Shown here: in pieces, positions 1 to 64,000 of the stretch | Layout: every line of letters starts with the position of its first letter | How positions within the stretch are numbered: the stretch's first letter is position 1 | Assembly (NCBI RefSeq): GCF_003018235.1 | Contig: NZ_CP027437.1 | Source of the DNA: Escherichia coli | GTDB taxonomy: Bacteria; Pseudomonadota; Gammaproteobacteria; Enterobacterales; Enterobacteriaceae | DNA length: 64,000 bases | Reading direction: 5' to 3' (one strand) | Notes under the pieces: model-generated | Told to the model about the DNA's origin: nothing | The model's database searches: none | The model's input: only the letters and a program-made list of their open reading frames with translations | Translations under genes and position numbers: made by a program

Positions 1-1
1 C

Positions 2-2185
2 CAGGATGTTATTGCCATGTTTGACATGAATAAGCCAGAGGGCTTTGACTGTCCGGGATGTGCATGGCCAGATCCTAAGCACAGTGCGTCATTCGACATT
101 TGTGAAAACGGCGCAAAAGCAATCGCCTGGGAAGTCACGGATAAGCAGGTAAATGCCTCTTTCTTTGCTGAGAATACGGTTCAATCATTACTTACCTGGG
201 GAGATCACGAGCTTGAGGCTGCGGGGCGTCTCACTCAGCCTTTGAAATATGATGCCGTCAGCGACTGTTACAAGCCATTAAGCTGGCAACAAGCTTTCGA
301 CGAAATAGGCGCACGCCTTCAAAGCTATAGTGATCCCAATCAGGTTGAATTCTATACTTCGGGCCGCACTTCCAATGAAGCTGCCTTTCTTTATCAGCTT
401 TTTGCCCGTGAATACGGGAGCAATAACTTTCCCGACTGTTCCAACATGTGCCATGAACCGACCAGTGTGGGTTTGGCAGCGAGTATCGGTGTAGGTAAAG
501 GGACCGTGTTGCTGGAAGACTTTGAGAAATGCGATTTAGTCATTTGCATTGGGCATAACCCTGGTACAAACCACCCTCGCATGTTGACTTCGTTGCGCGC
601 TTTAGTGAAACGGGGAGCGAAAATGATCGCCATCAATCCTCTACAGGAACGTGGCCTGGAGCGATTTACCGCACCGCAAAACCCGTTTGAAATGCTGACG
701 AACTCTGAGACTCAGTTGGCCAGTGCCTACTACAACGTGCGCATTGGTGGTGATATGGCGTTGCTCAAGGGGATGATGCGCCTGTTAATTGAGCGCGATG
801 ATGCTGCAAGCGCCGCAGGTCGGCCCTCATTGCTGGATGACGAATTTATTCAAACGCATACCGTCGGCTTTGACGAGCTACGCCGTGACGTTCTCAATTC
901 CGAGTGGAAAGATATCGAGCGTATTTCTGGACTAAGTCAGACTCAAATCGCCGAACTGGCTGATGCATATGCCGCTGCCGAACGCACCATTATCTGTTAC
1001 GGAATGGGGATCACTCAGCACGAACATGGTACCCAGAATGTACAGCAACTGGTCAATCTGCTGTTGATGAAAGGTAACATTGGCAAGCCTGGTGCGGGTA
1101 TCTGCCCACTACGAGGTCACTCTAATGTACAGGGCGACCGAACCGTCGGTATCACCGAGAAACCGTCTGCAGAGTTTCTGGCTCGCCTGGGTGAGCGCTA
1201 TGGTTTCACCCCACCTCATGCACCTGGACATGCTGCAATTGCCAGCATGCAAGCAATATGTACGGGGCAGGCTCGAGCATTGATCTGCATGGGGGGCAAC
1301 TTTGCACTGGCAATGCCAGATCGGGAAGCGAGCGCTGTACCGTTAACGCAATTAGACCTGGCGGTACACGTTGCCACTAAGCTTAACCGCTCTCATCTGC
1401 TGACCGCACAGCATAGCTATATTCTGCCGGTTCTTGGGCGTAGCGAGATTGACATGCAAAAAAGCGGTGCGCAGGCGGTAACCGTTGAGGATTCAATGTC
1501 GATGATTCATGCCTCGCGTGGCGTGTTAAAACCCGCCGGTGTAATGCTGAAATCAGAGTGTGCAGTGGTCGCGGGAATCGCGCAGGCAGCACTACCCCAG
1601 AGCGTGGTAGCCTGGGAGTATCTGGTGGAAGATTATGATCGCATTCGCAATGACATTGAAGCTGTGCTGCCAGAGTTCGCCGACTATAACCAGCGCATCC
1701 GTCATCCTGGAGGTTTTCACCTGATAAACGCAGCTGCTGAAAGGCGCTGGAGGACGTCGTCAGGTAAGGCTAATTTCATTACCAGTAAAGGGCTGTTAGA
1801 AGATCCCTCTTCAGCGTTTAACAGTAAGCTAGTCATGGCGACAGTACGCAGTCACGATCAGTACAACACGACGATTTATGGTATGGATGATCGCTATCGA
1901 GGGGTATTCGGTCAACGAGATGTGGTCTTTATGAGTGCTAAACAAGCTAAAATTTGCCGTGTAAAAAACGGCGAAAGAGTTAATCTTATTGCGCTTACGC
2001 CAGACGGTAAGCGAAGCTCACGCCGCATGGATAGATTAAAAGTGGTCATTTACCCTATGGCTGACCGCTCACTGGTGACCTATTTTCCAGAATCGAATCA
2101 CATGCTAACACTTGATAACCACGATCCATTAAGTGGCATTCCTGGCTATAAAAGTATTCCGGTTGAATTAGAACCATCAAATTAA
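2..2185 (+). CDS. ydeP: Molybdopterin-containing oxidoreductase YdeP, acid-resistance associated; 5' end cut by window edge
   Basis: ORF 17..2185 is open back to position 2 in the same frame; N-terminal Cys cluster (CPGCAW) typical of formate-dehydrogenase-like Mo enzymes; recognised as E. coli YdeP from the translation. Confidence 0.9.
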
Positions 2186-2198
2186 TTCGCCTCCTCAT

Positions 2199-2229
2199 TT
2201 CTTCTGCTGTCATCCGCACAGCAGAAGAA
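2199..2229 (+). terminator. Perfect 12-bp inverted repeat (ttcttctgctgt / acagcagaagaa, 7-nt loop) just after the ydeP stop; probable transcription terminator
   Basis: Palindrome read directly in sequence; no strong T-tract follows, so efficiency is uncertain. Confidence 0.45.
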
Positions 2230-2303
2230 TTCCTCATTGACCATTGTCGCGCAATTTACTCACATGTGCTAAATTAAACTGCTCGTTATAAGATATATAC
2301 CTC

Positions 2304-2321
2304 CGCCTACAGCTGTAAGAA
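2304..2321 (+). promoter_or_regulatory. Candidate EvgA box upstream of safA-ydeO (CCTACA-gc-TGTAAGAA)
   Basis: Near match to the 18-bp EvgA inverted-repeat consensus TTCYTACA-N2-TGTARGAA, about 110 bp upstream of the safA start; EvgA control of safA-ydeO is established knowledge. Confidence 0.45.
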
Positions 2322-2432
2322 ACTCCGCTCAGTACCGAAGCGCCAGTCCTATTTCCTCTATTCTCCAGCCTGTTATATTAAGCATACTGATTAACGATGC
2401 TTAACGTCATTCATTTAATAAACACATTTGAA

Positions 2433-2630
2433 ATGCATGCGACCATAGTGAAAAACAAAATCACGCAAAGAGACAACTATAAAGAAATCATGTCTGTAAT
2501 TGTGGTTGTCTTATTACTGACCCTTACGTTGATAGCCATTTTTTCGGCAATTGATCAGCTGGGTATTTCAGAAATGGGTCGCATTGCAAGGGATCTTACA
2601 CATTTCATTATCAATAGTTTGCAAGACTGA
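2433..2630 (+). CDS. safA: SafA, small membrane connector protein between the EvgS/EvgA and PhoQ/PhoP systems (65 aa)
   Basis: ORF 2397..2630 contains the SafA sequence from the internal ATG at 2433 (MHATIVKNKITQRDNYKEIMSVIVVVLLLTL...); single transmembrane segment. Confidence 0.85.
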   Translation: MHATIVKNKITQRDNYKEIMSVIVVVLLLTLTLIAIFSAIDQLGISEMGRIARDLTHFIINSLQD

Positions 2631-2704
2631 AAATAAACAGCAAATTATAAATATGAAATGTTAAAAAAGTATCGATAAAAACTTTATTGTTTTAAGGAGA
2701 TAAA

Positions 2705-3466
2705 ATGTCGCTCGTTTGTTCTGTTATATTTATTCATCATGCCTTCAACGCTAACATTTTAGATAAAGATTACGCCTTCTCTGACGGCGAGATCCTGATG
2801 GTAGATAACGCTGTTCGTACGCATTTTGAACCTTATGAGCGGCATTTCAAAGAAATCGGATTTAATGAAAATACCATTAAAAAATATCTACAATGCACTA
2901 ACATCCAGACAGTGACGGTGCCTGTTCCTGCGAAGTTTTTACGTGCTTCAAATGTACCGACTGGATTGCTTAATGAAATGATTGCTTATCTCAACTCGGA
3001 AGAACGCAATCATCATAATTTTTCAGAACTTTTGCTTTTTTCTTGCCTGTCTATTTTTGCCACATGCAAAGGTTTCATTACACTATTAACTAACGGTGTG
3101 CTATCCGTTTCCGGGAAAGTGAGAAATATTGTCAACATGAAGCTGGCGCACCCATGGAAGCTGAAAGATATTTGTGACTGCCTGTACATCAGTGAAAGCC
3201 TGCTCAAGAAAAAACTAAAGCAAGAGCAAACGACATTCTCACAGATTCTTTTAGATGCCAGAATGCAGCACGCAAAAAATTTGATACGCGTAGAAGGTTC
3301 AGTTAATAAAATTGCCGAACAATGTGGTTATGCCAGTACATCTTATTTTATTTATGCGTTCCGCAAACATTTCGGCAACAGTCCGAAGAGAGTTTCTAAG
3401 GAGTACCGTTGTCAAAGGCACACGGGAATAAATACGGGCAACACGATGAATGCTTTAGCTATTTGA
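2705..3466 (+). CDS. ydeO: AraC-family transcriptional activator YdeO (acid resistance)
   Basis: 253-aa ORF with C-terminal AraC-type HTH; AGGAG RBS 7 nt upstream of ATG; recognised as YdeO. Confidence 0.9.
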   Translation: MSLVCSVIFIHHAFNANILDKDYAFSDGEILMVDNAVRTHFEPYERHFKEIGFNENTIKKYLQCTNIQTVTVPVPAKFLRASNVPTGLLNEMIAYLNSEERNHHNFSELLLFSCLSIFATCKGFITLLTNGVLSVSGKVRNIVNMKLAHPWKLKDICDCLYISESLLKKKLKQEQTTFSQILLDARMQHAKNLIRVEGSVNKIAEQCGYASTSYFIYAFRKHFGNSPKRVSKEYRCQRHTGINTGNTMNALAI

Positions 3467-3515
3467 TTATTTGCTAACAAGTATTCAACCACGCACCCTA
3501 CGTAAAAATTAAAAT

Positions 3516-3536
3516 GGGGCAGCCATTCCCTGCCCC
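3516..3536 (+). terminator. Stem-loop (ggggcag ... ctgcccc) downstream of ydeO
   Basis: Inverted repeat read in sequence; weak T-tract. Confidence 0.35.
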
Positions 3537-3868
3537 GCGTTGTCTCCAGTCGATATATTATCATGAGATAAATAAGTGACAGCCGTCACATATTTATGCA
3601 TTTACATAACCTGTTGCATGATTATTTATGATCTCAATTCTGGATTTTGTCAGTAAATATAATATTTTATTAAATATCAATGGATTAGATGTTTATCATT
3701 GAGAAATTACTTAGTAGAACAGAAAGTAATGTCAACGCTTTATGGACTGTTATTTCCCTTTTTTTAGCTAAATCTGCTATCTCTTTATGTGACTAACTTC
3801 ACTTACACCCACTTATTTCTCTTCGTAAAATTACTTTGGAATTAAGTACAATAAGAAGAGGAACATTT

Positions 3869-5551
3869 ATGAAGTCTGCATTAAAGAAAAGTGTCGTAAG
3901 TACCTCGATATCTTTGATACTGGCATCTGGTATGGCTGCATTTGCTGCTCATGCGGCAGATGATGTAAAGCTGAAAGCAACCAAAACAAACGTTGCTTTC
4001 TCAGACTTTACGCCGACTGAATACAGTACCAAGGGAAAGCCAAATATTATCGTACTGACTATGGATGATCTTGGTTATGGACAACTTCCTTTTGATAAGG
4101 GATCTTTTGACCCAAAAACAATGGAAAATCGTGAAGTTGTCGATACCTACAAAATAGGGATAGATAAAGCCATTGAAGCTGCGCAAAAATCAACGCCGAC
4201 GCTCCTTTCATTAATGGATGAAGGCGTACGTTTTACTAACGGCTATGTGGCGCACGGTGTTTCCGGCCCCTCCCGCGCCGCAATAATGACCGGTCGAGCG
4301 CCCGCCCGCTTTGGTGTCTATTCCAATACCGATGCTCAGGATGGTATTCCGCTAACAGAAACTTTCTTGCCTGAATTATTCCAGAATCATGGTTATTACA
4401 CTGCAGCAGTAGGTAAATGGCACTTGTCAAAAATCAGTAATGTGCCGGTACCGGAAGATAAACAAACGCGTGACTATCATGACAACTTCACCACATTTTC
4501 TGCGGAAGAATGGCAACCTCAAAACCGTGGCTTTGATTACTTTATGGGATTCCACGCTGCAGGAACGGCATATTACAACTCCCCTTCACTGTTCAAAAAC
4601 CGTGAACGCGTCCCCGCAAAAGGTTATATCAGCGATCAGTTAACCGATGAGGCAATTGGCGTTGTTGATCGTGCCAAAACACTTGACCAGCCTTTTATGC
4701 TTTACCTGGCTTATAATGCTCCGCACCTGCCAAATGATAATCCTGCACCGGAGCAATATCAGAAGCAATTTAATACTGGTAGTCAAACAGCAGATAACTA
4801 CTACGCTTCCGTTTATTCTGTTGATCAGGGTGTAAAACGCATTCTCGAACAACTGAAGAAGAACGGACAGTATGACAATACTATTATTCTCTTTACCTCC
4901 GATAATGGTGCGGTTATCGATGGTCCTCTGCCGCTGAACGGGGCGCAAAAAGGCTATAAGAGTCAGACCTATCCTGGCGGTACTCACACCCCAATGTTTA
5001 TGTGGTGGAAAGGAAAACTTCAACCCGGTAATTATGACAAGCTGATTTCCGCAATGGATTTCTACCCGACAGCTCTTGATGCAGCCGATATCAGCATTCC
5101 AAAAGACCTTAAGCTGGATGGCGTTTCCTTGCTGCCCTGGTTGCAAGATAAGAAACAAGGTGAGCCACATAAAAATCTGACCTGGATAACCTCTTATTCT
5201 CACTGGTTTGATGAGGAAAATATTCCCTTCTGGGATAATTACCACAAATTTGTCCGCCATCAGTCAGACGATTACCCGCATAACCCCAACACCGAGGATT
5301 TAAGCCAATTCTCTTATACGGTGAGAAATAACGATTATTCGCTAGTCTATACAGTAGAAAACAATCAGTTAGGTCTCTACAAACTGACGGATCTACAGCA
5401 AAAAGATAACCTTGCCTCCGCGAATCCGCAGGTCGTTAAAGAGATGCAAGGCGTGGTAAGAGAGTTTATCGACAACAGCCAGCCACCGCTTAGCGAGGTA
5501 AATCAGGAGAAGTTTAACAATATCAAGAAAGCACTAAGCGAAGCGAAATAA
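3869..5551 (+). CDS. ydeN: Putative serine-type sulfatase YdeN with signal peptide
   Basis: Start at ATG 3869 (MKSALKK..., AGAGGAA RBS) within ORF 3836..5551; sulfatase active-site signature with Ser in place of Cys (GVSGPSRAAIMTGR). Confidence 0.9.
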   Translation: MKSALKKSVVSTSISLILASGMAAFAAHAADDVKLKATKTNVAFSDFTPTEYSTKGKPNIIVLTMDDLGYGQLPFDKGSFDPKTMENREVVDTYKIGIDKAIEAAQKSTPTLLSLMDEGVRFTNGYVAHGVSGPSRAAIMTGRAPARFGVYSNTDAQDGIPLTETFLPELFQNHGYYTAAVGKWHLSKISNVPVPEDKQTRDYHDNFTTFSAEEWQPQNRGFDYFMGFHAAGTAYYNSPSLFKNRERVPAKGYISDQLTDEAIGVVDRAKTLDQPFMLYLAYNAPHLPNDNPAPEQYQKQFNTGSQTADNYYASVYSVDQGVKRILEQLKKNGQYDNTIILFTSDNGAVIDGPLPLNGAQKGYKSQTYPGGTHTPMFMWWKGKLQPGNYDKLISAMDFYPTALDAADISIPKDLKLDGVSLLPWLQDKKQGEPHKNLTWITSYSHWFDEENIPFWDNYHKFVRHQSDDYPHNPNTEDLSQFSYTVRNNDYSLVYTVENNQLGLYKLTDLQQKDNLASANPQVVKEMQGVVREFIDNSQPPLSEVNQEKFNNIKKALSEAK

Positions 5552-5563
5552 CTAAACCTTCAT

Positions 5564-5589
5564 GCGGCGGATTTTTCCGCCGCCTTATT
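5564..5589 (+). terminator. Hairpin gcggcgg-attttt-ccgccgc between ydeN and ydeM (partial terminator or attenuator)
   Basis: Inverted repeat read directly; sits only ~15 nt before the ydeM start so read-through is likely. Confidence 0.35.
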
Positions 5590-5602
5590 GAGCGAGATAG
5601 CG

Positions 5603-6760
5603 ATGCACGTTACAGCCAAGCCCTCCAGTTTTCAATGTAATCTCAAATGTGATTACTGTTTTTACCTTGAAAAAGAGTCGCAGTTTACTCATGAAAAATG
5701 GATGGATGACAGCACTCTGAAAGAGTTCATCAAACAATATATCGCAGCGTCTGGCAATCAGGTCTATTTTACCTGGCAAGGCGGTGAACCCACTCTGGCT
5801 GGCCTGGATTTTTTCCGTAAAGTTATTCACTATCAACAACGCTATGCCGGCCAAAAACGAATTTTTAATGCATTACAAACGAATGGCATTTTATTGAATA
5901 ATGAATGGTGTGCCTTTCTCAAAGAACATGAGTTTCTGGTTGGTATCTCGATCGATGGCCCCCAGGAGCTACATGACCGCTACAGACGCAGTAATTCAGG
6001 TAACGGTACTTTTGCAAAAGTGATAGCAGCCATCGAGCGTCTGAAATCATATCAAATAGAGTTTAATACGTTAACCGTCATTAATAACATTAATGTCCAT
6101 TACCCTCTTGAGGTTTATCATTTTTTAAAATCTATCGGCAGTAAACATATGCAATTTATCGAATTGCTCGAAACCGGGACGCCGAATATTGATTTCAGTG
6201 GTCATAGTGAGAACACATTCCGTATCATTGATTTTTCTGTGCCTCCTACGGCTTATGGCAAGTTTATGTCGACCATTTTTATGCAATGGGTTAAAAACGA
6301 TGTGGGTGAAATTTTCATCCGTCAGTTTGAAAGCTTTGCCAGCCGTTTTTTGGGGAATGGGCATACCAGTTGTATTTTCCAGGAGTCCTGCAAGGATAAT
6401 CTGGTTGTTGAAAGTAATGGAGACATTTACGAATGCGACCATTTTGTCTATCCACAGTACAAAATTGGAAACATTAATAAATCTGAACTTAAAACGATGA
6501 ACAGTGTACAACTGACAGCGCAAAAAAAACGGATTTCAGCGAAATGTCAGCAATGTGCATATAAACCTATCTGCAATGGCGGTTGCCCTAAGCATCGTAT
6601 TACTAAAGTAAACAATGAGACTGTTTCCTATTTTTGCGAAGGTTATAAAATCCTTTTTTCAACCATGGTACCTTATATGAACGCCATGGTGGAGTTAGCC
6701 AAGAACAGAGTACCGCTTTACCACATCATGGATGTTGCAAGACAAATGGAGAATAATTAA
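5603..6760 (+). CDS. ydeM: Radical-SAM anaerobic sulfatase-maturating enzyme homolog YdeM
   Basis: CxxxCxxC radical-SAM motif (CNLKCDYC) near the N-terminus plus C-terminal Cys clusters; start at ATG 5603 (MHVTAKPSS...). Confidence 0.9.
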
Positions 6761-7000
6761 TAACGCTCCCTCTTTGCTCCAGTCTTAGCTTCGTTCTTAT
6801 GGCCTTAACAAGACACCCGACATAAATTACTGTTGGGTGTTTCGTCATCATCATCTTCCCTTGCGAAAATTCTGACTTACGTGGTATGCGTCAGGGCATT
6901 AGCAATACCCTTGATTATCAATAGCATAACCATAACCACTGAAAATTAAAAAATTCTTTATATTTCATATTGTTAAATGATACTTAAATAAATTTCATCA

Positions 7001-7030
7001 GTAAATCATTGCCATAGATAATCATTGGAT
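7001..7030 (+). promoter_or_regulatory. Candidate Fur box upstream of yddA (aaatcatt...gataatcatt)
   Basis: Repeated GATAAT/ATCATT hexamers resembling the Fur consensus GATAATGATAATCATTATC; a second AATGATAACCATT element overlaps the yddA start codon. Confidence 0.4.
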
Positions 7031-7050
7031 GGCACAATCAATTTTCGCTA

Positions 7051-8736
7051 ATGATAACCATTCCCATTACATTTCGTATGTTGATAGCAAAGTATCTCTG
7101 TCTGCTGAAGCCCTTTTGGCTGCGTAAGAATAATAAAACTTCAGTGCTGTTAATCATTATTATCCTCGCCATGATCCTTGGCGTTGTTAAAATTCAGGTC
7201 TGGTTAAACGACTGGAATAATGATTTTTTCAATGCGCTAAGCCAGAAAGAAACCGATAAGCTTTGGCAGCTTGTTCTTTGGTTCCCTGCCCTGCTGGGGA
7301 TCTTTGTATTAATATCCGTAAACAAAACATGGTTAATTAAACTACTGACAATTCGCTGGCGCGAATGGTTAACAGATTACTACCTTAATCGCTGGTTTGC
7401 AGATAAAAACTACTACTTCACGCAGATCTACGGTGAGCATAAAAATACAGATAACCCTGACCAACGTATCGCTGAAGACATTCTCTTACTGATCAGCAAA
7501 ACGCTCAGCCTTTCATTTGGCTTCATCCAGTCACTTAGCATGCTGATCACCTTTACCGTTATTCTTTGGCAAAGCGCGGGTACGCTCTCATTCACTGTTG
7601 GTGGAACTGAATGGAATATCCAGGGGTATATGGTCTATACCGTCGTGCTCATTGTGATCTGTGGAACTTTATTTACCCATAAGGTTGGTAAACGTATTCG
7701 TCCGCTTAATGTGGAAAAACAACGTAGCGAAGCGACATTTCGAACTAATCTTGTGCAGCATAATAAGCAGGCAGAACTGATTGCGCTAAGCAATGCTGAG
7801 TCTTTACAACGCCAGGAGTTGAGCGACAATTTTCATACCATTAAAGAGAACTGGCATCGTTTAATGAATCGTCAGCGCTGGCTTGATTACTGGCAGAATA
7901 TTTATTCGCGCTCGCTTAGCGTTCTTCCCTACTTTCTGTTATTGCCACAGTTTATTAGCGGACAGATCAATCTGGGCGGACTGATGAAATCGCGCCAGGC
8001 ATTTATGCTGGTATCGAACAATTTAAGCTGGTTTATTTATAAATATGACGAACTCGCTGAACTGGCTGCGGTTATCGATCGCTTGTATGAGTTCCATCAA
8101 CTCACCGAACAGCGCCCTACGAATAAGCCAAAAAATTGCCAACATGCGGTTCAAGTGGCTGACGCGAGTATTCGTACTCCTGATAATAAGGTTATATTAG
8201 AGAACCTGAACTTTCATGTTTCGCCAGGCAAATGGCTCTTACTGAAAGGTTACTCTGGTGCGGGAAAAACCACACTGCTTAAAACATTATCCCACTGCTG
8301 GCCGTGGTTTAAAGGTGATATTTCGTCTCCTGCTGACAGTTGGTATGTGTCACAAACACCGTTAATCAAAACCGGCTTACTGAAAGAGATAATTTGTAAA
8401 GCACTTCCCTTGTCCGTAGACGATAAATCGTTGAGCGAAGTACTGCATCAGGTTGGTCTGGGGAAATTGGCTGCGCGTATTCATGACCACGATCGCTGGG
8501 GAGATATTCTTTCCAGCGGCGAAAAACAACGTATCGCCCTGGCACGATTAATTTTACGACGTCCGAAATGGATATTTCTTGACGAAACTACCTCTCATCT
8601 TGAGGAACAAGAGGCTATCCGCTTACTGCGTTTAGTGCGTGAAAAACTACCCACAAGCGGCGTCATTATGGTTACACATCAACCCGGTGTCTGGAACCTG
8701 GCTGATGATATTTGTGACATTAGCGCGGTTTTATAA
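7051..8736 (+). CDS. yddA: ABC transporter YddA, fused permease and ATPase (SbmA/BacA-like)
   Basis: 561-aa ORF; N-terminal membrane domain, Walker A (GYSGAGKTT) and ABC signature (LSSGEKQRIALARL). Confidence 0.9.
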   Translation: MITIPITFRMLIAKYLCLLKPFWLRKNNKTSVLLIIIILAMILGVVKIQVWLNDWNNDFFNALSQKETDKLWQLVLWFPALLGIFVLISVNKTWLIKLLTIRWREWLTDYYLNRWFADKNYYFTQIYGEHKNTDNPDQRIAEDILLLISKTLSLSFGFIQSLSMLITFTVILWQSAGTLSFTVGGTEWNIQGYMVYTVVLIVICGTLFTHKVGKRIRPLNVEKQRSEATFRTNLVQHNKQAELIALSNAESLQRQELSDNFHTIKENWHRLMNRQRWLDYWQNIYSRSLSVLPYFLLLPQFISGQINLGGLMKSRQAFMLVSNNLSWFIYKYDELAELAAVIDRLYEFHQLTEQRPTNKPKNCQHAVQVADASIRTPDNKVILENLNFHVSPGKWLLLKGYSGAGKTTLLKTLSHCWPWFKGDISSPADSWYVSQTPLIKTGLLKEIICKALPLSVDDKSLSEVLHQVGLGKLAARIHDHDRWGDILSSGEKQRIALARLILRRPKWIFLDETTSHLEEQEAIRLLRLVREKLPTSGVIMVTHQPGVWNLADDICDISAVL

Positions 8737-8773
8737 AAACAATAAAAGCCCTGCTGTACGGAGATAAAAATAA

Positions 8774-11146
8774 ATGAAGCGAGTTCTTATTCCTGGCGTC
8801 ATTTTATGTGGCGCTGATGTGGCGCAGGCCGTCGATGACAAAAATATGTACATGCATGTTTTTGAAGAGATGACGGTCTATGCTCCTGTCCCTGTACCCG
8901 TAAACGGCAACACGCATTACACCAGTGAAAGCATCGAGCGTTTACCGACCGGGAATGGCAATATCAGCGATCTGCTGAGAACCAACCCTGCGGTACGCAT
9001 GGATTCAACGCAAAGTACCTCATTGAACCAGGGAGATATTCGCCCTGAGAAAATCTCTATTCACGGTGCGTCGCCCTACCAGAATGCCTATTTGATTGAT
9101 GGTATTAGTGCAACTAATAACCTGAACCCAGCGAATGAGTCCGATGCCAGTAGTGCAACCAATATTAGCGGGATGTCACAGGGGTATTATCTAGATGTCA
9201 GCTTACTTGACAATGTGACGCTTTATGACAGTTTTGTGCCGGTTGAATTTGGTCGCTTCAATGGCGGGGTAATTGATGCAAAGATCAAACGCTTCAATGC
9301 TGATGATAGCAGCGTGAAACTGGGTTATCGCACTACGCGTTCGGACTGGTTAACATCGCATATCGATGAGAATAACAAGAGCGCATTTAATCAAGGTTCT
9401 TCAGGAAGTACTTATTACTCTCCAGATTTTAAAAAGAACTTTTATACCTTGTCGTTTAATCAGGAACTGGCTGATAACTTCGGCGTTACCGCCGGTTTAT
9501 CGCGCCGCCAGTCTGATATCACCCGCGCGGATTATGTTTCGAATGACGGCATTGTCGCCGGTCGGGCACAGTATAAAAACGTTATCGATACCGCAGTGAG
9601 CAAATTTACCTGGTTTGCCAGCGACCGCTTTACCCACGATTTAACATTAAAATATACCGGCTCCAGTCGTGATTATAATACCAGCACCTTCCCGCAGTCT
9701 GATCGTGAAATGGGTAATAAATCCTACGGTCTGGCATGGGATATGGATACGCAGCTCGCAAGGGCCAAACTACGTACCACCGTTGGTTGGGATCATATTA
9801 GTGATTATACCCGTCACGATCATGACATCTGGTACACCGAACTTTCATGTACATATGGTGATATTACAGGGCGTTGCACCCGTGGCGGATTAGGACACAT
9901 TTCCCAGGCTGTAGATAATTACACCTTCAAAACACGCCTGGACTGGCAAAAATTCACCGTGGGTAATGTTTCGCATCAACCCTACTTCGGCGCGGAATAC
10001 ATCTATTCCGATGCATGGACTGAACGCCATAACCAGTCTGAATCCTATGTGATTAATGCTGCCGGAAAGAAAACTAACCATACCATTTACCATAAAGGTA
10101 AAGGCAGCCTGGGAATTGACAACTATACGCTGTATATGGCGGATCGCATTAGCTGGCGTAATGTGTCATTAATGCCCGGCGTGCGGTATGACTATGACAA
10201 CTATCTGTCAAACCACAATATCTCCCCGCGCTTTATGACGGAATGGGATATTTTTGCTGATCAAACCTCAATGATTACCGCCGGTTATAACCGTTACTAT
10301 GGCGGGAATATTCTTGATATGGGATTACGTGATATCCGCAATAGCTGGACGGAATCGGTATCAGGCAATAAAACCCTGACGCGTTATCAGGATTTGAAAA
10401 CACCTTATAACGATGAACTGGCAATGGGGTTGCAGCAGAAAATCGGTAAGAACGTTATTGCGCGTGCAAACTATGTTTATCGTGAAGCGCATGATCAAAT
10501 CAGTAAAAGCAGTCGTACCGACAGCGCGACTAAAACCACCATTACTGAATATAACAACGACGGCAAAACCAAAACGCATTCGTTCAACCTCAGTTTTGAA
10601 CTGGCCGAACCCCTGCATATCAGCCAGGTAGATATTAACCCGCAAATTGTCTTTAGCTATATCAAGAGCAAGGGCAACTTGTCGTTAAACAATGGTTATG
10701 AGGAAAGCAATACCGGCGATAACCAGGTGGTTTATAACGGTAATCTGGTCTCTTACGATAGCGTTCCAGTGGCAGATTTTAATAACCCATTAAAGATCTC
10801 CTTAAACATGGATTTCACGCATCAACCGAGCGGGTTGGTGTGGGCGAATACGCTGGCCTGGCAAGAAGCGCGTAAAGCTCGCATTATCCTGGGTAAGACG
10901 AATGCGCAATACATCAGCGAATATTCAGATTACAAGCAGTATGTTGACGAAAAACTGGATAGCAGCCTGACCTGGGACACCCGCTTGTCCTGGACGCCAC
11001 AATTTCTGAAACAACAAAACCTGACGATCAGTGCCGATATTCTCAATGTACTGGATAGCAAAACCGCGGTTGATACAACGAATACCGGTGTGGCGACCTA
11101 CGCCAGTGGCCGTACTTTCTGGCTTGATGTCAGCATGAAATTTTAA
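8774..11146 (+). CDS. yddB: TonB-dependent outer-membrane transporter YddB
   Basis: 790-aa ORF, C-terminal aromatic residue (..VSMKF), beta-barrel-like composition; recognised as YddB. Confidence 0.9.
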   Translation: MKRVLIPGVILCGADVAQAVDDKNMYMHVFEEMTVYAPVPVPVNGNTHYTSESIERLPTGNGNISDLLRTNPAVRMDSTQSTSLNQGDIRPEKISIHGASPYQNAYLIDGISATNNLNPANESDASSATNISGMSQGYYLDVSLLDNVTLYDSFVPVEFGRFNGGVIDAKIKRFNADDSSVKLGYRTTRSDWLTSHIDENNKSAFNQGSSGSTYYSPDFKKNFYTLSFNQELADNFGVTAGLSRRQSDITRADYVSNDGIVAGRAQYKNVIDTAVSKFTWFASDRFTHDLTLKYTGSSRDYNTSTFPQSDREMGNKSYGLAWDMDTQLARAKLRTTVGWDHISDYTRHDHDIWYTELSCTYGDITGRCTRGGLGHISQAVDNYTFKTRLDWQKFTVGNVSHQPYFGAEYIYSDAWTERHNQSESYVINAAGKKTNHTIYHKGKGSLGIDNYTLYMADRISWRNVSLMPGVRYDYDNYLSNHNISPRFMTEWDIFADQTSMITAGYNRYYGGNILDMGLRDIRNSWTESVSGNKTLTRYQDLKTPYNDELAMGLQQKIGKNVIARANYVYREAHDQISKSSRTDSATKTTITEYNNDGKTKTHSFNLSFELAEPLHISQVDINPQIVFSYIKSKGNLSLNNGYEESNTGDNQVVYNGNLVSYDSVPVADFNNPLKISLNMDFTHQPSGLVWANTLAWQEARKARIILGKTNAQYISEYSDYKQYVDEKLDSSLTWDTRLSWTPQFLKQQNLTISADILNVLDSKTAVDTTNTGVATYASGRTFWLDVSMKF

Positions 11147-11190
11147 TAGTTCGGATTTTACTTAACCGGGTAAATTTGCCCGGTTTTCGC

Positions 11191-13986
11191 ATGGAGATAA
11201 TTATGAGAAACCTCTGTTTCTTACTGACGTTAGTGGCAACTCTGTTGCTCCCCGGGCGACTGATTGCCGCCGCCTTACCGCAGGATGAAAAGTTAATTAC
11301 CGGGCAACTGGACAATGGCTTGCGATATATGATTTATCCGCATGCTCAACCAAAGGATCAGGTAAATTTATGGCTGCAAATTCATACGGGTTCATTGCAG
11401 GAAGGAGACAATGAGCGCGGCGTGGCTCATTTTGTAGAACATATGATGTTTAACGGCACAAAAACATGGCCGGGTAATAAAGTCATCGAAACATTTGAGT
11501 CGATGGGTCTGCGCTTTGGTCGCGATGTTAATGCCTATACCAGCTATGACGAAACGGTGTATCAGGTGAGTTTGCCGACTACGCAGAAACAAAATCTGCA
11601 ACAAGTGATGGCAATCTTCAGTGAATGGAGTAATGCCGCAACCTTTGAAAAACTCGAAGTAGACGCTGAACGCGGCGTAATTACTGAGGAATGGCGTGCC
11701 CATCAGGATGCGAAATGGCGCACCTCTCAGGCGCGCCGCCCTTTCCTGCTGGCTAATACCCGTAATTTAGACCGTGAACCTATCGGCCTGATGGATACTG
11801 TCGCTACGGTCACACCGGCACAATTGCGCCAATTTTATCAACGCTGGTATCAACCAAATAATATGACCTTTATCGTGGTCGGCGATATCGATAGTAAAGA
11901 AGCGCTGGCGCTGATTAAGGATAATTTAAGTAAGCTTCCGGCTAACAAAGCAGCTGAAAATCGCGTCTGGCCGACAAAAGCCGAAAACCACCTGCGCTTT
12001 AATATCATTAATGATAAAGAAAACCGGGTGAACGGCATCGCACTCTATTATCGCCTGCCAATGGTGCAAGTGAGCGATGAGCAAAGCTTTATCGAACAAG
12101 CTGAATGGAGCATGTTGGTTCAGCTGTTCAATCAGCGTCTGCAGGAACGCATACAGTCGGGCGAGTTGAAGACTATTTCTGGCGGCACTGCGCGCAGCGT
12201 TAAAATTGCACCCGATTATCAGTCGCTGTTTTTCCGTGTAAATGCACGAGACGATAATATGCAGGATGCTGCGAATGCATTAATGGCAGAGTTGGCAACT
12301 ATTGATCAGCATGGTTTTTCTGCTGAAGAACTCGATGATGTCAAATCTACCCGTCTCACCTGGCTGAAAAATGCGGTTGATCAGCAAGCTGAACGTGATT
12401 TACGTATGCTGACCAGTCGCCTGGCATCCAGCTCATTAAATAATACGCCGTTCTTGTCGCCGGAAGAGACATATCAACTTTCGAAACGTCTGTGGCAGCA
12501 AATTACCGTGCAAAGTCTGGCGGAAAAATGGCAGCAGTTAAGAAAGAACCAGGATGCATTTTGGGAGCAAATGGTAAACAATGAGGTTGCTGCCAAAAAC
12601 GCATTGTCTCCTGCGGCTATCCTGGCGCTGGAAAAAGAGTACGCCAACAAAAAGCTGGCGGCTTACATCTTCCCAGGCAGAAATTTATCGTTAACAGTAG
12701 ACGCTGACACACAGGCGGAAATTAGCAGCAAAGAAACGCTGGCTGAGAATCTGACATCATTAACACTTTCCAATGGTGCCAGGGTTATTCTGGCAAAATC
12801 CGCGGGTGAAGAGCAAAAACTACAAATTACTGCCGTATCTAATAAAGGCGATTTAAGTTTCCCTGCGCAGCAAAAATCACTTATCGCGCTGGCAAATAAA
12901 GCAGTAAGCGGAAGCGGCGTTGGTGAACTCTCCTCTTCCAGCCTGAAACGCTGGAGTGCGGAAAACTCGGTAACCATGAGCAGTAAAGTCAGTGGCATGA
13001 ATACATTGCTCTCTGTTAGCACGCGGACTAATAACCCTGAACCTGGTTTCCAGTTGATTAACCAGCGAATCACCCACAGCACGATTAACGATAATATTTG
13101 GGCATCGCTACAAAATGCTCAAATTCAGGCGTTGAAAACGCTCGACCAGCGTCCAGCGGAGAAATTCGCCCAGCAGATGTATGAGACGCGCTATGCTGAT
13201 GACCGCACGAAATTACTGCAAGAAAATCAGATTGCACAGTTTACTGCCGCAGATGCGCTGGCTGCCGATCGCCAGTTGTTTTCATCTCCAGCGGATATCA
13301 CGTTTGTCATTGTCGGTAATGTCGCAGAAGACAAACTCCTGCCGTTAATTACGCGTTACTTAGGATCAATCAAACACTCTGATTCGCCATTAGCCGCAGG
13401 TAAACCATTAACTCGCGCGACGGACAACGCATCGGTTGCTGTAAAAGAACAAAATGAACCTGTGGCACAGGTTTCACAGTGGAAGCGTTATGATTCCCGG
13501 ACACCTGTAAATCTGGAGACGCGTATGGCGCTCGATGCTTTTAACGTCGCACTGGCAAAAGATCTACGCGTTAATATTCGTGAACAGGCATCTGGAGCAT
13601 ACAGCGTTTCTTCTCGCCTCTCGGTTGATCCTCAGGCCAAAGATATCAGTCATTTGCTGGCTTTTACTTGTCAACCGGAACGACATGATGAACTGTTAAC
13701 GTTAGCGAATGAAGTGATGGTTAAACGTCTGGCTAAAGGGATCAGTGAGCAAGAACTGAACGAATACCAGCAAAACGTTCAGCGCAGCCTCGATATCCAA
13801 CAGCGTAGCGTTCAACAATTAGCGAACACCATTGTAAATAGTCTTATTCAATATGACGATCCTGCAGCATGGACTGAGCAGGAGCAATTGTTGAAACAAA
13901 TGACGGTAGAGAATGTTAACACTACCGTTAAACAATATCTTTCTCATCCGGTAAATACTTATACCGGAGTATTATTGCCAAAATAA
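11191..13986 (+). CDS. pqqL: Periplasmic M16-family zinc metalloprotease PqqL
   Basis: Inverted zinc-binding motif HxxEH (HFVEH) in the N-terminal domain; signal peptide; start taken at ATG 11191 (MEIIMRNL...) to give 931 aa. Confidence 0.9.
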   Translation: MEIIMRNLCFLLTLVATLLLPGRLIAAALPQDEKLITGQLDNGLRYMIYPHAQPKDQVNLWLQIHTGSLQEGDNERGVAHFVEHMMFNGTKTWPGNKVIETFESMGLRFGRDVNAYTSYDETVYQVSLPTTQKQNLQQVMAIFSEWSNAATFEKLEVDAERGVITEEWRAHQDAKWRTSQARRPFLLANTRNLDREPIGLMDTVATVTPAQLRQFYQRWYQPNNMTFIVVGDIDSKEALALIKDNLSKLPANKAAENRVWPTKAENHLRFNIINDKENRVNGIALYYRLPMVQVSDEQSFIEQAEWSMLVQLFNQRLQERIQSGELKTISGGTARSVKIAPDYQSLFFRVNARDDNMQDAANALMAELATIDQHGFSAEELDDVKSTRLTWLKNAVDQQAERDLRMLTSRLASSSLNNTPFLSPEETYQLSKRLWQQITVQSLAEKWQQLRKNQDAFWEQMVNNEVAAKNALSPAAILALEKEYANKKLAAYIFPGRNLSLTVDADTQAEISSKETLAENLTSLTLSNGARVILAKSAGEEQKLQITAVSNKGDLSFPAQQKSLIALANKAVSGSGVGELSSSSLKRWSAENSVTMSSKVSGMNTLLSVSTRTNNPEPGFQLINQRITHSTINDNIWASLQNAQIQALKTLDQRPAEKFAQQMYETRYADDRTKLLQENQIAQFTAADALAADRQLFSSPADITFVIVGNVAEDKLLPLITRYLGSIKHSDSPLAAGKPLTRATDNASVAVKEQNEPVAQVSQWKRYDSRTPVNLETRMALDAFNVALAKDLRVNIREQASGAYSVSSRLSVDPQAKDISHLLAFTCQPERHDELLTLANEVMVKRLAKGISEQELNEYQQNVQRSLDIQQRSVQQLANTIVNSLIQYDDPAAWTEQEQLLKQMTVENVNTTVKQYLSHPVNTYTGVLLPK

Positions 13987-14248
13987 TAACAGCCCCGTCA
14001 ACACATCGTTGGCGGGGATTTTATCAATATTCGCTATTTTTATGTAATAATTTTATAAATGCGTTCAAAATAATAACCAAGTACTAATAGTGATATTTTA
14101 AGGTCTGATTTTTACGTGATAATTCAGGAGGCGTAGAAAGTGCATAAAAATAACAGCATAAAACACCTTGCCACCACCCAAGAATTCAATAATGTATTGA
14201 TTTTCAATGATAAAATATTATTCGCATAATATCTCACGATAAATAACA

Positions 14249-14268
14249 TTAGGATTTTGTTATTTAAA
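14249..14268 (+). promoter_or_regulatory. GAD box (GadE/GadX-binding 20-mer TTAGGATTTTGTTATTTAAA) upstream of gadB
   Basis: Exact 20-nt gad-box sequence present about 80-100 bp upstream of the gadB start. Confidence 0.7.
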
Positions 14269-14347
14269 CACGAGTCCTTTGCACTTGCTTACTTTATCGA
14301 TAAATCCTACTTTTTTAATGCGATCCAATCATTTTAAGGAGTTTAAA

Positions 14348-15748
14348 ATGGATAAGAAGCAAGTAACGGATTTAAGGTCGGAACTACTCGATTCACGTTT
14401 TGGTGCGAAGTCTATTTCCACTATCGCAGAATCAAAACGATTTCCGCTGCACGAAATGCGCGATGATGTCGCATTCCAGATTATCAATGACGAATTATAT
14501 CTTGATGGCAACGCTCGTCAGAACCTGGCCACTTTCTGCCAGACCTGGGACGACGAAAATGTCCACAAGTTGATGGATTTATCCATTAACAAAAACTGGA
14601 TCGACAAAGAAGAATATCCGCAATCCGCAGCCATCGACCTGCGTTGCGTAAACATGGTTGCCGATCTGTGGCATGCGCCTGCGCCGAAAAATGGTCAGGC
14701 CGTTGGCACCAACACCATTGGTTCTTCCGAGGCCTGTATGCTCGGCGGGATGGCGATGAAATGGCGTTGGCGCAAGCGTATGGAAGCTGCAGGCAAACCA
14801 ACGGATAAACCAAACCTGGTGTGCGGTCCGGTGCAAATCTGCTGGCATAAATTCGCCCGCTACTGGGATGTGGAGCTGCGTGAGATCCCTATGCGCCCCG
14901 GTCAGTTGTTTATGGACCCGAAACGCATGATTGAAGCCTGCGACGAAAACACCATCGGCGTGGTGCCGACTTTCGGCGTGACCTACACCGGTAACTATGA
15001 GTTCCCGCAACCGCTGCACGATGCGCTGGATAAATTCCAGGCCGACACCGGTATCGACATCGACATGCACATCGACGCCGCCAGCGGTGGCTTCCTGGCA
15101 CCGTTCGTCGCCCCGGATATCGTCTGGGACTTCCGCCTGCCGCGTGTGAAATCGATCAGTGCTTCAGGCCATAAATTCGGTCTGGCTCCGCTGGGCTGCG
15201 GCTGGGTTATCTGGCGTGATGAAGAAGCGCTGCCGCAGGAACTGGTGTTCAACGTTGACTATCTCGGTGGTCAGATTGGGACTTTCGCCATCAACTTCTC
15301 CCGCCCGGCGGGTCAGGTGATTGCACAGTACTATGAATTCCTGCGCCTCGGTCGTGAAGGCTATACCAAAGTACAGAACGCCTCTTACCAGGTTGCCGCT
15401 TATCTGGCGGATGAAATCGCCAAACTGGGGCCGTATGAGTTCATCTGTACCGGTCGCCCGGACGAAGGCATCCCGGCGGTTTGCTTCAAACTGAAAGATG
15501 GTGAAGATCCGGGATACACCCTGTACGACCTCTCTGAACGTCTGCGTCTGCGCGGCTGGCAGGTTCCGGCCTTCACTCTCGGCGGTGAAGCCACCGACAT
15601 CGTGGTGATGCGCATTATGTGTCGTCGCGGCTTCGAAATGGACTTTGCTGAACTGTTGCTGGAAGACTACAAAGCCTCCCTGAAATATCTCAGCGATCAC
15701 CCGAAACTGCAGGGTATTGCCCAGCAGAACAGCTTTAAACATACCTGA
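14348..15748 (+). CDS. gadB: Glutamate decarboxylase beta (PLP-dependent)
   Basis: 466-aa product from ATG 14348 ([19 protein letters not shown]...); PLP-lysine motif [10 protein letters not shown]. Confidence 0.95.
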
Positions 15749-15768
15749 TAACGTTTAACGGTAACGGT

Positions 15769-15798
15769 GTCCCGAAACACACCCGTTTCGGGACAATT
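15769..15798 (+). terminator. Perfect 10-bp stem-loop (gtcccgaaac / gtttcgggac) in the gadB-gadC intergenic region
   Basis: Read directly; a second hairpin (gttctgaa-tacgc-ttcagaac) lies at 15838..15858; likely mRNA stabiliser or partial terminator within the gadBC operon. Confidence 0.45.
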
Positions 15799-15903
15799 TC
15801 CAAAGTCTGTTCACTGGCATTAGCAACGGAAAATATTGTTCTGAATACGCTTCAGAACAAAACAGGTTCGGTTCCGACAGGAATACCGTTTTAGGGGGAT
15901 AAT

Positions 15904-17439
15904 ATGGCTACATCAGTACAGACAGGTAAAGCTAAGCAGCTCACATTACTCGGATTTTTTGCCATAACGGCATCGATGGTAATGGCTGTTTATGAATACC
16001 CTACCTTCGCAACATCGGGCTTTTCATTAGTCTTCTTCCTGCTATTAGGCGGGATTTTATGGTTTATTCCCGTGGGACTTTGTGCTGCGGAAATGGCCAC
16101 CGTCGACGGCTGGGAAGAAGGTGGTGTCTTCGCCTGGGTATCAAATACTCTGGGGCCGAGATGGGGATTTGCAGCGATCTCATTTGGCTATCTGCAAATC
16201 GCCATTGGTTTTATTCCGATGCTCTATTTCGTGTTAGGGGCACTCTCCTACATCCTGAAATGGCCAGCGCTGAATGAAGACCCCATTACCAAAACTATTG
16301 CAGCACTCATCATTCTTTGGGCGCTGGCATTAACGCAGTTTGGTGGCACGAAATACACGGCGCGAATTGCTAAAGTTGGCTTCTTCGCCGGTATCCTGTT
16401 ACCTGCATTTATTTTGATCGCATTAGCGGCTATTTATTTGCACTCCGGTGCCCCCGTTGCTATCGAAATTGATTCGAAGACCTTCTTCCCTGACTTCTCT
16501 AAAGTGGGCACCCTGGTTGTATTTGTTGCCTTCATTTTGAGTTATATGGGGGTAGAAGCATCTGCAACCCACGTCAATGAAATGAGCAACCCAGGGCGCG
16601 ACTATCCACTGGCTATGTTACTGCTGATGGTGGCGGCAATCTGCTTAAGCTCTGTTGGCGGTTTGTCTATTGCGATGGTCATTCCGGGTAATGAAATCAA
16701 CCTCTCCGCAGGTGTAATGCAAACCTTTACCGTTCTGATGTCCCATGTGGCACCGGAAATTGAGTGGACGGTTCGCGTGATCTCCGCACTGCTGTTACTG
16801 GGTGTTCTGGCGGAAATCGCCTCCTGGATTGTTGGTCCTTCTCGCGGGATGTATGTCACAGCGCAGAAAAACCTGCTGCCAGCGGCATTCGCTAAAATGA
16901 ACAAAAATGGCGTACCGGTAACGCTGGTCATTTCGCAGCTGGTGATTACTTCTATCGCGTTGATCATCCTCACCAATACCGGTGGCGGTAACAACATGTC
17001 CTTCCTGATCGCACTGGCGCTGACGGTGGTGATTTATCTGTGTGCTTATTTCATGCTGTTTATTGGCTACATTGTGTTGGTTCTTAAACATCCTGACTTA
17101 AAACGCACATTTAATATCCCTGGTGGTAAAGGGGTGAAACTGGTCGTGGCTGTTGTCGGTCTGCTGACTTCAATTATGGCGTTTATTGTTTCCTTCCTGC
17201 CGCCGGATAACATCCAGGGTGACTCTACCGATATGTATGTTGAATTACTGTTCGTGAGTTTCCTGGTGGTACTTGCCCTGCCCTTTATTCTCTATGCTGT
17301 TCATGATCGTAAAGGCAAAGCGAATACCGGCGTCACTCTGGAGCCAATCAACAGTAAGAACGCACCAAAAGGTCACTTCTTCCTGCACCCGCGTGCACGT
17401 TCACCACACTATATTGTGATGAATGACAAGAAACACTAA
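15904..17439 (+). CDS. gadC: Glutamate:GABA antiporter (APC family)
   Basis: 511-aa polytopic membrane protein recognised as GadC. Confidence 0.95.
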
Positions 17440-17464
17440 CCATGTCTGAATGGTTATAAGACAA

Positions 17465-17493
17465 GGGAACGATAATTCATCGCTCCCTTTTTC
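17465..17493 (+). terminator. Rho-independent terminator after gadC (gggaacgat-aattc-atcgctccc + TTTTT)
   Basis: Stem-loop with one mismatch followed by T-tract. Confidence 0.6.
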
Positions 17494-17569
17494 GTGCTTG
17501 CTGTCGTATTGACTTAACCGGGATAAGTACGAGAATGAGCGCACATCTGTTTACCGGAAACCAGCACAT

Positions 17570-18889
17570 ATGGATATCTGCTCCCGAAACGAGAAATTAG
17601 CGATTAGAAGACCAGCGATACTGGTTGCACTGGCACTTTTACTGTGTAGTTGTAAAAGCACGCCTCCAGAGTCCATGGTGACACCACCAGCGGGTTCAAA
17701 GCCACCAGCCACGACGCAACAATCGTCACAACCGATGCGTGGCATCTGGCTGGCCACGGTGTCTCGCCTCGACTGGCCACCGGTTTCCTCGATTAACATT
17801 AGTAACCCCACCAGCCGGGCCCGTGTACAACAACAGGCGATGATTGACAAACTGGATCATCTGCAACGTCTCGGCATAAACACGGTCTTTTTCCAGGTCA
17901 AGCCGGACGGTACCGCCCTGTGGCCATCAAAAATTTTGCCGTGGTCCGATCTTATGACCGGAAAGATTGGTGAAAATCCAGGTTACGATCCGCTGCAATT
18001 TATGCTCGACGAAGCCCACAAGCGTGGGATGAAAGTACACGCCTGGTTTAACCCCTATCGCGTATCGGTTAATACGAAGCCCGGTACTATCAGGGAACTG
18101 AATAGCACTCTGGCTCAACAACCAGCGAGCGTCTATGTGCAACACCGCGACTGGATCAGAACGTCCGGCGATCGCTTTGTCCTCGACCCGGGCATCCCTG
18201 AAGTTCAGGACTGGATCACATCAATAGTCGCGGAAGTGGTTTCCCGCTATCCGGTAGATGGCGTGCAGTTTGACGACTATTTCTATACTGAGTCACCGGG
18301 TTCACGGCTAAATGATAACGAAACGTACCGCAAATACGGAGGCGCATTTGCGTCAAAAGCAGACTGGCGGCGCAACAATACTCAGCAGTTAATTGCGAAG
18401 GTATCGCACACCATTAAAAGCATTAAGCCGGAAGTCGAATTTGGCGTTAGCCCGGCAGGCGTGTGGCGTAACCGATCACACGATCCGCTCGGTTCCGATA
18501 CCCGAGGCGCGGCAGCCTATGACGAATCCTACGCTGACACCCGTCGATGGGTGGAACAAGGATTGCTGGATTACATTGCTCCCCAAATTTACTGGCCGTT
18601 CTCACGGAGTGCCGCACGTTATGACGTTTTGGCAAAATGGTGGGCAGATGTCGTTAAACCGACCAGGACCCGCCTGTATATCGGTATCGCCTTCTATAAA
18701 GTGGGTGAACCTTCAAAGATAGAGCCAGACTGGATGATTAACGGCGGCGTACCGGAACTGAAAAAACAGCTCGATCTTAACGATGCCGTGCCAGAAATTA
18801 GCGGCACAATCTTGTTCCGTGAGGACTATCTGAATAAGCCACAGACTCAACAAGCGGTCAGCTATCTGCAAAGTCGTTGGGGCAGTTAA
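17570..18889 (+). CDS. yddW: Lipoprotein YddW/DigH, glycoside-hydrolase-like
   Basis: 439-aa ORF with lipobox (LLLCSCK); recognised as YddW. Confidence 0.88.
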   Translation: MDICSRNEKLAIRRPAILVALALLLCSCKSTPPESMVTPPAGSKPPATTQQSSQPMRGIWLATVSRLDWPPVSSINISNPTSRARVQQQAMIDKLDHLQRLGINTVFFQVKPDGTALWPSKILPWSDLMTGKIGENPGYDPLQFMLDEAHKRGMKVHAWFNPYRVSVNTKPGTIRELNSTLAQQPASVYVQHRDWIRTSGDRFVLDPGIPEVQDWITSIVAEVVSRYPVDGVQFDDYFYTESPGSRLNDNETYRKYGGAFASKADWRRNNTQQLIAKVSHTIKSIKPEVEFGVSPAGVWRNRSHDPLGSDTRGAAAYDESYADTRRWVEQGLLDYIAPQIYWPFSRSAARYDVLAKWWADVVKPTRTRLYIGIAFYKVGEPSKIEPDWMINGGVPELKKQLDLNDAVPEISGTILFREDYLNKPQTQQAVSYLQSRWGS

Positions 18890-18907
18890 ACTCCCATTCT
18901 TACTTTG

Positions 18908-18939
18908 TAACAAGCCGGTGCTTTCCCCCCGGCTTGTTA
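18908..18939 (+). terminator. Stem-loop (taacaagccgg ... ccggcttgtta) after yddW
   Basis: 11-bp inverted repeat; no T-tract. Confidence 0.4.
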
Positions 18940-19264
18940 CCCTCTTGAAATATCCCACTAGTAATCATGCTTACTTAAGTCAAATTAACTACGCAATTAA
19001 CCACACTTAGTTAAACAGTCATAAATCCCCTAATAAAAATGTATGAATATGAAAAAACATACGATATTCGCTGTCACCGAAAAATAATTACGATGGGCTA
19101 TACTCTTCTGAAGAACAGTAGCGTAGATTGAAACTGTCCTAAGTCGCTTATTTGTTTTCAGTATATCTTCATATTTCAGGAGAATATGGTGCAGTTAGTC
19201 GATCTCGCACGTTGCGTTTCGTTTTGATTCCGTCTGCTTTCCCAGCCTTATAAGGGTGTGAATT

Positions 19265-20647
19265 ATGGAGATGTATTTTAAAAGAATGAAAGATGAGTGG
19301 ACCGGGCTTGTCGAACAAGCAGATCCGCTCATTCGTGCTAAAGCCGCGGAAATTGCCGTTGCGCATGCCCATTATCTGAGTATTGAGTTTTACCGAATTG
19401 TCCGTATCGACCCGCATGCCGAAGAATTCTTGAGTAATGAACAAGTTGAGCGGCAGTTGAAAAGTGCGATGGAACGCTGGATTATTAACGTGCTTTCTGC
19501 CCAGGTTGACGATGTCGAAAGGCTAATACAAATCCAGCATACCGTTGCGGAAGTGCATGCCCGCATAGGAATTCCGGTAGAAATTGTCGAGATGGGGTTT
19601 CGGGTGCTGAAAAAAATCCTCTATCCAGTCATCTTCTCTTCGGATTATTCCGCCGCAGAAAAACTTCAGGTCTACCATTTCTCTATTAACAGTATTGATA
19701 TCGCTATGGAAGTGATGACCCGCGCGTTTACCTTTAGTGACAGTAGTGCCTCAAAGGAAGATGAAAACTATCGTATCTTCTCGTTACTGGAAAATGCCGA
19801 AGAAGAAAAAGAACGGCAAATAGCCTCATTACTTCCATGGGAAATAGATATTATCTATAAAGTCCTGCTGGATTCTGATTTAGGCAGTAGTTTGCCTTTA
19901 AGCCAGGCTGATTTTGGCCTGTGGTTTAACCATAAAGGGCGACATTATTTTAGCGGCATAGCCGAAGTGGGCCATATCTCCCGTCTGATTCAGGATTTTG
20001 ACGGTATTTTCAATCAAACCATGCGTAACACCAGGAATTTGAATAACAGAAGTTTACGGGTGAAATTTTTATTACAGATAAGAAATACCGTATCGCAAAT
20101 TATTACCTTGTTGCGTGAATTGTTTGAAGAAGTATCGCGCCACGAAGTCGGTATGGATGTACTGACGAAATTACTTAACCGCCGTTTCCTGCCGACGATC
20201 TTCAAACGCGAAATTGCCCATGCCAACCGGACCGGCACACCGCTGTCAGTGCTGATTATTGACGTTGATAAATTCAAAGAGATCAACGATACGTGGGGCC
20301 ATAACACTGGCGATGAAATTCTGCGTAAAGTCTCTCAGGCCTTTTATGACAACGTCCGCAGTAGTGATTATGTTTTCCGCTACGGTGGCGATGAATTTAT
20401 CATTGTTTTGACTGAAGCTTCTGAAAACGAAACGTTACGTACCGCAGAACGTATTCGCAGTCGGGTGGAGAAAACCAAACTGAAAGCCGCAAACGGCGAA
20501 GATATTGCCCTCTCACTTTCCATCAGTGCTGCCATGTTTAATGGTCATCCTGACTATGAGCGCCTCATTCAAATAGCCGATGAAGCTCTGTATATCGCCA
20601 AAAGACGAGGTAGAAACCGTGTTGAACTCTGGAAAGCCAGTCTTTAG
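19265..20647 (+). CDS. dosC: Globin-coupled diguanylate cyclase DosC
   Basis: 460-aa ORF; GGDEF motif (RYGGDEFIIV) in the C-terminal domain. Confidence 0.92.
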   Translation: MEMYFKRMKDEWTGLVEQADPLIRAKAAEIAVAHAHYLSIEFYRIVRIDPHAEEFLSNEQVERQLKSAMERWIINVLSAQVDDVERLIQIQHTVAEVHARIGIPVEIVEMGFRVLKKILYPVIFSSDYSAAEKLQVYHFSINSIDIAMEVMTRAFTFSDSSASKEDENYRIFSLLENAEEEKERQIASLLPWEIDIIYKVLLDSDLGSSLPLSQADFGLWFNHKGRHYFSGIAEVGHISRLIQDFDGIFNQTMRNTRNLNNRSLRVKFLLQIRNTVSQIITLLRELFEEVSRHEVGMDVLTKLLNRRFLPTIFKREIAHANRTGTPLSVLIIDVDKFKEINDTWGHNTGDEILRKVSQAFYDNVRSSDYVFRYGGDEFIIVLTEASENETLRTAERIRSRVEKTKLKAANGEDIALSLSISAAMFNGHPDYERLIQIADEALYIAKRRGRNRVELWKASL

Positions 20648-20733
20648 ATGCGCCAGGATGCAGAGGTAATCATGAAGCTAACCGATGCGGATAATGCCGC
20701 CGATGGCATTTTTTCCCCGCCCTTGAGCAAAAT

Positions 20734-23070
20734 ATGATGGGCGCGGTGTTAATTAACGAAAATGATGAAGTGATGTTTTTCAACCCCGCCGCAGAGAAGC
20801 TCTGGGGGTACAAACGTGAAGAAGTTATTGGCAATAACATTGATATGCTGATTCCGCGGGATTTGCGTCCCGCGCATCCTGAATACATCCGTCACAACCG
20901 TGAAGGCGGTAAAGCGCGCGTCGAGGGGATGAGTCGGGAGCTGCAGCTGGAGAAAAAAGACGGCAGTAAAATCTGGACCCGTTTTGCGCTATCGAAAGTG
21001 AGCGCCGAGGGTAAAATTTATTACCTGGCGCTGGTACGGGATGCCAGCGTAGAAATGGCGCAAAAAGAACAGACCCGACAATTGATTATTGCCGTTGACC
21101 ATCTCGACCGACCGGTGATTGTCCTCGATCCGGAACGCCATATTGTGCAGTGCAATCGCGCATTTACCGAAATGTTTGGTTACTGCATTAGCGAAGCCAG
21201 CGGTATGCAGCCCGATTCACTCCTTAACATTCCAGAATTCCCTGCTGATAACCGCATTCGTTTACAACAGTTGCTATGGAAAACCGCCCGCGATCAGGAC
21301 GAATTTCTGCTGTTGACGCGCACCGGTGAAAAAATCTGGATTAAAGCCTCTATCAGCCCGGTCTATGATGTGCTCGCGCATCTGCAGAACCTGGTAATGA
21401 CTTTCTCGGATATCACCGAAGAACGGCAAATCCGCCAGCTTGAAGGCAATATTCTCGCCGCCATGTGCAGCAGCCCGCCATTTCATGAAATGGGGGAAAT
21501 TATTTGTCGTAACATCGAATCTGTACTCAACGAATCGCATGTTTCGCTGTTCGCGCTGCGCAACGGGATGCCGATACACTGGGCGTCATCTTCGCACGGT
21601 GCAGAAGTTCAAAATGCGCAAAGCTGGTCAGCGACCATTCGTCAGCGTGATGGTGCGCCTGCGGGGATCCTGCAAATTAAAACCTCGTCAGGAGCAGAAA
21701 CCAGCGCCTTTATCGAACGCGTGGCAGATATCAGCCAGCATATGGCCGCGCTGGCGCTGGAACAGGAAAAAAGCCGTCAGCATATTGAACAACTCATCCA
21801 ATTTGATCCGATGACCGGTCTGCCAAATCGCAATAACCTGCACAATTACCTCGATGACCTGGTCGACAAAGCCGTCTCTCCGGTGGTCTATCTCATCGGT
21901 GTTGACCATATTCAGGATGTGATTGATAGCCTTGGCTATGCGTGGGCCGATCAGGCATTGCTGGAAGTAGTCAATCGCTTTCGTGAAAAACTCAAACCGG
22001 ATCAGTATCTCTGTCGTATCGAAGGTACGCAGTTTGTCCTCGTGAGCCTGGAAAACGACGTCAGTAACATAACCCAAATCGCCGATGAGCTACGGAATGT
22101 GGTCAGCAAGCCGATAATGATTGACGATAAACCATTCCCGCTCACCTTGAGCATTGGCATCAGCTACGACGTGGGTAAAAACCGCGATTACCTGCTCTCC
22201 ACTGCTCACAATGCAATGGATTATATTCGCAAGAATGGCGGTAACGGCTGGCAGTTCTTCAGCCCGGCGATGAACGAAATGGTAAAAGAGCGTTTGGTTT
22301 TAGGCGCGGCGCTGAAAGAAGCAATTAGCAATAACCAACTGAAACTGGTTTACCAGCCGCAAATCTTCGCAGAAACGGGTGAACTGTACGGCATCGAAGC
22401 CCTTGCTCGCTGGCACGATCCCCTGCATGGTCATGTGCCCCCTTCACGGTTTATTCCTCTCGCAGAAGAGATCGGTGAAATCGAAAACATTGGGCGCTGG
22501 GTCATCGCGGAAGCTTGTCGTCAGTTAGCAGAATGGCGTAGCCAGAATATTCATATCCCGGCGCTTTCCGTTAACTTGTCGGCGCTGCACTTTCGCAGTA
22601 ATCAACTGCCTAATCAGGTGTCTGATGCAATGCACGCCTGGGGTATTGACGGCCACCAGCTGACGGTGGAAATCACGGAAAGCATGATGATGGAACACGA
22701 TACCGAAATCTTTAAGCGCATTCAGATCCTGCGCGATATGGGCGTGGGTTTATCGGTAGATGATTTTGGCACGGGCTTTTCCGGATTATCCCGCTTAGTC
22801 AGTCTTCCGGTAACGGAAATCAAAATTGACAAAAGTTTTGTCGATCGTTGTCTGACCGAAAAACGCATCCTTGCCTTACTTGAAGCCATTACCAGCATTG
22901 GGCAAAGCCTTAATTTAACCGTCGTGGCGGAAGGCGTCGAAACCAAAGAGCAATTTGAGATGCTACGCAAGATCCACTGTCGCGTTATTCAGGGATATTT
23001 CTTTTCCCGCCCCCTGCCCGCCGAAGAAATTCCAGGCTGGATGAGCAGTGTGTTACCGCTGAAAATCTGA
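20734..23070 (+). CDS. dosP: Heme-regulated c-di-GMP phosphodiesterase DosP (PAS-PAS-GGDEF-EAL); 5' end frameshifted relative to the expected start at 20672
   Basis: EAL motif (YGIEALARWHDP); long ORF begins at ATGATG 20734; a 21-codon ORF with GAGG RBS (20672..20737) ends in TGA overlapping it; adding one T to the T6 run at 20709..20714 would fuse the two. Confidence 0.85.
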   Translation: MMGAVLINENDEVMFFNPAAEKLWGYKREEVIGNNIDMLIPRDLRPAHPEYIRHNREGGKARVEGMSRELQLEKKDGSKIWTRFALSKVSAEGKIYYLALVRDASVEMAQKEQTRQLIIAVDHLDRPVIVLDPERHIVQCNRAFTEMFGYCISEASGMQPDSLLNIPEFPADNRIRLQQLLWKTARDQDEFLLLTRTGEKIWIKASISPVYDVLAHLQNLVMTFSDITEERQIRQLEGNILAAMCSSPPFHEMGEIICRNIESVLNESHVSLFALRNGMPIHWASSSHGAEVQNAQSWSATIRQRDGAPAGILQIKTSSGAETSAFIERVADISQHMAALALEQEKSRQHIEQLIQFDPMTGLPNRNNLHNYLDDLVDKAVSPVVYLIGVDHIQDVIDSLGYAWADQALLEVVNRFREKLKPDQYLCRIEGTQFVLVSLENDVSNITQIADELRNVVSKPIMIDDKPFPLTLSIGISYDVGKNRDYLLSTAHNAMDYIRKNGGNGWQFFSPAMNEMVKERLVLGAALKEAISNNQLKLVYQPQIFAETGELYGIEALARWHDPLHGHVPPSRFIPLAEEIGEIENIGRWVIAEACRQLAEWRSQNIHIPALSVNLSALHFRSNQLPNQVSDAMHAWGIDGHQLTVEITESMMMEHDTEIFKRIQILRDMGVGLSVDDFGTGFSGLSRLVSLPVTEIKIDKSFVDRCLTEKRILALLEAITSIGQSLNLTVVAEGVETKEQFEMLRKIHCRVIQGYFFSRPLPAEEIPGWMSSVLPLKI

Positions 23071-23267
23071 CAAATTCCTCTCGCCCGCACTCGCGGGTTT
23101 TCCTTTAACGTGACACCGTCACTTAAATACTGTGATTTCAGCTACGATTCCGGGAGATTCCTTCTTTAACTTCCCCTCTTGCACCAAAACTGCACTACGC
23201 TGCACGAATGTTGATCAAAAGTTAAAAAATATAACTTTAAGCCAGCATTCTGGCGCTTATCCCGGCA

Positions 23268-23283
23268 TGGCATGAGATCTGCA
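23268..23283 (+). promoter_or_regulatory. Candidate sigma54 promoter for the ddp operon (TGGCAT-N5-CTGCA)
   Basis: -24 GG / -12 GC elements with correct spacing, about 45 nt upstream of the ddpX ATG; nitrogen (NtrC) control of ddp is established knowledge. Confidence 0.5.
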
Positions 23284-23327
23284 TAAGCGGAAAGCGCAGC
23301 AATTTTTGTCTTATACAGGAACCGTTT

Positions 23328-23909
23328 ATGTCGGATACCACCGAACTGGTTGATTTAGCCGTGATCTTCCCTGATCTGGAGATCGAATTGAAATACGCCT
23401 GCGCTGATAACATCACAGGTAAAGCTATTTATCAGCAAGCGCGTTGTCTGTTACACAAGGATGCGATTACTGCGCTGGCGAAAAGTATCAGTATCGCCCA
23501 GCTGTCAGGCTTACAACTGGTGATTTACGATGCGTATCGCCCACAACAAGCACAGGCGATGTTGTGGCAAGCCTGCCCAGACCCGCAATATGTTGTTGAT
23601 GTGGCGGTCGGTTCTAATCACAGCCGTGGCACGGCGATCGACCTGACGCTTCGTGATGAGCACGGGAACATCCTGGATATGGGTGCAGAGTTCGATGAAA
23701 TGCACGAACGTTCCCATGCTTATCACCCTTCCGTCCCGCCCGCCGCTCAGCGCAATCGGCTGTTGCTGAATGCGATTATGACTGGCGGTGGCTTTGTCGG
23801 TATCCCGAGCGAATGGTGGCACTTCGAATTACCCCAGGCAGCGAGTTACCCACTACTCGCTGATCAATTCACCTGTTTTATATCCCCTGGCACACAGCAC
23901 GCCAGTTAA
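23328..23909 (+). CDS. ddpX: D-Ala-D-Ala dipeptidase (VanX homolog)
   Basis: 193-aa ORF with zinc-ligand motif SNHSRGTAIDL. Confidence 0.92.
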   Translation: MSDTTELVDLAVIFPDLEIELKYACADNITGKAIYQQARCLLHKDAITALAKSISIAQLSGLQLVIYDAYRPQQAQAMLWQACPDPQYVVDVAVGSNHSRGTAIDLTLRDEHGNILDMGAEFDEMHERSHAYHPSVPPAAQRNRLLLNAIMTGGGFVGIPSEWWHFELPQAASYPLLADQFTCFISPGTQHAS

Positions 23910-23922
23910 TCAGGAAACTGTC

Positions 23923-25473
23923 ATGAAGAGATCGATATCGTTTCGTCCTACATTGCTCGCGATCGTCCTTGCCACAACAATGCCGGTTGCGCACGCCGCC
24001 GTACCGAAAGATATGTTGGTGATCGGTAAAGCTGCCGACCCACAAACCCTCGACCCGGCGGTAACAATTGATAATAACGACTGGACAGTGACCTACCCGT
24101 CTTATCAGCGACTGGTTCAGTACAAAACGGACGGTGATAAAGGCTCAACCGACGTTGAAGGCGATCTGGCGAGTAGCTGGAAAGCGTCTGACGATCAAAA
24201 AGAGTGGACGTTCACCCTGAAGGACAATGCTAAATTTGCCGATGGCACACCTGTCACTGCCGAAGCAGTAAAACTCTCTTTTGAGCGGTTACTAAAAATC
24301 GGCCAGGGGCCAGCAGAAGCATTTCCCAAAGATTTAAAGATTGATGCTCCCGACGAACATACAGTGAGGTTTACCCTTAGCCAGCCATTCGCACCGTTCC
24401 TCTACACACTGGCGAATGACGGTGCATCCATTATCAATCCGGCGGTCTTAAAGGAGCATGCGGCGGATGATGCCCGTGGTTTCCTCGCGCAAAATACCGC
24501 TGGCTCCGGACCGTTTATGCTGAAAAGCTGGCAAAAAGGTCAGCAATTAGTTCTGGTGCCAAATCCGCATTACCCCGGCAATAAACCGAATTTCAAACGG
24601 GTATCGGTAAAAATTATCGGTGAAAGTGCCTCCCGTCGCCTGCAGCTCTCCCGTGGCGACATTGACATTGCCGATGCGCTGCCGGTGGATCAACTCAACG
24701 CACTGAAGCAGGAAAACAAAGTCAATGTGGCAGAGTATCCGTCACTGCGCGTCACCTATCTGTATCTGAATAACAGCAAAGCGCCACTTAATCAGGCGGA
24801 TTTGCGTCGGGCCATTTCCTGGTCTACCGATTATCAGGGCATGGTTAACGGCATTCTGAGTGGTAACGGAAAACAGATGCGCGGCCCGATTCCGGAAGGC
24901 ATGTGGGGATACGATGCGACGGCAATGCAATACAACCATGACGAAACGAAAGCCAAAGCCGAATGGGATAAAGTGACGAGCAAACCCACCAGCGTGACGT
25001 TTCTCTATTCTGATAATGATCCGAACTGGGAGCCTATTGCTCTGGCGACACAATCCAGTCTCAACAAGCTGGGCATCAATGTGAAGCTGGAAAAGCTGGC
25101 GAACGCCACCATGCGCGACAGAGTGGGTAAAGGTGATTACGACATCGCGATTGGCAACTGGAGTCCGGATTTTGCCGACCCGTATATGTTTATGAATTAC
25201 TGGTTTGAGTCCGACAAAAAAGGTCTGCCGGGTAACCGCTCGTTCTATGAAAACAGTGAGGTCGATAAGTTACTGCGCAATGCGCTAGCGACCACCGACC
25301 AGACGCAGCGTACCCGGGACTACCAGCAGGCACAGAAAATCGTCATTGATGACGCTGCTTATGTGTACCTGTTCCAGAAAAACTACCAACTGGCGATGAA
25401 CAAAGAGGTGAAAGGCTTTGTGTTCAATCCCATGCTGGAACAGGTCTTCAATATCAATACCATGAGTAAATAA
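23923..25473 (+). CDS. ddpA: Periplasmic D-Ala-D-Ala dipeptide-binding protein
   Basis: Start at ATG 23923 (MKRSISFRPTLLAIVLA..., signal peptide) within ORF 23788..25473; solute-binding family 5. Confidence 0.9.
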   Translation: MKRSISFRPTLLAIVLATTMPVAHAAVPKDMLVIGKAADPQTLDPAVTIDNNDWTVTYPSYQRLVQYKTDGDKGSTDVEGDLASSWKASDDQKEWTFTLKDNAKFADGTPVTAEAVKLSFERLLKIGQGPAEAFPKDLKIDAPDEHTVRFTLSQPFAPFLYTLANDGASIINPAVLKEHAADDARGFLAQNTAGSGPFMLKSWQKGQQLVLVPNPHYPGNKPNFKRVSVKIIGESASRRLQLSRGDIDIADALPVDQLNALKQENKVNVAEYPSLRVTYLYLNNSKAPLNQADLRRAISWSTDYQGMVNGILSGNGKQMRGPIPEGMWGYDATAMQYNHDETKAKAEWDKVTSKPTSVTFLYSDNDPNWEPIALATQSSLNKLGINVKLEKLANATMRDRVGKGDYDIAIGNWSPDFADPYMFMNYWFESDKKGLPGNRSFYENSEVDKLLRNALATTDQTQRTRDYQQAQKIVIDDAAYVYLFQKNYQLAMNKEVKGFVFNPMLEQVFNINTMSK

Positions 25474-25474
25474 C

Positions 25475-26497
25475 GTGACCTTCTGGAGTATTTTACGCCA
25501 ACGCTGCTGGGGGCTGGTGCTCGTGGTGGCGGGCGTCTGTGTGATTACGTTTATTATCTCGCACCTGATCCCCGGCGATCCGGCGCGGTTACTGGCGGGT
25601 GACCGCGCCAGCGATGCTATCGTGGATAATATTCGCCAGCAACTGGGACTGGACCAGCCACTGTATGTACAGTTTTACCGCTACGTCAGCGACCTGTTTC
25701 AGGGTGACCTGGGAACATCCATTCGTACCGGGCGTCCGGTGCTGGAAGAGTTGCGCATATTTTTCCCGGCGACGCTGGAACTGGCTTTTTGTGCCCTGCT
25801 GCTGGCACTCCTGATTGGCATCCCGCTGGGCATACTCTCTGCAGTCTGGCGAAATCGCTGGCTGGATCATCTGGTGCGAATAATGGCCATTACCGGAATC
25901 TCCACACCTGCGTTCTGGCTTGGGCTGGGCGTCATTGTGCTGTTTTATGGTCATCTGCAAATTCTTCCCGGCGGCGGAAGGCTTGATGACTGGCTGGATC
26001 CACCAACGCACGTTACCGGCTTTTATCTGCTCGATGCGCTGCTTGAAGGCAACGGTGAAGTCTTCTTCAATGCGCTGCAACATCTCATCTTACCGGCATT
26101 AACGCTGGCGTTCGTTCACCTGGGAATTGTCGCTCGCCAGATCCGCTCAGCTATGCTGGAACAATTGAGTGAAGATTACATTCGTACCGCCCGGGCCAGC
26201 GGCTTGCCCGGCTGGTATATCGTTTTATGTTATGCGCTACCCAATGCGTTGATCCCATCGATTACCGTATTGGGTCTGGCGCTGGGCGATTTGTTGTATG
26301 GCGCAGTGCTCACCGAAACCGTTTTTGCCTGGCCCGGAATGGGTGCATGGGTAGTAACATCAATACAGGCGCTCGACTTCCCGGCAGTGATGGGCTTTGC
26401 CGTCGTGGTTTCGTTTGCTTATGTGCTGGTGAACCTGGTGGTGGATTTGCTCTATTTGTGGATTGATCCGCGTATCGGACGTGGAGGTGGTGAATGA
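25475..26497 (+). CDS. ddpB: Dipeptide ABC transporter permease
   Basis: 340-aa membrane protein, GTG start 1 nt after the ddpA stop. Confidence 0.9.
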   Translation: MTFWSILRQRCWGLVLVVAGVCVITFIISHLIPGDPARLLAGDRASDAIVDNIRQQLGLDQPLYVQFYRYVSDLFQGDLGTSIRTGRPVLEELRIFFPATLELAFCALLLALLIGIPLGILSAVWRNRWLDHLVRIMAITGISTPAFWLGLGVIVLFYGHLQILPGGGRLDDWLDPPTHVTGFYLLDALLEGNGEVFFNALQHLILPALTLAFVHLGIVARQIRSAMLEQLSEDYIRTARASGLPGWYIVLCYALPNALIPSITVLGLALGDLLYGAVLTETVFAWPGMGAWVVTSIQALDFPAVMGFAVVVSFAYVLVNLVVDLLYLWIDPRIGRGGGE

Positions 26498-27390
26498 TGC
26501 TAAGCGAGGAAACGTCAGCCGTGCGCCCACCAAAACAAACGCGATTTAACGGTGCAAAACTGGTATGGATGCTGAAAGGCAGCCCGCTTACCGTGACCGG
26601 CGCAGTCATCATTGTATTAATGCTACTGATGATGATTTTTTCACCGTGGCTGGCGACGCATGATCCCAACGCCATTGATTTAACCGCCCGCCTTTTGCCG
26701 CCTTCTGCGGCGCACTGGTTTGGCACCGATGAAGTGGGACGCGATCTGTTTAGCCGCGTACTGGTCGGCAGTCAGCAATCAATTCTCGCCGGATTAGTGG
26801 TGGTCGCCATTGCAGGTATGATGGGGTCGCTACTCGGGTGTCTATCCGGTGTGCTTGGCGGACGTGCAGACGCGATTATCATGCGCATCATGGACATTAT
26901 GCTGTCGATTCCTTCGCTGGTGCTGACAATGGCACTGGCAGCCGCTCTCGGGCCGAGTTTGTTTAACGCCATGCTGGCGATTGCTATTGTGCGAATTCCC
27001 TTTTATGTGCGCTTGGCGCGGGGGCAAACATTAGTTGTTCGCCAGTATACCTATGTTCAGGCGGCGAAAACCTTTGGTGCGTCGCGTTGGCATCTGATCA
27101 ACTGGCATATTTTACGTAACTCCCTGCCGCCGCTGATTGTGCAGGCATCGCTGGATATCGGTAGCGCGATTTTAATGGCCGCCACGTTGGGATTTATTGG
27201 CCTGGGTGCTCAACAACCGAGTGCTGAATGGGGGGCGATGGTGGCGAATGGTCGCAACTATGTACTCGATCAGTGGTGGTATTGCGCATTTCCGGGGGCA
27301 GCGATTTTGCTTACCGCCGTCGGGTTCAATCTCTTTGGTGATGGTATTCGCGATCTGCTTGACCCGAAAGCAGGAGGAAAGCAGTCATGA
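26494..27390 (+). CDS. ddpC: Dipeptide ABC transporter permease
   Basis: 298-aa membrane protein; ATGA overlap with ddpB. Confidence 0.9.
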   Translation: MMLSEETSAVRPPKQTRFNGAKLVWMLKGSPLTVTGAVIIVLMLLMMIFSPWLATHDPNAIDLTARLLPPSAAHWFGTDEVGRDLFSRVLVGSQQSILAGLVVVAIAGMMGSLLGCLSGVLGGRADAIIMRIMDIMLSIPSLVLTMALAAALGPSLFNAMLAIAIVRIPFYVRLARGQTLVVRQYTYVQAAKTFGASRWHLINWHILRNSLPPLIVQASLDIGSAILMAATLGFIGLGAQQPSAEWGAMVANGRNYVLDQWWYCAFPGAAILLTAVGFNLFGDGIRDLLDPKAGGKQS

Positions 27391-28373
27391 CCCAACCCGT
27401 TCTGGACATTCAACAGCTGTATTTGAGTTTCCCCGGTTTTAACGGCGACGTTCACGCGCTCAACAATGTGTCATTGAAAATCAACCGCGGTGAAATTGTC
27501 GGTCTGGTGGGAGAATCCGGCTCGGGTAAATCAGTCACTGCAATGTTGATTATGCGTCTGTTACCGACGGGCAGTTATTGCGTACATCGGGGACATATTT
27601 CACTGCTGGGAGAAGATGCTCTTAACGCTCGGGAAAAGCAGCTTCGTCAGTGGCGCGGCGCACGAGTGGCGATGATCTTTCAGGAACCGATGACCGCCCT
27701 TAATCCGACACGTCGAATAGGTCTTCAGATGATGGACGTGATCCGCCATCATCAACCAAAAAGTCGTCGGGAAGCCAGAGCTAAAGCGATTGCCCTGCTG
27801 GAAGAGATGCAAATCCCGGATGCCGTGGAAGTTATGTCGCGCTATCCGTTTGAGCTTTCAGGTGGTATGCGACAGCGGGTAATGATTGCGCTGGCATTCT
27901 CCTGCGAGCCGCAATTGATTATTGCCGACGAACCGACTACGGCGCTGGACGTCACGGTACAGTTGCAGGTACTGCGTCTGCTTAAACATAAAGCCCGCGC
28001 CAGTGGAACTGCGGTACTGTTCATCAGCCATGATATGGCCGTGGTGTCGCAACTGTGCGATAGCGTTTACGTGATGTATGCCGGAAGCGTGATTGAGAGC
28101 GGCGTGACGGCAGACGTTATCCATCATCCCCGGCATCCGTATACCATTGGTTTGCTGCAATGCGCACCGGAACATGGAATACCGCGCCAGCCATTACCCG
28201 CTATTCCGGGGACGGTACCAAACCTCACCCATTTGCCTGACGGCTGCGCTTTTCGCGATCGTTGCTATGCGGCAGGTGCACAGTGTGAAAACGTCCCGGC
28301 GCTAACAGCGTATGGTGACAACAACCACCGCTGCGCCTGTTGGTATCCTCAGCAGGAGGTCATTAGTGTCTGA
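27387..28373 (+). CDS. ddpD: Dipeptide ABC transporter ATP-binding protein
   Basis: Walker A GESGSGKS; 4-nt overlap with ddpC. Confidence 0.9.
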   Translation: MTQPVLDIQQLYLSFPGFNGDVHALNNVSLKINRGEIVGLVGESGSGKSVTAMLIMRLLPTGSYCVHRGHISLLGEDALNAREKQLRQWRGARVAMIFQEPMTALNPTRRIGLQMMDVIRHHQPKSRREARAKAIALLEEMQIPDAVEVMSRYPFELSGGMRQRVMIALAFSCEPQLIIADEPTTALDVTVQLQVLRLLKHKARASGTAVLFISHDMAVVSQLCDSVYVMYAGSVIESGVTADVIHHPRHPYTIGLLQCAPEHGIPRQPLPAIPGTVPNLTHLPDGCAFRDRCYAAGAQCENVPALTAYGDNNHRCACWYPQQEVISV

Positions 28374-29292
28374 CACGTTATTAACGTTACGCGACGTCCA
28401 TATCAATTTCCCGGCCCGAAAAAACTGGCTTGGTAAAACTACGGAACATGTTCATGCCATCAATGGTATTGATTTACAGATCCGTCGTAGTGAAACCTTA
28501 GGGATCGTCGGTGAGTCAGGCTGCGGCAAAAGCACCCTCGCACAGCTTTTAATGGGTATGCTGCAACCGAGCCACGGGCAGTACATCCGTTCAAGATCAC
28601 AACGCATTATGCAGATGGTGTTTCAGGACCCGCTCTCTTCGCTCAATCCGCGCTTACCGGTGTGGCGCATCATCACAGAACCGCTCTGGATAGCTAAGCG
28701 TAGTAGTGAACAACAGCGGCGAGCGTTGGCAGAGGAGCTGGCTGTGCAGGTGGGTATTCGTCCGGAGTATCTCGATCGCTTGCCTCATGCGTTCTCAGGC
28801 GGGCAGCGGCAACGTATCGCCATTGCCAGAGCACTCTCTTCGCAGCCTGACGTGATTGTGCTTGATGAACCAACCTCGGCGCTGGATATCTCCGTGCAGG
28901 CGCAGATCCTCAATTTACTGGTAACGCTACAGGAAAATCGCGGGCTGACTTATGTGCTGATTTCACACAATGTCTCGGTGATACGTCATATGAGCGATCG
29001 GGTGGCGGTGATGTATCTCGGACAGATTGTGGAACTAGGAGACGCGCAACAGGTGCTGACAGCTCCGGCACATCCATACACCCGATTATTGCTGGATTCC
29101 CTCCCCGCCATTGATAAACCGCTGGAGGAAGAATGGGCATTACGTAAAACGGATCTACCAGGAAACCGCACGTTGCCACAAGGCTGTTTTTTCCGCGAAC
29201 GCTGCCCTCTGGCAACCCACGGATGTGAAGTCCGGCAATCATTAACAATAAGGGAGGACGGACGTGAGATCCGGTGCTGGCGGGCGCTGTAG
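28366..29292 (+). CDS. ddpF: Dipeptide ABC transporter ATP-binding protein
   Basis: GTG start at 28366 overlapping the ddpD stop (ORF track extends upstream to 28312); Walker A GESGCGKST. Confidence 0.88.
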   Translation: MSDTLLTLRDVHINFPARKNWLGKTTEHVHAINGIDLQIRRSETLGIVGESGCGKSTLAQLLMGMLQPSHGQYIRSRSQRIMQMVFQDPLSSLNPRLPVWRIITEPLWIAKRSSEQQRRALAEELAVQVGIRPEYLDRLPHAFSGGQRQRIAIARALSSQPDVIVLDEPTSALDISVQAQILNLLVTLQENRGLTYVLISHNVSVIRHMSDRVAVMYLGQIVELGDAQQVLTAPAHPYTRLLLDSLPAIDKPLEEEWALRKTDLPGNRTLPQGCFFRERCPLATHGCEVRQSLTIREDGREIRCWRAL

Positions 29293-29295
29293 AGA

Positions 29296-29345
29296 CGCTA
29301 ACAACGCATCAGGCAATCACGCGCCTGACGCGTCATCCGGCAACG
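29296..29345. repeat. REP/BIME-like palindromic element between convergent ddpF and osmC
   Basis: GCATCAGGC ... GCCTGACGC ... CATCCGGCA motifs characteristic of E. coli REP units. Confidence 0.5.
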
Positions 29346-29347
29346 CT

Positions 29348-29779
29348 TTACGATTTCAACTGGTAATCAAGCGTAATTTCAGCTTTCAGTACCTGAGAAA
29401 CCGGGCATCCTGCTTTTGCTTTCTGGATAATGCCGTCAAAAGTAGAGGCATCAATACCCGGCACCGCAACTTCGCTCTTCAGTGCGATTTTAGTAATCGC
29501 AAAACCTGCATCCACTTTATCCAGCGACACATCGGCGGTGGTATCAATCGATGTTGGCGTGAATCCCGCTTCCCCCAGCATTAATGAAAGCGCCATTGAG
29601 AAACATGCGGCATGCGCTGCGCCAATCAGTTCTTCAGGGTTGGTTCCTTTTTCGCCTTCAAAACGCGTGTTAAATCCATACGGCTGTTGGTTCAGCACGC
29701 CGCTCTCGGTGGATACAGTTCCCTTCCCGCGTTTGATATCGCCTTCCCAGTGTGCCTGACCTTTCTTATGGATTGTCAT
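29348..29779 (-). CDS. osmC: Osmotically inducible peroxiredoxin OsmC
   Basis: 143-aa ORF recognised as OsmC; conserved Cys (AHAACFSMAL). Confidence 0.93.
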   Translation of the reverse strand: MTIHKKGQAHWEGDIKRGKGTVSTESGVLNQQPYGFNTRFEGEKGTNPEELIGAAHAACFSMALSLMLGEAGFTPTSIDTTADVSLDKVDAGFAITKIALKSEVAVPGIDASTFDGIIQKAKAGCPVSQVLKAEITLDYQLKS

Positions 29780-30123
29780 TGTTGCTCTCCTGTGGGCTTA
29801 AAAAGGAAATTATAGACTACGTGAGAAACCGCACGAGGATAAGCAGGATATTCCGAATGAAATCCGGCGAAAACATTATCTCTGTACTTAAATTAAATTC
29901 CCACAATAGATAACAGGAAATATATGACTCAAAAGATATTGTATCAATATTAATCGATTCACACCAATAACAATCCCTATCAATATCATAGTGTTAAAAT
30001 ATAAAACTCATCAACCAGGACTAATCTTAACAACGAAGCGGCAAATATTTGCCATGCTGAATGTGCTTTATAAATCTGCGATCCGTAGCAGACACCATAA
30101 ATACACAGACACGGAGAATCACT

Positions 30124-30339
30124 ATGTTTACTTATTATCAGGCAGAAAATTCAACAGCAGAACCCGCTCTGGTTAATGCCATTGAGCAAGGCCTTCGGGC
30201 AGAGCACGGTGTTGTCACTGAAGATGACATTCTCATGGAGCTGACCAAATGGGTGGAAGCTTCTGATAACGACATCCTCAGTGATATCTACCAGCAAACG
30301 ATCAATTATGTGGTCAGTGGCCAGCACCCTACGCTTTAA
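30124..30339 (+). CDS. bdm: Biofilm-dependent modulation protein Bdm (71 aa)
   Basis: Internal ATG 30124 of ORF 30061..30339 (MFTYYQAENSTAEPALVNAIEQG...). Confidence 0.85.
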   Translation: MFTYYQAENSTAEPALVNAIEQGLRAEHGVVTEDDILMELTKWVEASDNDILSDIYQQTINYVVSGQHPTL

Positions 30340-30440
30340 GGTGCTATGCTTGATCGGCAACCTAATTTAGGGGTTTAGCACGTGTTTCTTCGCTACGGCG
30401 ATGTTGTCCTTAAAACTAGCAACAGGATTGAGGAGTTAAA

Positions 30441-30578
30441 ATGAAATCGAACCGTCAGGCACGTCATATTCTTGGACTGGACCATAAAATTTCTAACCAG
30501 CGCAAAATAGTTACCGAAGGTGACAAATCCAGCGTGGTAAATAACCCAACCGGCAGAAAACGCCCCTCTGAAAAGTAA
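30441..30578 (+). CDS. sra: Stationary-phase-induced ribosome-associated protein Sra (45 aa)
   Basis: Hand-translated: AGGAG RBS then ATG at 30441, [45 protein letters not shown], stop at 30576; below the 60-aa ORF cut-off so absent from the track. Confidence 0.85.
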
Positions 30579-30734
30579 TTCATAACCATCAGTCCTCAAT
30601 GACGATTAAACACCATTGCCTGCGCAATGGTGTTTTTGTTTTTATCTGCTTTATACTTGGGGCCGACGCCCTGGCGGTAAAGCAAAGACGATAAAAGCGT
30701 GCCAGGGATGGATATTCAAAAAAGAGTGAGTGAC

Positions 30735-32432
30735 ATGGAACCAAAAACAAAAAAACAGCGTTCGCTTTATATTCCTTACGCTGGCCCTGTACTGCTGGAA
30801 TTTCCGTTGTTGAATAAAGGCAGTGCCTTCAGCATGGAAGAACGCCGTAACTTCAACCTGCTGGGGTTACTGCCGGAAGTGGTCGAAACCATCGAAGAAC
30901 AAGCGGAACGAGCATGGATCCAGTATCAGGGATTCAAAACCGAAATCGACAAACACATCTACCTGCGTAACATCCAGGACACTAACGAAACCCTCTTCTA
31001 CCGTCTGGTAAACAATCATCTTGATGAGATGATGCCTGTTATTTATACCCCAACCGTCGGCGCAGCCTGTGAGCGTTTTTCTGAGATCTACCGCCGTTCA
31101 CGCGGCGTGTTTATCTCTTACCAGAACCGCCACAATATGGACGATATTCTGCAAAACGTGCCGAACCATAATATTAAAGTGATTGTGGTGACTGACGGTG
31201 AACGTATTCTGGGGCTTGGTGACCAGGGCATCGGCGGGATGGGCATTCCGATCGGTAAACTGTCGCTCTATACCGCTTGTGGCGGCATCAGCCCGGCGTA
31301 TACCCTTCCGGTGGTGCTGGATGTCGGAACGAACAACCAACAGCTGCTTAACGATCCGCTGTATATGGGCTGGCGTAATCCGCGTATCACTGACGACGAA
31401 TACTATGAATTCGTTGATGAATTTATCCAGGCTGTGAAACAACGCTGGCCGGACGTGCTGTTGCAGTTTGAAGACTTCGCACAAAAAAATGCGATGCCGT
31501 TACTTAACCGCTATCGCAATGAAATTTGTTCTTTTAACGATGACATTCAGGGCACCGCGGCGGTAACGGTCGGCACACTGATCGCAGCCAGCCGCGCGGC
31601 GGGTGGTCAACTGAGCGAGAAAAAAATCGTCTTCCTTGGCGCAGGTTCAGCGGGATGCGGCATTGCCGAAATGATCATCGCCCAGACCCAGCGCGAAGGA
31701 TTAAGCGAGGAAGCGGCGCGGCAGAAAGTCTTTATGGTCGATCGCTTTGGCCTGCTGACGGACAAGATGCCGAACCTGCTGCCTTTCCAGACCAAACTGG
31801 TGCAGAAGCGCGAAAACCTCAGTGACTGGGATACCGACAGCGATGTGCTGTCACTGCTGGATGTGGTGCGTAATGTAAAACCAGATATTCTGATTGGCGT
31901 CTCAGGACAGACCGGGCTGTTTACGGAAGAGATCATCCGTGAGATGCATAAACACTGTCCGCGTCCGATCGTGATGCCGCTGTCTAACCCGACGTCACGC
32001 GTGGAAGCCACACCGCAGGACATTATCGCCTGGACTGAAGGTAACGCGCTGGTCGCCACTGGCAGTCCGTTTAATCCAGTGGTATGGAAAGATAAAATCT
32101 ACCCTATCGCCCAGTGCAACAACGCCTTCATTTTCCCGGGCATCGGGCTGGGCGTTATTGCTTCCGGCGCGTCACGTATCACCGATGAGATGCTGATGTC
32201 GGCAAGTGAAACGCTTGCTCAGTATTCGCCGCTGGTCCTGAACGGCGAAGGCCTGGTACTACCGGAACTGAAAGATATTCAGAAAGTCTCCCGCGCAATT
32301 GCGTTTGCGGTTGGCAAAATGGCGCAGCAGCAAGGCGTGGCGGTGAAAACGTCTGCCGAAGCTTTGCAACAAGCCATTGATGATAATTTCTGGCACGCCG
32401 AATACCGCGACTACCGCCGTACCTCCATCTAA
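30735..32432 (+). CDS. maeA: NAD-dependent malic enzyme
   Basis: Start at ATG 30735 ([12 protein letters not shown]...) giving 565 aa; an alternative upstream ATG at 30699 exists; malic-enzyme signature [17 protein letters not shown]. Confidence 0.93.
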
Positions 32433-32438
32433 GCCTGC

Positions 32439-32470
32439 GCCCGGTGGTGAAAGCTGCCGGGCAATTTTCC
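32439..32470 (+). terminator. Stem-loop (gcccgg ... ccgggc) with T-rich tail after maeA
   Basis: Inverted repeat followed by aattttcc. Confidence 0.4.
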
Positions 32471-32565
32471 TCTCCCTTTTTCAGATCTCATCCATACTGG
32501 GTAGTGGCGAATAAATCTCATTTGCCTCACCTGCTATGCAGAACATCATCCGAAAAGGAGGAACT

Positions 32566-33576
32566 ATGAAGGCTGCAGTTGTTACGAAGGATCATCATGT
32601 TGACGTTACGGATAAAACACTGCGCTCACTGAAACATGGCGAAGCCCTGCTGAAAATGGAGTGTTGTGGTGTATGTCATACCGATCTTCATGTTAAGAAT
32701 GGCGATTTTGGTGACAAAACCGGCGTAATTCTGGGCCATGAAGGCATCGGTGTGGTGGCAGAAGTTGGCCCAGGTGTCACCTCATTAAAACCAGGCGATC
32801 GTGCCAGCGTGGCGTGGTTTTACGAAGGATGCGGTCATTGCGAATACTGTAACAGTGGTAACGAAACGCTCTGCCGTTCAGTTAAAAATGCCGGATACAG
32901 CGTTGATGGCGGGATGGCGGAAGAGTGCATCGTGGTGGCGGATTACGCGGTAAAAGTGCCAGATGGCCTGGACTCGGCGGCGGCCAGCAGCATTACCTGT
33001 GCAGGGGTCACCACCTACAAAGCCGTTAAGCTGTCAAAAATTCGTCCAGGGCAGTGGATTGCTATCTACGGTCTTGGCGGTCTGGGTAACCTCGCCCTGC
33101 AATACGCGAAGAATGTCTTTAACGCGAAAGTGATCGCCATTGATGTCAATGATGAGCAGTTAAAACTGGCAACCGAAATGGGCGCTGATTTAGCGATTAA
33201 CTCACGCACTGAAGACGCCGCCAAAATTGTGCAGGAAAAAACCGGTGGCGCTCACGCCGCGGTGGTGACAGCGGTAGCTAAAGCTGCGTTTAACTCGGCG
33301 GTTGATGCTGTACGAGCAGGCGGTCGTGTTGTGGCTGTCGGTCTGCCGCCGGAGTCTATGAGCCTGGACATCCCACGCCTTGTGCTGGATGGTATTGAAG
33401 TGGTCGGTTCGCTGGTCGGCACGCGCCAGGATCTCACCGAAGCCTTCCAGTTTGCCGCCGAAGGCAAAGTGGTACCGAAGGTCGCCCTGCGTCCGTTAGC
33501 GGACATCAACACCATCTTTACTGAGATGGAAGAAGGCAAAATCCGTGGCCGTATGGTGATTGATTTCCGCCGCTAA
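32566..33576 (+). CDS. adhP: Zinc-dependent alcohol dehydrogenase, propanol-preferring
   Basis: Start at ATG 32566 with AGGAGG RBS; GHEGIGVV and CGHCEYC zinc-ADH motifs. Confidence 0.93.
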
Positions 33577-33721
33577 GAGGCCTTTGCTGCGACTGCCATG
33601 TTCGGGTCGCAGCATCGCACACTCTCCAACATGAAATGGCTAAATGGATTATTGTTGCGTAGGAAGGAACAATAATGATAGTGTTCCTGGTGAAGGAACG
33701 CTACTGAGAGTAAAGACACTA

Positions 33722-34006
33722 ATGAAAATGGCCAATCATCCCCGCCCGGGGGACATTATTCAGGAATCACTGGACGAACTTAATGTCAGCCTGCGCGAGT
33801 TTGCCAGAGCAATGGAAATTGCGCCCTCAACGGCAAGCCGATTGCTGACCGGAAAAGCAGCTTTGACACCAGAAATGGCGATTAAACTTTCCGTGGTGAT
33901 CGGCAGTTCGCCGCAAATGTGGCTGAATCTGCAAAACGCCTGGAGTCTGGCAGAGGCAGAAAAAACGGTGGATGTGTCGCGATTACGCCGTCTGGTTACG
34001 CAATAA
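33722..34006 (+). CDS. yddM: HigA/VapI-family HTH protein YddM (putative solitary antitoxin, 94 aa)
   Basis: HTH segment ([22 protein letters not shown]); start chosen at ATG 33722 (MKMANHP...); the upstream in-frame extension from 33644 looks non-coding. Confidence 0.8.
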
Positions 34007-34036
34007 AAAAATGGCGCTTCTTAAAGCGCCATTTTC
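34004..34036. terminator. Bidirectional rho-independent terminator between convergent yddM and fdnI
   Basis: aaaaaaatggcgctt-ctta-aagcgccatttt hairpin flanked by A/T runs on both sides. Confidence 0.65.
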
Positions 34037-34056
34037 AGCTTAAAGTTCAAAAGAGA

Positions 34057-34710
34057 TTATATCCCTTCTTCACTCTCTTTTTTCGCTTCTGCCTTCTCGA
34101 TTTCACGATACCAGCGCGGATGGTGTTTCTTCGCCCAGCGACGGCTCACCTTTCCTTCGATCATCCCTTTAATCGATCCTTTCACCCAGAATGCCATATA
34201 CATATGGATCAGGATGGCGTGGATCAGGATGATACCCGCAGCCGCGTGGATCAGCAGGCTATAACGGACAACCTGTATCGGGAAGTACTGCGCAAAGTAC
34301 GGACGCCAGATAATCACCCCGGTCACCAGCAGCACGAAAATCATGCTCATGATCGACCAGAACATCATCTTTTGCCCGGCGTTGTACTTACCAACATCCG
34401 CCACTTTGTGCTCATTGCCTTTTAATACTTCGACAATGTTCAACAGCCACGGAATATCTTTCTTATCCGGGATGTTGTGATGCACAAAACGCACAAACAT
34501 AAACATCAGCGCGACGAAAATCGCAATGCCGAAGAACGGGTGCAAAATGCGCCCCATCTGCGGCGTACCGAAGGTTTGCGTCAGCCATTGCAGCGTCGGG
34601 AAGAAGAACGAAATCCCGGACAGCGCCACCAGGAAGAAGCAAATCACCACGGTCCAGTGACAGGCGCGATCAATAAATTTGGTGCGCACAATCATTTTCG
34701 ACTTACTCAT
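34057..34710 (-). CDS. fdnI: Formate dehydrogenase-N gamma subunit (cytochrome b556)
   Basis: 217-aa product from the internal start ([15 protein letters not shown]...); 4 TM helices; 8-nt overlap with fdnH. Confidence 0.92.
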
Positions 34711-35587
34711 GATGATCCTCCTCGTCATCGTCCACTTCCTTATTCGGGCCAATACCGATGTAGTGGAAAATCAACCCGGCAAAAGTGGCAATAAAGCCAG
34801 CCGCTGCCAGCGGTTTCAACGCGCCTTTCCACAGGCTTACCGAGGTGTCGATCTTCGGATCTTTCGGCAGACCGTGATACAGCTCCGGCTGATCGGCATG
34901 ATGCAGCACGTACATGACATGCGTACCACCGACCCCTTCCGGGTTGTAGACGCCAGCATGTTCGTAACCACGCGCTTTCAGTTTCGCCACGCGCTGTTCC
35001 GCCAGCTCCAGCATCTCCTTCTTGGTACCGAAGTGGATAGCCCCGGTCGGACAGGTTTTCACACAAGCCGGTTCCTGGCCGACGCTGACGCGATCGACGC
35101 AGAGCGTGCATTTATATACCCGGTTATCCTCTTTGTTGAGGCGCGGAATATTAAACGGACACCCGGCAATGCAGTAACCACAGCCGATGCAGTTTTCCGA
35201 CTGGAAATCGACAATCCCGTTAGCGTACTGAATGATTGCACCAGCAGACGGGCACGCCTTCAGGCAGCCCGGATCTTCACAGTGCATACAGCCGTCTTTA
35301 CGGATCAGCCACTCCAGCTTGCCGTTCTGTTCGGTTTCGCTAAAGCGCATCACCGTCCAGGACTTGGCGCTCAGATCGGCGGGGTTATCGTAAACCCCGA
35401 CGCAGTGCCCCACTTCATCACGGATGTCGTTCCACTCCGAACACGCCACCTGACAGGCTTTACAACCGATACAGGTGGAAACGTCGATAAGTTTCGCGAC
35501 TTCTGCTTTGTAATCACGCACCTGAGAAGGCGGCGTGATGGAGTTAGTTGCGGACCTTTTGATAATGTCCTGCGTTTCCATAGCCAT
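34703..35587 (-). CDS. fdnH: Formate dehydrogenase-N iron-sulfur (beta) subunit
   Basis: 294-aa ORF with four ferredoxin-type Cys clusters (e.g. [11 protein letters not shown]). Confidence 0.95.
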
Positions 35588-35599
35588 CTGTTCGCCCCC

Positions 35600-38500
35600 T
35601 TACGCCTTCTCAATGTTGACTAAGAACGCTTTATATTCCGGCGTTTGCGAGTTTGCATCACCGACATTCGGCGTCAGAGTGTTAGCGATATAACCTTTAC
35701 GCGCGACACCCTCAAAGCCCCAGTGGATTGGAATACCCACCGTTTCAACCTGCTGACCGTTTACATTCAGCGGCTTCAGACGGCGCGTTACCACAGCCAC
35801 CGCGCGGATAAAGCCACGCTTGCTGGATACGGTGACACGGTCGCCATTGGCGATGCCTTTCGCCGCCGCCAGCGTTTCGCTGATTTCCACAAACTGTTCC
35901 GGCTGAGCAATGGCGTTGAGCAATGCATGCTTAGTCCAGGTGTGGAAGTGCTCGGTCAGACGATAGGTCGTACCCACATACGGGAACTGCTCTTTTTTAC
36001 CCATCCGCAGCGCGTCTTGTTCATACAGACGAACGACCGGGTTAGACACCACGTTCGGATGCAGCGGGTTAGTGCCCAGCGGCGTTTCAATTGGCTCGTA
36101 GTGTTCCGGGAACGGACCTTCCGCCATTTTGTTGATGGCAAACAGGCGTCCCATCCCTTCCGGCTGCATGATAAACGGTCCGGTTGGCGTACCTGGCGCG
36201 GCATTGCCGAAGTCCGGAATATCGTTACCCGTCCACTTGCTGCCGTTCCACTGGATCAGCATCCGTTTCGGATCCCACGGTTTACCGTTGATATCCGCCG
36301 AAGCACGGTTGTACAGCACGCGACGGTTGAGCGGCCACGCCCAGGCCCATCCCAGCGTATTCCCCAGACCGGATGGGTCGGAGTTATCGCGGTTAGCCAT
36401 CTGGTTGCCCTGCTCTGTCCAGCTACCGGTGTAGATCCAGCAAGACGATGCGGTTGTACCGTCATCACGCAGATGCGCAAAGCTACTCAGCAACTGACCT
36501 TTCTTCGCAATCAGCACGCCATTGGCATCATAGAGATCTTCCAGCGCGTAGCCGTTGTTCTCTTTAGCTACTTCGTCAGATTGCGGTTCGTGCGGCTGCT
36601 TGTAGTTCCAGCTCATCTTCATCAGCGGTTCTACGCCTTTACCACCTTCGGCCTGGTACAACTCGCGCAGATGATGGTAGATACCCGCCAGAATTTCGCC
36701 GTCGTTACGCGCTTCGCCCGGCGCGTCCTGACCTTTCCAGTGCCACTGCAACCAGCGACCGGAGTTAGCGATAGAACCATCTTCTTCAGCAAAGCAGGTC
36801 GAAGGCAGACGGAATACTTCAGTCTGAATAGACGCCGGATCGACATCGTTCGACTCGCCGTGGTTCTGCCAGAAGGTTGAGGTTTCAGTCACCAGCGGAT
36901 CGATAACCACCATGTACTTCAGTTTGCTCAGGCAGCTCACCACTTTGTTTTTGTCCGGGAAGGACGCAACCGGGTTAAAGCCCTGGCAGAAATAACCGGT
37001 GACTTTGCCTTCGTCCATCATGTTGAAATACTTGATGACGTCGTAGGTCTGGTCCCACTTCGGCAGCCAGTCGTAGCCCCAGTTGTTCTCTTTTTGCGCG
37101 GCATCGCCGTAGAAAGATTTCATAAGGCTAACGAAGAACTTCGGATAGTTGCTCCAGTAGTTCACCTGATCAGCCAGCGTCGCTTTCGGCGTGTTCGCTT
37201 CCAGATACGACTGCAAATCAACCTGTTTTTCTGACGGCAGCGTCAGATAACCCGGCAGGCTGGTAGAGAGCAGGCCTAAGTCGGTCAGACCCTGAATGTT
37301 GGAGTGACCACGCAATGCGTTCACGCCGCCACCGGCCATACCCATGTTACCGAGCAGTAACTGGATCATCGCCATAGTGCGGATGTTCTGCGCACCCACG
37401 GTGTGCTGCGTCCAGCCCAGCGCGTACAGGAAGGTGGTGGTGCGATCCGGCGCGCTGGTGGAGGCCAGCACTTCACACACTTTCAGGAAGTCGGCTTTTG
37501 GCGTACCGCAGATGTTTTCTACTACATCCGGCGTGTAGCGGGAAACGTGCTCTTTCAGCAGGTTCCACACACAGCGCGGATGAGTCAGTGTTTCATCGCG
37601 TTTCGCATAGCCGTTTTCATCGAACTGATAGTTCCAGGACGATTTATCGTACTGGCGTTTTTCAGCGTCGTAGCCGCTGAACAGACCGTCTTCGAAAGCA
37701 AAATCATCACGCACCAGCAGGCTGGCATTGGTGTAATGCTTAACGTATTCGGCATTGATTTTGTTGTTTTCGATCAGGTAGCGCAAAACGCCAGACAGGA
37801 ACGTAATGTCCGTACCGGAACGAATAGGTGCGTAAATATCCGCTACAGAAGCGGTACGCGTAAAACGGGGATCGACAACGATCAAGGTTGCATCGTTGTT
37901 GTTTTTCGCTTCCATCGCCCAGCGGAAACCGACGGGATGCGCTTCAGCAGCGTTACCGCCCATCACCATCACGACGTTAGCGTTTTTGATATCCACCCAG
38001 TGGTTGGTCATCGCACCGCGACCAAATGTTGGAGCAAGACTTGCTACCGTTGGTCCGTGTCAGACGCGCGCCTGGTTGTCTACCGCCAGCATCCCGAGGG
38101 AGCGGGCAAATTTCTGGGTCAGCATCCCGGTTTCGTTGCTGGCACCGGAGGCACACAGCATACCGGTAGAAAGCCAACGGTTTACCGTTACGCCCTGCTC
38201 GTTCTTTTCAATAAAGTTAGCGTCACGGTCAGCTTTCATCAGCTTCGCTATACGGGAGAATGCTTCTTCCCAGCTAATGCGCTGCCATTTGTCAGAACCT
38301 GGCGCACGATATTCCGGGTAGCGCAGACGGTTTTCGCTGTTGACGTAATCCAGCAAACCGGCCCCTTTCGGGCACAGCGCACCACGGCTTACCGGATGAT
38401 CCGGGTCACCTTCAATGTGATAAATCGCTTCTCTGGCGTTTTTCGCGCCATCACCCAGGCTATACATCAATAGCCCGCAACCTACGGAACAGTATGTGCA

Positions 38501-38647
38501 GGTGTTACGGATCTCTTTAGCGCGTAATAATTTGTAGTTTCGCGCCTGAGCCAGTGCTTGCTTCGGGGCAAAGCCCAATGCCGCTACTGTTGTTCCAGCC
38601 ATACCGCCCGCGCAGATTTTAAAAAATTGTCTGCGACTGACGTCCAT
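35600..38647 (-). CDS. fdnG: Formate dehydrogenase-N alpha subunit, selenocysteine-containing (in-frame TGA at 38060..38062)
   Basis: ORFs 38060..38647 and 35600..38011 are one frame interrupted only by TGA, giving 1015 codons with Sec at codon 196; Tat signal RRQFFK. Confidence 0.93.
38020..38059 (-). promoter_or_regulatory. Putative SECIS stem-loop immediately 3' of the fdnG UGA codon
   Basis: mRNA segment ...GGUAGCAAGUCUUGCUCC... can fold into a hairpin with a GUCUU-type apical loop, similar in shape to the fdhF SECIS. Confidence 0.5.
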
Positions 38648-38711
38648 TGCTTTCCTCTTTTTTCAGGGGTATTACTGCGCGAGGAAACTAACAGTAAAAT
38701 TCTGAATCTTT

Positions 38712-38725
38712 TTGCGCGAAATCAA
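38712..38725 (-). promoter_or_regulatory. Candidate FNR site (TTGAT-N4-CGCAA on the fdnG sense strand) in the fdnG promoter
   Basis: Half-site match to TTGAT-N4-ATCAA about 70 bp upstream of the fdnG ATG. Confidence 0.35.
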
Positions 38726-38772
38726 AAAGAACACGTGTTTGCCACAAAATAATCCGCCTGCGCAAATTGACC

Positions 38773-38788
38773 TACCTCAATAGCGGTA
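38773..38788 (-). promoter_or_regulatory. Candidate NarL 7-2-7 heptamer pair (TACCGCT-at-TGAGGTA on the fdnG sense strand)
   Basis: Inverted heptamers resembling TACYYMT-N2-AKRRGTA, about 60 bp upstream of the FNR-like site. Confidence 0.35.
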
Positions 38789-38878
38789 GAAAAACGCACC
38801 ACTGCCTGACAGGCCAGTTAAAAAAATGCTATAAAATTCAGCTTAATTTTTAACGGCAAGAGAGACAAAACAGCGAGC

Positions 38879-39760
38879 ATGACACGACAAAAAGCAACGC
38901 TCATAGGGCTAATAGCGATCGTCCTGTGGAGCACGATGGTAGGATTGATTCGCGGTGTCAGCGAGGGGCTAGGCCCGGTCGGCGGCGCAGCTGCTATCTA
39001 TTCATTAAGCGGGCTGCTGTTAATCTTCACAGTTGGATTTCCGCGTATTCGGCAAATCCCGAAAGGCTATTTACTCGCCGGGAGTCTGTTATTCGTCAGC
39101 TATGAAATCTGTCTGGCGCTTTCCTTAGGGTATGCGGCGACCCGTCATCAGGCGATTGAAGTGGGTATGGTGAACTATCTGTGGCCCAGCCTGACAATTC
39201 TCTTTGCCATTCTGTTTAATGGTCAGAAAACCAACTGGCTGATTGTACCAGGATTATTATTAGCCCTCGTCGGCGTCTGCTGGGTGTTAGGCGGTGACAA
39301 TGGGTTACATTATGATGAAATCATCAATAATATCACCACCAGCCCATTGAGTTATTTCCTGGCGTTCATTGGTGCGTTTATCTGGGCAGCCTACTGCACA
39401 GTAACGAATAAATACGCACGCGGATTTAATGGAATTACCGTTTTTGTCCTGCTAACGGGAGCAAGTCTGTGGGTTTACTATTTTCTCACGCCACAACCAG
39501 AAATGGCATTTAGCACGCCAGTCATGATTAAACTCATCTCTGCGGCATTTACCTTAGGATTTGCTTATGCTGCATGGAACGTCGGTATATTACATGGCAA
39601 CGTCACCATTATGGCGGTAGGTTCGTATTTTACGCCCGTTCTTTCCTCAGCGCTTGCAGCCGTGCTGCTCAGCGCCCCGCTGTCGTTCTCGTTCTGGCAA
39701 GGCGCGCTAATGGTCTGCGGCGGTTCCCTGCTCTGCTGGCTGGCGACACGTCGTGGCTAA
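38879..39760 (+). CDS. yddG: Aromatic amino acid exporter YddG (DMT/EamA family)
   Basis: 293-aa polytopic membrane protein recognised as YddG. Confidence 0.92.
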   Translation: MTRQKATLIGLIAIVLWSTMVGLIRGVSEGLGPVGGAAAIYSLSGLLLIFTVGFPRIRQIPKGYLLAGSLLFVSYEICLALSLGYAATRHQAIEVGMVNYLWPSLTILFAILFNGQKTNWLIVPGLLLALVGVCWVLGGDNGLHYDEIINNITTSPLSYFLAFIGAFIWAAYCTVTNKYARGFNGITVFVLLTGASLWVYYFLTPQPEMAFSTPVMIKLISAAFTLGFAYAAWNVGILHGNVTIMAVGSYFTPVLSSALAAVLLSAPLSFSFWQGALMVCGGSLLCWLATRRG

Positions 39761-40018
39761 AATAATTGTCGGGTCTACGGCCCGGCAGTTAATCAGATAA
39801 ATTCCGACAATATAAAAAAATAAATTTCAAATACCAGTAGTTCACCTTATATTTCATTTCGACTTCGATCACATATCGATAAATAATATTATTTCATCTA
39901 TTTTTCTCATTGTTTTTAATCACCATTCTATTTTAAAAACAGTATGTCATTTATAAATGACGCCGTTTAAAATTCGTTTAGAAAATACGTTTAACGATAA
40001 TTAAAAGGATTCTGTTAA

Positions 40019-41119
40019 ATGAAATTAAAAATAGTTGCGGTGGTTGTAACTGGTTTGTTAGCTGCGAACGTAGCACACGCTGCCGAAGTCTATAACAAGG
40101 ATGGTAATAAACTCGACCTTTATGGCAAGGTTACCGCTCTACGTTATTTTACTGATGATAAGCGTGACGATGGTGATAAAACTTATGCCCGTCTCGGCTT
40201 TAAAGGAGAAACGCAAATCAATGATCAAATGATTGGTTTTGGTCACTGGGAATATGATTTTAAAGGCTATAACGATGAAGCCAACGGCTCGCGCGGTAAC
40301 AAGACCCGTCTGGCCTATGCAGGTTTAAAAATTAGTGAATTTGGCTCTCTGGACTATGGTCGTAACTACGGTGTCGGCTATGACATTGGTTCATGGACCG
40401 ATATGTTGCCAGAATTTGGTGGCGATACCTGGAGTCAGAAAGATGTCTTCATGACATACCGTACTACCGGTGTGGCAACCTATCGCAACTACGATTTCTT
40501 CGGCTTAATTGAAGGTCTGAACTTTGCCGCGCAATATCAAGGCAAAAATGAACGCACTGACAATGGTCATCTTTATGGTGCTGACTACACGCGTGCCAAT
40601 GGTGACGGTTTCGGTATCTCCTCAACTTATGTTTATGATGGCTTTGGTATCGGTGCGGTGTATACCAAATCCGATCGGACAAATGCGCAGGAAAGAGCCG
40701 CTGCTAATCCTCTCAATGCCTCCGGTAAGAATGCAGAACTGTGGGCTACAGGTATAAAATATGATGCCAACAACATCTACTTTGCAGCTAATTACGCTGA
40801 AACATTAAACATGACCACCTATGGCGATGGTTATATCTCTAACAAAGCACAAAGTTTTGAAGTAGTGGCACAATATCAATTCGACTTCGGCTTGCGCCCA
40901 TCACTCGCTTACCTGAAATCGAAAGGCAGAGATCTGGGCCGCTACGGCGACCAGGACATGATTGAGTATATCGACGTTGGTGCGACGTATTTCTTCAACA
41001 AAAATATGTCGACCTATGTTGATTATAAAATCAACCTGATTGATGAAAGCGACTTTACCCGTGCCGTAGATATTCGCACCGATAACATCGTCGCAACGGG
41101 CATTACCTATCAGTTCTAA
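40019..41119 (+). CDS. yddL: General porin of the OmpC/OmpF/PhoE family, apparently intact (YddL-like)
   Basis: Signal peptide ending AHA-AEV, Gly/Tyr-rich beta-strand composition, C-terminal ..ITYQF; occupies the position of the K-12 yddL pseudogene. Confidence 0.85.
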
Positions 41120-41132
41120 CATCCTCTCCTGA

Positions 41133-41158
41133 CCAGCCCTTCTCTGGGCTGGTTTTTG
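41133..41158 (+). terminator. Rho-independent terminator after the porin gene (ccagccc-ttctct-gggctgg + TTTTT)
   Basis: Stem-loop plus T-tract read directly. Confidence 0.65.
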
Positions 41159-41288
41159 ATTTAAGTGCTGCTGTATGACTCCTTAAGTAAAAATGAGCAA
41201 TTTTTGATATTTCTGGTCATTCACCTCAATTAATATTATTCCATACCCTCCGGGGACATCTTACTATAATATTTATTGATGAGTGATT

Positions 41289-42548
41289 ATGACCAATATT
41301 AATACAGCTTGTGTAAAAAATAATGCCAGTTATCAATTAAATAACGCATTACCTAACAAAGAAACCATCTCCAGCAATTTTTGTGAACGACTGGCACAAT
41401 GGGGTAATAAGTCGCTTAATAATGGTGAAGAAAGAGCTATTGCCGTAGAGCGAATTAAAGAAGCTTACAATTCGAACATGGCATCTCTTGATTTGTCATA
41501 TCTTGATTTGAGTGAGTTACCGCCTATCCCCTCGACAGTTAACACGTTAAATCTGGAAAAAAATTGTCTCACTTGTCTTGACTTTACTGACAATGCCAGC
41601 CTCGTCAATATCAACCTCAGCTTTAATAAAATTAAAACGATAACCTTTCCAAATGAATCAAAACTGGAAAATATTTATATTGATCACAACAATCTGGAAA
41701 ATTTGGATTTAAAAAATCAGCATTCATTGGTTAACCTGGAAGCGCAAAATAACAACCTGACAAAAATTAATATTTCTGATAGTTATAAACTGAAATTTCT
41801 TAATCTTGATTATAACAAGCTAGCATCGCTGGATCTCTCCCGGCAAGAATCTCTGATTGAGTTAAGTGCCCATCACAATATGATCACTGACCTTATATTA
41901 CACAATCATCCCAGGATGAAAAAAATCACTTTAAACGACAACCATATTGCACATTTAAACGCGAAAACCACTACAAAACTGGAATATTTAAACTTAAGCA
42001 ATAACAATTTATTGCCAACAGATGACATTGATCAATTAATATCATCAAAACATCTTTGGCATGTATTAGTTAACGGCATCAACAATGATCCACTTGCCCA
42101 AATGCAGTACTGGACTGCAGTAAGAAATATAATTGATGACACTAATGAAGTGACCATTGAATTATCTTATAATCTGGCAATCACAAATATCGATACCAGC
42201 GATGAACATCTTGTAGAAGTAAGCGAGAATTCCGAAGGAAATCATATAAAAGACAATGACTCAATGTCTATTCGTTATAGATCAAAATATTATTCTAGAG
42301 AGTACGCTTTAATAGAAGAAGAAACAATATTTTCTGACGCAGAACTAAAAGCCATTCTGCCTATGCATCGCATGTACGGGGTTGGTGACTATAAGTCAAA
42401 TTCCTCTTCTCTACCCTCACACTCGGGGCTAAAGGACCCAACGGGCACACCCGTCTGTTATTATATTCATAATGAGGATAAACCTTCCTTAGGTTATGGT
42501 TCAACACCCAATAATTGGTTAAACCAATCCTTTTCTACAGAGTTATAA
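41289..42548 (+). CDS. Leucine-rich-repeat protein (YddK-like; IpaH/SspH-type N-terminal LRR domain, no recognisable NEL ligase domain)
   Basis: Tandem 20-22-aa LxxLxLxxNxL repeats; N-terminal W..K..GEER.AV.RIKE segment followed by LDLS.L..LPP; about 70 percent A+T; start at 41289 or alternative GTG at 41283. Confidence 0.75.
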   Translation: MTNINTACVKNNASYQLNNALPNKETISSNFCERLAQWGNKSLNNGEERAIAVERIKEAYNSNMASLDLSYLDLSELPPIPSTVNTLNLEKNCLTCLDFTDNASLVNINLSFNKIKTITFPNESKLENIYIDHNNLENLDLKNQHSLVNLEAQNNNLTKINISDSYKLKFLNLDYNKLASLDLSRQESLIELSAHHNMITDLILHNHPRMKKITLNDNHIAHLNAKTTTKLEYLNLSNNNLLPTDDIDQLISSKHLWHVLVNGINNDPLAQMQYWTAVRNIIDDTNEVTIELSYNLAITNIDTSDEHLVEVSENSEGNHIKDNDSMSIRYRSKYYSREYALIEEETIFSDAELKAILPMHRMYGVGDYKSNSSSLPSHSGLKDPTGTPVCYYIHNEDKPSLGYGSTPNNWLNQSFSTEL

Positions 42549-42610
42549 AACACATCCTGATTTATCAAGGATAATAAATCATTAAAATAAAGCATTACTA
42601 CGGAGCAGTT

Positions 42611-64000: not shown

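Follow-up and report, generated by a model that had tools for sequence, protein, structure and literature searches.

Does the ydeN–ydeM locus of Escherichia coli encode a sulfatase together with its own activating enzyme, and on what compounds might such a pair act? We approached this question in a window of 64,000 nucleotides (the whole stretch of DNA analysed; contig NZ_CP027437.1 of RefSeq assembly GCF_003018235.1), in which the two genes occupy positions 3869–6760 on the plus strand, in agreement with the annotated gene ends, with 51 nt from the ydeN stop to the ydeM start. RefSeq gives identical coordinates and names the products 'sulfatase-like hydrolase/transferase' and 'anaerobic sulfatase maturase', respectively. 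The pairing is long known and is no discovery: E. coli genomes carry it as standard annotation, and the literature, beginning with Schirmer & Kolter 1998, has reportedly treated ydeM as the maturase of YdeN. To our knowledge, neither a substrate nor an experimentally established route of maturation has been reported for any E. coli sulfatase. What is new here is the strict linkage of the two genes, the apparently derived Ser state of the sulfatase, the similarity of its modelled fold to S1_19 and S1_16 enzymes, the purifying selection on both genes and a conserved intercistronic hairpin; these comparative results narrow the choice of experiments, while the pair as a discovery carries little weight. 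In the literature, aslB and ydeM are termed putative anaerobic sulfatase-maturating enzymes (anSMEs), with sulfatase maturation in E. coli described as 'not fully understood' (PMC8379841), and the substrate of YdeN is unreported, as the original prediction had it (PMC10878103).

Sequence features of YdeN and YdeM

The coding features of the locus are as follows.

3869..5551, + strand: ydeN, putative Ser-type S1 (formylglycine-dependent) sulfatase precursor, 560 aa (ORF, Pfam, RefSeq, AF2 fold)
3869..3955, + strand: predicted Sec-type signal peptide of YdeN, aa 1–29 (MKSALKK, hydrophobic core, A-H-A, then ADD; read from the sequence, with inferred cleavage site)
4262..4297, + strand: sulfatase signature S132-G-P-S-R136-A-A-I-M-T-G-R143 (translation, orthologue conservation)
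5603..6760, + strand: ydeM, putative anaerobic sulfatase-maturating enzyme (radical SAM plus SPASM), 385 aa, without signal peptide (Pfam, NCBIfam, RefSeq)
5636..5659, + strand: radical-SAM cluster motif C12-x3-C16-x2-C19 (CNLKCDYC; translation, aligned with CNLKCTYC of anSMEcpe)
6371..6637, + strand: SPASM region with eight auxiliary-cluster cysteines and D279 (translation, 4K36 alignment)

YdeN had been predicted to carry S-G-P-S-R instead of the C-x-P-x-R sulfatase signature, and this motif is indeed seen at residues 132–136 of the translation (YVAHGV-S132-G-P-S-R136-AAIMTGR), following the pattern [C/S]-x-P-x-R, then x3-L/M-T-G, in a protein whose 560 residues include no cysteine. SGPSR was present in 11 of 11 representative orthologue sequences and was pattern-matched in 63 further matches, with S132, P134 and R136 invariant in the orthologue alignment; Ser132 is the predicted formylglycine precursor. 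The protein covers the whole Pfam Sulfatase profile (PF00884, positions 1–301) at 1.3e-70 and 238.6 bits (cutoff 25). Across 62 homologues, down to 26% identity, D66, D67, R136, H185, D345 and K364 were invariant, and K183, H286 and N346 were at least 90% conserved; we take these metal and catalytic residues to have the roles of their counterparts in P. aeruginosa AtsA and human ARSA, after which they were mapped.

The N terminus reads as two lysines, a hydrophobic core and AHA-AD, with no twin-arginine (RR) motif, and residues 1–46 are of low confidence in the AF2 model. Overall, the model reached a pLDDT of 92.1 and a pTM of 0.89 when built on the 62-sequence alignment from the representative search (14 close orthologues gave a pLDDT of 39.9). 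Its top 50 Foldseek matches in the PDB were all S1 sulfatases (E down to 4.6e-35), the best folds being S1_19 carrageenan sulfatases (TM 0.80–0.83, normalised to target), then S1_16, and S1_19 also came top in the sequence search (E about 1e-51). The assignment of YdeN as a Ser-type S1 sulfatase is thus supported by signature, profile and modelled fold. A literature search found no report of formylglycine on YdeN, nor of sulfate-ester hydrolysis by it. The Ser type itself is nothing special: 21% of S1 sulfatases belong to it (PMC5066984), E. coli AslA among them.

The S1_19 carrageenan sulfatases (ZgCgsA, 9HH2/9HH3; PsS1_19A/B, 6B0J and 6PSM) share with YdeN the catalytic core and the G-P-S-R context, but they are Cys-type, marine and encoded in polysaccharide-utilisation loci, whereas YdeN is Ser-type and stand-alone. 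YdeN further differs in a ~30-residue insert after DDLGYG (aa 73–108) and in a longer C-terminal domain. At 26–28% identity over the structural alignment, which is too low to transfer specificity, these enzymes are its nearest solved relatives, and YdeN is not assigned as a member of their SulfAtlas subfamily (S1_19, galactose-4-sulfate/carrageenan sulfatases). Galactose-4-sulfate sulfatases of S1_19 and S1_16 thereby provide the solved structures closest to YdeN.

The downstream gene, originally described as radical-SAM and anSME-like, encodes a full-length protein with CNLKCDYC at residues 12–19 that matches NCBIfam TIGR03942 ('anaerobic sulfatase maturase') over positions 1–362 of 363, at 502.8 bits (cutoff 349.45). 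Pfam returned Radical_SAM (1.3e-22) and SPASM (3.5e-06, aa 264–318), while the anSMEcpe-specific equivalog NF010321 scored 253 bits, below its cutoff of 441. The putative auxiliary-cluster cysteines are C257, C263, C278, C315, C318, C324, C328 and C345, with D279 following C278. Residues 4–359 (356 residues) aligned with Clostridium perfringens anSMEcpe (PDB 4K36–4K39) at E 1.2e-62, and in the comparison with 4K36 the CX3CX2C motif and the eight auxiliary cysteines (eleven together) were all in register, as was the C-D pair (Asp after the third SPASM cysteine). These matches support YdeM as a full-length anSME-family radical-SAM/SPASM enzyme. The natural substrate of anSMEcpe is a Cys-type sulfatase, whereas the neighbour of ydeM encodes a Ser-type one.

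The textbook model for the predicted role of the pair is AtsA/AtsB of Klebsiella pneumoniae (Miech 1998, as cited in PMC5066984), in which the gene for a Ser-type sulfatase, a periplasmic enzyme there, likewise adjoins that for an anSME-family iron–sulfur enzyme; the AtsB-type enzyme reportedly turns the Ser of AtsA into formylglycine. In Klebsiella, atsB comes before atsA, whereas in ydeN–ydeM the sulfatase comes first and a hairpin lies between the genes; moreover, the nearest relatives of YdeN are carbohydrate sulfatases (S1_19/S1_16), unlike the arylsulfatase AtsA. Within E. coli, AslA resembles YdeN in being Ser-type (SSPTR at aa 136 of the K-12 translation) and in lying beside an anSME gene, aslB, whose product is, like YdeM, a full-length anSME (CNLNCDYC; 41% identical to YdeM). 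However, aslB and aslA are convergent, in contrast to the co-directional ydeN and ydeM, and AslA is only 27% identical to YdeN.

Linkage, mobility and origin of the pair

That the two genes form a self-contained pair, as had been proposed, is borne out by their travelling together among genomes and plasmids. Downstream DNA was available for 22 orthologous loci (Enterobacterales, Vibrionaceae, Psychromonas and Anaerobiospirillum; at least ten genera), and in every one of them ydeM directly followed a Ser-type ydeN, while the flanking genes differed. Since an adjacent anSME was found in 2 of 57 loci of distant sulfatases, compared with 22 of 22 for ydeN orthologues, the pairing is not due to chance. 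On a Proteus conjugative plasmid, the cassette adjoins an integrase (PMC8615141).

On the E. coli chromosome the gene order is ydeP-safA-ydeO-ydeN-ydeM-yddA-yddB. The acid-resistance regulators safA and ydeO, whose proximity had been pointed out, do lie immediately upstream of ydeN, a neighbourhood specific to Escherichia among the orthologous loci compared. At these loci, no neighbour beyond ydeN and ydeM was conserved across genera, and no glycoside hydrolase or dedicated transporter was linked to the pair. As clues to the substrate we rejected the other recurrent ORFs, which were of housekeeping type (HtpX-like M48 peptidase, aldo-keto reductase, GAPDH, MalQ and ThiI), as well as an ABC transporter near the pair in Yersinia, which was not conserved elsewhere.

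The nearest outgroup sulfatases of YdeN (37–45% identity) are Cys-type, with C-G-P-S-R; its Ser state therefore appears to be derived, and the switch to Ser would coincide with the gain of a dedicated maturase. Both genes are under strong purifying selection, with dN/dS of 0.015–0.047 for ydeN and 0.033–0.111 for ydeM.

Intercistronic hairpin and regulatory region

Three non-coding features accompany the genes.

3802..3831, + strand: candidate sigma-70 promoter-like site for ydeN, CTTACA-18-TAAAAT (consensus scan, 9/12 matches)
5564..5583, + strand: intercistronic GC-rich hairpin, GCGGCGGA-TTTT-TCCGCCGC, then CTTATTGAG (fold, shuffles, covariation)
6811..6842, + strand: candidate hairpin beyond the 3' end of ydeM, terminator-like in form, with a 12-bp stem and a weak T tract (fold, z only -1.8)

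The intercistronic hairpin ends 19 nt 5' of the ydeM start codon and resembles a terminator, though its T tract is poor (4 T in 9). It folds at -16.2 kcal/mol, its score was reached by none of 200 shuffles, and the z-score of a 71-nt fold was only -1.7. In K-12 the structure is identical, and every orthologous locus from Enterobacterales has it at the corresponding position; for these loci RNAalifold returned nine pairs, all of them backed by one or more compensatory double changes. Most likely, the majority of transcripts would end, or be stabilised, at the hairpin behind ydeN, leaving the maturase at a much lower level than the sulfatase. The candidate hairpin downstream of ydeM overlaps yneP, a small gene on the opposite strand, and was not called by the terminator scan. 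An Rfam search of positions 3400–7100 found no known RNA family; the sole match in the window was a SECIS element at 38007–38065.

The promoter-like site lies 38 nt 5' of the ydeN start codon, within a 34%-GC intergenic region; such sites were no more numerous in the region scanned than in shuffles. For ydeM, the same consensus scan gave no plus-strand promoter-like site of its own, either in the 51-nt spacer or in the 3'-terminal 200 nt of ydeN. According to the literature, ydeN and ydeM are co-transcribed and, in the mouse gut, relieved of repression by mutation of araC (PMC10878103), arabinose-bound AraC represses both genes (PMC3738151, PMC10878103) and binds upstream of ydeN only when arabinose is present (PMC3738151), and GadX represses ydeN, with binding upstream (PMC4918353). 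An AraC site upstream of ydeN was not placeable from sequence, the half-site pattern being at chance level: TAGC-N7-TCCATA occurred 42 times in the window against 48 expected, with no occurrence between ydeO and ydeN.

Proposed mechanism, alternatives and possible substrates

Very probably, in our view, ydeN and ydeM form an operon of two genes whose end product is a periplasmic sulfatase activated under anaerobic conditions. Going by its homologues AtsB and anSMEcpe, cytoplasmic YdeM, with one [4Fe-4S] cluster that binds SAM and two auxiliary ones, would bind the unfolded YdeN precursor at SGPSRAAIMTGR and take the C-beta hydrogen off Ser132, yielding C-alpha-formylglycine without oxygen. Modification would precede export, an order that we infer, and the modified protein would then leave by the Sec route and fold with a divalent metal bound by D66, D67, D345 and N346, where the formylglycine hydrate, together with R136, K183, H185, H286 and K364, may hydrolyse a sulfate ester. 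Counting against this reading, Klebsiella AtsA expressed in E. coli reportedly needs co-expressed AtsB, which suggests that YdeM would be silent or inactive on AtsA under laboratory conditions.

The distribution of related sulfatases bears on an alternative that is compatible with this operon rather than exclusive of it, namely that YdeM is a general anaerobic maturase, which also or mainly serves AslA (SSPTR), YidJ (CTPAR) and a maturase-less plasmid paralogue of YdeN. This Ser-type paralogue, 77% identical and found on IncF plasmids and islands of E. coli, lacks an anSME gene within 6 kb and must therefore be matured in trans, and among the distant loci one Ser-type sulfatase, from a Tannerellaceae MAG, likewise had no anSME on the sequence examined. 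It counts in the same direction that anSMEs are said to accept both Ser and Cys motifs. However, the adjacency in 22 of 22 loci amid unrelated flanks across genera points to a cognate pair, and AslA has an adjacent AslB of its own; a general role for YdeM is, in our view, possible though doubtful.

The same genomes and regulatory data speak to whether the pair is active at all. A cryptic, effectively silent remnant without a current physiological role would be consistent with the 34%-GC upstream region and with reports that GadX (PMC4918353) and arabinose-bound AraC (PMC3738151) act as repressors, which together suggest tight silencing, with a phenotype or substrate being unreported for the pair (PMC10878103) and with an IS element inside ydeN in some strains. 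We nevertheless regard this as improbable, given that dN/dS is 0.015–0.11 for both genes, that 5323 of 5426 complete E. coli genomes keep the region at a coverage of at least 80%, that catalytic and cluster residues are all intact and that, in araC-mutant cells in the mouse gut, expression of ydeM is raised (PMC10878103). YdeN might also be another hydrolase of the formylglycine/alkaline-phosphatase superfamily, such as a phosphonate-monoester hydrolase or a phosphodiesterase, and no sulfatase, as weak matches to Pfam Phosphodiest (1.3e-07) and to NCBIfam PehA (67 bits against a cutoff of 900), along with its cautious RefSeq name, could be taken to indicate. The Pfam Sulfatase match is, however, about 60 orders of magnitude stronger than that to Phosphodiest, the full signature and the S1-typical K/H/K residues are conserved, and the leading 50 structural matches are sulfatases without exception, which leaves very little room for such an activity.

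If ydeN–ydeM does encode an anaerobically activated periplasmic sulfatase, its substrate would probably be a small solute that can enter the periplasm, most likely one of the sulfated sugars; going by the solved structures closest to YdeN, our best guess is a galacto-configured 4-O-sulfate. That GadX and arabinose-bound AraC repress the pair, and that it is induced in araC-mutant cells in the mouse gut, may be a sign that it serves to scavenge sulfated compounds from host or diet in anaerobic conditions. A broader scenario, which we offer tentatively and think unlikely to hold jointly in all its parts, would make the YdeN clade a stand-alone, horizontally mobile cassette of two genes, derived from Cys-type relatives of galactose-4-sulfate sulfatases through a Cys-to-Ser switch with capture of a private maturase. 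With it, gut facultative anaerobes would remove sulfate, in the periplasm, from small sulfated sugars of galacto configuration, such as Gal-4S or GalNAc-4S freed by primary degraders from chondroitin sulfate, mucin or dietary carrageenan; the conserved intercistronic hairpin would set a high sulfatase-to-maturase ratio, and plasmid-borne porin-sulfatase paralogues would use the chromosomal maturase in trans. In the anaerobic gut bacterium Bacteroides thetaiotaomicron, sulfatase activity depends on a radical-SAM maturase, according to the account of Benjdia 2011 given in PMC10878103; there, one unlinked anSME (ChuR) serves many sulfatases, whereas ydeN–ydeM is a linked one-to-one cassette.

Organisation and products of the ydeN–ydeM locus

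The genes annotated as ydeN and ydeM follow one another on the plus strand, separated by a 51-nt spacer that contains a hairpin.

Features of the ydeN–ydeM locus (window coordinates)
3869..5551, (+): ydeN, 560 aa, S1 sulfatase
5564-5583, (+): hairpin in the ydeN–ydeM spacer, GCGGCGGA-TTTT-TCCGCCGC, then CTTATTGAG
5603..6760, (+): ydeM, 385 aa, anaerobic sulfatase-maturating enzyme (anSME)

In the RefSeq annotation of strain ETEC1738 and of a second strain, the order is ydeP, safA, ydeO, ydeN, ydeM, yneP (opposite strand), yddA, yddB, pqqL; it is identical in K-12 MG1655, where the two genes are named 'putative sulfatase YdeN' (b1498) and 'putative anaerobic sulfatase maturation enzyme YdeM' (b1497). 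Relative to K-12, YdeN differs at 3 positions and YdeM at 5, leaving the motifs unaffected. A 3.3-kb query over both genes matched 5381 of 5426 complete E. coli genomes (5323 with at least 80% coverage), the top match, ETEC1738, being 100% identical and most remaining matches 95–99%. The feature is real, correctly described and interpreted, and already known; given these gene names and the published literature, the original prediction restates current annotation.

Translation of ydeN bore out the noted S-G-P-S-R and placed it at residues 132–136 (YVAHGV-S132-G-P-S-R136-AAIMTGR), with a Pfam Sulfatase match of 1.3e-70 and no cysteine among all 560 residues. In an alignment of 62 sequences, including homologues as low as 26% identity, D66, D67, R136, H185, D345 and K364 were invariant and K183, H286 and N346 at least 90% conserved; we take these, after P. 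aeruginosa AtsA and human ARSA, to be the positions at which S1 sulfatases bind metal and carry out catalysis. From the 62 sequences AlphaFold produced a model with pLDDT 92.1 and pTM 0.89 (pLDDT 39.9 with only 14 close orthologues). In most YdeN orthologues outside Escherichia (P0019, P0028, P0064 and others in the orthologue alignment A1), the signature ends in M-T-A-R rather than M-T-G-R; in SulfAtlas this Gly is 98% conserved, with Ala in just 14 of about 4058 sequences (PMC5066984).

The next gene was likewise found to be the predicted radical-SAM anSME-like one with CNLKCDYC: YdeM carries the triad C12-NLK-C16-DY-C19 plus nine more cysteines, matches Pfam Radical_SAM (1.3e-22) and SPASM (3.5e-06), and scores 502.8 bits end to end against the NCBIfam equivalog TIGR03942 'anaerobic sulfatase maturase' (cutoff 349.45 bits). 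Residues 4–359 align with the C. perfringens anSME of known crystal structure (4K36, E 1.2e-62); the alignment matches the triad, all eight SPASM cysteines (C257, C263, C278, C315, C318, C324, C328, C345) and D279, which directly follows the third of them, to their counterparts.

The N terminus of YdeN resembles a Sec signal peptide, with MKSALKK ahead of a hydrophobic core, then A-H-A before ADD, and no twin arginine, while YdeM lacks a signal peptide, a combination that fits cytoplasmic modification of an unfolded precursor followed by export. This order of events is established for Klebsiella AtsA/AtsB. Cytoplasmic YdeM, using SAM and three [4Fe-4S] clusters, would convert Ser132 of the YdeN precursor, while this is still unfolded, to formylglycine by an oxidation independent of O2; Sec would then export the modified protein, which, with a bound divalent metal, would hydrolyse a sulfate ester on a small periplasm-accessible compound.

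Linkage of the pair and origin of the serine

Scanning one genome per species for loci encoding YdeN relatives, we found a same-strand YdeM homologue following in all 22 orthologous loci (YdeN identity at least 67%) that had downstream sequence. These came from Escherichia, Leminorella, Citrobacter, Budvicia, Cedecea, Yersinia, Mixta, Grimontia, Psychromonas and several Anaerobiospirillum species, and their YdeN orthologues were Ser-type throughout (serine at the formylglycine position). The same scan yielded 57 distant sulfatase loci: 48 Cys-type without an anSME, one Cys-type with, one Ser-type with and one without, and six untypable. When all flanking ORFs were clustered, only ydeN and ydeM recurred across genera, apart from a few housekeeping genes, in agreement with the proposal of a self-contained pair; ydeO, yddA and yddB flank it in Escherichia only. 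On a Proteus conjugative plasmid, the same sulfatase–maturase pair adjoins a tyrosine recombinase, as described previously (PMC8615141). Given the complete linkage, the variable flanks and this plasmid copy, the two genes behave as a stand-alone, mobile cassette.

In an exhaustive HMMER search against 1.84 billion cluster representatives, the YdeN clade stood out as tight and isolated, with a gap in scores between 972 bits (75% identity) and 449 bits (43%). Its nearest outgroup sulfatases carry C-G-P-S-R or C-x-P-S-R, which makes serine the derived state in the clade, coinciding with possession of a private maturase. The coincidence makes sense because, to our knowledge, serine is oxidised by radical-SAM maturases only, oxygen-dependent FGE being incapable of it. 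The Ser-type state is not unusual among sulfatases; it accounts for 21% of S1 sulfatases in SulfAtlas, every one from facultative or strict anaerobes (PMC5066984).

Intercistronic hairpin and regulation

The spacer hairpin ends 19 nt ahead of the ydeM ATG. All Enterobacterales orthologous loci have a GC-rich hairpin (−15 to −19 kcal/mol) 12–23 nt before the ydeM start, and at each of them 0 of 200 shuffled sequences reached the observed score. The RNAalifold consensus of nine sequences contains nine pairs, and for every pair one or more of the sequences show a double change that preserves pairing. Strong hairpins also occur at the more distant loci, whose spacers are longer, and several of these hairpins have a good T tract. 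The E. coli T tract is weak, with a z-score of only −1.7 for the 71-nt fold, and no promoter-like site was found on the plus strand between the ydeN end and ydeM. On the simplest reading, the hairpin would be a leaky intrinsic terminator or a 3'-end-stabilising element, giving more sulfatase than maturase message, and may set the expression ratio of the two.

The main reference for deletions of aslB and ydeM is reportedly Benjdia 2007, and that for the AraC regulon Stringer 2014. ydeN is a direct AraC target and ydeMN is strongly expressed in an araC mutant (PMC10878103), AraC binding upstream of ydeN only with arabinose (PMC3738151). The noted link to acid-resistance regulators has a parallel in published work: GadX binds the ydeN promoter and lowers its transcript (PMC4918353), but the ydeO/safA neighbourhood is confined to Escherichia.

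Alternative readings and candidate substrates

We consider ydeN–ydeM very probably a sulfatase and its maturase. That the pair is a cryptic relic is very unlikely, being contradicted by strong purifying selection on both genes: dN/dS against another E. coli, Escherichia sp. and E. albertii was 0.047, 0.022 and 0.015 for ydeN and 0.111, 0.059 and 0.033 for ydeM. All top 50 structural matches of the YdeN model in the PDB were S1 sulfatases, and a non-sulfatase hydrolase is extremely improbable. Compatible with the enzyme pair, though rather doubtful, is a role of YdeM as a shared maturase. It draws support from a second, Ser-type YdeN paralogue in some E. coli (77% identical, 565 aa, SGPSR; locus L083, 4770-8024, and L088 on plasmid NZ_CP096835.1, 4769-8024), which is found on IncF plasmids or islands, immediately following a Porin_1 gene; IS elements and an S6 (SPATE) autotransporter lie nearby. 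With no anSME found within 6 kb, maturation of this paralogue would have to occur in trans.

K-12 encodes further sulfatases. AslA is Ser-type (S-S-P-T-R in translation, ruling out a Cys-type assignment) and convergent with the full-length anSME AslB, 41% identical to YdeM (L085, K-12 3981000-3989000). YidJ is Cys-type (C-T-P-A-R), with the 165-aa YidF nearby, whose weak similarity is limited to the C-terminal half of YdeM (L087, K-12 3853000-3864000).

Among solved structures, the best sequence relatives of YdeN are S1_19 sulfatases (E about 1e-51 to 1e-42), namely ZgCgsA (9HH2/9HH3) and the iota- and kappa-carrageenan sulfatases of Pseudoalteromonas (6BIA/6B0J/6PSM), with an S1_16 enzyme next; the fold ranking is the same (TM 0.80–0.83, normalised to target; 26–28% identity over the alignment). 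Both subfamilies take sulfate off O4 of galactose or GalNAc, which is a substrate lead rather than a transferable specificity. YdeN departs from these enzymes in its longer C-terminal domain, in its location outside any polysaccharide-utilisation locus and in an insert of ~30 residues after DDLGYG (aa 73–108); the insert splits the phmmer alignment, but the Cys-type outgroups of YdeN have it too. Within the enzyme-pair reading, a carbohydrate substrate is only a tentative proposal, somewhat short of an even chance, and galacto-4-O-sulfate in particular is unlikely. YdeN substrates are unreported, with a role in mucin use speculated (PMC10878103); what E. coli sulfatases act on, and what they do for the cell, is a genuine but narrow question.

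Several minor observations concern the surroundings. Between ydeO and ydeN, a terminator-like site at 3516-3536 (−), a 7-bp GC stem then ATTTTAATTT, is oriented as if ending transcripts that start upstream of ydeN and run in the direction of ydeO; on the plus strand the stem may act as a ydeO terminator, but has no T tract there. A small ORF annotated as yneP (40 aa, 6726-6848, (−)), listed in the closest strain as 'hypothetical protein', runs antisense to the final 35 nt of ydeM and also overlaps a candidate hairpin downstream of that gene. yddB (8774-11146, (+)) is an intact 790-aa ORF here; in the otherwise 100% identical ETEC1738 an internal stop interrupts it and the annotation calls it a pseudogene. 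Contig JARKOR010000108.1 (L003), binned into a 'Candidatus Nanosynbacter' MAG, carries ydeO-ydeN-ydeM-yddA-yddB at 98–99% protein identity to E. coli and is almost certainly a mis-binned E. coli contig. Elsewhere in the window, an Rfam SECIS_3 element (38007-38065, (−); 84.3 bits against a gathering score of 63) presumably lies within a formate dehydrogenase gene.

Follow-up and report, generated by a model that had tools for sequence, protein, structure and literature searches.

Fur control and a proposed Fus-like function of the yddA-yddB-pqqL operon in Escherichia coli

The yddA-yddB-pqqL locus and its products

The window, i.e., the whole 64-kb stretch of Escherichia coli DNA that was analysed, carries the yddA-yddB-pqqL operon, the features of which are collected in Table 1. 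The initial annotation had assigned an SbmA-like ABC transporter to yddA, a TonB-dependent transporter to yddB, and a periplasmic M16 protease with an HFVEH zinc site to pqqL; these assignments are correct by Pfam domain content and by the HFVEH motif, the latter lying at residues 76-80 of PqqL (nt 11428-11442).

Table 1. Features of the yddA-yddB-pqqL locus, in window coordinates
Feature	Position	Strand	Description
Upstream hexamers, weak Fur-like half-site	7011-7029 (best 19-mer)	+	GATAATCATT at 7018-7027, ATCATT at 7006-7011
Candidate sigma-70 promoter of the operon	7009-7038	+	Consensus scan, 9/12, TG before -10
Primary Fur box, GCTAATGATAACCATTCCC	7047-7065	+	15/19 vs consensus; overlaps annotated yddA ATG
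yddA	7051-8736 (as annotated)	+	561 aa; SbmA/BacA-type membrane domain fused to ABC ATPase
Second Fur-like site, GAGGATAATAATGATTAAC	7149-7167	-	14/19; within yddA
yddB	8774-11146	+	TonB-dependent outer-membrane transporter, 790 aa; Pfam Plug
pqqL	11203-13986	+	Periplasmic M16 zinc protease, 927 aa; Pfam Peptidase_M16 and M16_C
Intrinsic-terminator-like hairpin, then ATTTTAT	13993-14017	+	10 pairs, 7 G-C; 7 bases after pqqL stop

YddA matches the Pfam families ABC_membrane_2, SbmA_BacA, and ABC_tran, with a Walker A motif (GYSGAGKT) at residue 400. Its best solved relative (E=5.5e-68; 6TQE matched over residues 35-552) is 6TQE/6TQF, which we take to be a mycobacterial ABC transporter that resembles SbmA and handles hydrophilic compounds. 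Both combine an SbmA_BacA/ABC_membrane_2 domain with an ABC ATPase; unlike 6TQE/6TQF, however, YddA comes from a Fur-controlled operon that also encodes an outer-membrane transporter and a periplasmic protease. Near its N-terminus, YddB displays the TonB-box-like sequence EEMTVYA. Against the PDB, YddB matched itself (6OFR, 1724 bits), its only other solved sequence relative being the ferredoxin receptor FusA (4ZGV, E=7e-79), while PqqL matched 6OFS/6OFT (1957 and 1040 bits) as well as, over its full length, the FusC structures 6B03/6B05/6BRS (E~1e-59). The PqqL signal peptide ends ...LIA/AALPQD, and the mature N-terminus AALPQD agrees with the published Edman result (PMC6793856).

The candidate promoter consists of a -35 element TTGCCA (7009-7014), an 18-nt spacer, and an extended -10 element TGgCACAAT (7030-7038; hexamer at 7033-7038), placing the predicted transcription start at ~7045. 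As the scan yielded 3 matches against 2.5 expected from shuffles, it performed no better than shuffles; E. fergusonii nevertheless retains the -35 (TTGCAA) and TGGCACAAT amid diverged DNA. At the other end of the locus, the hairpin behind pqqL is the probable operon end, with 2 sites of this type found by the terminator scan versus 0.2 expected.

A Fur box across the annotated yddA start

Fur sites were scored on both strands of the window by their number of matches to the 19-bp palindromic consensus GATAATGATAATCATTATC. By this measure, the primary box outscores every other site on both strands of the 64 kb, with AATGATAACCATT spanning the annotated yddA ATG at 7051. Matches of 15/19 are expected at a mean of 0.19 per whole-window dinucleotide shuffle, and in composition-matched shuffles of the AT-rich local region that score was reached with P=0.005-0.013. 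Proven E. coli sites from a published ChIP-exo table, when scored identically, gave 14-17/19 (fhuF 17, fepD/entS 16, fepB and entC 15, cirA 14), a range into which the 15 of yddA falls; the operon is akin to fepA-entD/fes, fepB/entC, fhuF, and cirA in possessing a 19-bp Fur box of comparable consensus score, here at a predicted promoter. The box is identical in K-12, E. fergusonii keeps its core GCTAATGATAA unchanged amid an otherwise diverged spacer, and the exact 30-mer 7041-7070 was found in 4,554 of the ~4,590 E. coli genomes retaining the region. A putative Fur box already in print (PMC3855560) is the reverse complement of window positions 7048-7065.

Published data also place Fur at these positions in vivo. 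Two Fur ChIP-exo footprints from iron-replete MG1655 (1577347-74 and 1577233-67 in older coordinates; PMC10164565 supplement) map to ~7043-7070 and ~7150-7184 of the window, i.e., to both Fur sites in Table 1; the gene labels of the published ChIP-exo table are one row off and were re-assigned via coordinates mapped onto NC_000913.3. The primary box lies centrally in the first footprint (P47). The second (P46) coincides with the site at 7149-7167, which was absent from the initial annotation and emerged from our consensus scan of the window. Since that site encodes the Ile-rich helix segment LLIIIIL of YddA in Ile/Leu codons, and the equivalent position in relatives scores just 12-13/19, its match may be a side effect of the protein sequence encoded there.

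Fur-box-like repeats had been described in the initial annotation both upstream of the yddA start and overlapping it. The hexamers do sit where they were placed (ATCATT at 7006 and 7022, GATAAT at 7018), and the start-overlapping site holds up; the upstream repeats, however, score at chance level, their best 19-mer reaching 12/19 (P(max>=12)=0.63 when the intergenic region is shuffled) and amounting to one perfect half-site, GATAATCATT, within the candidate promoter spacer.

Could the operator lie instead in these hexamers (7006-7027), or in a Fur array spreading over 7003-7065 of which the start box is just a part? A perfect half-site between the predicted -35 and -10 occupies a classical place for a repressor, Fur polymerises along hexamer arrays, and 4,255 E. 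coli genomes carry an exact copy of the 30-mer 7003-7032. That conservation could equally reflect the promoter itself, however, and besides scoring only 12/19, the hexamers are lost from E. fergusonii, where AACTACTCAC stands in place of the half-site while the downstream box is kept. Moreover, they fall within neither of the published MG1655 footprints as mapped to the window. We therefore regard an upstream operator as improbable, and correct the detail: the operative Fur site is the box across the annotated yddA start.

That start is itself probably misplaced, with the sequence favouring Met10 at 7078, because in E. fergusonii a TAG follows the upstream ATG in frame and homologue N-termini align to Met10. 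A start at 7078 would make the Fur box part of the untranslated leader and not of the yddA reading frame. Counted from the predicted transcription start, the box would run from about +2 to +20. A Shine-Dalgarno sequence was sought at both candidate starts (7051 and 7078), and neither has one.

Fur control, proposed mechanism, and cargo

Much of the regulation is already documented. The genes yddA, yddB, and pqqL are co-transcribed by RT-PCR and, in a CFT073 fur mutant, derepressed by qPCR (PMC3855560), and the operon belongs to the Fur ChIP-seq regulons of both MG1655 and CFT073 (PMC4676285, PMC7157518). Across fur mutants of nine strains, yddA was up in eight (log2 ~2-7; the ninth without a value), and in MG1655 the RNA-seq log2 changes were 3.06 for yddA, 2.95 for yddB, and 2.27 for pqqL (PMC10164565 supplement). 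Responses to iron itself are less uniform: bipyridine, an iron chelator, induces PqqL protein (PMC6793856), yet in CFT073 neither dipyridyl nor added iron changed the transcripts of the three genes by qPCR, whereas fur deletion did, and expression rose >30-fold in urine with chelator alone being without effect (PMC3855560). The iron response thus either depends on conditions or needs other signals. Iron-replete Fur occupancy and fur-mutant derepression (PMC10164565) are shared with classical Fur operons, from which yddA-yddB-pqqL differs in having no assigned siderophore or small-molecule ligand, no growth phenotype under iron limitation (PMC6793856), and an inconsistent chelator response (PMC3855560 vs PMC6793856).

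Inert transcripts in dipyridyl-treated CFT073 (PMC3855560) might suggest that the Fur-like hexamers are chance occurrences that do not regulate the operon, the more so in an intergenic region of 30-36% G+C where the upstream hexamers alone score as shuffles do. We give this next to no credence: the 15/19 site ranks first in the window at P~0.005-0.013 and lies beneath a ChIP-exo footprint, a locus-best Fur match occupies the same position in 8/8 related loci, and the ChIP and fur-mutant data (PMC10164565) already contradict it.

Under the Fur-repression mechanism that we propose, Fe2+-Fur would, when iron is sufficient, occupy 7047-7065 just downstream of the predicted extended -10 promoter, cover the predicted transcription start, and block either initiation or promoter escape; under iron scarcity it would leave, and the three genes would be transcribed on one mRNA ending at the hairpin at 13993-14017. 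While published work demonstrates Fur occupancy, fur-mutant derepression, and co-transcription, the promoter position is one that we infer, and how exactly Fur blocks is therefore a prediction as well. By analogy with the Pectobacterium Fus system, YddB, powered by the housekeeping TonB, would then take up a small protein, probably an iron-containing one, which PqqL would cut in the periplasm and from which YddA would move the released product over the inner membrane.

The parallel with ferredoxin-type import drawn in the initial annotation is borne out by homology. All three protein types are common to yddA-yddB-pqqL and FusABCD of Pectobacterium/Dickeya: YddB is 29% identical over 800 aa to a Dickeya FusA-like protein (E=1e-96); PqqL, like FusC a single-chain secreted M16 protease, is 24% identical at full length to the Dickeya protease (E=4e-59); and YddA, comparable to FusD, shares 37% identity with the ABC protein encoded after the protease in a Dickeya TonB-TBDT-M16-ABC cluster, which also has a Fur-consensus match upstream. 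Gene order differs, being ABC-TBDT-protease in E. coli versus TonB-TBDT-protease-ABC in Fus. A FusB-like TonB (TonB_C) gene was sought between ydeM and gadB and not found; it is also absent from seven yddA-first relatives and present in the Dickeya cluster.

A Fur-regulated operon need not import protein iron, however, and its cargo might instead be peptides, antimicrobial peptides, or another hydrophilic compound, or YddA might export drugs. Consistent with this, the closest solved relative of YddA is 6TQE/6TQF, relatives carry names such as "vitamin B12/bleomycin/antimicrobial peptide transport" or "multidrug", and YddA itself is sometimes labelled a drug exporter; the CFT073 pattern, with strong induction in urine and an inert chelator, fits as well (PMC3855560). 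PqqL is periplasmic, proteolytically active, and cleaves peptides, but, in a departure from Fus, leaves plant and human ferredoxins, and likewise globins, uncut, and deleting yddB or pqqL does not impair growth when iron is limiting (PMC6793856). Against such cargoes stand the specific homology to FusA, FusC, and the Fus ABC protein, the large FusA-like extracellular binding site of YddB (PMC6793856), and the conservation of Fur boxes over nine clusters in three bacterial families, such that we rate this reading as rather unlikely. Iron piracy is a proposed function of the operon. Taken together, we consider it highly probable that the window carries yddA-yddB-pqqL as a Fur-repressed operon with the mechanism and Fus-like function proposed above.

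Related clusters, a common deletion, and significance

The Fur site, iron regulation, and ferredoxin-import likeness of this operon were in print between 2013 and 2019, for which reason our finding is correct but ordinary. The Fur box across the yddA start and the fur-mutant derepression date from 2013 (PMC3855560), and iron-dependent PqqL expression, crystal structures, and the Fus analogy from 2016-2019, with the YddB and PqqL structures, periplasmic PqqL, chelator induction, and the Fus analogy reported together (PMC6793856). On the central question of what YddB/PqqL/YddA import, our analysis brings nothing new; the substrate, given in the initial annotation as not established in E. coli, is still listed as not known (n/a) in a December 2025 review (PMC12731061). 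That cargo matters for understanding iron acquisition by E. coli within its host, since yddB and pqqL contribute to the bloodstream fitness of a uropathogenic strain.

Our additions are small: the yddA start correction, Fur matches at eight related clusters, and a deletion in 561 of 5,426 complete E. coli genomes. The eight loci (E. fergusonii, an Enterobacteriaceae MAG, a plasmid-like contig, Orbaceae/Gilliamella, and the Dickeya Fus-type cluster) encode YddA homologues of 83-37% identity. At all eight, the Fur consensus is matched best, over the entire 10-18 kb of the locus, just 5' of the first gene, within 100 bp or, in Dickeya, at 249 bp (shuffle P<=0.006 at each). The 561 genomes share one deletion, which takes out the promoter together with yddA, yddB, and the greater part of pqqL; human isolates predominate among the 15 strains listed. 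Strains with the deletion, roughly one in ten sequenced E. coli, represent natural knock-outs for comparison, which, along with the start correction and the distant Fur conservation, may be useful to groups working on this system.

A joint reading, to which we assign an even chance, is that (i) the annotated yddA start is an artefact of an ATG within the Fur box, the true start being Met10 (7078) and Fur acting at the transcription start of a leader lacking a Shine-Dalgarno sequence; (ii) Fur control is ancestral to the ABC-TBDT-M16 family; and (iii) one lineage, ~10% of complete genomes, lost the system by deletion even though CFT073 relies on it for fitness in the bloodstream. These three parts are unpublished. 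If true, Fur control would be ancestral from Escherichia through the Orbaceae of the bee gut to the Fus systems of plant pathogens, thus supporting an iron-bearing cargo in hosts as unlike as mammals, insects, and plants.

The Fur box at the start of yddA

Each 19-mer of the window was scored, on both strands, by the number of its matches to the 19-bp Fur consensus GATAATGATAATCATTATC, with clear published sites and shuffles serving as calibration. Around 6980..7070, where the initial annotation had described Fur-box-like hexamers near the yddA start and proposed Fur scoring, the top single match of the whole window was recovered, overlapping that start. This box is a real signal: matches of at least 15 occurred at a mean of 0.19 in whole-window dinucleotide shuffles, and in shuffles of the local AT-rich DNA a score of 15 was reached with P=0.005-0.013. 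The hexamers upstream are correctly positioned; taken alone, however, they are at chance level, since 63% of local shuffles reach a score of 12. By the same measure, the proven boxes tabulated in PMC10164565 score 14-17/19 (fepD/entS 16, fepB 15, entC 15, cirA 14, fhuF 17). An empirical Fur weight matrix intended to draw on published ChIP-exo footprints (six MG1655 regions) was dropped, both because many footprints are motif-free (7-11/19; fhuA P2/P4, fepB P16, P19, the fec peaks, and P135/P136), which appear to be flanking signals, and because gene labels in the MG1655 sheet of the PMC10164565 supplement are displaced by one row.

Features of the yddA-yddB-pqqL region (window coordinates)
Feature	Position	Details
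yneP	6726-6848, minus strand	40 aa; "protein YneP" or "hypothetical protein"
6.3-kb deletion	6771-13069	identical junction in 561/5,426 complete E. coli genomes
AF3 deletion	6908-7714	807 bp; blood isolate (L019); loses promoter and first 221 codons of yddA
Candidate sigma-70 promoter of yddA	7009-7014 (-35), 7033-7038 (-10)	TTGCCA, 18-nt spacer, CACAAT preceded by TG; promoter scan
Upstream hexamers	7011-7029	12/19; one perfect half-site, GATAATCATT
Primary Fur box	7047-7065	GCTAATGATAACCATTCCC; 15/19; spans annotated yddA ATG
Second Fur-like site	7149-7167	14/19; inside yddA
yddA	7051-8736	Pfam ABC_membrane_2, SbmA_BacA, ABC_tran
yddB	8774-11146	Pfam Plug domain
Stem-loop	11164-11187	between yddB stop and pqqL start; 7-bp stem (AACCGGG / CCCGGTT), 8-nt loop, then two T's
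pqqL	11203-13986	Pfam Peptidase_M16, M16_C
Hairpin with T-rich tail	13993-14017	3' of pqqL stop codon

Fur control of the operon start, as the initial annotation had proposed, is borne out by published data. A putative Fur box over the yddA start codon, GGGAATGGTTATCATTAG (the reverse complement of window 7048-7065), was reported in 2013, along with co-transcription of the three genes, a >30-fold induction in urine, and derepression when fur is mutated; in CFT073, dipyridyl was without effect (PMC3855560). The box was also found computationally (PMC4145685, 2014), and PMC4676285 (2015) and PMC7157518 (2020) place yddAB-pqqL among the directly Fur-bound operons of MG1655 and CFT073. The supplement of PMC10164565 (2023) contains ChIP-exo footprints and RNA-seq values for the operon; deletion of fur in MG1655 raises yddA, yddB, and pqqL by 3.06, 2.95, and 2.27 log2 units, respectively, and yddA is up in fur mutants of 8 of 9 strains, the ninth having no value. 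Once placed on NC_000913.3 (offset, 1,976 bases), footprint 1577347-74 falls at window ~7043-7070, i.e., on the 15/19 box, and footprint 1577233-67 at ~7150-7184, on the 14/19 site. The observation is thus confirmed and its interpretation supported, with both already known.

The second site, overlooked in the initial annotation, encodes an Ile-rich helix (LLIIIIL), and relatives score 12-13/19 at the same place; despite the footprint there, the coding requirement may account for its sequence. Elsewhere in the window, a weak Fur-consensus match (12/19) at 32507-32525, upstream of adhP, coincides with a published ChIP-exo peak given to adhP once the label shift is corrected (PMC10164565), going by coordinates that are estimated, unlike those mapped for yddA.

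Predicted promoter and probable start codon of yddA

The candidate sigma-70 promoter belongs to a class of matches no more numerous than in shuffles; it coincides with blocks conserved in E. fergusonii. There, the intergenic DNA has mostly diverged, with TTGCAA...TGGCACAATC and CGCTAATGATAA kept and the GATAATCATT half-site lost. An alternative promoter with its -10 at GATAAT (7018-7023) was considered by eye and set aside because this hexamer is not conserved in E. fergusonii. From the CACAAT promoter, transcription is predicted to begin near 7045, with the Fur box at about +2 to +20; no mapped yddA transcription start was found in the portion of the literature searched. Exact 30-mers around the Fur box and the predicted promoter occur in 4,554 and 4,255 E. 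coli genomes, respectively; a 30-mer 100 bp upstream, a single, illustrative control, occurs in only 5 genomes, because the window's lineage has private changes there.

The Fur box itself includes the annotated yddA ATG at 7051 (AATGATAA). In E. fergusonii, reading from this ATG meets an in-frame TAG after six codons, and the annotated YddA (551 aa) begins at the equivalent of E. coli Met10. The N-termini of YddA homologues align within 2 residues of Met10, and three loci have a stop codon in frame 3-7 codons before a Met10-like N-terminus, which is thereby fixed. These comparisons make Met10 (7078) the probable true start, with somewhat better than even confidence. Neither E. coli candidate (7051, 7078) has a Shine-Dalgarno sequence. 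In Gilliamella, both long (574 aa) and short (554 aa) versions of YddA have been called, the long one beginning in the Fur box; there too, gene prediction seems to favour the ATG of the Fur box.

A probable Fus-like import system

Window positions 6700-9200 have matches in 5,360 of 5,426 complete E. coli genomes (best 99.8%), and the window is E. coli chromosome. Identity over this stretch is at least 99% in 5 complete genomes only, most lying at 95-99%, which places the window in an E. coli lineage that has been sequenced less often; the closest genomes are those of SC418, from sediment, and of several isolates from pigs. Annotated gene order is ydeN - ydeM - (yneP, opposite strand) - yddA - yddB - pqqL - gadB - gadC, with yneP overlapping the ydeM 3' end ~200 bp upstream of the yddA promoter.

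Pfam domains back the earlier gene descriptions, and the HFVEH zinc site claimed for PqqL was located at residues 76-80, its signal peptide ending directly before AALPQD. YddB carries a TonB-box-like EEMTVYA. In published RNA-seq (PMC10164565 supplement), basal expression of pqqL exceeds that of yddA and yddB, and its response to loss of fur is smaller. Together with the stem-loop preceding pqqL, this may point to partial termination or to an internal promoter between yddB and pqqL.

The suggested parallel to ferredoxin-type import holds at the level of homology. Among solved structures, YddB matches 6OFR (1724 bits) and, as its sole other sequence relative, the ferredoxin uptake (Fus) receptor FusA (4ZGV, E=7e-79); PqqL matches 6OFS/6OFT (1957 and 1040 bits), then 9LDY (E=2.7e-82) and structures of the FusC protease (E~1e-59); the top relative of YddA is 6TQE/6TQF (E=5.5e-68). 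A Dickeya Fus-type cluster, reached via a 37%-identical YddA relative, is ordered TonB - TonB-dependent transporter (TBDT) - M16 - ABC, with full-length likeness of its TBDT to YddB (E=1e-96) and of its protease to PqqL (E=4e-59). The E. coli cluster differs in having no TonB gene and in placing the ABC gene first; we infer that housekeeping TonB energises YddB. Both structures and the analogy to Pectobacterium ferredoxin uptake have been published, as has the finding that PqqL is a periplasmic, bipyridine-induced peptidase (PMC6793856, 2019; PMC5095587, 2016). PqqL did not cleave ferredoxins or globins, and mutants grew without defect under iron limitation (PMC6793856); a December 2025 review still gives its substrate as unknown (PMC12731061), in agreement with the initial annotation.

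Fur binding and derepression have been shown in the literature. Under the operator geometry that we infer, Fe-Fur on 7047-7065 would repress the sigma-70 promoter directly upstream, and low iron would relieve this repression, with other cues hinted at by the urine and CFT073 data. One transcript would then supply YddB as an outer-membrane transporter for a presumably protein-sized ligand, PqqL as a periplasmic protease processing it after import, and YddA as an SbmA-type ABC transporter that would move the product inward.

Conservation and loss of the locus

Relatives of YddA at 83, 58, 53, 52, 51, 50, and 46% identity all lie in ABC - TBDT - M16 order, but one locus (L016) is cut off by its contig end after the first 157 codons of the gene that follows the TBDT, leaving the M16 identity of that gene unconfirmed. 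By source name, these include E. fergusonii (83%), a contig with Rep3/ParAB plasmid genes (58%), an Enterobacteriaceae MAG (53%), an Orbaceae member (50%), and the bee-gut bacterium Gilliamella apicola (46%). The cluster thus extends beyond E. coli and Shigella, to which a 2013 paper had restricted it (PMC3855560). In these seven loci and the Dickeya cluster, the locus-best Fur match (15-17/19, over 10-18 kb) lies just upstream of the first gene, with shuffle P<=0.006 in each.

The E. fergusonii locus is syntenic, with gadB and gadC following, yet its YddA identity is more divergent than usual between the two species, and its upstream neighbours are unlike E. coli ydeM. The contig with the 58%-identical cluster (L010; positions 1336-6951 and 7459-14386) also has Rep3 replication, ParA/ParB, integrase, and IS21 helper genes, which suggests that plasmids can carry the system.

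Within E. coli, the AF3 deletion was considered as the cause in the roughly 15% of genomes without the region and rejected, its junction being unique to AF3; the common event is instead the 6.3-kb deletion. This fuses the end of ydeM with the final ~920 nt of pqqL (junction read in L021:4046-4095), so that the promoter, Fur boxes, yddA, and yddB are lost together with about 620 codons (two-thirds) of pqqL. Eight of 15 listed strains with it were recorded from humans, and several strain names look like what we take to be ST131. Strain ET450 (L020) has lost all three genes in an IS1-associated event, and ETEC4079 carries IS1 within yddA; these lesions and that of AF3 are independent.

Our analysis thus adds (i) a probable correction of the yddA start codon, (ii) Fur boxes conserved across distant relatives, and (iii) a shared 6.3-kb deletion, the last notable given that yddB and pqqL are reported bloodstream fitness genes in CFT073.

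Follow-up and report, generated by a model that had tools for sequence, protein, structure and literature searches.

The locus considered here raises the question of what two strong hairpins do in the short spacer between gadB and gadC of Escherichia coli. The main system by which E. coli survives extreme acid consists of GadB and GadC, which are also a source of bacterial GABA in the gut, and the literature searched treats gadBC regulation as a matter of the promoter. The original prediction held that the hairpins may act as a partial terminator or RNase barrier setting the GadB:GadC ratio. The window, i.e., the whole stretch of 64,000 nucleotides that was analyzed, is part of the E. coli chromosome and carries pqqL (ending at 13986), gadB, the spacer, gadC, and digH (from 17570) in this order on the + strand. 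According to the list of open reading frames and the RefSeq annotation under the match, the gadB coding sequence (glutamate decarboxylase B) spans 14348–15748 and ends with a TGA stop codon followed by an in-frame TAA, and the gadC coding sequence (glutamate:GABA antiporter) spans 15904–17439 with its ATG at 15904. The spacer between them is 155 nt long (15749–15903, + strand) and includes the gadC ribosome binding site (AGGGGGA, 15893–15899, + strand), recognized from the sequence and unpaired in the predicted folds. Both genes lie on the + strand and are annotated likewise in E. coli K-12 and in thousands of RefSeq genomes.

At ≥97% identity, 5,405 of 5,426 complete E. coli genomes contain the spacer. 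It is single-copy: even sensitive blastn places it only once per genome in 5,407 E. coli genomes, which excludes a repeat element (REP, BIME, or ERIC). Similarity between gadA and gadB stops ~4 nt past the stop codon; therefore, the spacer and its hairpins are specific to gadB-gadC, and a shared origin of the hairpins with gadA was likewise discarded. The alignment between the window and K-12 is gap-free, with window position p corresponding to NC_000913.3 1570644-(p-15749), and the sole differences within the spacer are two bases in the loop of the first hairpin and T15868G. Position 15868 is G in K-12, in all other E. coli alleles examined, and in most Escherichia alleles compared, and C in L004 and L006 (L numbers denote loci), so that the T of the window is a rare allele just 3' of the second hairpin. 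The loop allele of the first hairpin in the window (ACACCC) is a minority allele; the window spacer has matches of ≥99% identity in only 230 of 5,408 records. Draft and metagenome contigs frequently stop within or just before gadB (loci L002–L005 and L083–L094); the spacer often falls at a contig edge, likely because the gadA/gadB duplication breaks assemblies.

Both stems lie where the original prediction had located them, with gtcccgaaac (15769–15778) facing gtttcgggac (15785–15794) and gttctgaa (15838–15845) facing ttcagaac (15851–15858), and both extend further. The first hairpin, HP1 (15768–15795, + strand), is a perfect 11-bp stem (arms 15768–15778 and 15785–15795) with six G-C pairs among the 11 and a 6-nt loop (15779–15784), and it starts 20 nt past the gadB stop codon. 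The second, HP2 (15836–15860, + strand), is a perfect, A+U-rich 10-bp stem (arms 15836–15845 and 15851–15860) with a 5-nt loop (15846–15850). Folded as + strand RNA, HP1 reaches -17.7 to -18.9 kcal/mol (z -4.1) and HP2 -10.9 kcal/mol (z -5.5), with none of 200 shuffles as good in either case, and the whole spacer folds at -48.3 kcal/mol (z -3.8), indicating more structure than in its shuffles. Perfect inverted repeats with arms of ≥10 bp and loops of 3–8 nt occur six times in the 64-kb window, and two of the six lie within the 155-nt spacer, as compared with a chance expectation of 0.55 per 64 kb (dinucleotide shuffles of the window) or ~0.001 per 155 nt. The other four such repeats are located at 2199–2229, 30608–30635, 34008–34035, and 57481–57510. 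A third, short hairpin in the gadC leader (HP3, GUUCC-GACA-GGAAU; 15871–15884, + strand) appears in both the MFE and the consensus folds; its UCC/GGA core is conserved, and three of its five pairs are invariant in pair counts. Rfam 15 covariance models run over 13800–18000 gave no match within the spacer at E-values up to 10.

Comparison within Escherichia was based on a small sample of nine distinct alleles, consisting of the window, K-12, four other Escherichia species or clades, E. albertii, and one divergent metagenome allele. In HP1, four of the 11 pairs are changed on both sides with pairing kept, mainly in E. albertii and L005; for instance, UGUCCCGAAAC/GUUUCGGGACA is replaced by a GCCCCGGG/CCCGGGGC stem in E. 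albertii. G.U pairs that function only on the + strand are present in the HP1 of L005, L006, and L082. For the four-helix structure of the spacer, 93–95% of cells are paired (95% for HP1 alone) compared with 35–50% when the partner is slid by 1–3 columns, and the number of pairs changed on both sides (five in the four-helix structure) was matched by one of 500 shuffles. RNAalifold recovers HP1 unaided. By contrast with the stem, the HP1 loop differs in all eight of its alignment columns. The same division is seen within E. coli, where the window and six other alleles (K-12 and five RefSeq strains) differ at five spacer sites, three in the HP1 loop (15779, 15780, and 15782), one in the HP2 loop (15850), and 15868, with no polymorphism in the stems. 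The pairing of HP1 is thus well supported as being under selection, and HP1 as a functional RNA hairpin on the gadBC strand.

Several other features of the spacer were considered and set aside. A long-range helix that would close the spacer (15762–15767 with 15885–15890) shows no compensatory change and is dropped by RNAalifold, and three of its pairs are each broken in one allele (E. albertii or L005). An 18-codon open reading frame on the + strand, starting from GTG at 15767, is broken in E. albertii and was taken as a chance occurrence. On the - strand, a 21-codon open reading frame (MPVNRLWKLSRNGCVSGHRYR) runs from 15820 down to 15755, antisense across HP1, and lacks a ribosome binding site; it is probably not a gene, its conservation being explained by the conserved DNA. 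For an internal gadC promoter, the only match of the scan (9/12, at 15874–15903) would place the start site inside gadC, and the term ‘gadCp’ found in the literature searched is a primer name for the gadBC promoter and does not denote an internal promoter.

An RNA 3' end has already been mapped at HP1. In the Term-seq data for MG1655 grown in M63 glucose to OD 0.4, a 3' end is listed at NC_000913.3 1570594(-) with 33,817 reads and the class ‘orphan’, with the printed sequence ...GTCCCGAAACGAACCCGTTTCGGGACAATT[T]CCAAAGTCTG (Adams et al., 2021, PMC7815308, Supplementary file 1). Through the gap-free alignment, this end corresponds to window position 15799, the last U of AAUUU, 4 nt past the HP1 stem, where it closes an AUUU tail (15796–15799, + strand). 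Term-seq mapping had been put forward as a check on the hairpins, and for HP1 it returned an abundant end at the foot of the stem, which shows that a gadB-only RNA end exists there. The tables list no 3' end after HP2, nor any on the opposite strand within the spacer interval (PMC7815308), and HP2 is therefore left without support as a terminator or barrier; the proposed role as a partial terminator or RNase barrier accordingly holds for HP1 and not for HP2. The end at 15799 is present in one of three Term-seq conditions (M63 at OD 0.4) and absent from LB at OD 0.4 and OD 2.0, and neither this end nor the gadC terminator end at 1568900(-) appears in the two LB sheets (PMC7815308). In the M63 glucose sheet, the gadC terminator end has 70,553 reads (PMC7815308), although read counts are not stoichiometries, so that 33,817 versus 70,553 does not demonstrate a drop in gadC RNA. 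The Rho table of the same study has no entry at HP1; it derives from LB at OD 0.5, where gadBC expression is expected to be low. Other tables of RNA 3' and 5' ends that were consulted likewise contain no entry for the site. One RNA-seq study reported parallel fold-changes for gadB (2.13) and gadC (2.27), which agree with co-transcription and co-regulation and yield no ratio between the two. No paper discussing the gadB-gadC hairpins, or tying the 15799 end to them, was found in the literature searched, and what is new here is the proposed link of this published ‘orphan’ end to HP1 and to gadBC expression.

Hairpins at the same place recur in other genera. A search for GadC in one genome per species yielded 80 loci, most with gadB directly upstream; these loci are partly related to each other. 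When each of the 51 non-Escherichia gadB-gadC spacers of ≥60 nt was compared with its own dinucleotide shuffles, 38 proved to contain a hairpin that is stronger than in 95% of them, and 23 contain one at p ≤ 0.005. Same-length controls were significant in 7 of 48 segments upstream of gadB and in 1 of 48 inside gadB. These hairpins start at a median of 19 nt past the gadB stop codon with a median energy of -19.4 kcal/mol, close to the values for E. coli HP1 (20 nt and -18.9 kcal/mol). Neither blastn-short nor an nhmmer profile found homology to the E. coli spacer outside Escherichia; the other hairpins are thus analogous and not homologous, and the shared feature is positional and structural. 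The hairpin is common and not universal, since about ten operons have very short spacers (19–58 nt), in most of which a hairpin is slight or absent. That many genera carry unrelated hairpins at this position suggests that the proposed uncoupling of gadB and gadC is a general design feature of gadBC operons, and this recurrence, together with the nearly invariant sequence between HP1 and HP2 described below, is a modest addition to knowledge of the operon. Hafnia alvei (L010) and Izhakiella capsodis (L073) share a similar long hairpin of the CAGCTGCCCTTTC...GAGAGGGTAATTG type, which is located at +73 to +135 of the spacer and not right past the stop codon.

Taken with the preceding results, this recurrence bears on the simplest alternative, that the hairpins are chance or neutral palindromes devoid of function. 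No direct functional experiment on them was found, which leaves room for such a reading. However, the two palindromes far exceed chance expectation for a spacer of this length, their stems are conserved while the loops vary, and HP1 combines compensatory changes with a mapped 3' end at its foot and counterparts in other genera. A chance origin is very unlikely, to the point of being negligible.

A more serious alternative is that HP1 is a weak (leaky) intrinsic terminator, at which a fraction of the polymerases would be released at AAUUU and gadC transcription would be lowered relative to gadB. HP1 does have the stable, G+C-containing stem-loop of an intrinsic terminator, and the mapped end falls on the last U of AAUUU. 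In some genera (e.g., L009, L056, and L058), moreover, the equivalent hairpin is followed by a full U-run (7 U in 8 nt). However, HP1 lacks the U-rich tract of ~7–8 nt, as just three of the 8 nt in its tail (AUUUCCAA) are U. HP1 has a tail score of 0.9–1.5, compared with 2.2 for the pqqL terminator and 4.0 for the gadC terminator in the same window, and HP1 was not called by a simple terminator scan. The classical terminator discriminant, which gives values below 0 for true terminators, is uncalibrated with modern energies and was used for ranking only. The U-run is also not conserved in Escherichia, where the tail reads AAUUUCC, AAUUCC, AAAUUCC, GCAUUCC, or AAACUCC; E. albertii has lost it (AAACUCC) and other Escherichia have a shorter one, whereas the stem is kept by compensatory change. 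The RNA end itself lies merely 4 nt from the stem. In the other genera, the 8 nt after the hairpin contain ≥5 U in 8 of the 51 spacers and ≤3 U in 35. We consider leaky termination possible but rather unlikely as the main role of HP1. A barrier is favored over partial termination because the U-run of HP1 is poor and unconserved, and together with the scarcity of U-rich tails in other genera, the conserved role looks like that of a stem-loop that defines a 3' end and blocks exonucleases. HP1 may also be a weak terminator in E. coli, which would not be exclusive of a barrier role.

Stem-loops of this kind are known from E. coli. Dar and Sorek (2018, PMC6061677) described U-poor, stable stem-loops with a steady-state 3' end directly downstream and interpreted them as blocks to PNPase and RNase II after downstream termination or cleavage. 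HP1 resembles this class in having a stable stem with a 3' end directly past it, no U-rich tract, and a mild excess of C over G in the sequence just downstream (C/G of 1.25–1.27 in the first 78-nt windows), but differs in lying between two genes of one operon and not at the end of a transcription unit. The same authors noted that such stem-loops can turn into intrinsic terminators by gaining U's (PMC6061677). This switch of mode through U content fits the mixed picture of U tails across genera, and it is also a point in favor of leaky termination.

Our preferred reading, which we hold to be fairly likely, is that HP1, as a stem-loop of the gadBC transcript, fixes a stable 3' end for a gadB-only mRNA, such that the gadB part outlives or outnumbers the gadC part. 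The free end could be created by three routes, with RNA polymerase stopping inefficiently just past HP1, Rho stopping RNA polymerase further downstream, or RNase E cutting the single-stranded linker between the hairpins. Whichever the route, 3'-to-5' exonucleases (PNPase and RNase II) would then be halted by the 11-bp stem of HP1, and we propose that the gadB part would outlive or outnumber the gadC part as a result of this block. A single promoter would thereby yield more of the soluble enzyme than of the membrane antiporter, with a corresponding effect on the GadB:GadC protein ratio. Starting 20 nt past the stop codon, HP1 would lie beyond a terminating ribosome, as expected from ribosome footprints in general. 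This spacing, the C-over-G bias, and the RNase E-like motifs of the linker are consistent with a barrier and do not constitute proof of it. Data from exonuclease, RNase E, or Rho mutants at the HP1 site were not found in the literature searched. If the proposal is true, a 3'-end-defining hairpin adds a post-transcriptional layer that sets the amount of transporter per enzyme; the practical consequences would be modest, concerning operon engineering for GABA production and the interpretation of gadB versus gadC expression data.

Similar arrangements exist in other operons. The REP/BIME between malE and malF is an intercistronic stabilizing palindrome that protects the upstream, highly expressed message for a soluble protein, so that this protein and the membrane transporter are expressed unequally. 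The role of BIMEs is stated in PMC9023263. HP1 is comparable in being a stem-loop between co-transcribed genes for a soluble protein and a membrane transporter, with stabilization expected here by analogy, but is single-copy, unlike REP/BIME elements, which occur in many copies. With leaky intra-operon terminators, HP1 shares a hairpin soon past the stop codon and a 3' end in a short U-run, and some gadBC operons of other genera, having a full hairpin and U-run, look like such terminators; unlike them, HP1 has a tail of 3 U that is unconserved and escapes the simple scan. In the puf operon of Rhodobacter and papBA of E. coli, hairpins flank an endonuclease-sensitive spacer, and the transcript segments differ in half-life. 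The linker between HP1 and HP2 is likewise flanked by hairpins, with its candidate cleavage sites known as pattern matches to the RNase E motif only.

The remainder of the spacer is also under constraint. The linker between the hairpins (15800–15835, + strand) is unpaired in the centroid fold, and no other part of the spacer is as conserved: only 3 of 34 columns vary across Escherichia. For comparison, gadC diverges from the window at 30–39% of its fourfold-degenerate sites in all but one of the seven other Escherichia lineages compared, the exception being L003 (10%). No single fold or known motif accounts for this invariance. Pattern matches to the RNase E-like motif RN|WUU predict cuts in the linker after 15818 and 15834. 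The HP2 stem is also conserved, with one or two differences in 20 nt across Escherichia and a variable loop. Its pair 15839/15857 is U-A in E. coli and L003, C-G in L005, U.G in L002, and a C.A mismatch in four alleles, and the HP2 of E. albertii contains two mismatches. HP2 is therefore real, constrained, and not a chance structure, but it is less well supported as a hairpin than HP1, since its one compensated pair is the same pair that is mismatched in four alleles and a rival helix involving the linker fits equally well.

This rival helix emerges from RNAalifold, which swaps HP2 for an interrupted 19-pair helix between ~15798–15822 of the linker region and ~15834–15857. In the alternative helix, 97.7% of cells are paired, with six one-sided changes that preserve pairing and no change on both sides. 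The predicted energies for HP2 and the alternative are -15.2 and -9.5 kcal/mol in E. coli and -13.8 and -15.4 kcal/mol in Escherichia whittamii; HP2 is favored in E. coli, L002, and L005, and the alternative is equal or favored in E. whittamii, L082, L006, and E. albertii. The linker and HP2 could accordingly form a two-state gadC leader, adopting either HP2 or the longer imperfect helix, through which gadC processing or expression would be controlled independently of gadB. Such a leader would be in keeping with the near-invariance of the linker despite the synonymous divergence of gadC in all lineages but one, with the preference of RNAalifold for the alternative helix, and with the flip in predicted preference between lineages. 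On the other hand, the alternative helix is weak, interrupted, and free of compensation on both sides, and transitions keep its pairing by default because the fixed partners of the variable bases are G or U. In addition, the ribosome binding site is untouched in both folds, and no ligand, sRNA, or protein partner is known. A two-state leader is consequently quite improbable in our estimate.

A further possibility is that HP2 works on the opposite strand, where it could terminate antisense transcription, or that a regulator recognizes its palindrome as DNA. Read on the - strand, the stem is followed by TATTTTCC / UAUUUUCC and is flagged by the simple scan, the C.A mismatch of the four Escherichia alleles becomes a G.U pair, and the stem sequence is conserved beyond what pairing needs. 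Against this, the Term-seq tables list no antisense 3' end here, the only entry whose K-12 coordinate begins with 15705 being on the gadBC strand, and the U.G pair of L002 works on the + strand only. The tail and hairpin scores on the - strand are low, no known operator motif is matched, and the literature searched describes no promoter or binding site at this place. We therefore regard an opposite-strand function as highly improbable. More generally, no RNA end, promoter, binding site, or sRNA contact was found for the linker and HP2 stretch in the literature searched. Resemblances to CsrA, GcvB, TorR-box, and GAD-box sites were not convincing; E. albertii lacks the GGA of the linker. Positions 15808–15815 of the linker (CTGTTCAC) resemble the TorR box CTGTTCATAT, and TorR is an annotated regulator of acid-resistance operons.

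As a best guess from structure and conservation, HP2 would be a structural element of the gadC leader. It may lie at or near the 5' end of a processed gadC RNA, given that a cut at the AU|AUU motif would fall one nucleotide before its stem. On a broader and speculative reading, to which we give a low probability, the ~100 nt from the HP1 tail to the gadC start would be an Escherichia-specific regulatory leader, in which a fold switch between linker and HP2, or recognition by an sRNA, a protein, or RNase E, sets gadC independently of gadB, with HP1, linker, and HP2 forming a processing cassette. If this were true, the operon transcript would be split into separately stabilized gadB and gadC messages.

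The neighboring genes show some further features. The operon ends with an intrinsic terminator after gadC (17465–17492, + strand), a hairpin followed by TTTTT that is identified by sequence, by scores, and by the K-12 Term-seq end at 1568900(-), which falls in the T-run after a counterpart hairpin with one different stem position. In the window, the stem at 17465–17487 reads GGGAACG...CGCTCCC with an A.C mismatch, whereas K-12 has GGGAGCG and a perfect 7-bp stem; the operon terminator hairpin is accordingly weaker here (-8.3 kcal/mol). A 9-mer of the HP1 5' arm, TCCCGAAAC, is repeated at 17582–17590, inside the start of digH, and the identity reaches 11 nt with the K-12 loop allele; this is probably a chance match. 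E. coli GadC is 68–81% identical to its proteobacterial relatives and GadB only 51–63% (non-Escherichia gadBC loci L008–L073). Transporters are not usually better conserved than the soluble enzymes they work with, and the difference may stem from a different history of the Escherichia gadA/gadB lineage.

Follow-up and report, generated by a model that had tools for sequence, protein, structure and literature searches.

Among the closest described counterparts of the locus analysed here is dosP (pdeO) of E. coli K-12 (b1489; UniProt P76129). Structural work on this protein uses a construct with eight extra N-terminal residues, MRQDAEVI, relative to P76129 (PMC11543664). In the resulting 807-aa numbering, M30 is a dimer-interface residue that touches the F-G loop region of the partner monomer, and its side-chain contact across the dimer is required for the ON state; the M30A substitution lowers O2 affinity and leaves an activity that is weak and unstimulated by air or CO (PMC11543664). 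In older work covered by a review, DosP lacking haem or the whole haem-PAS domain is reportedly still catalytic towards cAMP (PMC4263535). An altered balance between DosC and DosP changes curli and PGA expression in K-12, according to work cited in PMC5635171. Natural inactivation of dosP is already documented: UTI isolate B-11870 has a dosC/dosP-type lesion caused by a stop codon, DosC is frequently absent (PMC5635171), and dosP of O157:H7 Sakai is listed as a 'predicted pseudogene' (PMC7430833).

We analysed a 64,000-nucleotide stretch of an E. coli chromosome (contig NZ_CP027437.1), hereafter the window; the dosC and dosP features mapped below lie on its + strand. The gene order digH-yddY-dosC-dosP-ddpX in the window is the same in K-12 and in the RefSeq-annotated three nearest complete genomes, making the locus orthologous and syntenic to that of K-12. 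The upstream member of the dosCP operon, dosC (19265..20647), is intact and encodes the 460-aa diguanylate cyclase DosC, as judged from the ORF list and RefSeq synteny, and Pfam Protoglobin and GGDEF matches for DosC were found on the contigs of the clone described below. An in-frame ATG (20648..20650), recognised on translation, abuts the dosC stop codon (TAG/ATG) and is the start used by the historical 807-aa 'EcDOS' numbering (MRQDAEVI...) of the structural literature; its Shine-Dalgarno pairing is weak (-3.3 kcal/mol). The annotated dosP start, ATG 20672, is preceded by GAGG at 20663..20666, 5 nt upstream, and its best anti-Shine-Dalgarno duplex (-7.1 kcal/mol) is the strongest among the six starts tested. 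The initial annotation had described an ORF with a good ribosome-binding site at this position that ends after 21 codons, and we find the same. This remnant 5' ORF of dosP (20672..20737), which begins at the ATG equivalent to the start of RefSeq and K-12 dosP, reads MKLTDADNAADGIFSPPLSKI and stops at TGA 20735-20737. Its codons 1-14 are native (MKLTDADNAADGIF), and they are followed by seven out-of-frame codons, SPPLSKI, and the TGA.

The frame is broken at a homopolymer (20709..20714) that is exactly T6, is followed directly by C4, and is the site of a 1-bp deletion by comparison with T7 genomes. Addition of one T to this run, as had been proposed, restores a continuous 799-aa DosP starting MKLTDADNAADGIFFPALEQNMMGAV. 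The identification of this sequence as the N-terminus of K-12 DosP also proved right: MG1655 b1489 has T7 in the aligned 5' region, where the window has T6, and its N-terminus is identical. The T-repaired protein has the same PAS/PAS/GGDEF/EAL organisation as the K-12 protein and has one residue that differs when compared with DosP from either of the two nearest complete genomes. In the window itself, an uninterrupted 799-codon frame from the annotated start is absent, the frame shifting after codon 14. Thus, whereas K-12 has T7, the window has T6 and a stop after 21 codons, leaving a 778-aa frame from M22 (M30). The possibility that reference DosP proteins might start at the downstream MMGAV is contradicted by RefSeq, K-12 and UniProt P76129 entries, all of which start MKLTD. 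Measured against intact close orthologues, dosP of the window carries a frame-breaking indel whose length is not a multiple of three, which is what PGAP treats as a pseudogene.

The remaining dosP frame (20734..23070; 778 aa) is otherwise intact. It begins, as first described, at the ATGATG (20734..20739) that the TGA overlaps; the overlap extends to both candidate restart codons, 20734-20736 and 20737-20739, which are M22 and M23 of the 799-aa protein and M30 and M31 in 807-aa numbering. The frame, taken from the ORF list, keeps the haem-PAS core, PAS-PAC, degenerate GGDEF and EAL domains; Pfam PAS, GGDEF and EAL matches are recorded on an identical 778-aa product, and PDB searches match DosP at E-values of 1e-100. 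An intact remainder of 778 codons is expected for a very recent lesion, yet it is also compatible with a product that is still useful.

We next consider how the tract is distributed in the species. An exact 41-mer containing T7 is present in at least 4,957 of the 5,316 dosP-bearing complete E. coli records (blastn with 11-base words). By contrast, T6 occurs in two of 5,426 complete genomes, VR50 (NZ_CP011134.1) and 2EC1 (NZ_CP047571.1), in a screen whose sensitivity control recovered 5,306 of the 5,426. K-12, the three nearest complete genomes and six other DigH-matched contigs all have T7, and the window shows a single 1-bp gap, at 20709, against every one of them. This distribution marks T7 as the ancestral and population state and T6 as the derived one. 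The dosP genes of VR50 and 2EC1, annotated as 'frameshifted' by PGAP, are like that of the window in having T6 at the same tract and the same remnant ORF and restart geometry. They differ in being single records from backgrounds unrelated to the window (97.5-97.7% identity over 6 kb, with distinct flanking SNPs), so that they would represent independent events or possibly sequencing errors, whereas the window allele is backed by eight concordant assemblies of one clone. A second homopolymer frameshift in dosP, A6 to A5, is likewise found in two of the 5,426 genomes (O145 RM12522-C8 and strain J6). Many frameshift-derived DosP fragments are present in the databases, and a word-indexed homologue search, which returned mostly E. 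coli fragments, gave large clusters of truncated DosP. Literature searches found no published description of this exact T6 allele.

The initial annotation had weighed a homopolymer sequencing or assembly error, in which case the strain would truly have T7 and an intact dosP, against a real strain variant. Under-calling of homopolymers typically leaves just such a T7 to T6 change, the window has further contractions, of A8 to A7, relative to its relatives at 34005 and 39814 (both intergenic), its chromosome lies outside the RefSeq complete-genome set, and the singleton T6 records of VR50 and 2EC1 could be errors themselves. However, we found T6 in seven other independently assembled isolates that are 99.98% identical to the window, three of them Logan SRA assemblies and four NCBI drafts. 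The Logan assemblies SRR8171167, SRR13421124 and SRR22548703 align to the window over 8,337 bp without gaps and with two SNPs each, and the drafts GCA_025433985.1, GCA_024600115.1 and GCA_016625795.1 differ by two to three SNPs in 13.3 kb. The fourth draft, GCA_011972655.1, has one SNP relative to the window outside the gad paralogue (14.0-15.0 kb); it had been considered as an independent, more divergent T6 carrier, a candidacy that was rejected because its extra differences all lie in that paralogue. Private SNPs at 12148, 15894, 18219, 19424, 20525 and 23835 resolve the clone into at least five genotypes, with a diversity of about six SNPs in 13 kb. The assemblies derive from separate SRA runs and NCBI drafts, and their distinct private SNPs show that no single dataset has been used repeatedly; since members with at least five SNP genotypes all carry T6, the clone is diversifying with the deletion fixed in it. 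Moreover, the window is gap-free against the clone assemblies over 8.3-13.3 kb, and against two relatives over 48 kb the dosP T gap is the sole coding indel. At the level of genome sequence, the eight concordant, independent assemblies with their distinct private SNPs show that T6 is a genuine, clonal, derived allele, inherited across the SNP-diversified clone as a real strain variant would be; an error is very hard to credit. A protein identical to the 778-aa product is recorded on 13-14 contigs, and in every one of the eight clone members the 778-codon frame is unbroken. The NCBI drafts of the clone are annotated with no dosP protein. Within the clone, dosP has no SNPs against about one expected from the clone's few SNPs, numbers too small to inform on selection.

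We favour, with a probability of roughly 0.8, a history in which one T7 to T6 deletion in the ancestor of the clone was inherited by all sampled members, with DosP predicted to be lost or strongly reduced and DosC kept. The deletion would have fallen in dosP codons 13-15 and had a single origin, in the ancestor of an E. coli clone that is now diversifying. Ribosomes would load at the strong native site, ATG 20672, and possibly at ATG 20648 as well, would run out of frame past Phe14 and would terminate at TGA 20735 after 21 codons, so that the full-length 799-aa DosP is not expected to be made. The sole route to a DosP-like protein would then be inefficient termination-reinitiation at AUG 20734/20737, yielding a 778-aa product from M22 (M30) in which the haem-PAS core and EAL domain would be kept and the N-cap helix would be gone. 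The predicted outcome is that O2-stimulated c-di-GMP phosphodiesterase activity is lost or strongly lowered while cells go on making the partner cyclase DosC. Most likely, T6 disables dosP, and we infer a fall in DosP protein level and activity and a DosC/DosP balance moved towards c-di-GMP synthesis. Given that natural dosP inactivation is already documented (PMC5635171, PMC7430833), the allele is best regarded as a probable ordinary, recent, lineage-specific pseudogene or hypomorph. Inactivation by a lesion of this kind is a commonplace route of gene loss in bacteria.

The yield of any shortened protein would depend on the junction at 20734..20739. A stop codon that overlaps a start codon lets a terminating ribosome re-initiate without a strong Shine-Dalgarno sequence, as in the lacI and T4 rIIB restarts and the overlaps of the trp operon. 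An ATGA/TGATG overlap of stop and start is classically associated with translational coupling, and coupling without a Shine-Dalgarno sequence is possible, usually at low yield. Like these restarts and coupled pairs, the window has a stop-start overlap, the ATGATG containing TGA 20735-20737; unlike them, its overlap is an accident of frameshift and not an evolved junction. Upstream of the restart codon there is just GAG, 6 nt away, and the pairing available to 20734/20737 is only -1.9 kcal/mol, compared with -7.1 kcal/mol at 20672. With almost no Shine-Dalgarno sequence at the restart codons, any 778-aa product would require termination-reinitiation, and because the overlap has the classic coupling geometry, reinitiation could exceed what the weak pairing suggests. 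A consensus scan found no promoter-like site for the 778-aa frame near the junction, with counts below shuffle expectation, and an Rfam search for structured RNA at the junction returned the fdnG SECIS alone in the whole window. On these features, production of a shortened DosP by reinitiation at 20734/20737 is weakly plausible.

The putative 778-aa product would be without the N-cap helix F14-Q20 (FFPALEQ) at the haem-PAS dimer interface. Among 32 diverse relatives of 25-64% identity, drawn from an exhaustive representative search, L18 is conserved in 31 and E19 and Q20 in 27 each. An AlphaFold2 model built with a 33-sequence alignment places the helix at residues 14-20 and the first strand at 24-28, and the PAS core from this strand, A-beta, is wholly kept in the 778-aa frame of the model. 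Single-sequence AlphaFold2 gives a pLDDT below 50 for residues 1-20, and the models of solved DosP structures start at residues 16-20 (807-aa numbering).

These features bear on whether the clone makes a useful DosP of residues 22-799 by reinitiation at ATGA/TGATG, in which case the allele would be a functional variant with altered O2 regulation and not a pseudogene. The stop/start overlap is exact, its two AUGs follow one another directly in an A-rich setting that is moderately unpaired, and a strong Shine-Dalgarno sequence drives translation into it; the 778 codons are intact in eight clone members, and the PAS core is fully kept. Because haem-PAS-deleted DosP is reportedly active on cAMP (PMC4263535), the truncated protein might be deregulated and active instead of inactive. 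Nevertheless, we consider a useful shortened DosP unlikely. The restart pairing is very weak, the conserved LEQ of the N-cap helix is among the residues lost, and the new N-terminus would be M30 itself, whose cross-dimer contact the ON state needs (PMC11543664); moreover, an intact ORF is uninformative at about six SNPs in 13 kb, and the allele is rare, with no sign of spread past one clone and two singletons. In a further reading, T6 would be a natural N-cap deletion from which efficient reinitiation gives an O2-blind DosP (locked off or deregulated) that starts at M30 and still assembles with DosC, with the clone attenuating DosC against cyclase excess. DosC of this isolate does carry a private substitution, G421S (the SNP at 20525), which replaces the invariant glycine of S-x-G in the GGDEF domain, and E54K is present in the DosC globin domain of a sister sub-lineage of the clone. 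We think this combination improbable; if true, it would be a small natural experiment in rewiring the O2-to-c-di-GMP rheostat.

Loss of DosP would also be avoided if the frameshift were suppressed, either by tRNA-Phe slipping by -1 in the P site over the U6 run or by RNA polymerase slippage adding a U, giving wild-type 799-aa protein (GIFFPALEQ) in a useful fraction. The remnant ORF is followed by a frame offset from it by -1, tRNA-Phe could re-pair from UUU to the overlapping UUU, after which UUC-CCC-GCC is native sequence, and a modest GC stem (CGCCC...GGGCG) lies a few bases past the run in the predicted fold. The zero frame, however, reads AUU-UUU-UCC and offers no X-XXY-YYZ heptamer for tandem slippage on a run of only six bases, and we found no strong stimulatory Shine-Dalgarno sequence or pseudoknot. 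Runs of six U or A generally show very low transcriptional slippage, efficient cases needing about eight to nine or more. The in-frame T7 of nearly all genomes also argues against a conserved recoding site, and suppression at a useful level seems highly improbable. The restored frame would contain the tryptic peptide GIFFPALEQNMMGAVLINENDEVMFFNPAAEK. Finally, the T tract could be a contingency locus at which phase variation switches dosP between on and off states, as might be suggested by T7 to T6 having arisen independently three times, in the clone, VR50 and 2EC1, whose backgrounds differ, and by the recurrence of the A6 to A5 frameshift. Yet all eight sampled clone members have T6, with neither reversion nor variation in tract length, just two of 5,426 other genomes differ, and a 7-base tract is short for a contingency locus. 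T6 is as frequent as the contraction of an ordinary A6 tract in dosP (2 of 5,426 each), as expected from background mutation of a dispensable gene, and we give a switch almost no credence.

A frameshifted dosP that is most likely disabled, the reading we prefer, resembles the other natural dosC/dosP lesions as a lineage-specific inactivation of a dispensable c-di-GMP turnover gene. It differs from them in position and mechanism: the lesion in the window is unusually near the 5' end, and the stop/start overlap leaves a nearly full-length frame. With the engineered M30A protein (Nat Commun 2024, PMC11543664) it shares the haem-PAS dimer-interface element that would be perturbed, and the putative restart product begins exactly at M30. 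M30A, however, is a point substitution in a full-length protein with measured activity, whereas the putative T6 product would keep M30, lose the preceding helix and be made, if at all, by reinitiation. The accidental choice of M30 as restart codon is the sole distinctive feature of the allele, and would make it a handy natural variant with which to probe what the haem-PAS N-cap does. Otherwise, T6 is one more example of the plasticity of the E. coli c-di-GMP network and raises no new question. The clone probably retains the cyclase DosC but has no O2-stimulated phosphodiesterase DosP, and the allele can be used as a marker of the clone. In annotation, the locus should be named a frameshifted dosP pseudogene, and 'polishing' of the tract to T7 should be avoided.

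Just past the dosP stop codon, a consensus scan marks a terminator-like, GC-rich hairpin with a T-rich tail (23083..23098), a pattern match only. The dosCP operon probably ends here, which would leave no downstream operon gene for polarity of the frameshift to affect.

The window covers E. coli chromosomal DNA from ydeP to narZ and beyond, and dosC (19265-20647) lies directly upstream of the dosP region on the plus strand. On the same strand, the remnant dosP ORF begins at ATG 20672, 5 bases 3' of a Shine-Dalgarno GAGG (20663-20666), reads MKLTDADNAADGIFSPPLSKI before it terminates at TGA 20735-20737, a codon enclosed by the ATGATG (20734-20739) that opens a 778-codon frame. Between the two starts lies a T6 homopolymer at 20709-20714, followed by C4. 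Re-inspection found each coordinate accurate that the initial annotation had assigned to the ribosome-binding site, the ORF, the TGA/ATGATG overlap and the T6 run. It had also proposed that one inserted T restores a continuous ORF, and indeed the repaired frame encodes a 799-aa protein with one residue changed relative to DosP in either of the two nearest complete genomes. The K-12 N-terminus had been given correctly as well: MG1655 b1489 carries T7 and starts MKLTDADNAADGIFFPALEQNMMGAV. Absent from that annotation is an in-frame ATG at 20648 that adjoins the dosC stop. The historical 807-aa 'EcDOS' numbering was counted from its equivalent, and UniProt P76129 and RefSeq are on the 799-aa start (PMC11543664 Methods). 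The Shine-Dalgarno of start 20672 is far better, at -7.1 kcal/mol compared to -3.3 kcal/mol for 20648. Just 5' of dosC, the 13-codon small ORF yddY (19187-19228, plus strand; K-12 b4746) is conserved in the window, with a GGAG-type Shine-Dalgarno sequence.

A homopolymer sequencing or assembly error and a real strain variant had both been considered as sources of the short T run. When the window was aligned with its two nearest complete genomes over approximately 48 kb (98.9% identity), the one-base gap in dosP was the window's only coding-region indel; the remaining coding indels, in yddB and ydeN, are lesions carried by the relatives themselves. Records of the exact 778-aa product exist for 13-14 contigs. 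Three Logan assemblies from separate SRA runs (SRR8171167, SRR13421124 and SRR22548703; L006-L008) carry T6 and differ from the window by 2 SNPs and 0 gaps in 8,337 bp. Four NCBI drafts also carry T6: GCA_025433985.1, GCA_024600115.1 and GCA_016625795.1 (L010, L015 and L017), each with 2-3 SNPs in 13.3 kb relative to the window, and GCA_011972655.1 (L019), with 1 SNP once a gad paralogue is set aside. Private SNPs at 12148, 15894, 18219, 19424, 20525 and 23835 define at least five genotypes, so the assemblies represent separate isolates of a single clone rather than re-use of one dataset. We regard these concordant independent assemblies as the decisive line of evidence: since T6 occurs in seven other assemblies of the clone with distinct private SNPs, we reject sequencing or assembly error in favor of a genuine variant. 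Given that T6 is common to these assemblies and that the nearest T7 sequences among those fetched are approximately 1% divergent, the sequence comparisons indicate that the T7 to T6 deletion is real, derived and older than the diversification of the clone.

Several other differences were recorded in these comparisons. The RefSeq complete-genome collection lacks the chromosome of the window, and its closest member reaches only 99.1% identity over 24 kb. In isolate AF39 (L002), yddB is frameshifted (8776-11147), and in strain MEW (L003) ydeN is frameshifted (3871-5552) and an IS1 is inserted in yddG (38880-40538); all three genes are intact in the window. Intergenic one-base contractions occur in the window at 34005 (A8 to A7) relative to both nearest complete genomes, and at 39814 (A8 to A7) and 38818 (T3 to T2) relative to L002 only; the clone's other assemblies end before 34005-39814, and contractions there were compared with complete genomes alone. 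In L019 and another draft contig, L016, positions 1-2680 encode a trehalase and a CCP/MauG-type heme protein, which take the place of pqqL before the gad gene adjoining gadC. Their extra differences from the window all fall inside that gad gene (equivalent of window 14000-15000), and the region looks like an assembly join driven by the gadA/gadB paralogues or a gene conversion.

With a 261-base query, dosP was located in 5,319 of the 5,426 complete genomes of E. coli searched, none of which matched the window's own 261 bases exactly; the top matches all span one more base. To screen for T6, we used a 40-base query designed so that any 28-mer seed had to include the T run. Only two of the 5,426 genomes, VR50 and 2EC1, were positive. 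The screen is sensitive, since an equivalent query built on a wild-type A6 tract of dosP retrieved 5,306 of the 5,426. A T7 41-mer was exact in 4,957 of 5,316 records, and sampled rows of the remaining 359 were mostly same-length SNP variants of it. The T6 backgrounds of VR50 and 2EC1 are 97.5-97.7% identical to the window and differ in flanking SNPs, so their T6 tracts either arose independently or are errors confined to these two records. PGAP labels dosP in both as a 'frameshifted' pseudogene, and the identical lesion is already annotated as such in public records. The clone's NCBI drafts lack a DosP protein call. Our literature search found no published description of the T6 allele.

Lineage-specific loss of dosC or dosP has already been described. 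UTI isolate B-11870 has a stop codon in dosP, and DosC is often absent (PMC5635171, which cites Povolotsky & Hengge 2016); in O157:H7 Sakai, dosP is a 'predicted pseudogene' (PMC7430833). Protein databases hold large clusters of DosP fragments of 238 aa (442 members), 160 aa (354), 109 aa (190) and 86 aa (121), several of which end in out-of-frame tails. Like the clone's T6, the loss of one A from an A6 tract (A6 to A5; window 20953-20958 or its equivalent) is a homopolymer frameshift in dosP, and its frequency among complete genomes is the same (2/5,426). This allele reads ...LEKKTAVKSG and is carried by O145 RM12522-C8 and J6 (NZ_CP035767.1 and NZ_CP195973.1) and by the 190-member fragment cluster. 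Together, these sequences suggest that dosP has been repeatedly inactivated in E. coli, and the equal frequencies argue that homopolymer tracts in this dispensable gene mutate at an ordinary background rate. A recoding site is disfavored by this match to the background rate, as is a contingency switch, which is further disfavored by the lack of tract-length variation within the clone (T6 in 8/8 members). A 158-aa DosP fragment of a divergent Escherichia-like lineage (P0049, an ENA contig; 82% identical) is likewise called from MMGAV, which might reflect another upstream lesion or the choice of the gene caller.

Translation from either ATG 20648 or ATG 20672 halts at TGA 20735, so that standard decoding cannot yield full-length DosP. 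Independent initiation at 20734/20737 appears unlikely because Shine-Dalgarno-like pairing there amounts to only -1.9 kcal/mol; a consensus scan found no promoter-like site near this junction. Some restart at these codons is nevertheless plausible. The ATGA/TGATG stop-start overlap is a classical geometry for translational coupling, translation upstream is strong, and the restart codons have A-rich surroundings with a predicted unpaired fraction of about one half. Reinitiation that lacks a Shine-Dalgarno sequence is usually inefficient, however. Expression of the 778-aa frame as a shortened DosP by termination-reinitiation is a minority possibility. Wild-type DosP could arise by slippage of the ribosome or of RNA polymerase, since the long frame lies at -1 with respect to the remnant ORF: if tRNA-Phe slipped in the P site on the U run, or the transcript gained one extra U, exactly GIFFPALEQ would be rebuilt. 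Yet the zero frame, AUU-UUU-UCC, provides no tandem-slippage heptamer, six bases is a short tract for transcriptional slippage, and no stimulator is evident; this route would contribute a trace at most.

The predicted restart product would begin at M22 of the 799-aa protein, the residue that structural papers, in their 807-aa numbering, call M30. Many heme-PAS-type relatives were retrieved by a sensitive search, with homology starting between query residues 9 and 17. Across 32 aligned relatives (25-64% identity), residues 1-12 are unconserved, and L18 (31/32), E19 (27/32) and Q20 (27/32) are conserved within a motif, (T/A)LEQAxDAVVxID, of which the DosP version is PALEQNMMGAVLIN; a 77%-identical Escherichia homologue shows the same pattern. 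In an AlphaFold2 model built with this alignment (mean pLDDT 81.8), residues 1-10 are disordered, 14-20 form a helix and 24-28 the first PAS strand. The PDB sequences agree with this picture: in the 807-aa numbering, 1S66 covers 16-134 and cryo-EM chains 9CMF and 9CLO begin at residue 20. According to a 2024 cryo-EM study, in the oxy (ON) state M30 of one monomer touches residues 93-95 and 114-116 of the other, and an M30A substitution lowers O2 affinity and leaves a weak phosphodiesterase that is unstimulated by air or CO (PMC11543664). Given the conserved LEQ segment, the modeled helix, and the position of M30 and the M30A defect, a DosP that starts at M30 without the N-cap helix is expected to have a damaged heme-PAS dimer interface and defective regulation. 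The restart product may instead have deregulated activity, since in older deletion work removal of heme or of the entire heme-PAS domain left activity towards cAMP intact (summarized in PMC4263535).

We commit to the reading that the T6 allele would abolish or strongly reduce DosP function and leave DosC unopposed; in a well-studied gene, it represents a pseudogene or hypomorph of an ordinary kind, recent in origin and passed on clonally. The upstream dosC is intact. Because dosP comes last in its operon and is followed by a terminator-like hairpin (23083-23098, plus strand; a pattern match in the consensus scan), no polarity on other genes is expected.

The window's DosC allele (WP_106905984.1) is unique. 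Its G421S substitution (window 20525) is private to the window isolate, with G in the seven other clone members, and in PleD and other GGDEF structures the position aligned with G421 is the invariant Gly of the S-x-G strand. In a sister sub-lineage (L007/L017), DosC has a globin-domain substitution, E54K (window 19424 equivalent). dosC holds 2 of the 6 clone SNPs in 13.3 kb (approximately 0.11 by chance), and these substitutions might attenuate a now unopposed cyclase. There is a small chance that the accidental restart codon at exactly M30, together with the private G421S, amounts to a natural rewiring of the DosC/DosP pair. Compared with L006-L008, L010, L015 and L017, the clone's five coding SNPs (12148, 18219, 19424, 20525 and 23835) are all non-synonymous or nonsense, namely pqqL R316C, digH T217R, dosC E54K, dosC G421S and ddpX Q170* (the last carried by L008/L015), which is typical of a clone that diversified very recently; the sixth (15894) is located just 5' of gadC. 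Elsewhere in the window, fdnG (35600-38647, minus strand) is split into two ORFs by an in-frame selenocysteine TGA at codon 196 (38060-38062). The sole Rfam match in the window, SECIS_3, lies at 38007-38065 on the same strand, and the split is normal rather than a defect.

Follow-up and report, generated by a model that had tools for sequence, protein, structure and literature searches.

The dosP-ddpXABCDF-osmC locus of Escherichia coli raises the question of which promoter drives the ddp operon and by which activator it is controlled. We addressed this question in a stretch of 64,000 nucleotides from a non-K-12 E. coli strain (the window; all positions are counted from its first letter), in which ddpX is preceded by a 257-nt spacer that separates it from dosP. 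A first-pass annotation of this DNA, made from the letters alone, had noticed the motif TGGCAT-N5-CTGCA at 23268-23283, assigned it to the -24/-12 type, and proposed that a sigma-54 promoter places the operon under nitrogen-limitation control.

Organization of the ddp locus

The identity of the locus was established with an 801-nt query across the region, which found matches in 5395 of the 5426 complete E. coli genomes, the matched features being annotated as dosP and ddpX. Published work uses the name ddpXABCDF for the operon (PMC8743547, PMC4066584), in which the transporter genes are co-transcribed with ddpX. In the window, ddpA to ddpF span positions 23923..29292 on the plus strand, and the next ORF (29348-29779) lies on the opposite strand. 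The intrinsic-terminator-like hairpin that follows dosP would insulate ddpX from dosCP read-through. The features of the region are compiled in Table 1.

Table 1. Coordinates of the features of the dosP-ddpX spacer and the ddp operon in the window. Negative numbers are relative to the predicted transcription start.
Feature	Position	Strand	Basis or remark
Terminator-like hairpin GCCCGCactcGCGGGT with T-rich tail	23083..23108 (hairpin 23083-23098)	+	Just 3' of the dosP stop codon (23068-23070)
Conserved upstream block TTGCACCAAAACTGCACTACGCTGCACGAATGTTGATCAAAAGTTAAA, candidate NtrC enhancer	23179..23226	+	-115 to -68
Palindrome GCCAGcattCTGGC, perfect 5-bp arms	23241..23254	.	-53 to -40; in the spacer; Escherichia-specific
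Sigma-54 (RpoN) promoter ddpXp, ATGGCATGAGATCTGCA	23267..23283	+	Pattern, matrix, ChIP-seq identity, conservation
Predicted transcription start	23294	+	19 nt downstream of the motif centre (Bonocora convention, 34 nt to ddpX)
Predicted 34-nt 5' leader	23294..23327	+	Shine-Dalgarno AGGA at 23317-23320
ddpX, encoding the 193-aa D-Ala-D-Ala dipeptidase; first operon gene	23328..23909	+	ORF list, genome matches
ddpA, ABC transporter gene	23923-25473	+	ORF list, K-12 annotation
ddpB, ABC transporter gene	25475-26497	+	ORF list, K-12 annotation
ddpC, ABC transporter gene	26494-27390	+	ORF list, K-12 annotation
ddpD, ABC transporter gene	27387-28373	+	ORF list, K-12 annotation
ddpF, ABC transporter gene	ORF 28312-29292, exact start uncertain	+	ORF list, K-12 annotation

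A sigma-54 promoter motif upstream of ddpX

The plus strand reads TGGCATGAGATCTGCA at 23268-23283, that is, TGGCAT-GAGAT-CTGCA, and the motif had been read correctly in the first pass. Given the predicted start at 23294, the GG dinucleotide occupies 23269-23270 (-25/-24) and the GC dinucleotide 23281-23282 (-13/-12). Ten bases lie between them (start-to-start offset of 12), in exact agreement with the consensus TGGCAC-N5-TTGCW. GG and GC had been described as 11 nt apart; the pattern stands as it was written, whereas this count is obtained only when it starts at the second G of GG and ends at the G of GC. The two deviations from the consensus, C to T and T to C, are both common among validated sites. 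The motif lies on the plus strand of the dosP-ddpX spacer, oriented toward ddpX, with 44 nt between its 3' end and the ATG codon (23328); its 3' end is 45 positions ahead of the ATG, in agreement with the original estimate of about 45 nt.

To score the motif, a sigma-54 matrix of 17 columns was derived from the 41 other "intergenic sense" ChIP-seq sites of Bonocora et al., with ddpX omitted (leave-one-out). The matrix scan for RpoN promoters, which the first-pass annotation had suggested as a check, returned ddpXp as the top match on either strand of the window with 15.9 bits, a score close to the median of the training sites (16.0 bits, range 9.0-21.5). The degenerate pattern TGGCAY-N5-YTGCW likewise has its sole match in the window, both strands considered, at 23268-23283. 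However, chance would produce this pattern 0.49 times per window, it occurred at least once in 39 of 100 shuffles, and a score of at least 15.9 bits was reached somewhere in 41% of simulated 64-kb sequences; consequently, the motif taken by itself does not reach significance across the window. By simple arithmetic from the simulation, approximately 0.001 matches of 15.9 bits would be expected on the correct strand of the 257-nt intergenic region. The case for ddpXp is carried by position, orientation and conservation, rather than by the motif alone.

The surroundings of the motif were also searched for other elements. An Rfam scan of 22800-23600, with E-values up to 1, gave no match, indicating that no known RNA element is present in the spacer or the leader. 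No mapped transcription start for ddpXp was found in the literature searched. The exact start point used here is a prediction from the motif, and by coordinate arithmetic it corresponds approximately to position 1563110 of K-12 (U00096.3).

Identity with ddpXp of K-12 and published evidence

Positions 23211-23340 of the window are 100% identical to K-12 MG1655, so the data published for K-12 apply directly to the window. Compared with ddpXp of the K-12 ddpXABCDF operon (b1488-b1483), the 17-mer is identical, the flanking sequence shows no difference from 23211 until past the ATG, and the dosP-ddpX-ddpA context is alike. There is no strain difference in the promoter itself. Five substitutions, four of them intergenic, are found further upstream in the aligned stretch, and an A to G change at 23206 falls inside the third TGCAC-containing candidate 17-mer described below.

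The 17-mer of ddpXp is letter for letter the sigma-54 ChIP-seq site OS16 of Bonocora et al. 2015 (PMC4591121), which is recorded with a fold-above-threshold of 10, ddpX as its gene and a predicted start 34 nt away from it. The status of the ddpX promoter in EcoCyc was "predicted" in 2015 (PMC4591121), and the promoter is included in the RegulonDB sigma-54 set. Brown et al. 2014 (PMC4066584) listed ddpXABCDF among the NtrC ChIP-seq peaks of nitrogen-starved cells, with 24-fold enrichment. Shimada et al. 2021 (PMC8743547) reported an RpoN-holoenzyme gSELEX peak at ddpX, gel shifts of a ddpX probe with NtrC, with RpoN holoenzyme and as ternary complexes, and a 104.5-fold increase of ddpX mRNA on nitrogen depletion (RT-qPCR), and concluded that activation of ddpX requires both RpoN and NtrC. 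Sigma-54 occupancy, NtrC association and a nitrogen-depletion response that depends on rpoN and ntrC have accordingly been demonstrated by others.

The proposal of a sigma-54 promoter that subjects the ddp operon to nitrogen-limitation control is borne out by the identity with OS16, the NtrC ChIP-seq peak, the gel shifts and the strong induction, and the published result is the opposite of unchanged expression in an rpoN or ntrC mutant (PMC8743547). We are highly confident that the motif is ddpXp, the sigma-54/NtrC promoter of E. coli ddpXABCDF. The element was already known in E. coli and adds nothing new about this species; the case shows that a genuine sigma-54 promoter can be recognized in raw sequence at the first stage of reading.

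A different division of labour could be envisaged, in which sigma-54 binds but a distinct promoter, of the sigma-S or sigma-70 type, accounts for the main expression in stationary phase, the sigma-54 site being secondary. Lessard and Walsh are said to have found in 1999 that ddpX expression is stationary-phase and RpoS-dependent, which we count in favour of this explanation. Furthermore, a strong dependence of ddpXA on RpoS has been published for E. coli O157:H7 EDL933, and sigma-54/NtrC is therefore not the sole input to ddpX. However, a consensus scan revealed no sigma-70-type hexamer pair in 22900-23500, and the published RpoD-holoenzyme gSELEX data list only an internal ddpA/ddpB promoter and none before ddpX. 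Moreover, the approximately 100-fold induction on nitrogen depletion is attributed to RpoN and NtrC (PMC8743547). The RpoS effect could be indirect, and both inputs can coexist. A main promoter of the sigma-S or sigma-70 type appears unlikely, and we retain the reading of ddpXp as the sigma-54/NtrC promoter of the operon.

A candidate NtrC enhancer upstream of ddpXp

No NtrC enhancer site had been recognized by eye in the first-pass annotation, which had missed a conserved block with NtrC-type TGCAC half-sites (Table 1). Within this block, the half-site TGCAC is repeated directly three times, at 23180, 23191 and 23201 (-114, -103 and -93), with spacings of 11 and 10 nt, which is approximately one helical turn; a triple TGCAC array of this kind is expected 0.04 times per window. 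The first half-site opens with TGCACCA, the exact left half-site of NtrC. The candidate 17-mers that start at the three half-sites (23180-23196, 23191-23207 and 23201-23217) carry 4-5 mismatches each to the NtrC consensus for the 17-bp dyad, TGCACCAnnnTGGTGCA, none of them being a good full palindrome, and no 17-mer with fewer than 4 mismatches to this consensus is present in the dosP-ddpX spacer. The assignment of the block as an NtrC site is tentative, and the exact sites within it are inferred from the half-sites. It offers a concrete, testable place for the NtrC enhancer of ddpXp.

Two classical NtrC-dependent sigma-54 promoters of E. coli serve for comparison: glnAp2 has two strong dyad-symmetric NtrC sites, and glnHp2 uses IHF. 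ddpXp shares with them the -24/-12 element, upstream NtrC binding at a distance of about 80-140 bp (here a candidate) and induction by nitrogen limitation. Its two better candidate 17-mers are centred at -106 and -85, 21 bp apart, which places them on the same face of the helix. In contrast to glnAp2 and glnHp2, the candidate sites of ddpXp are half-site-like and come without an IHF consensus: between the upstream block and the promoter there is no match to WATCAANNNNTTR, and the best approximation, GATCAAAAGTTAA, overlaps the block at 23213-23225 and departs from the consensus at 2 positions. DNA looping at ddpXp would presumably be IHF-free. The A-rich stretch GTTAAAAAATATAAC might bend the DNA intrinsically, which is speculation.

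The position of the enhancer could in principle be sought in the coordinates of the NtrC ChIP-seq peaks, an approach that was dropped. The enhancers of glnA are situated about 100-140 bp upstream. The peaks called at glnA and glnK nevertheless sit on the sigma-54 promoters, as a comparison with the sigma-54 sites revealed, and peak coordinates therefore cannot locate an enhancer. The peak published for ddpX in the same study (U00096.2 1561101-1561181, equivalent to 23255-23335 of the window) likewise lies on the promoter and off the proposed block (PMC4066584).

The second-best match of the sigma-54 matrix in the window, CTTGCACCAAAACTGCA at 23178-23194 (12.8 bits), was rejected as a second sigma-54 promoter, as it carries TG in place of the essential GG and coincides with the NtrC-type half-sites. 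Its score is probably due to the resemblance of TGCAC to both promoter elements. Separately, extra RpoN-holoenzyme bands have been seen in the gel shifts on the ddpX probe (PMC8743547), to which this site might relate.

The composition of the upstream block would also suit an enhancer-binding protein other than NtrC as the activator of ddpXp, given that the half-sites form a direct array, a canonical NtrC palindrome is absent, and every 17-mer departs from the consensus at four or five positions. Against such a protein stand the NtrC ChIP-seq (PMC4066584) and the gel shifts with purified NtrC (PMC8743547), both positive for ddpX, as well as the exact NtrC left half-site at the start of the array. 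In addition, NtrC dyads that deviate at 2-3 positions occur in more distant genera of the comparative set described below, about 100-135 nt ahead of the sigma-54 motif. Examples of near-consensus palindromes, located about 100 nt upstream of the motif with 2 mismatches, are TGCACCTTCTTTGTGCA, from Raoultella and relatives, and TGCACCGATTTTGTGCA. Activation by another enhancer-binding protein is very improbable, and NtrC remains our choice as the activator of ddpXp.

Conservation of the promoter across Enterobacterales

A comparative set of 80 loci was assembled through a DdpX protein scan with one genome per species, covering Escherichia, Citrobacter, Enterobacter, Lelliottia, Franconibacter, Mixta, Pantoea, Brenneria, Serratia, Raoultella, Erwinia, Rahnella and others. 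In 63 of the 80 loci, the 150 nt ahead of the first operon gene contained a sigma-54 motif scoring 12 bits or more, compared with 0 of 800 control windows. Of these 63 loci, 52 additionally contained an NtrC-like 17-mer with no more than 4 mismatches between -40 and -170 relative to the motif, whereas chance would give about 0.075 per region. These counts are not independent, since the loci share ancestry, and they overstate the number of independent events. When only the 400 nt directly before ddpX were scanned, the promoter had seemed to be confined to Escherichia. This view was overturned by a scan upstream of the SapR-like gene described below; the 400-nt scan had been misleading because ddpX is the second gene in most genera.

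An alignment of 19 promoter regions (A2) displayed two conserved blocks only, namely TGCACCAAAA-sTGmACTAyGCTGCACAAATGTTGATCA-N3-GTTAA and the TGGCA...TGC element, with an unconserved spacer between them that is about 10 nt shorter in Escherichia. TGGCA and TGC are invariant in this alignment, and the upstream block is near-invariant in Escherichia, Citrobacter, Enterobacter, Lelliottia, Franconibacter, Huaxiibacter and Mixta. Judged from the aligned sequences, we take the conserved blocks, set against the variable spacer, to be a genuine footprint. In Huaxiibacter chinensis (locus L039, ~1455-1495), a 10-nt unit of the upstream block, CTGCACTACG, is doubled, giving four phased TGCAC half-sites instead of three; this duplication is consistent with a helical-repeat building block.

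That the motif is a chance match without promoter function retains a negligible probability: the frequencies in shuffled and simulated sequences would allow it, but the motif is the single top match, intergenic, on the correct strand and immediately ahead of a gene, and the idea is effectively refuted by the sigma-54 occupancy in vivo (PMC4591121) together with the conservation of the motif at the operon start in many genera while the neighbouring spacer bases vary. Enrichment of sigma-54 promoters for D-Ala-D-Ala dipeptidase genes in gamma-proteobacteria had already been noted in a computational survey of 2025. Our comparison shows that the ddpXp promoter is conserved across Enterobacterales, a result of modest value.

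Proposed loss of a SapR-like regulator gene in Escherichia

In 62 of the 80 loci (within L005-L081), an ORF of approximately 288 aa that encodes a SapR-like protein of the RpiR family is located between the promoter and ddpX, on the same strand (for instance, L006 1620-2486 and L018 1634-2488). The encoded proteins have an RpiR-type HTH domain and reach 374-429 bits against the SapR model (NCBIfam NF046014), below its cutoff of 500 bits. No SapR-like ORF is present between dosP and ddpX in the window, and Escherichia is devoid of the gene. In Burkholderia pseudomallei, sapR adjoins a ddpX-like gene and a dipeptide ABC transporter, and deletion of sapR lowers their expression (PMC9884982). This neighbourhood indicates that the linkage between regulator and ddp genes is old, and an RpiR-family gene occupies the same place in most Enterobacterales ddpX loci. 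In contrast, the sigma-54 promoter abuts ddpX directly in Escherichia, including the window, where the regulator gene is missing.

The loci with a SapR-like gene also contain a palindrome, TTGTTA-N6-TAACA, directly after the -12 element and overlapping the start region (L006 1562-1582; A2 columns ~181-197), followed further downstream by a second repeat, TGACAG-N5-TAACAG. The palindrome TTGTTA-N6-TAACA may be the operator of the SapR-like regulator, and it is absent from E. coli.

In a MAFFT alignment, the 3' end of the E. coli leader matched the Citrobacter and Enterobacter sequence at the junction between the SapR-like gene and ddpX; homology is supported only for ~20 nt before the ATG, and the exact endpoints of a deletion are uncertain. 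As its simplest reading, the alignment suggests a deletion of approximately 0.9 kb in the Escherichia lineage, of which the leader (within the compared stretch 23284-23327) would be the junction remnant. With moderate confidence and no more, we propose that Escherichia rewired the operon. In the ancestral arrangement, the sigma-54 promoter would have been followed by the SapR-like gene, ddpX and the transporter genes. The ~0.9-kb deletion would then have removed both the regulator and the palindrome, and fused the promoter with its upstream block to ddpX. Dual control by the SapR-like protein and NtrC would thereby have been reduced to control by NtrC alone, through an unusual enhancer in which three direct half-sites in helical phase take the place of dyads.

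Variation of the locus among E. coli genomes

A 42-nt promoter core was detected in 4274 of the 5426 complete E. coli genomes, at a match of at least 99% in 3881 of them, and was missing in approximately 21% (1152/5426). The genomes without the core appear to be devoid of the whole operon, as in the one example inspected, E. coli AH20K059 (L083), where ddpXABCDF is absent, osmC follows dosP, and only ~78 nt after dosP are kept (23072-23149 in window coordinates). A different arrangement was observed in E. coli strain 3502 (H32, NZ_CM168000.1), in which the match begins at window position 23208 and ddpX is annotated beside dosC, not dosP; this suggests a deletion of dosP together with the left part of the upstream block.

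Proposed mechanism and implications

In the mechanism that we propose for ddpXp, sigma-54 RNA polymerase would bind the -24 GG and -12 GC elements at 23267-23283 and remain there as a closed complex, unable to open alone. Upon nitrogen limitation, phosphorylated NtrC would bind upstream, the likeliest site being the TGCAC-repeat block between -115 and -68, oligomerise, reach the closed complex by DNA looping and open it with ATP. Transcription would then proceed from about 23294 through ddpX and the transporter genes, allowing D-Ala-D-Ala to be imported and split as a nitrogen and carbon source. If the proposed rewiring is true, the loss of the SapR-like regulator may explain why ddp expression in E. 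coli follows only global signals, namely nitrogen limitation and stationary phase.

Follow-up and report, generated by a model that had tools for sequence, protein, structure and literature searches.

An orphan antitoxin gene between adhP and fdnI

The window analysed here is a 64-kb stretch of Escherichia coli DNA, in which the gene run around yddM is maeA-adhP-yddM-fdnIHG. The features that make up the locus are listed below, with + and - giving the strand.

32566..33576 (+): adhP, alcohol dehydrogenase, the upstream neighbour, given for context (open reading frame and RefSeq annotation of identical or near-identical loci)
33577..33721: adhP-yddM gap of 145 bp, starting after the end of adhP at 33576 and holding short ORFs only
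33586..33613 (+): hairpin 3' of adhP (GCTGCGAC...GTCGCAGC), fold of -17.1 kcal/mol, z -2.29
33631..33675 (+): 14-codon ORF, the 3' part of a 25-codon ORF that starts at 33598
33722..34006 (+): yddM (higA), encoding an intact 94-aa HigA-family antitoxin with an XRE-type helix-turn-helix (TIGR02607, Pfam HTH_3, identity with PDB 2ICP/2ICT)
34008..34035 (both strands): predicted bidirectional hairpin terminator common to yddM and the convergent fdnI (folding)
34057..34710 (-): fdnI, formate dehydrogenase-N gamma subunit, the convergent downstream neighbour, given for context

The product of yddM matches Pfam HTH_3 with E = 7.6e-10 and, over profile positions 1-80 of 81, the NCBIfam equivalog TIGR02607 (antidote_HigA, 'HigA family addiction module antitoxin'), on which it scores 93.7 bits where the cutoff is 47.7. 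It is 100% identical over all 94 aa to the 'antitoxin HigA' of PDB entries 2ICP and 2ICT, which have been named YddM/HigA of E. coli CFT073 (PMC3968373; PMC6987408), and the next-closest solved structures are those of Rts1 (Proteus vulgaris) HigA, P. putida GraA, E. coli YbaQ and Coxiella VapI. With a match above a curated cutoff and an XRE/Cro-type helix-turn-helix fold, YddM is, as judged by profile, a true HigA antitoxin. The initial annotation, which had recognised HigA-type features in the 94-aa protein, was therefore correct on this point, and the profile search that it proposed returned HigA and not a helix-turn-helix regulator unrelated to toxin-antitoxin systems.

A HigB gene of the RelE/ParE fold does not precede yddM in the window, whereas one does so at the orthologous loci of 1,329 E. 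coli genomes and of more than 25 other species. The gap had been thought too small to hold a toxin gene, and indeed higB needs 279 bp where 145 bp are available; moreover, tblastn at a permissive E-value with the E. coli B2-type and Rts1 HigB proteins found no HigB-like sequence in 33577..33721 or elsewhere in the 64-kb window (best E = 0.34), and no upstream toxin ORF was recoverable even when frameshifts were allowed for. The search and the size of the gap together refute the idea that a complete pair is still present with its toxin unannotated or frameshifted, either in the gap or elsewhere in the window, and we give it a negligible probability; a HigB homolog at another place in the genome would leave the state of the yddM locus as it is. 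Since it has no toxin gene, the window does not hold a complete type II module, with toxin and antitoxin in one operon. What it does hold is an intact antitoxin ORF without an adjacent toxin, for which cross-genus synteny indicates a complete ancestral pair (see below), as is expected of an orphan antitoxin.

Two other reading frames were considered. The 14-codon ORF upstream of yddM had been reported before and does exist, but it lies at 33631..33675 and not at 33634..33678, a difference of three bases. It overlaps the predicted -35 element and operator O1 described below and, because the toxin-bearing alleles have no counterpart of it, is unlikely to be a gene. In the frame of yddM the longest ORF is 33644..34006 (120 aa), but its start lies 5' of the putative promoter and it has no support from homologs. 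The AUG of yddM is preceded, at a distance of 6 nt, by an ACA triplet (33714-33716). In a table of the MazF regulon yddM is listed with a value of 6 (PMC5001579), which we take to be the distance from ACA to AUG; if so, MazF could cut the yddM mRNA at this site to leave a leaderless transcript.

Downstream of yddM, both the convergent terminator and fdnI were found where the initial annotation had placed them. The hairpin at 34008..34035 has folding energies of -16.2 (+ strand) and -17.6 kcal/mol (- strand), with z of about -4.3, and none of 200 shuffles equalled it; an A-run and a T-run flank its two sides. An Rfam search of 33400..34200 gave only sub-threshold matches, all on this hairpin, the best being to STnc320 (28.8 bits against a gathering score of 50). 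The spacer between yddM and fdnI is variable in E. coli: the window (34007-34056) has no copy of a REP-containing unit of ~179 bp that is present once in an O157-like locus (L004, 2207-2433) and twice in a K-12-like locus (L003, 2207-2612), each unit ending in a copy of the terminator hairpin, and in some strains (H2, H3, L050) an IS200 element is found instead of the REP unit.

The hairpin that follows adhP differs between alleles in what comes after it. In the window (33586-33620) it has no U-tract and ATCGCAC comes next, whereas in toxin-bearing alleles the hairpin is followed by TGTTTTG, with CTGTTTTG at the position of the window's ATCGCAC. Given this difference, read-through from adhP into yddM may not be the same in the window and the toxin-bearing alleles.

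The complete higB-higA pair is widespread at the orthologous site

The distribution of the toxin was scored in 5,426 complete E. coli genomes. A query of 1 kb that spans the adhP-yddM locus matched all but a few of them (5,413/5,426), and a subset carries a gene annotated 'RelE/ParE family toxin' between adhP and yddM. The toxin gene is present in ~1,329 of the 5,426 genomes, while ~4,080, about three quarters, have the toxinless leader sequence seen in the window. In 545 of the 1,329 toxin-bearing genomes a 1-bp deletion puts higB out of frame (at ~2058 of L001 when compared with L002), which in ST131 is annotated as a frameshift; an intact toxin is therefore left in only ~14% of complete E. 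coli genomes.

Where the gene is intact, as in L002 and in NRG857c, the toxin ORF encodes 92 aa and overlaps in ATGA the start of an identical YddM (WP_000781370.1), the accession in toxin-bearing L002 being the same as that in K-12-like strains. The 92-aa E. coli HigB (WP_000605676.1) scores 64.4 bits against the Pfam HigB-like_toxin profile. Its best solved relative is Rts1 HigB (4MCT_B, E = 8e-32), to which it aligns end to end, keeping the residues that align with the catalytic His54 and the C-terminal Asp-Tyr-His. The complete E. coli pair thus shares with Rts1 (Proteus vulgaris) HigB-HigA a toxin-first operon, the ATGA overlap, a 92-aa HigB with these residues and a HigA with an N-terminal helix-turn-helix. 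The two systems differ in that the antitoxins have limited identity (E = 1e-18 over 81 aa) and in that the E. coli locus is chromosomal and not on a plasmid, and toxinless in the window.

The pair itself has been described in adherent-invasive E. coli NRG857c as TA20 (ParE-2/HigA-2), with K-12 and HS having the antitoxin alone at that position (Bustamante and Vidal, 2020; PMC7232551). We checked the published TA20 coordinates and found them to be those of the adhP-toxin-yddM-fdnI site. The HigB(ParE-2)-HigA-2 pair of NRG857c and CFT073 (TA20; PDB 2ICP/2ICT) therefore occupies the same chromosomal site as yddM of the window, with an identical antitoxin and a homologous core of O1, promoter and O2; what the window lacks by comparison is the 279-bp toxin gene and ~50 bp of upstream spacer. 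With the HigA-family name in RefSeq, a solved structure and a published orphan state in K-12 and HS, orphan yddM is already known in substance.

For a view of its ancestry, one genome per species was scanned with YddM and then with HigB, AdhP, FdnI and MaeA by tblastn. A HigB ORF of 92 aa ends 2 nt before the yddM homolog in E. albertii, two Escherichia sp. and about 13 Citrobacter species, and likewise in Cedecea, Buttiauxella, Pluralibacter, Enterobacter sp., Chimaeribacter, Erwinia rhapontici and more distant bacteria; fdnI lies downstream of the pair in Escherichia, Citrobacter, Pluralibacter and Enterobacter sp. That the pair recurs at the same site across genera, with fdnI downstream, points to the complete higB-higA pair beside fdnI as the ancestral state and to the window allele as derived from it through loss of the toxin. 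The synteny comparison proposed with the initial annotation has thus shown that about a quarter of E. coli genomes have a 92-aa HigB gene directly before an identical yddM, as related genera do before its homologs. It clearly favours the orphan-antitoxin reading of that annotation, with the orphan state arising by toxin loss.

Decay of higB with retention of higA has also occurred independently elsewhere. An internal deletion in Citrobacter sp. FP75 (L009, 2891-3001) spares residues 1-22 of HigB and its final 12 residues, the gene of C. portucalensis is frameshifted, and only fragments are left in Xenorhabdus (L015; L029 and L030 are among the loci). A different kind of allele is seen in E. 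coli O157:H7 TR01 (L005, 1102-1246), where the 145-bp gap is a mosaic of toxin-type upstream sequence, a window-type O1 and the last 47 bases of higB. Because the mosaic has an unchanged length and occurs in a single assembly, this suggests a polishing artefact and not a real intermediate.

Relative to the toxin-bearing allele, the window is missing the 279-bp higB and ~50 bp of the spacer upstream of it. Unique breakpoints were not found by global alignment of toxinless with toxin-type alleles, which gave many equally good placements, and two readings remain: a junction at the CAC codons of His7 and His92, or retention of ~25 nt of the 3' end of higB. As far as the alignments allow, the gap can still hold no more than a few codons of either higB end.

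A conserved putative promoter with two predicted operators precedes yddM

To look at the gap from which higB is missing, the 110 nt upstream of higB from 25 loci were aligned with the gap of the window as a phylogenetic footprint. This brought out a block, GTTGCG .. GGAACA-N10-TGTTCC-N7-GGAAC, that is conserved across genera, the composite pattern being found in 27 loci. Within the window GTTCC-N7-GGAAC occurs once, as does GGAACA-N10-TGTTCC, at 33666..33687, against 0.01 occurrences of the latter expected by chance. The following elements are predicted from the footprint.

33651..33673: operator O1, ATTGTTGC-N7-GGAACAAT, an imperfect inverted repeat over the -35 element (25-locus footprint)
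33655..33660 (+): -35 element, TTGCGT, separated by 18 nt from the -10 element (GTTGCG block, kept in Escherichia, Citrobacter and other genera)
33676..33684 (+): extended -10 element, TGaTAGTGT (aligned promoters)
33679..33703: operator O2, TAGTGTTCC-N7-GGAACGCTA, with 8 of 9 arm positions complementary, overlapping both the -10 element and the transcription start predicted near 33690-33692
33706..33710 (+): GAGAG, 11 nt ahead of the ATG, a possible weak Shine-Dalgarno sequence read from the letters alone

A strict regular expression, TGnTAnnnT, matches 17 of the 25 orthologous promoters where they align with the -10 element of the window, and three more have TGCTATACT or TGCTATGAT at an offset of 1-2 bases. 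The putative -35 element matches 3 of 6 consensus positions, and a simple scan of 33450..34150 for sigma-70 promoter and terminator consensus sequences called neither. A site for the sigma-70 holoenzyme has been mapped by SELEX to the adhP/yddM boundary (Shimada et al., 2014; PMC3946193). Between the window and a toxin-type allele the half-sites and the -10 element are identical at 32 of 33 positions, as against 6 of 14 in the operator spacers, and the sequence flanking this operator-promoter core is heavily remodelled.

The arrangement resembles that of the hig promoter of IncT plasmids of the Rts1 type, in which two inverted repeats lie over TTGCAC, analogous to the -35 element of the window, and TATAGT. 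In both promoters two inverted repeats cover the -35 and -10 elements with their centres ~30 bp apart (29 bp in the window, 30 bp in the plasmid). The half-sites themselves differ, being GTTCC-N7-GGAAC in the window and ACAC-N3-GTGT in the plasmid. Rts1 HigA alone represses Phig ~211-fold, acting on operators O1 and O2 that lie over its -35 and -10 elements (PMC12266136). Because the layout is the same, we infer by analogy that YddM would repress its own promoter through O1 and O2.

The operators are not invariant within E. coli. In the toxinless alleles compared, the right arm of O2 forms a longer inverted repeat than in toxin-bearing alleles such as TA20: the arm in the window (33695-33703) is GGAACGCTA, matching 8 of 9 positions, where toxin-bearing alleles have GGAACAAGG, matching 6 of 9, and in two further loci (L049 and L051) it is GGAACACTA, which makes a perfect 9-bp inverted repeat with TAGTGTTCC. 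This progression from 6/9 to 8/9 and 9/9 points to a palindrome that was lengthened after loss of the toxin, apparently overwriting the former ribosome-binding site of higB.

Two other natural variants disrupt the predicted promoter. In L049-type alleles (775-797) the 23-bp quasi-palindrome of O1, ATTGTTGCGTAGGAAGGAACAAT, is exactly reverse-complemented to ATTGTTCCTTCCTACGCAACAAT relative to window 33651-33673, which abolishes the putative -35 TTGCGT while yddM is kept. About 1,060 E. coli records fall into the corresponding 80-90% identity band, and all five that were sampled are 87.6% identical; the change looks like a template-switch micro-inversion inside the operator. In E. coli WP8-S17-ESBL-08 (L050, 790-800, corresponding to window 33671-33699) yddM is again intact, and the -10 element has been lost together with the left half of O2 in a deletion of 29 bp between two GGAAC direct repeats. 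This deletion is present in at least one strain, and variants of intermediate coverage like it number at most ~180 genomes, an upper bound obtained by subtraction. Since these alleles disrupt the promoter without loss of the gene, expression from the predicted yddM promoter may not be strongly selected.

The antitoxin is retained under purifying selection

Promoter-disrupting alleles of this kind raise the question of whether yddM is a neutral relic, functionless but not yet decayed, as would also fit with its weak Shine-Dalgarno sequence and with the small mutational target that a small gene presents. The coding sequence argues otherwise. As well as the locus being so nearly universal in the census, yddM is annotated in every sampled row that covers it, and all sampled Escherichia alleles encode an intact protein. 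Seven toxinless alleles vary synonymously at 8 codons and non-synonymously at 2 (binomial P = 3e-4 for a departure from neutrality); the comparison is limited to these seven, and part of the variation could have come in by recombination from lineages that bear the toxin. Both non-synonymous changes lie in the C-terminal tail of the O157 type. The yddM genes of the window and E. albertii differ by 11 synonymous and no non-synonymous changes, and dN/dS between E. coli and Citrobacter is 0.04-0.08. Judging from these substitution patterns the antitoxin appears to have stayed under purifying selection, and with the operator half-sites conserved while their spacers drift, we regard a functionless relic as improbable.

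Some antitoxins also regulate other genes, P. aeruginosa HigA being an example, and chromosomal anti-addiction modules exist. Both are possible functional analogies for a retained YddM, for which the initial annotation had suggested a role as regulator or in anti-addiction protection, although the classical anti-addiction examples are complete toxin-antitoxin pairs and YddM is an orphan antitoxin. The first analogy would make YddM a domesticated transcription factor, kept after toxin loss to regulate other chromosomal genes such as those of the stress response, with self-repression incidental. In K-12, Myc-tagged YddM gave ChIP-exo peaks and was among ten candidates confirmed as DNA-binding and one of six that yielded a MEME motif (Gao et al., 2018; PMC6237786), which lends the regulator idea indirect support. 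Genetic interactions of yddM are common to stress regulators (PMC9283627), and the yddM deletion strain of the Keio collection is hypersusceptible to epetraborole, a phenotype reported without complementation (PMC12457515). Strong purifying selection and the presence of YddM in nearly all E. coli are likewise in keeping with a wider role. However, 59% of all peaks in the ChIP-exo study lie outside putative regulatory regions (PMC6237786), the target genes are candidates of which none has been validated, and the phenotypes come from high-throughput screens. Moreover, YddM is identical in toxin-bearing and toxinless strains, so the protein bears no mark of a new role. Regulation of other genes by YddM is possible, but that it was domesticated for this purpose seems to us rather unlikely.

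A similar case in E. coli K-12 is YbaQ, which is also a solitary helix-turn-helix protein of the HigA family (PDB 2EBY, E = 6e-9 against YddM). Its toxin partner ParE-1 survives in NRG857c and is absent from K-12 and HS (PMC7232551), and it too is a DNA-binding protein confirmed by ChIP-exo (PMC6237786). YbaQ differs from YddM in that it is encoded at another locus, has 113 aa and is a distant paralog. Repression by antitoxins is documented (PMC6987408).

The second analogy would have the orphan kept for immunity, neutralising HigB that arrives by plasmid or recombination and thereby preventing post-segregational killing. YddM is 100% identical to the partner of HigB in ~25% of E. coli and in E. 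albertii, so that neutralisation of that toxin would be expected, and Rts1-type higBA modules are common on enterobacterial plasmids, with 386 plasmid records matched. Against this, the HigA homologs on plasmids are at most ~53% identical to YddM and typically ~40%, a distance at which cross-neutralisation is not generally expected; the only exceptions to these identities are six plasmid records carrying YddM at a minimum of 99% identity, and the one inspected proved to be a mobilised chromosomal segment. The cognate module has a chromosomal location with no visible mobile element around it, and the HigBA pair of K-12, YgjN/YgjM, is too distant to appear among the PDB matches. Because the plasmid-borne homologs are so distant, classical anti-addiction against plasmid hig modules was rated unlikely, and retention for immunity at large is in our judgement quite unlikely. 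On the 219-kb conjugative plasmid pECTOK-001_1 (L048, NZ_AP018396.1), an ISEcp1 transposase gene lies just upstream of a chromosomal adhP-yddM-fdnIHG segment.

A probable toxin-deleted module with its own predicted operators

The explanation that we favour, with a probability of roughly 0.85, is that yddM is the higA gene of a toxin-deleted higBA module, kept behind its own operators and most likely encoding a self-repressing helix-turn-helix dimer that could still neutralise the cognate HigB. The ancestor of Escherichia and Citrobacter would have had a chromosomal, toxin-first higB-higA module of the Rts1 type between adhP and fdnI, from which the lineage of the window would have lost higB and the adjoining spacer, so that the antitoxin gene would now lie ~20 nt behind the promoter and two operators of the module. 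A YddM dimer is predicted to bind O1 and O2 and to repress its own promoter in the manner of toxin-free Rts1 HigA, which would keep YddM at a low, self-limited level. Should the toxin gene re-enter the cell, YddM would be expected to neutralise the cognate HigB, since strains that carry the toxin (L002, NRG857c, E. albertii) have exactly this antitoxin.

A more ambitious version holds that selection actively maintains both the orphan HigA and the ancestral two-operator promoter in toxinless E. coli, either as standing immunity against a return of the cognate higB, still in circulation in E. albertii, Citrobacter and about a quarter of E. coli, or as a domesticated low-level regulator, with the O1-inversion and O2-extension alleles tuning its expression. 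We put this forward as speculative and think it doubtful.

In itself the orphan state of yddM matters little beyond annotation. What is added here is that the complete pair appears to be ancestral across Escherichia, Citrobacter and other genera, that the toxin has repeatedly been lost or broken (by deletion in most E. coli, by a 1-bp frameshift, and by independent decay in Citrobacter and Xenorhabdus), and that the antitoxin and its operator core have been conserved throughout this decay. The adhP-yddM locus is thus a clean and well-sampled natural example of toxin-first decay, and a convenient system for testing immunity against regulation as the reason why an orphan antitoxin is kept.

Follow-up and report, generated by a model that had tools for sequence, protein, structure and literature searches.

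The 64,000-nucleotide stretch of Escherichia coli DNA analyzed here (GCF_003018235.1, NZ_CP027437.1; hereafter the window) raises the question of whether a TGA codon that interrupts a long minus-strand reading frame ends a protein or is recoded. Translation of the minus strand from 38647 to 35600 gave a frame of 1016 codons in which TGA was the sole internal stop and TAA the terminal one. Because the count of 1016 takes in the terminal stop, the protein is 1015 amino acids long. The coding sequence of fdnG (35600..38647, minus strand) accordingly comprises 1015 codons plus the TAA at 35602..35600 if translation continues past the TGA of codon 196 (38060..38062, minus strand), which is directly followed by a codon for His197 (38059..38057, minus strand). 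Near position 38,000 the minus-strand RNA reads GCG CGC GUC UGA CAC GGA CCA ACG GUA GCA AGU CUU GCU CCA ACA UUU GGU CGC GGU GCG AUG ACC. The list of open reading frames divided the gene into one of 195 amino acids (38060..38647, minus strand) and one of 803 amino acids (35600..38011, minus strand), as the original prediction had stated for an ORF caller blind to recoding, and its further claim that both belong to a single 1016-codon frame broken by TGA alone agreed with the translation to the base. RefSeq presents fdnG as one unbroken 3048-nt coding sequence in the TUM14771, ETEC1738, and K-12 records. We conclude, with a probability of about 97%, that the TGA at 38062..38060 (minus strand) is the Sec196 codon of fdnG, which encodes the catalytic subunit of the respiratory formate dehydrogenase-N, and that the 40 to 60 nt after it are a SECIS element that doubles as codons 197 to 215.

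The identity of the gene was supported by its product, by its partner genes, and by its position. With the stop set to cysteine, the translated protein matched chain A of PDB 1KQF, titled “formate dehydrogenase, nitrate-inducible, major subunit,” over residues 1 to 1015 with three substitutions (2397 bits, E = 0). The deposited 1KQF_A sequence carries a non-standard residue, X, exactly at position 196, and codon 196 of the window is the TGA, as expected if it specifies Sec196 of formate dehydrogenase-N. FdnG also passed the NCBIfam equivalog model TIGR01553 (1624 bits against a cutoff of 814). The two genes that come next on the same strand encode the iron-sulfur beta subunit FdnH (34703..35587; TIGR01582, 482 bits against a cutoff of 335) and the cytochrome b gamma subunit FdnI (34057..34710; the formate dehydrogenase-N model NF007558, 486 bits against a cutoff of 339). 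The paralog fdoG was considered as an alternative identity and rejected, as the gamma subunit fell below the fdoI model of formate dehydrogenase-O, NF007924 (270 versus 341), and synteny was also against it. Since the gamma subunit passes NF007558 and fails NF007924, the locus is fdn rather than the paralogous fdo. The gene order of the window, yddG, fdnGHI, yddM, adhP, and maeA, is that of TUM14771, ETEC1738, and K-12. The window belongs to an E. coli-group genome without a close match among complete RefSeq E. coli genomes: the best identity was 99.1% over 25 kb, with fdnG at no more than 98.8%. The full-length match to 1KQF_A, TIGR01553, the gamma subunit type, and synteny thus all point to fdnG, the gene that had been named from the sequence at the outset.

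Features expected to act in the protein could be read from the translation on both sides of the TGA. Codons 4 to 10 encode the twin-arginine Tat motif SRRQFFK (38618..38638, minus strand), and an N-terminal [4Fe-4S] motif, C50-x2-C53-x3-C57-x34-C92, lies at 38372..38500 (minus strand). The translation further carries U196-H197 and R446. Residues 196, 197, and 446 are those that we take to form the active site in the 1KQF structure.

The RNA downstream of the TGA was identified by covariance model. The Rfam model SECIS_3 (RF01989) matched a 59-nt element end to end at 38007..38065 (minus strand), within codons 195 to 215, with 84.3 bits, the gathering score being 63 (E = 3e-19 for a 15-kb search and 1.4e-18 for 64 kb). 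SECIS_3 was the sole Rfam family to reach gathering level within the 64-kb window. Membership of SECIS_2, the fdhF type, was rejected, as the window reached 28.8 bits and the gathering score is 70; the element falls to SECIS_3. An in-frame UGA lies directly 5′ of the hairpin, within an otherwise open frame. Together with identity to the K-12 fdnG and fdoG elements and the covariation described below, the SECIS_3 score bears out the proposal that the 3′ flank of the UGA can form a SECIS-like stem-loop.

The same element is found in K-12 fdnG and in fdoG. K-12 fdnG (b1474) agrees with the window at every base from 9 nt upstream of the UGA to 57 nt downstream of it, and the two loci share codon number, operon, and flanking genes. 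The K-12 gene gives the same 84.3-bit SECIS_3 match over the same 59 nt. The two proteins differ at 3 of 1015 residues (F342L, A666S, and A933N), and the two genes differ at 60 of 3048 nt (98.0% identity); these differences are scattered, with none within nt 500 to 720. The fdoG gene of E. coli (b3894), which belongs to another operon, fdoGHI-fdhE, likewise has its UGA at codon 196 and carries a 59-nt SECIS identical to that of the window (84.3 bits). Periplasmic selenocysteine-containing formate dehydrogenases of other bacteria are more distant: 6sdr_A and 1h0h_A, both described as selenocysteine-containing alpha subunits, are full-length homologs (E = 1e-273 to 1e-289) with about 910 to 965 bits, versus 2397 for 1KQF, and have other partner subunits.

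The apical, SelB-binding part of the element was delimited by its fold, by covariation, by frozen sites, and by published determinants. With the U of UGA counted as nt 1, the minihelix GGUAGCAAGUCUUGCUCC occupies nt 15 to 32 (38031..38048, minus strand) and consists of G15, G16, U17, A18, G19, C20, A21, A22, G23, U24, C25, U26, U27, G28, C29, U30, C31, and C32. It is separated from the UGA by an 11-nt spacer, CACGGACCAAC (nt 4 to 14). The string that the original prediction had quoted as able to form a hairpin is exactly this minihelix. Folding predicted the structure ((.(((((...))))))) both for the minihelix alone and inside longer contexts, with pair probabilities of 0.53 to 0.96 in a 300-nt context. 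In the predicted fold, U17 (38046) is bulged, and G23 (38040) and U24 (38039) are in the loop.

The predicted geometry agrees with that of the prototype, the experimentally dissected fdhF element of E. coli (b4079; SECIS_2, RF01988; 87.1 bits), where the UGA is codon 140 (Sec140). According to the account of fdhF in PMC8659212, which cites Liu et al. 1998, function resides in an upper stem-loop of 17 nt (nt 15 to 31) located 11 nt from the UGA, with a bulged U17 and with G23 and U24 in the loop; SelB contacts U17 and G23, and the lower part of the element gives only about 25% of read-through. The conserved loop G sits about 20 nt after the UGA (PMC4605307), and the distance from the UGA to the apical loop ranges from 16 to 37 nt (PMC10778597). 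In the window, G23 lies 20 nt past the A of UGA and fits the published spacing. The two E. coli elements share the CACGG after the UGA, the 11-nt spacer, the GGU at the start of the minihelix, the U17 bulge, and G23 and U24 in the loop. They differ in that the fdhF minihelix has 17 nt and a 4-nt loop, GGUC, whereas the fdnG minihelix has 18 nt and a GUC loop because an extra A22-U26 pair closes a 3-nt loop, and the lower stem and 3′ flank of fdhF are unlike those of fdnG. In the comparison with the two known elements, fdoG was identical over 59 nt, and fdhF had U17, G23, and U24 at the same positions.

One way in which the frame could be traversed differently is if the UGA were read through by a near-cognate tRNA for tryptophan or cysteine, with a sel system that does not work and a hairpin that is a relic. 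No sel gene and no tRNA gene was found within the 64-kb window, and to that extent the view of the locus itself is compatible with read-through of this kind. Searches of 5426 complete E. coli genomes with K-12 selB-selA, selD, and selC, however, found selAB and selD in 5425 each and selC in 5424, and fdnG was present in 5425. Moreover, the SECIS is unchanged from that of K-12 (100% conservation) despite the 60 differences elsewhere in fdnG, which argues for continuing selection on the element. Read-through without selenocysteine is the best of the alternatives and is very improbable. We infer that sel genes are present in this genome, and, by analogy from identity with the K-12 element, SelB binding and selenocysteine insertion are expected at this UGA.

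Homologs bear on whether the TGA is a stop. Metagenomic contigs were scanned with a pattern that fixed only UGA-CAY-GGN-CC and the GG/GG/ATGAC flanks, which gave at least 120 loci; 100 distinct 59-mers among the matches listed were aligned, a set biased by the flank pattern. The context QARV-U-HGPTV..L..TFGRGAMT was present in all of the matches listed. Were the TGA a genuine stop, fdnG would be either a pseudogene or split into products of 195 and 803 amino acids, consistent with the two open reading frames in the list and with TGA being a standard stop under table 11. Against this, the same TGA and context occur in K-12 fdnG, in fdoG, and in the 100 distinct metagenomic homologs among the matches listed; before and after the TGA, the frame is open and nearly identical to the crystallized full-length protein; and a SECIS follows directly. 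The second open reading frame also has neither Tat signal nor 4Fe-4S motif and therefore could not function alone. Full-length selenium-containing FdnG has already been published for K-12. Termination at codon 196 is thus even harder to credit than read-through without selenocysteine, and selenocysteine at codon 196 remains the preferred reading.

Folding energy was compared with that of two kinds of control. The 59-nt element folded at −17.4 kcal/mol, which corresponds to z = −0.77 relative to dinucleotide shuffles, and 39 of 200 shuffles were equally good. The 45 nt after the UGA folded at −13.8 kcal/mol and showed no advantage over 5000 synonymous recodings of HGPTVASLAPTFGRG, with z between +0.7 and −0.5 relative to such recodings. 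Alone, the minihelix reached −4.5 kcal/mol and was the weakest among the 100 homologs compared from the matches listed. Folding energy was therefore rejected as a discriminating test, there being no gain over either control. By contrast, a six-pair minihelix with U17 and G23U24 kept was retained in just 0.3 to 0.6% of 200,000 synonymous recodings of HGPTVASLAPTFGRG. Of the stable hairpin in the original prediction, the hairpin with a SelB-type loop stands as a predicted structure, but its stability does not, at only −4.5 kcal/mol and no better than controls. We conclude that the specificity of the minihelix lies in its geometry and identity nucleotides, not in stability.

Pairing in the apical helix is preserved across homologs. 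When the Rfam structure was imposed on the 100 homologs among the matches listed, 87.6% of cells in the apical helix were paired, and 3 of 7 apical pairs had compensatory changes. Among the matches listed, column pair 21-33 was GC in 52, CG in 18, AU in 2, and UA in 2; column pair 22-32 was UG in 48 and GC in 47; and column pair 24-30 was CG in 57 and AU in 13. The covariation score of the 100 homologs among the matches listed was reached by 0 of 500 column shuffles. Sliding the 3′ partners by 1 to 3 columns lowered pairing in the same listed set from 79.9% to between 29 and 51%. These counts were obtained by explicit pair counting, which was used in place of RNAalifold. On the mixed 100-sequence alignment of matches listed, RNAalifold returned a near-empty consensus at −1.84 kcal/mol and did not recover the whole hairpin, probably because two stem registers coexist. 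The lower helix had weak support and an ambiguous register: the Rfam register and the register of the minimum free energy (MFE) fold of the window were each only 74 to 76% paired in the 100 homologs among the matches listed; the Rfam register has A-G and A-C mismatches in the window sequence, and the MFE register is shifted.

Conservation at synonymous positions separates the RNA from the peptide. Among the matches listed, the third-codon G of the threonine codon (column 18, which pairs with C35) was G in 99 of 100 homologs, and U24 (column 27), also a third codon position, was U in 100 of 100. The remaining four-fold sites in the element had 1.2 to 1.9 bits of entropy among the matches listed. 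Synonymous sites that are frozen next to variable neighbors indicate selection on RNA, not protein. U17 and G23 occupy the second positions of a valine codon and of a serine or glycine codon, respectively, and both are thus coding constrained too. In the matches listed, the changes from A199/A202 to S199/G202 go together, with pairing preserved. Least probable of all is that conservation after the TGA reflects protein constraint on the active-site peptide HGPTVASLAPTFGRG alone, with an RNA structure that has no function, for although the peptide shows strong conservation, a number of the invariant RNA positions fall on the first or second base of a codon, and the folding energy is unexceptional, such constraint is at odds with the fixed synonymous G of column 18 and U24 among variable neighbors, with the coupled substitutions, with the rarity of synonymous recodings that keep the minihelix, and with a covariance score 21 bits over the curated threshold. 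Even taken together, the three alternatives are improbable, and we conclude that the TGA is a selenocysteine codon followed by a SECIS element.

The homologs also differed in one respect from the E. coli element. In 100 of 100 FdnG-type SECIS elements among the matches listed, the hairpin keeps its distance from the UGA, and G23 and U24 are fixed. In 68 of these 100 listed elements, U17 is predicted to be paired in a perfect stem, not bulged as in E. coli, and among the matches listed the coupled substitutions of Ala/Ala by Ser/Gly go with the U17-paired state. The pattern might reflect distinct geometries of SelB recognition that evolve together with the active-site peptide across the family, a model that we regard as unlikely.

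A related observation concerns the paralogs. Nucleotide identity between fdnG and fdoG is 0.97 to 0.98 over nt 571 to 660 and about 0.75 elsewhere, and the 57-nt identity between the two genes reaches past the minihelix. The 57-nt identity could be due to gene conversion or to a constraint that acts on the lower stem and the 3′ flank. If the latter were true, it would affect parts that current models call dispensable.

The mechanism expected at this locus is modeled on the K-12 system. SelD would make selenophosphate, and SelA would convert Ser-tRNA(Sec), with anticodon UCA, to Sec-tRNA(Sec), which SelB-GTP would then bind. The C-terminal winged-helix domains of SelB would bind nt 15 to 32 of the minihelix via the bulged U17 and loop nucleotides G23 and U24. 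With the UGA positioned in the A site, the ribosome encloses about 11 nt of mRNA (PMC4513850). At that stage the lower stem would be melted and only the minihelix left at the tunnel entrance, where it would tether SelB and Sec-tRNA beside the A site such that RF2 is outcompeted. The ribosome would translate on through the hairpin, which encodes HGPTVASLAPTFGRG. In the finished enzyme, Sec196 would ligate the molybdenum of the bis-MGD cofactor beside His197 and Arg446, and Tat-exported FdnGH would sit on FdnI and pass electrons from formate to menaquinone.

The gene fdnG is a canonical bacterial example of UGA recoding that was described for E. coli decades ago and can be seen in the 1KQF structure. 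Sec196 and the SECIS of E. coli fdnG (RF01989, 1KQF) are already known, and the present analysis leaves that picture unchanged. What it adds is a caution and a remedy. A functional SECIS did not exceed shuffled or recoded controls in stability, which makes folding energy a poor criterion, and SECIS detection should therefore use geometry, identity nucleotides, and covariation. For annotation, ORF calling that ignores recoding loses a respiratory enzyme, and a match to SECIS_3 is a simple way to rescue it.

The 59-nucleotide SECIS element is identical in K-12 fdnG (locus L131, 1984-2042 (+)) and its K-12 paralogue fdoG (locus L132, 5183-5241 (-)), and its counterpart in the window lies at 38007-38065 (-). 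Nucleotide identity between fdnG and fdoG was 0.97-0.98 over nucleotides 571-660, compared with approximately 0.75 elsewhere, and it reaches past the SelB minihelix. The identity beyond the minihelix may be due either to gene conversion or to added constraint.

Hairpins were compared over columns 18-35 of alignment A1, which contains 100 distinct FdnG-type elements from metagenomic loci L006-L125, pattern-selected from among the matches listed. Among these matches, the distance between the hairpin and the UGA was constant and the SelB identity nucleotides G23 and U24 (the U of UGA counted as 1) were invariant in 100 of 100 elements. The third identity nucleotide, U17, was predicted to be paired in 68 of the 100, as in GGUCUCAAGUUUGGGACC, for which a perfect 7-bp stem was predicted, and to be bulged as in E. 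coli in 29 of the 100. Alignment A1 also included, among the matches listed, a joint amino acid change of A199/A202 to S199/G202 that preserved the stem. At -4.5 kcal/mol, the window minihelix was the weakest in the comparison with the listed metagenomic elements.

A 356-amino-acid open reading frame with a GTG start (37403-38473 (+)) runs antisense to fdnG, within that gene, and spans the SECIS region; in all likelihood this is a spurious frame lying opposite a conserved gene. Inspection by eye of the fdnG upstream region (38648-38878 (-)) indicated an FNR-site-like motif, TTGATTTCGCGCAA (38725-38712 (-)), a motif resembling a 7-2-7 NarL heptamer pair, TACCGCTATTGAGGTA (38788-38773 (-)), and the motif TACCCCT (38671-38665 (-)). 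We take these to be candidate sites, in view of their likeness to the known fdnG control region.

Positions 1-53323 of the window were collinear with E. coli ETEC1738, the closest complete genome, at 98.9% identity, and the right end, at about 57179-59004 (the Rhs tip region), was divergent from the reference. Because identity to each of 5426 complete RefSeq E. coli genomes was at most 99.1% across 25 kb and at most 98.8% across fdnG, we conclude that the source lineage is unrepresented among them. Whereas yddB and narZ are annotated in ETEC1738 as pseudogenes with internal stops, both are intact open reading frames in the window (8774-11146 (+) and 45539-49402 (+), respectively). Moreover, two adjoining leucine-rich-repeat open reading frames of 421 and 417 amino acids (41283-42548 (+) and 42611-43864 (+)) sit between narU and a porin gene annotated ompC, but in the reference genomes the first is present only as a partial pseudogene.

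Finally, yddE and nhoA are separated by a 1.45-kb insertion (53324-54778 (+)) that is missing from ETEC1738; it is an IS3-family element annotated IS1397 in other records. Its orfA (53389-53919 (+)) encodes helix-turn-helix domains, and the orfB frame (54024-54746 (+)) encodes rve integrase domains. An AAAAAAG heptamer close to the end of orfA (53871-53877 (+)) probably serves for programmed -1 frameshifting and, if so, would constitute a second recoding signal within the window.

Follow-up and report, generated by a model that had tools for sequence, protein, structure and literature searches.

An intact porin gene at the yddG–narU locus of Escherichia coli: a probable positional orthologue of Salmonella OmpD

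The Escherichia coli DNA analysed here (the window, a single stretch of 64,000 nucleotides) carries an intact gene for a porin of the OmpC/OmpF family between yddG and narU. In our view this gene is very probably the positional orthologue of ompD, ancestral at the yddG–narU locus, repeatedly lost within E. coli and kept by purifying selection where it survives, and its product would be a general-diffusion porin. The gene is not a new one: going by the available excerpts of Okeke et al. 2011 (PMC3079680), the porin locus and its yddL remnant were already published in that year as O-island 62. Added here are the assignment to OmpD, the exact anatomy of the deletions behind yddL and yddK, the frequencies of the different states of the locus and the signs of purifying selection; a specialist would find none of these surprising. 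The literature searched contained no earlier statement of the OmpD assignment.

An intact porin gene

The gene and its immediate signals are as follows, with an oblique stroke marking the cleavage junction:

40005..40009, + strand: Shine–Dalgarno sequence AAGGA, 9 nt 5' of the ATG, read from the sequence and present also in Salmonella and C. koseri
40019..40081, + strand: signal peptide, 21 codons, ending ...AHA/AEV, from the alignment with OmpC, OmpF, PhoE, OmpD and NmpC
40082..41119, + strand: mature porin of 345 aa, a 16-strand beta-barrel, plus stop codon, from the Porin_1 match, the alignment and the model
41131..41159, + strand: intrinsic terminator, a 9-bp G+C-rich hairpin (6 G-C pairs) and a T-run, from folding

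The preliminary description of this DNA had proposed an intact 366-aa porin of the OmpC/OmpF family, and both the open reading frame and a match to the full Porin_1 profile bear this out. The frame at 40019..41119 (+) begins with ATG and runs for 366 aa, uninterrupted and with no internal stops, whilst residues 27-366 of its product match Pfam PF00267 Porin_1 over profile positions 1-337 of 337 (E 2e-134), scoring 448.6 bits where the cutoff is 23.7. Over residues 22-366 the protein aligns in an unbroken frame with the crystal-structure sequences of OmpK36, OmpC, OmpF and PhoE, and frameshift-compensated segments are therefore absent.

The signal peptide, C-terminal Phe and clean terminator that had also been claimed were confirmed by alignment and by hairpin folding. 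The predicted junction ..AHA/AEVYNKDG falls at the OmpC/OmpF/PhoE cleavage site in the alignment, the N-terminal comparison places the signal peptide with the OmpD-like type and not the NmpC-like type, and the protein ends in YQF. The terminator hairpin (41131-41154) has a centroid energy of -17.7 kcal/mol (z = -4.25; none of 200 shuffles was as good) and TTTTT comes next. The exact protein is already listed in RefSeq as WP_000768393.1, and a cluster look-up finds it encoded by at least 1,000 contigs. The size of the 90% cluster was not used, as that cluster also includes LepA proteins, evidently a database artefact. In strain 118UI the porin DNA is identical to that of the window, with the window as a whole only 98.6% identical.

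Structure of the predicted pore

The AlphaFold model of the window porin shows 16 strands together with a helix in L3 at residues 119-127 (pLDDT 75.6, pTM 0.73), and Foldseek gives TM scores of 0.85-0.92 for the model against OmpC (2J1N), OmpK36 and OmpF. Both features of the constriction are kept, namely the basic cluster (K16, R37/42, R74/82, R124/132) and the acidic L3 segment TD..PEFGGD. In precursor numbering, residues K37, R58, R97, R148, D128, E132 and D136 stand in invariant columns of porin alignment A2; in the 30-sequence alignment A4 the same pore residues are invariant except D136, which is at least 90% conserved. By its sequence the window porin looks to be an intact general porin of the OmpC/OmpF superfamily and appears functional, and we infer that it forms an open, trimeric diffusion channel.

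Judged by homology, the protein would be exported through Sec and cleaved after AHA; BAM would insert it by way of the C-terminal ...YQF, and it would probably assemble into a trimer of 16-strand beta-barrels. Loop L3 (PEFGGD) would narrow the pore opposite the basic cluster K16/R37/R74/R124 (OmpC mature numbering), and small hydrophilic solutes, beta-lactam-sized drugs included, would be expected to cross by passive diffusion.

Relationship to OmpD

The genes on either side of the porin in the window are:

38879..39760, + strand: yddG, aromatic amino acid exporter (NCBIfam NF008676 YddG, 472 bits)
41283..42548, + strand: LRR protein gene 1, intact, 421 aa from a GTG start, 35% GC, the right neighbour of the porin
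42611..43864, + strand: LRR protein gene 2, 417 aa, 34% GC

The left-hand neighbour of the porin is yddG in E. coli, Salmonella and C. koseri alike. In the window the order runs fdnG, yddG, porin, the two LRR genes and narU. In Salmonella and C. koseri it runs fdnG, yddG, ompD, three further genes and narU, the yddG-linked porin (OmpD, P0034, in Salmonella) having fdnGHI to its left and narU-narZ to its right. The right-hand neighbours differ, being LRR genes in the window and genes for a GFA-family protein, an MFS transporter and a TetR-family regulator in the other two species. A cryptic-clade Escherichia genome has the same arrangement as the window, and E. albertii also has a porin at the yddG site, split by IS1.

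Sequence comparison points the same way as gene order. [quoted passage not shown] In neighbour-joining trees all 100 of 100 bootstraps split the window porin, OmpD, NmpC/Lc and the protein P0104 from OmpC/OmpF/OmpN/PhoE. Within that clade the order of the window group, OmpD, NmpC and P0104 was not settled by neighbour-joining, the window porin and OmpD forming an exclusive pair in 13 of 100 bootstraps; because this inner branching is weak, the case for strict vertical orthology to OmpD rests on synteny and on homology of the upstream regions. A further caution comes from an Escherichia genome close to E. coli, which has a very different porin allele (66% amino-acid identity) at the same site, so that replacement of alleles does occur at this locus.

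Among the closest known porins is Salmonella enterica OmpD (P0034/P0036), which is 74-75% identical to the window protein, occupies the same slot after yddG, falls in the same 100%-supported clade and has a signal peptide similar to that of the window porin (MKLKLVAVAVTSLLAAGVVNA). The surface loops of the two differ, however, including a 6-residue insertion common to C. koseri. OmpC, OmpF, PhoE and OmpN share the Pfam family, the fold, the L3 motif, the pore charges and the C-terminal Phe with the window porin but form separate clades, are encoded at separate loci and are only 59-63% identical. From this combination of synteny and sequence we take the window porin to be, by position, the orthologue of OmpD in E. 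coli, and probably ancestral at the yddG–narU locus.

The porins NmpC and Lc are prophage-borne. NmpC (DLP12) and Lc (phage PA-2) belong to the same OmpD/NmpC clade as the window porin (68% amino-acid identity) but make up a 100%-supported subgroup of their own without it and carry another signal peptide (MKKLTVAISAVAASVLMAMSAQA). A prophage origin of the NmpC/Lc kind was considered for the window gene and ruled out: it is flanked directly by yddG and the LRR genes, has no phage gene beside it and encodes an OmpD-type signal peptide. In papers on E. coli, the name 'OmpD' stands for NmpC or is ambiguous.

O-island 62 and the remnants in K-12

The window porin is the same gene as z2239 of O-island 62 in EDL933 and orf1601 in EAEC 042, and the O157 allele has 98.1% nucleotide identity to it with 3 amino-acid differences. 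LRR gene 1 is the counterpart of z2240/z2241 of O-island 62. In the available excerpts of Okeke et al. 2011 (PMC3079680), yddL is said to resemble the 5' end of z2239, and the island is described as recently acquired and as disrupted in K-12 by 'insertion of yddK'; the word 'porin' is absent from the text of these excerpts. The product of LRR gene 2 is 90.6% identical to an O157 protein that RefSeq names as the T3SS effector EspR1.

In MG1655 the order at the locus is fdnG, yddG, yddL (96 aa), yddK (318 aa), yddJ (a pseudogene) and narU. The starting claim that K-12 yddL is a truncated remnant proved correct, the gene being not full length but confined to the first 92 porin codons, after which comes a deletion junction. 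Two segments of the window are missing:

40297..41834, no strand: deletion 1, absent from K-12 and E24377A (blastn breakpoints, 9-bp overlap)
42167..42808, no strand: deletion 2, absent from K-12 and E24377A (blastn breakpoints, 11-bp overlap)

Deletion 1 takes away the 3' three-quarters of the porin gene, crosses the intergenic region and ends inside LRR gene 1, whose 5' part is lost; its junction makes yddL. K-12 YddL (b1472) shares its locus and upstream region with the window porin and is collinear with it over the first 92 codons at 98-99% nucleotide identity; it lacks 40297-41834 and keeps about 4 of the 16 strands. The junction alignment reads ..CGCGG/CAAGAATCTCTGA in K-12, that is, ...GGCTCGCGCGG/CAAGAATCTCTGA, and here the porin frame passes into LRR-gene DNA, where it reads 4 foreign codons before a stop, giving the 96-aa YddL. 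Deletion 2 fuses the two LRR genes to give yddK: residues 1-96 of the chimera correspond to LRR1 200-295 (96% identity) and residues 93-317 to LRR2 67-291 (91% identity).

E24377A has both of the K-12 junctions, but that strain has an unbroken fusion LRR protein of 443 aa. The shared junctions and the unbroken fusion mean that the deletions were one old event and that the split between yddK and yddJ in K-12 came later. Two microhomology deletions thus created yddL and yddK, and the 'insertion of yddK' in the published account, as given in the excerpts (PMC3079680), should be corrected, since yddK is a deletion chimera.

Distribution and loss in E. coli

The query was compared with 5,426 complete E. 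coli genomes: at least part of it is matched in 5,387, and in 1,100 (~20%) the match extends over 80% of it or more. With the 3' porin part alone as query, the same 1,100 were recovered. Estimated from an evenly spaced sample of the ranked genome matches, the shares of the different states of the locus are:

Full length: ~20%
K-12-type truncation: ~55%
Whole locus lost, the first 77 bp after yddG excepted: ~22%
Rare intermediates: the remainder

MS 200-1 is an example of the 77-bp type, with narU directly after yddG. An intact 366-codon ORF was present in 11 of the 12 full-length loci inspected, the exception being EE72d, in which codon 78 is a stop; in THO-008 a 3' deletion arose independently. 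The available excerpts of the O-island 62 study (PMC3079680) report the intact locus in O157:H7, O55:H7 and ECOR group D (042, UMN026, IAI39, SMS-3-5), and in the literature the genomes that retain it belong to phylogroups D, E and F. Most E. coli lineages have lost the porin, A/B1 with K-12 through a single pair of microhomology deletions common to them, other lineages by complete excision, and individual strains through nonsense, deletion or IS lesions. Its presence is polymorphic in E. coli, unlike that of ompD in Salmonella, and its repeated, independent loss argues that the porin is dispensable in most niches.

Upstream region and predicted regulation

Three features bear on regulation:

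39761..40018, + strand: AT-rich upstream/5' regulatory region, 27% GC, from alignment and GC content
40036..40045, + strand: predicted RybB seed site (+18..+27), from RNAduplex
40085..40096, + strand: position of the MicC pairing site, codons 23-26, broken in the window

In a three-species alignment, the last ~190 bp 5' of the ATG are homologous to the sequence upstream of Salmonella ompD and of its C. koseri orthologue, the conserved blocks in this alignment (A3) being GATCACA, AAATAAT, TTAAAAA.AGT.TG.CATT, CGTTTA and AAGGATT. A promoter consensus scan upstream of the porin returned ten sites against 4.7 expected in AT-rich DNA, none of them compelling, and a list of K-12 constitutive promoters gives only an internal promoter for yddLKJ. 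No Rfam family matched between 38500 and 44500 at E<=1. The upstream GC content of 27% would be compatible with silencing by H-NS. A CRP-like site at 39858-39873 (TTCGACTTCGATCACA; 2 mismatches) has a right half that is conserved across species, yet it was rejected as not above chance, 2-mismatch matches to the CRP consensus numbering 23 across the whole window against 28 expected.

Two small RNAs were considered. For RybB, RNAduplex predicts pairing at the same position in both species, at -13.7 kcal/mol in the window, where the duplex includes G-U pairs, and -18.3 kcal/mol in Salmonella. MicC reportedly targets codons 23-26 of Salmonella ompD, in work from 2009 by Pfeiffer and colleagues. 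A 12-bp MicC duplex (-15.5 kcal/mol) is predicted at this place in Salmonella ompD and in the C. koseri gene, but none is predicted there in the alleles of the window, O157 or K-12. Two synonymous changes (GAGGUAUAUAAC to GAAGUCUAUAAC in the window) have destroyed the site in every E. coli allele but AST85, where a partial and weaker duplex (-10.0 kcal/mol) is kept. Were GAGGTATATAAC put back, MicC control would be predicted to return. The MicC site is a regulatory feature, and its loss has no bearing on membership of the OmpD group by descent.

Selection and expression

Between intact alleles there are 16-38 nucleotide differences, which give 1-3 amino-acid changes and dN/dS values of 0.007-0.044, as low as those of yddG (0.011-0.030); even alleles 35-38 nucleotides apart differ at no more than 1-3 amino acids. 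The porin dS (0.08-0.16) is also similar in size to that of yddG (0.05-0.28), as would be expected if porin and flank had descended together vertically. By these measures the porin gene is under purifying selection where it is retained, and this indirect evidence favours a functional porin.

The suggestion in the preliminary description that the strain may express an additional general porin gains indirect support from the strong purifying selection and is tempered by codon usage. With weights after Sharp & Li 1987, for which only the ranking is to be trusted, the codon adaptation index (CAI) is 0.38 for the window porin, as compared with 0.36 for phoE, 0.47 for ompN, 0.66 for ompF and 0.82 for ompC, and with 0.68 for Salmonella ompD and 0.72 for the C. 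koseri orthologue. The codon bias of the window gene is thus much weaker than that of Salmonella ompD, just as its MicC site is broken by comparison, and this weak bias suggests lower expression. Taken together, the sequence data suggest a minor or conditionally expressed porin and not a major one as in Salmonella. Neither expression nor channel data for the porin were found in the literature searched (z2239, ECs2076, OI-62).

Alternative explanations

RefSeq names the gene 'ompC / porin OmpC', which implies that it is a second copy (a paralogue) of ompC, and the top PDB sequence matches of its product are indeed OmpK36 and OmpC. The name, however, is there because the NCBIfam model NF007841 'porin OmpC' was barely passed (495 bits against a cutoff of 484), and the PDB ranking arises because no closer structure has been solved, the best matches being ~60% identical. 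Given that the window porin is no nearer than 62% to K-12 OmpC, stands apart from OmpC/OmpN in 100% of bootstraps and lies away from the true ompC, which adjoins micF and rcsD, descent from a duplicated ompC is highly improbable. Another possibility is that the porin came in with a recently acquired, horizontal O-island 62, as an accessory import and not an ancestral gene that K-12 has lost. Acquisition was argued from the low GC content of 33-36% (in the excerpts of PMC3079680), the porin at 44% GC is below yddG at 50%, it adjoins two LRR genes of 34-35% GC that are missing in Salmonella and C. koseri, and the slot holds a different porin allele in another Escherichia genome. The low-GC 'foreign island' signal belongs to the LRR genes, however, given their 34-35% against 44% for the porin, a value that we counted as inside the range of K-12 porin genes (phoE 45%, ompN 47%, ompF 48%; 45-51% overall). 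Moreover, the place immediately after yddG is taken by porins of the same clade in E. albertii and cryptic-clade Escherichia as well as in Salmonella and C. koseri, the sequence ahead of the gene shows homology with that ahead of ompD, the allelic dS of the porin follows that of the flanking core gene yddG, and yddK in K-12 is a deletion chimera, with no insertion. We consider import with the island improbable.

An ancestral OmpD might still persist in the window as a silent relic, its intact ORF unexpressed or expressed at irrelevant levels and no more than a pseudogene-in-waiting. The many losses fit with this (the K-12 type at ~55%, excision at ~22%, nonsense in EE72d, the 3' deletion in THO-008 and IS1 in E. 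albertii), as do the low CAI and an AT-rich upstream region in which a clear consensus promoter was not found. Against it, dN/dS values of 0.007-0.044 are incompatible with neutral drift, all 11 of the intact alleles sampled hold exactly 366 codons, and the Shine–Dalgarno sequence, the terminator and every pore residue are preserved. A relic of this kind seems unlikely to us, and we continue to prefer an OmpD orthologue retained by selection.

Implications

A more tentative proposal goes beyond the identity of the gene. It is possible, though we would put it at rather less than probable, that the porin is the ancestral OmpD of E. coli and that the strains that retain it (~20%, including O157:H7 and, according to the literature, extraintestinal strains of groups D/F) use it as a third or fourth general porin, expressed conditionally and under regulation of its own, the MicC site having been lost and the RybB site, as predicted, kept. 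If this were so, the porin could provide a lineage-specific route of antibiotic entry when OmpC/OmpF are lost and could act as a lineage-specific phage or colicin receptor and as a surface antigen, and selection exerted by these agents, not mere drift, would then lie behind the repeated independent losses, for which there are at least five kinds of lesion.

The practical interest lies in permeability. The porin repertoire sets how permeable the outer membrane is, and the scoring of porin-loss resistance in E. coli considers ompC and ompF only; roughly one genome in five has an extra, apparently functional porin that could partly offset the loss of OmpC/OmpF. The RefSeq label 'ompC' may also confuse pangenome and resistance screens. 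If the gene is the counterpart of OmpD, findings on the Salmonella protein, which in the literature is a target of protective antibodies, takes part with YddG in methyl-viologen efflux and is under small-RNA control, become testable in O157 and extraintestinal E. coli.

For K-12, the deletions imply that yddL, yddK and yddJ are the debris of one porin gene and two LRR genes, and functional guesses about the 96-aa YddL (PMC9976479) are best read with its origin as a remnant in mind.

Gene content 3′ of the porin

Immediately downstream of the OmpD-type porin gene that follows yddG (window 40019-41119, + strand) lie two genes for leucine-rich repeat (LRR) proteins, arranged as a tandem pair with a GC content of 34-35%, both of which are intact in the window:

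41283-42548, + strand, first LRR protein gene
42611-43864, + strand, second LRR protein gene

The two proteins share only ~29% identity with one another. A protein from O157 that carries the RefSeq name T3SS effector EspR1 is 90.6% identical to the second. The first gene is broken in many strains, including 118UI, CE10, O157 and E50, by frameshift, IS disruption or partial deletion, and the YddK protein of K-12 is a fusion of the two LRR genes created by deletion. In Salmonella and C. koseri, by contrast, ompD is followed by GFA-family, MFS-transporter and TetR-family genes, the place of which is taken in the window by the LRR pair.

Other porin genes

A different allele occupies the same position in the Escherichia genome GCA_019841415.1. 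Here the fdnG-yddG segment is 96.8% identical to the window and yddG is followed by P0104 (locus L026, 5001-6116), a 371 amino acid OmpD-clade porin with 66% amino acid identity to that of the window. In place of LRR genes, P0104 has a GFA-family gene on its 3′ side, together with a cluster for a ring-hydroxylating dioxygenase. The full-length P0104 allele was found in none of the 5,426 complete E. coli genomes surveyed.

Genes annotated as 'porin OmpC' are also present on E. coli plasmids, which account for 32 of the 164 matched places; one example (H101) is located at 75270-76317 on the 154-kb E. coli plasmid NZ_CP190037.1. Among the porin matches that include these plasmid copies, the best shows ~73% nucleotide identity to the P0104 allele.

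Annotation of the porin

PGAP gives the gene symbol 'ompC' to homologues of the yddG-linked window porin (for example, that at 8259-9359 of locus L002). Carrier genomes are expected to encode the true ompC as well and, if so, each would contain two genes with the symbol 'ompC', which is likely to mislead pangenome studies and screens for porin loss. The 90%-identity cluster for the exact porin sequence has a representative and members that include 603 amino acid LepA/EF4 proteins (Roseburia); these entries appear to stem from the way the collection was indexed and not to have a biological cause.

Flanking differences and the right end of the window

Other features of the window are as follows:

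35600-38647, - strand, fdnG, as two ORFs (803 and 195 amino acids) separated by an in-frame stop
53328-54778, IS3-family element between yddE and nhoA
58647-63311, - strand, 1554 amino acid PAAR-DUF6531-RHS-repeat protein
63330-63782, - strand, 150 amino acid DcrB-family (PF08786) protein, preceding the RHS-repeat gene

Formate dehydrogenase-N is known to contain a selenocysteine encoded by UGA, and the in-frame stop in fdnG fits this codon; in related genomes, RefSeq annotates fdnG as a single 1015 amino acid CDS. The adhP-fdnI interval (window 33613-34001) has no collinear alignment with 118UI, where it carries an annotated RelE/ParE-HigA (yddM) toxin-antitoxin pair. The IS3-family element is 99.2% identical to a 118UI element annotated as IS1397-like that occupies the identical site, with its orientation relative to the flanks reversed. 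The match between the window and 118UI ends at ~56.6 kb. Beyond this, the 1554 amino acid protein of the window resembles a T6SS Rhs toxin; the corresponding region of 118UI holds a different cluster (VgrG/PAAR/M35-peptidase).
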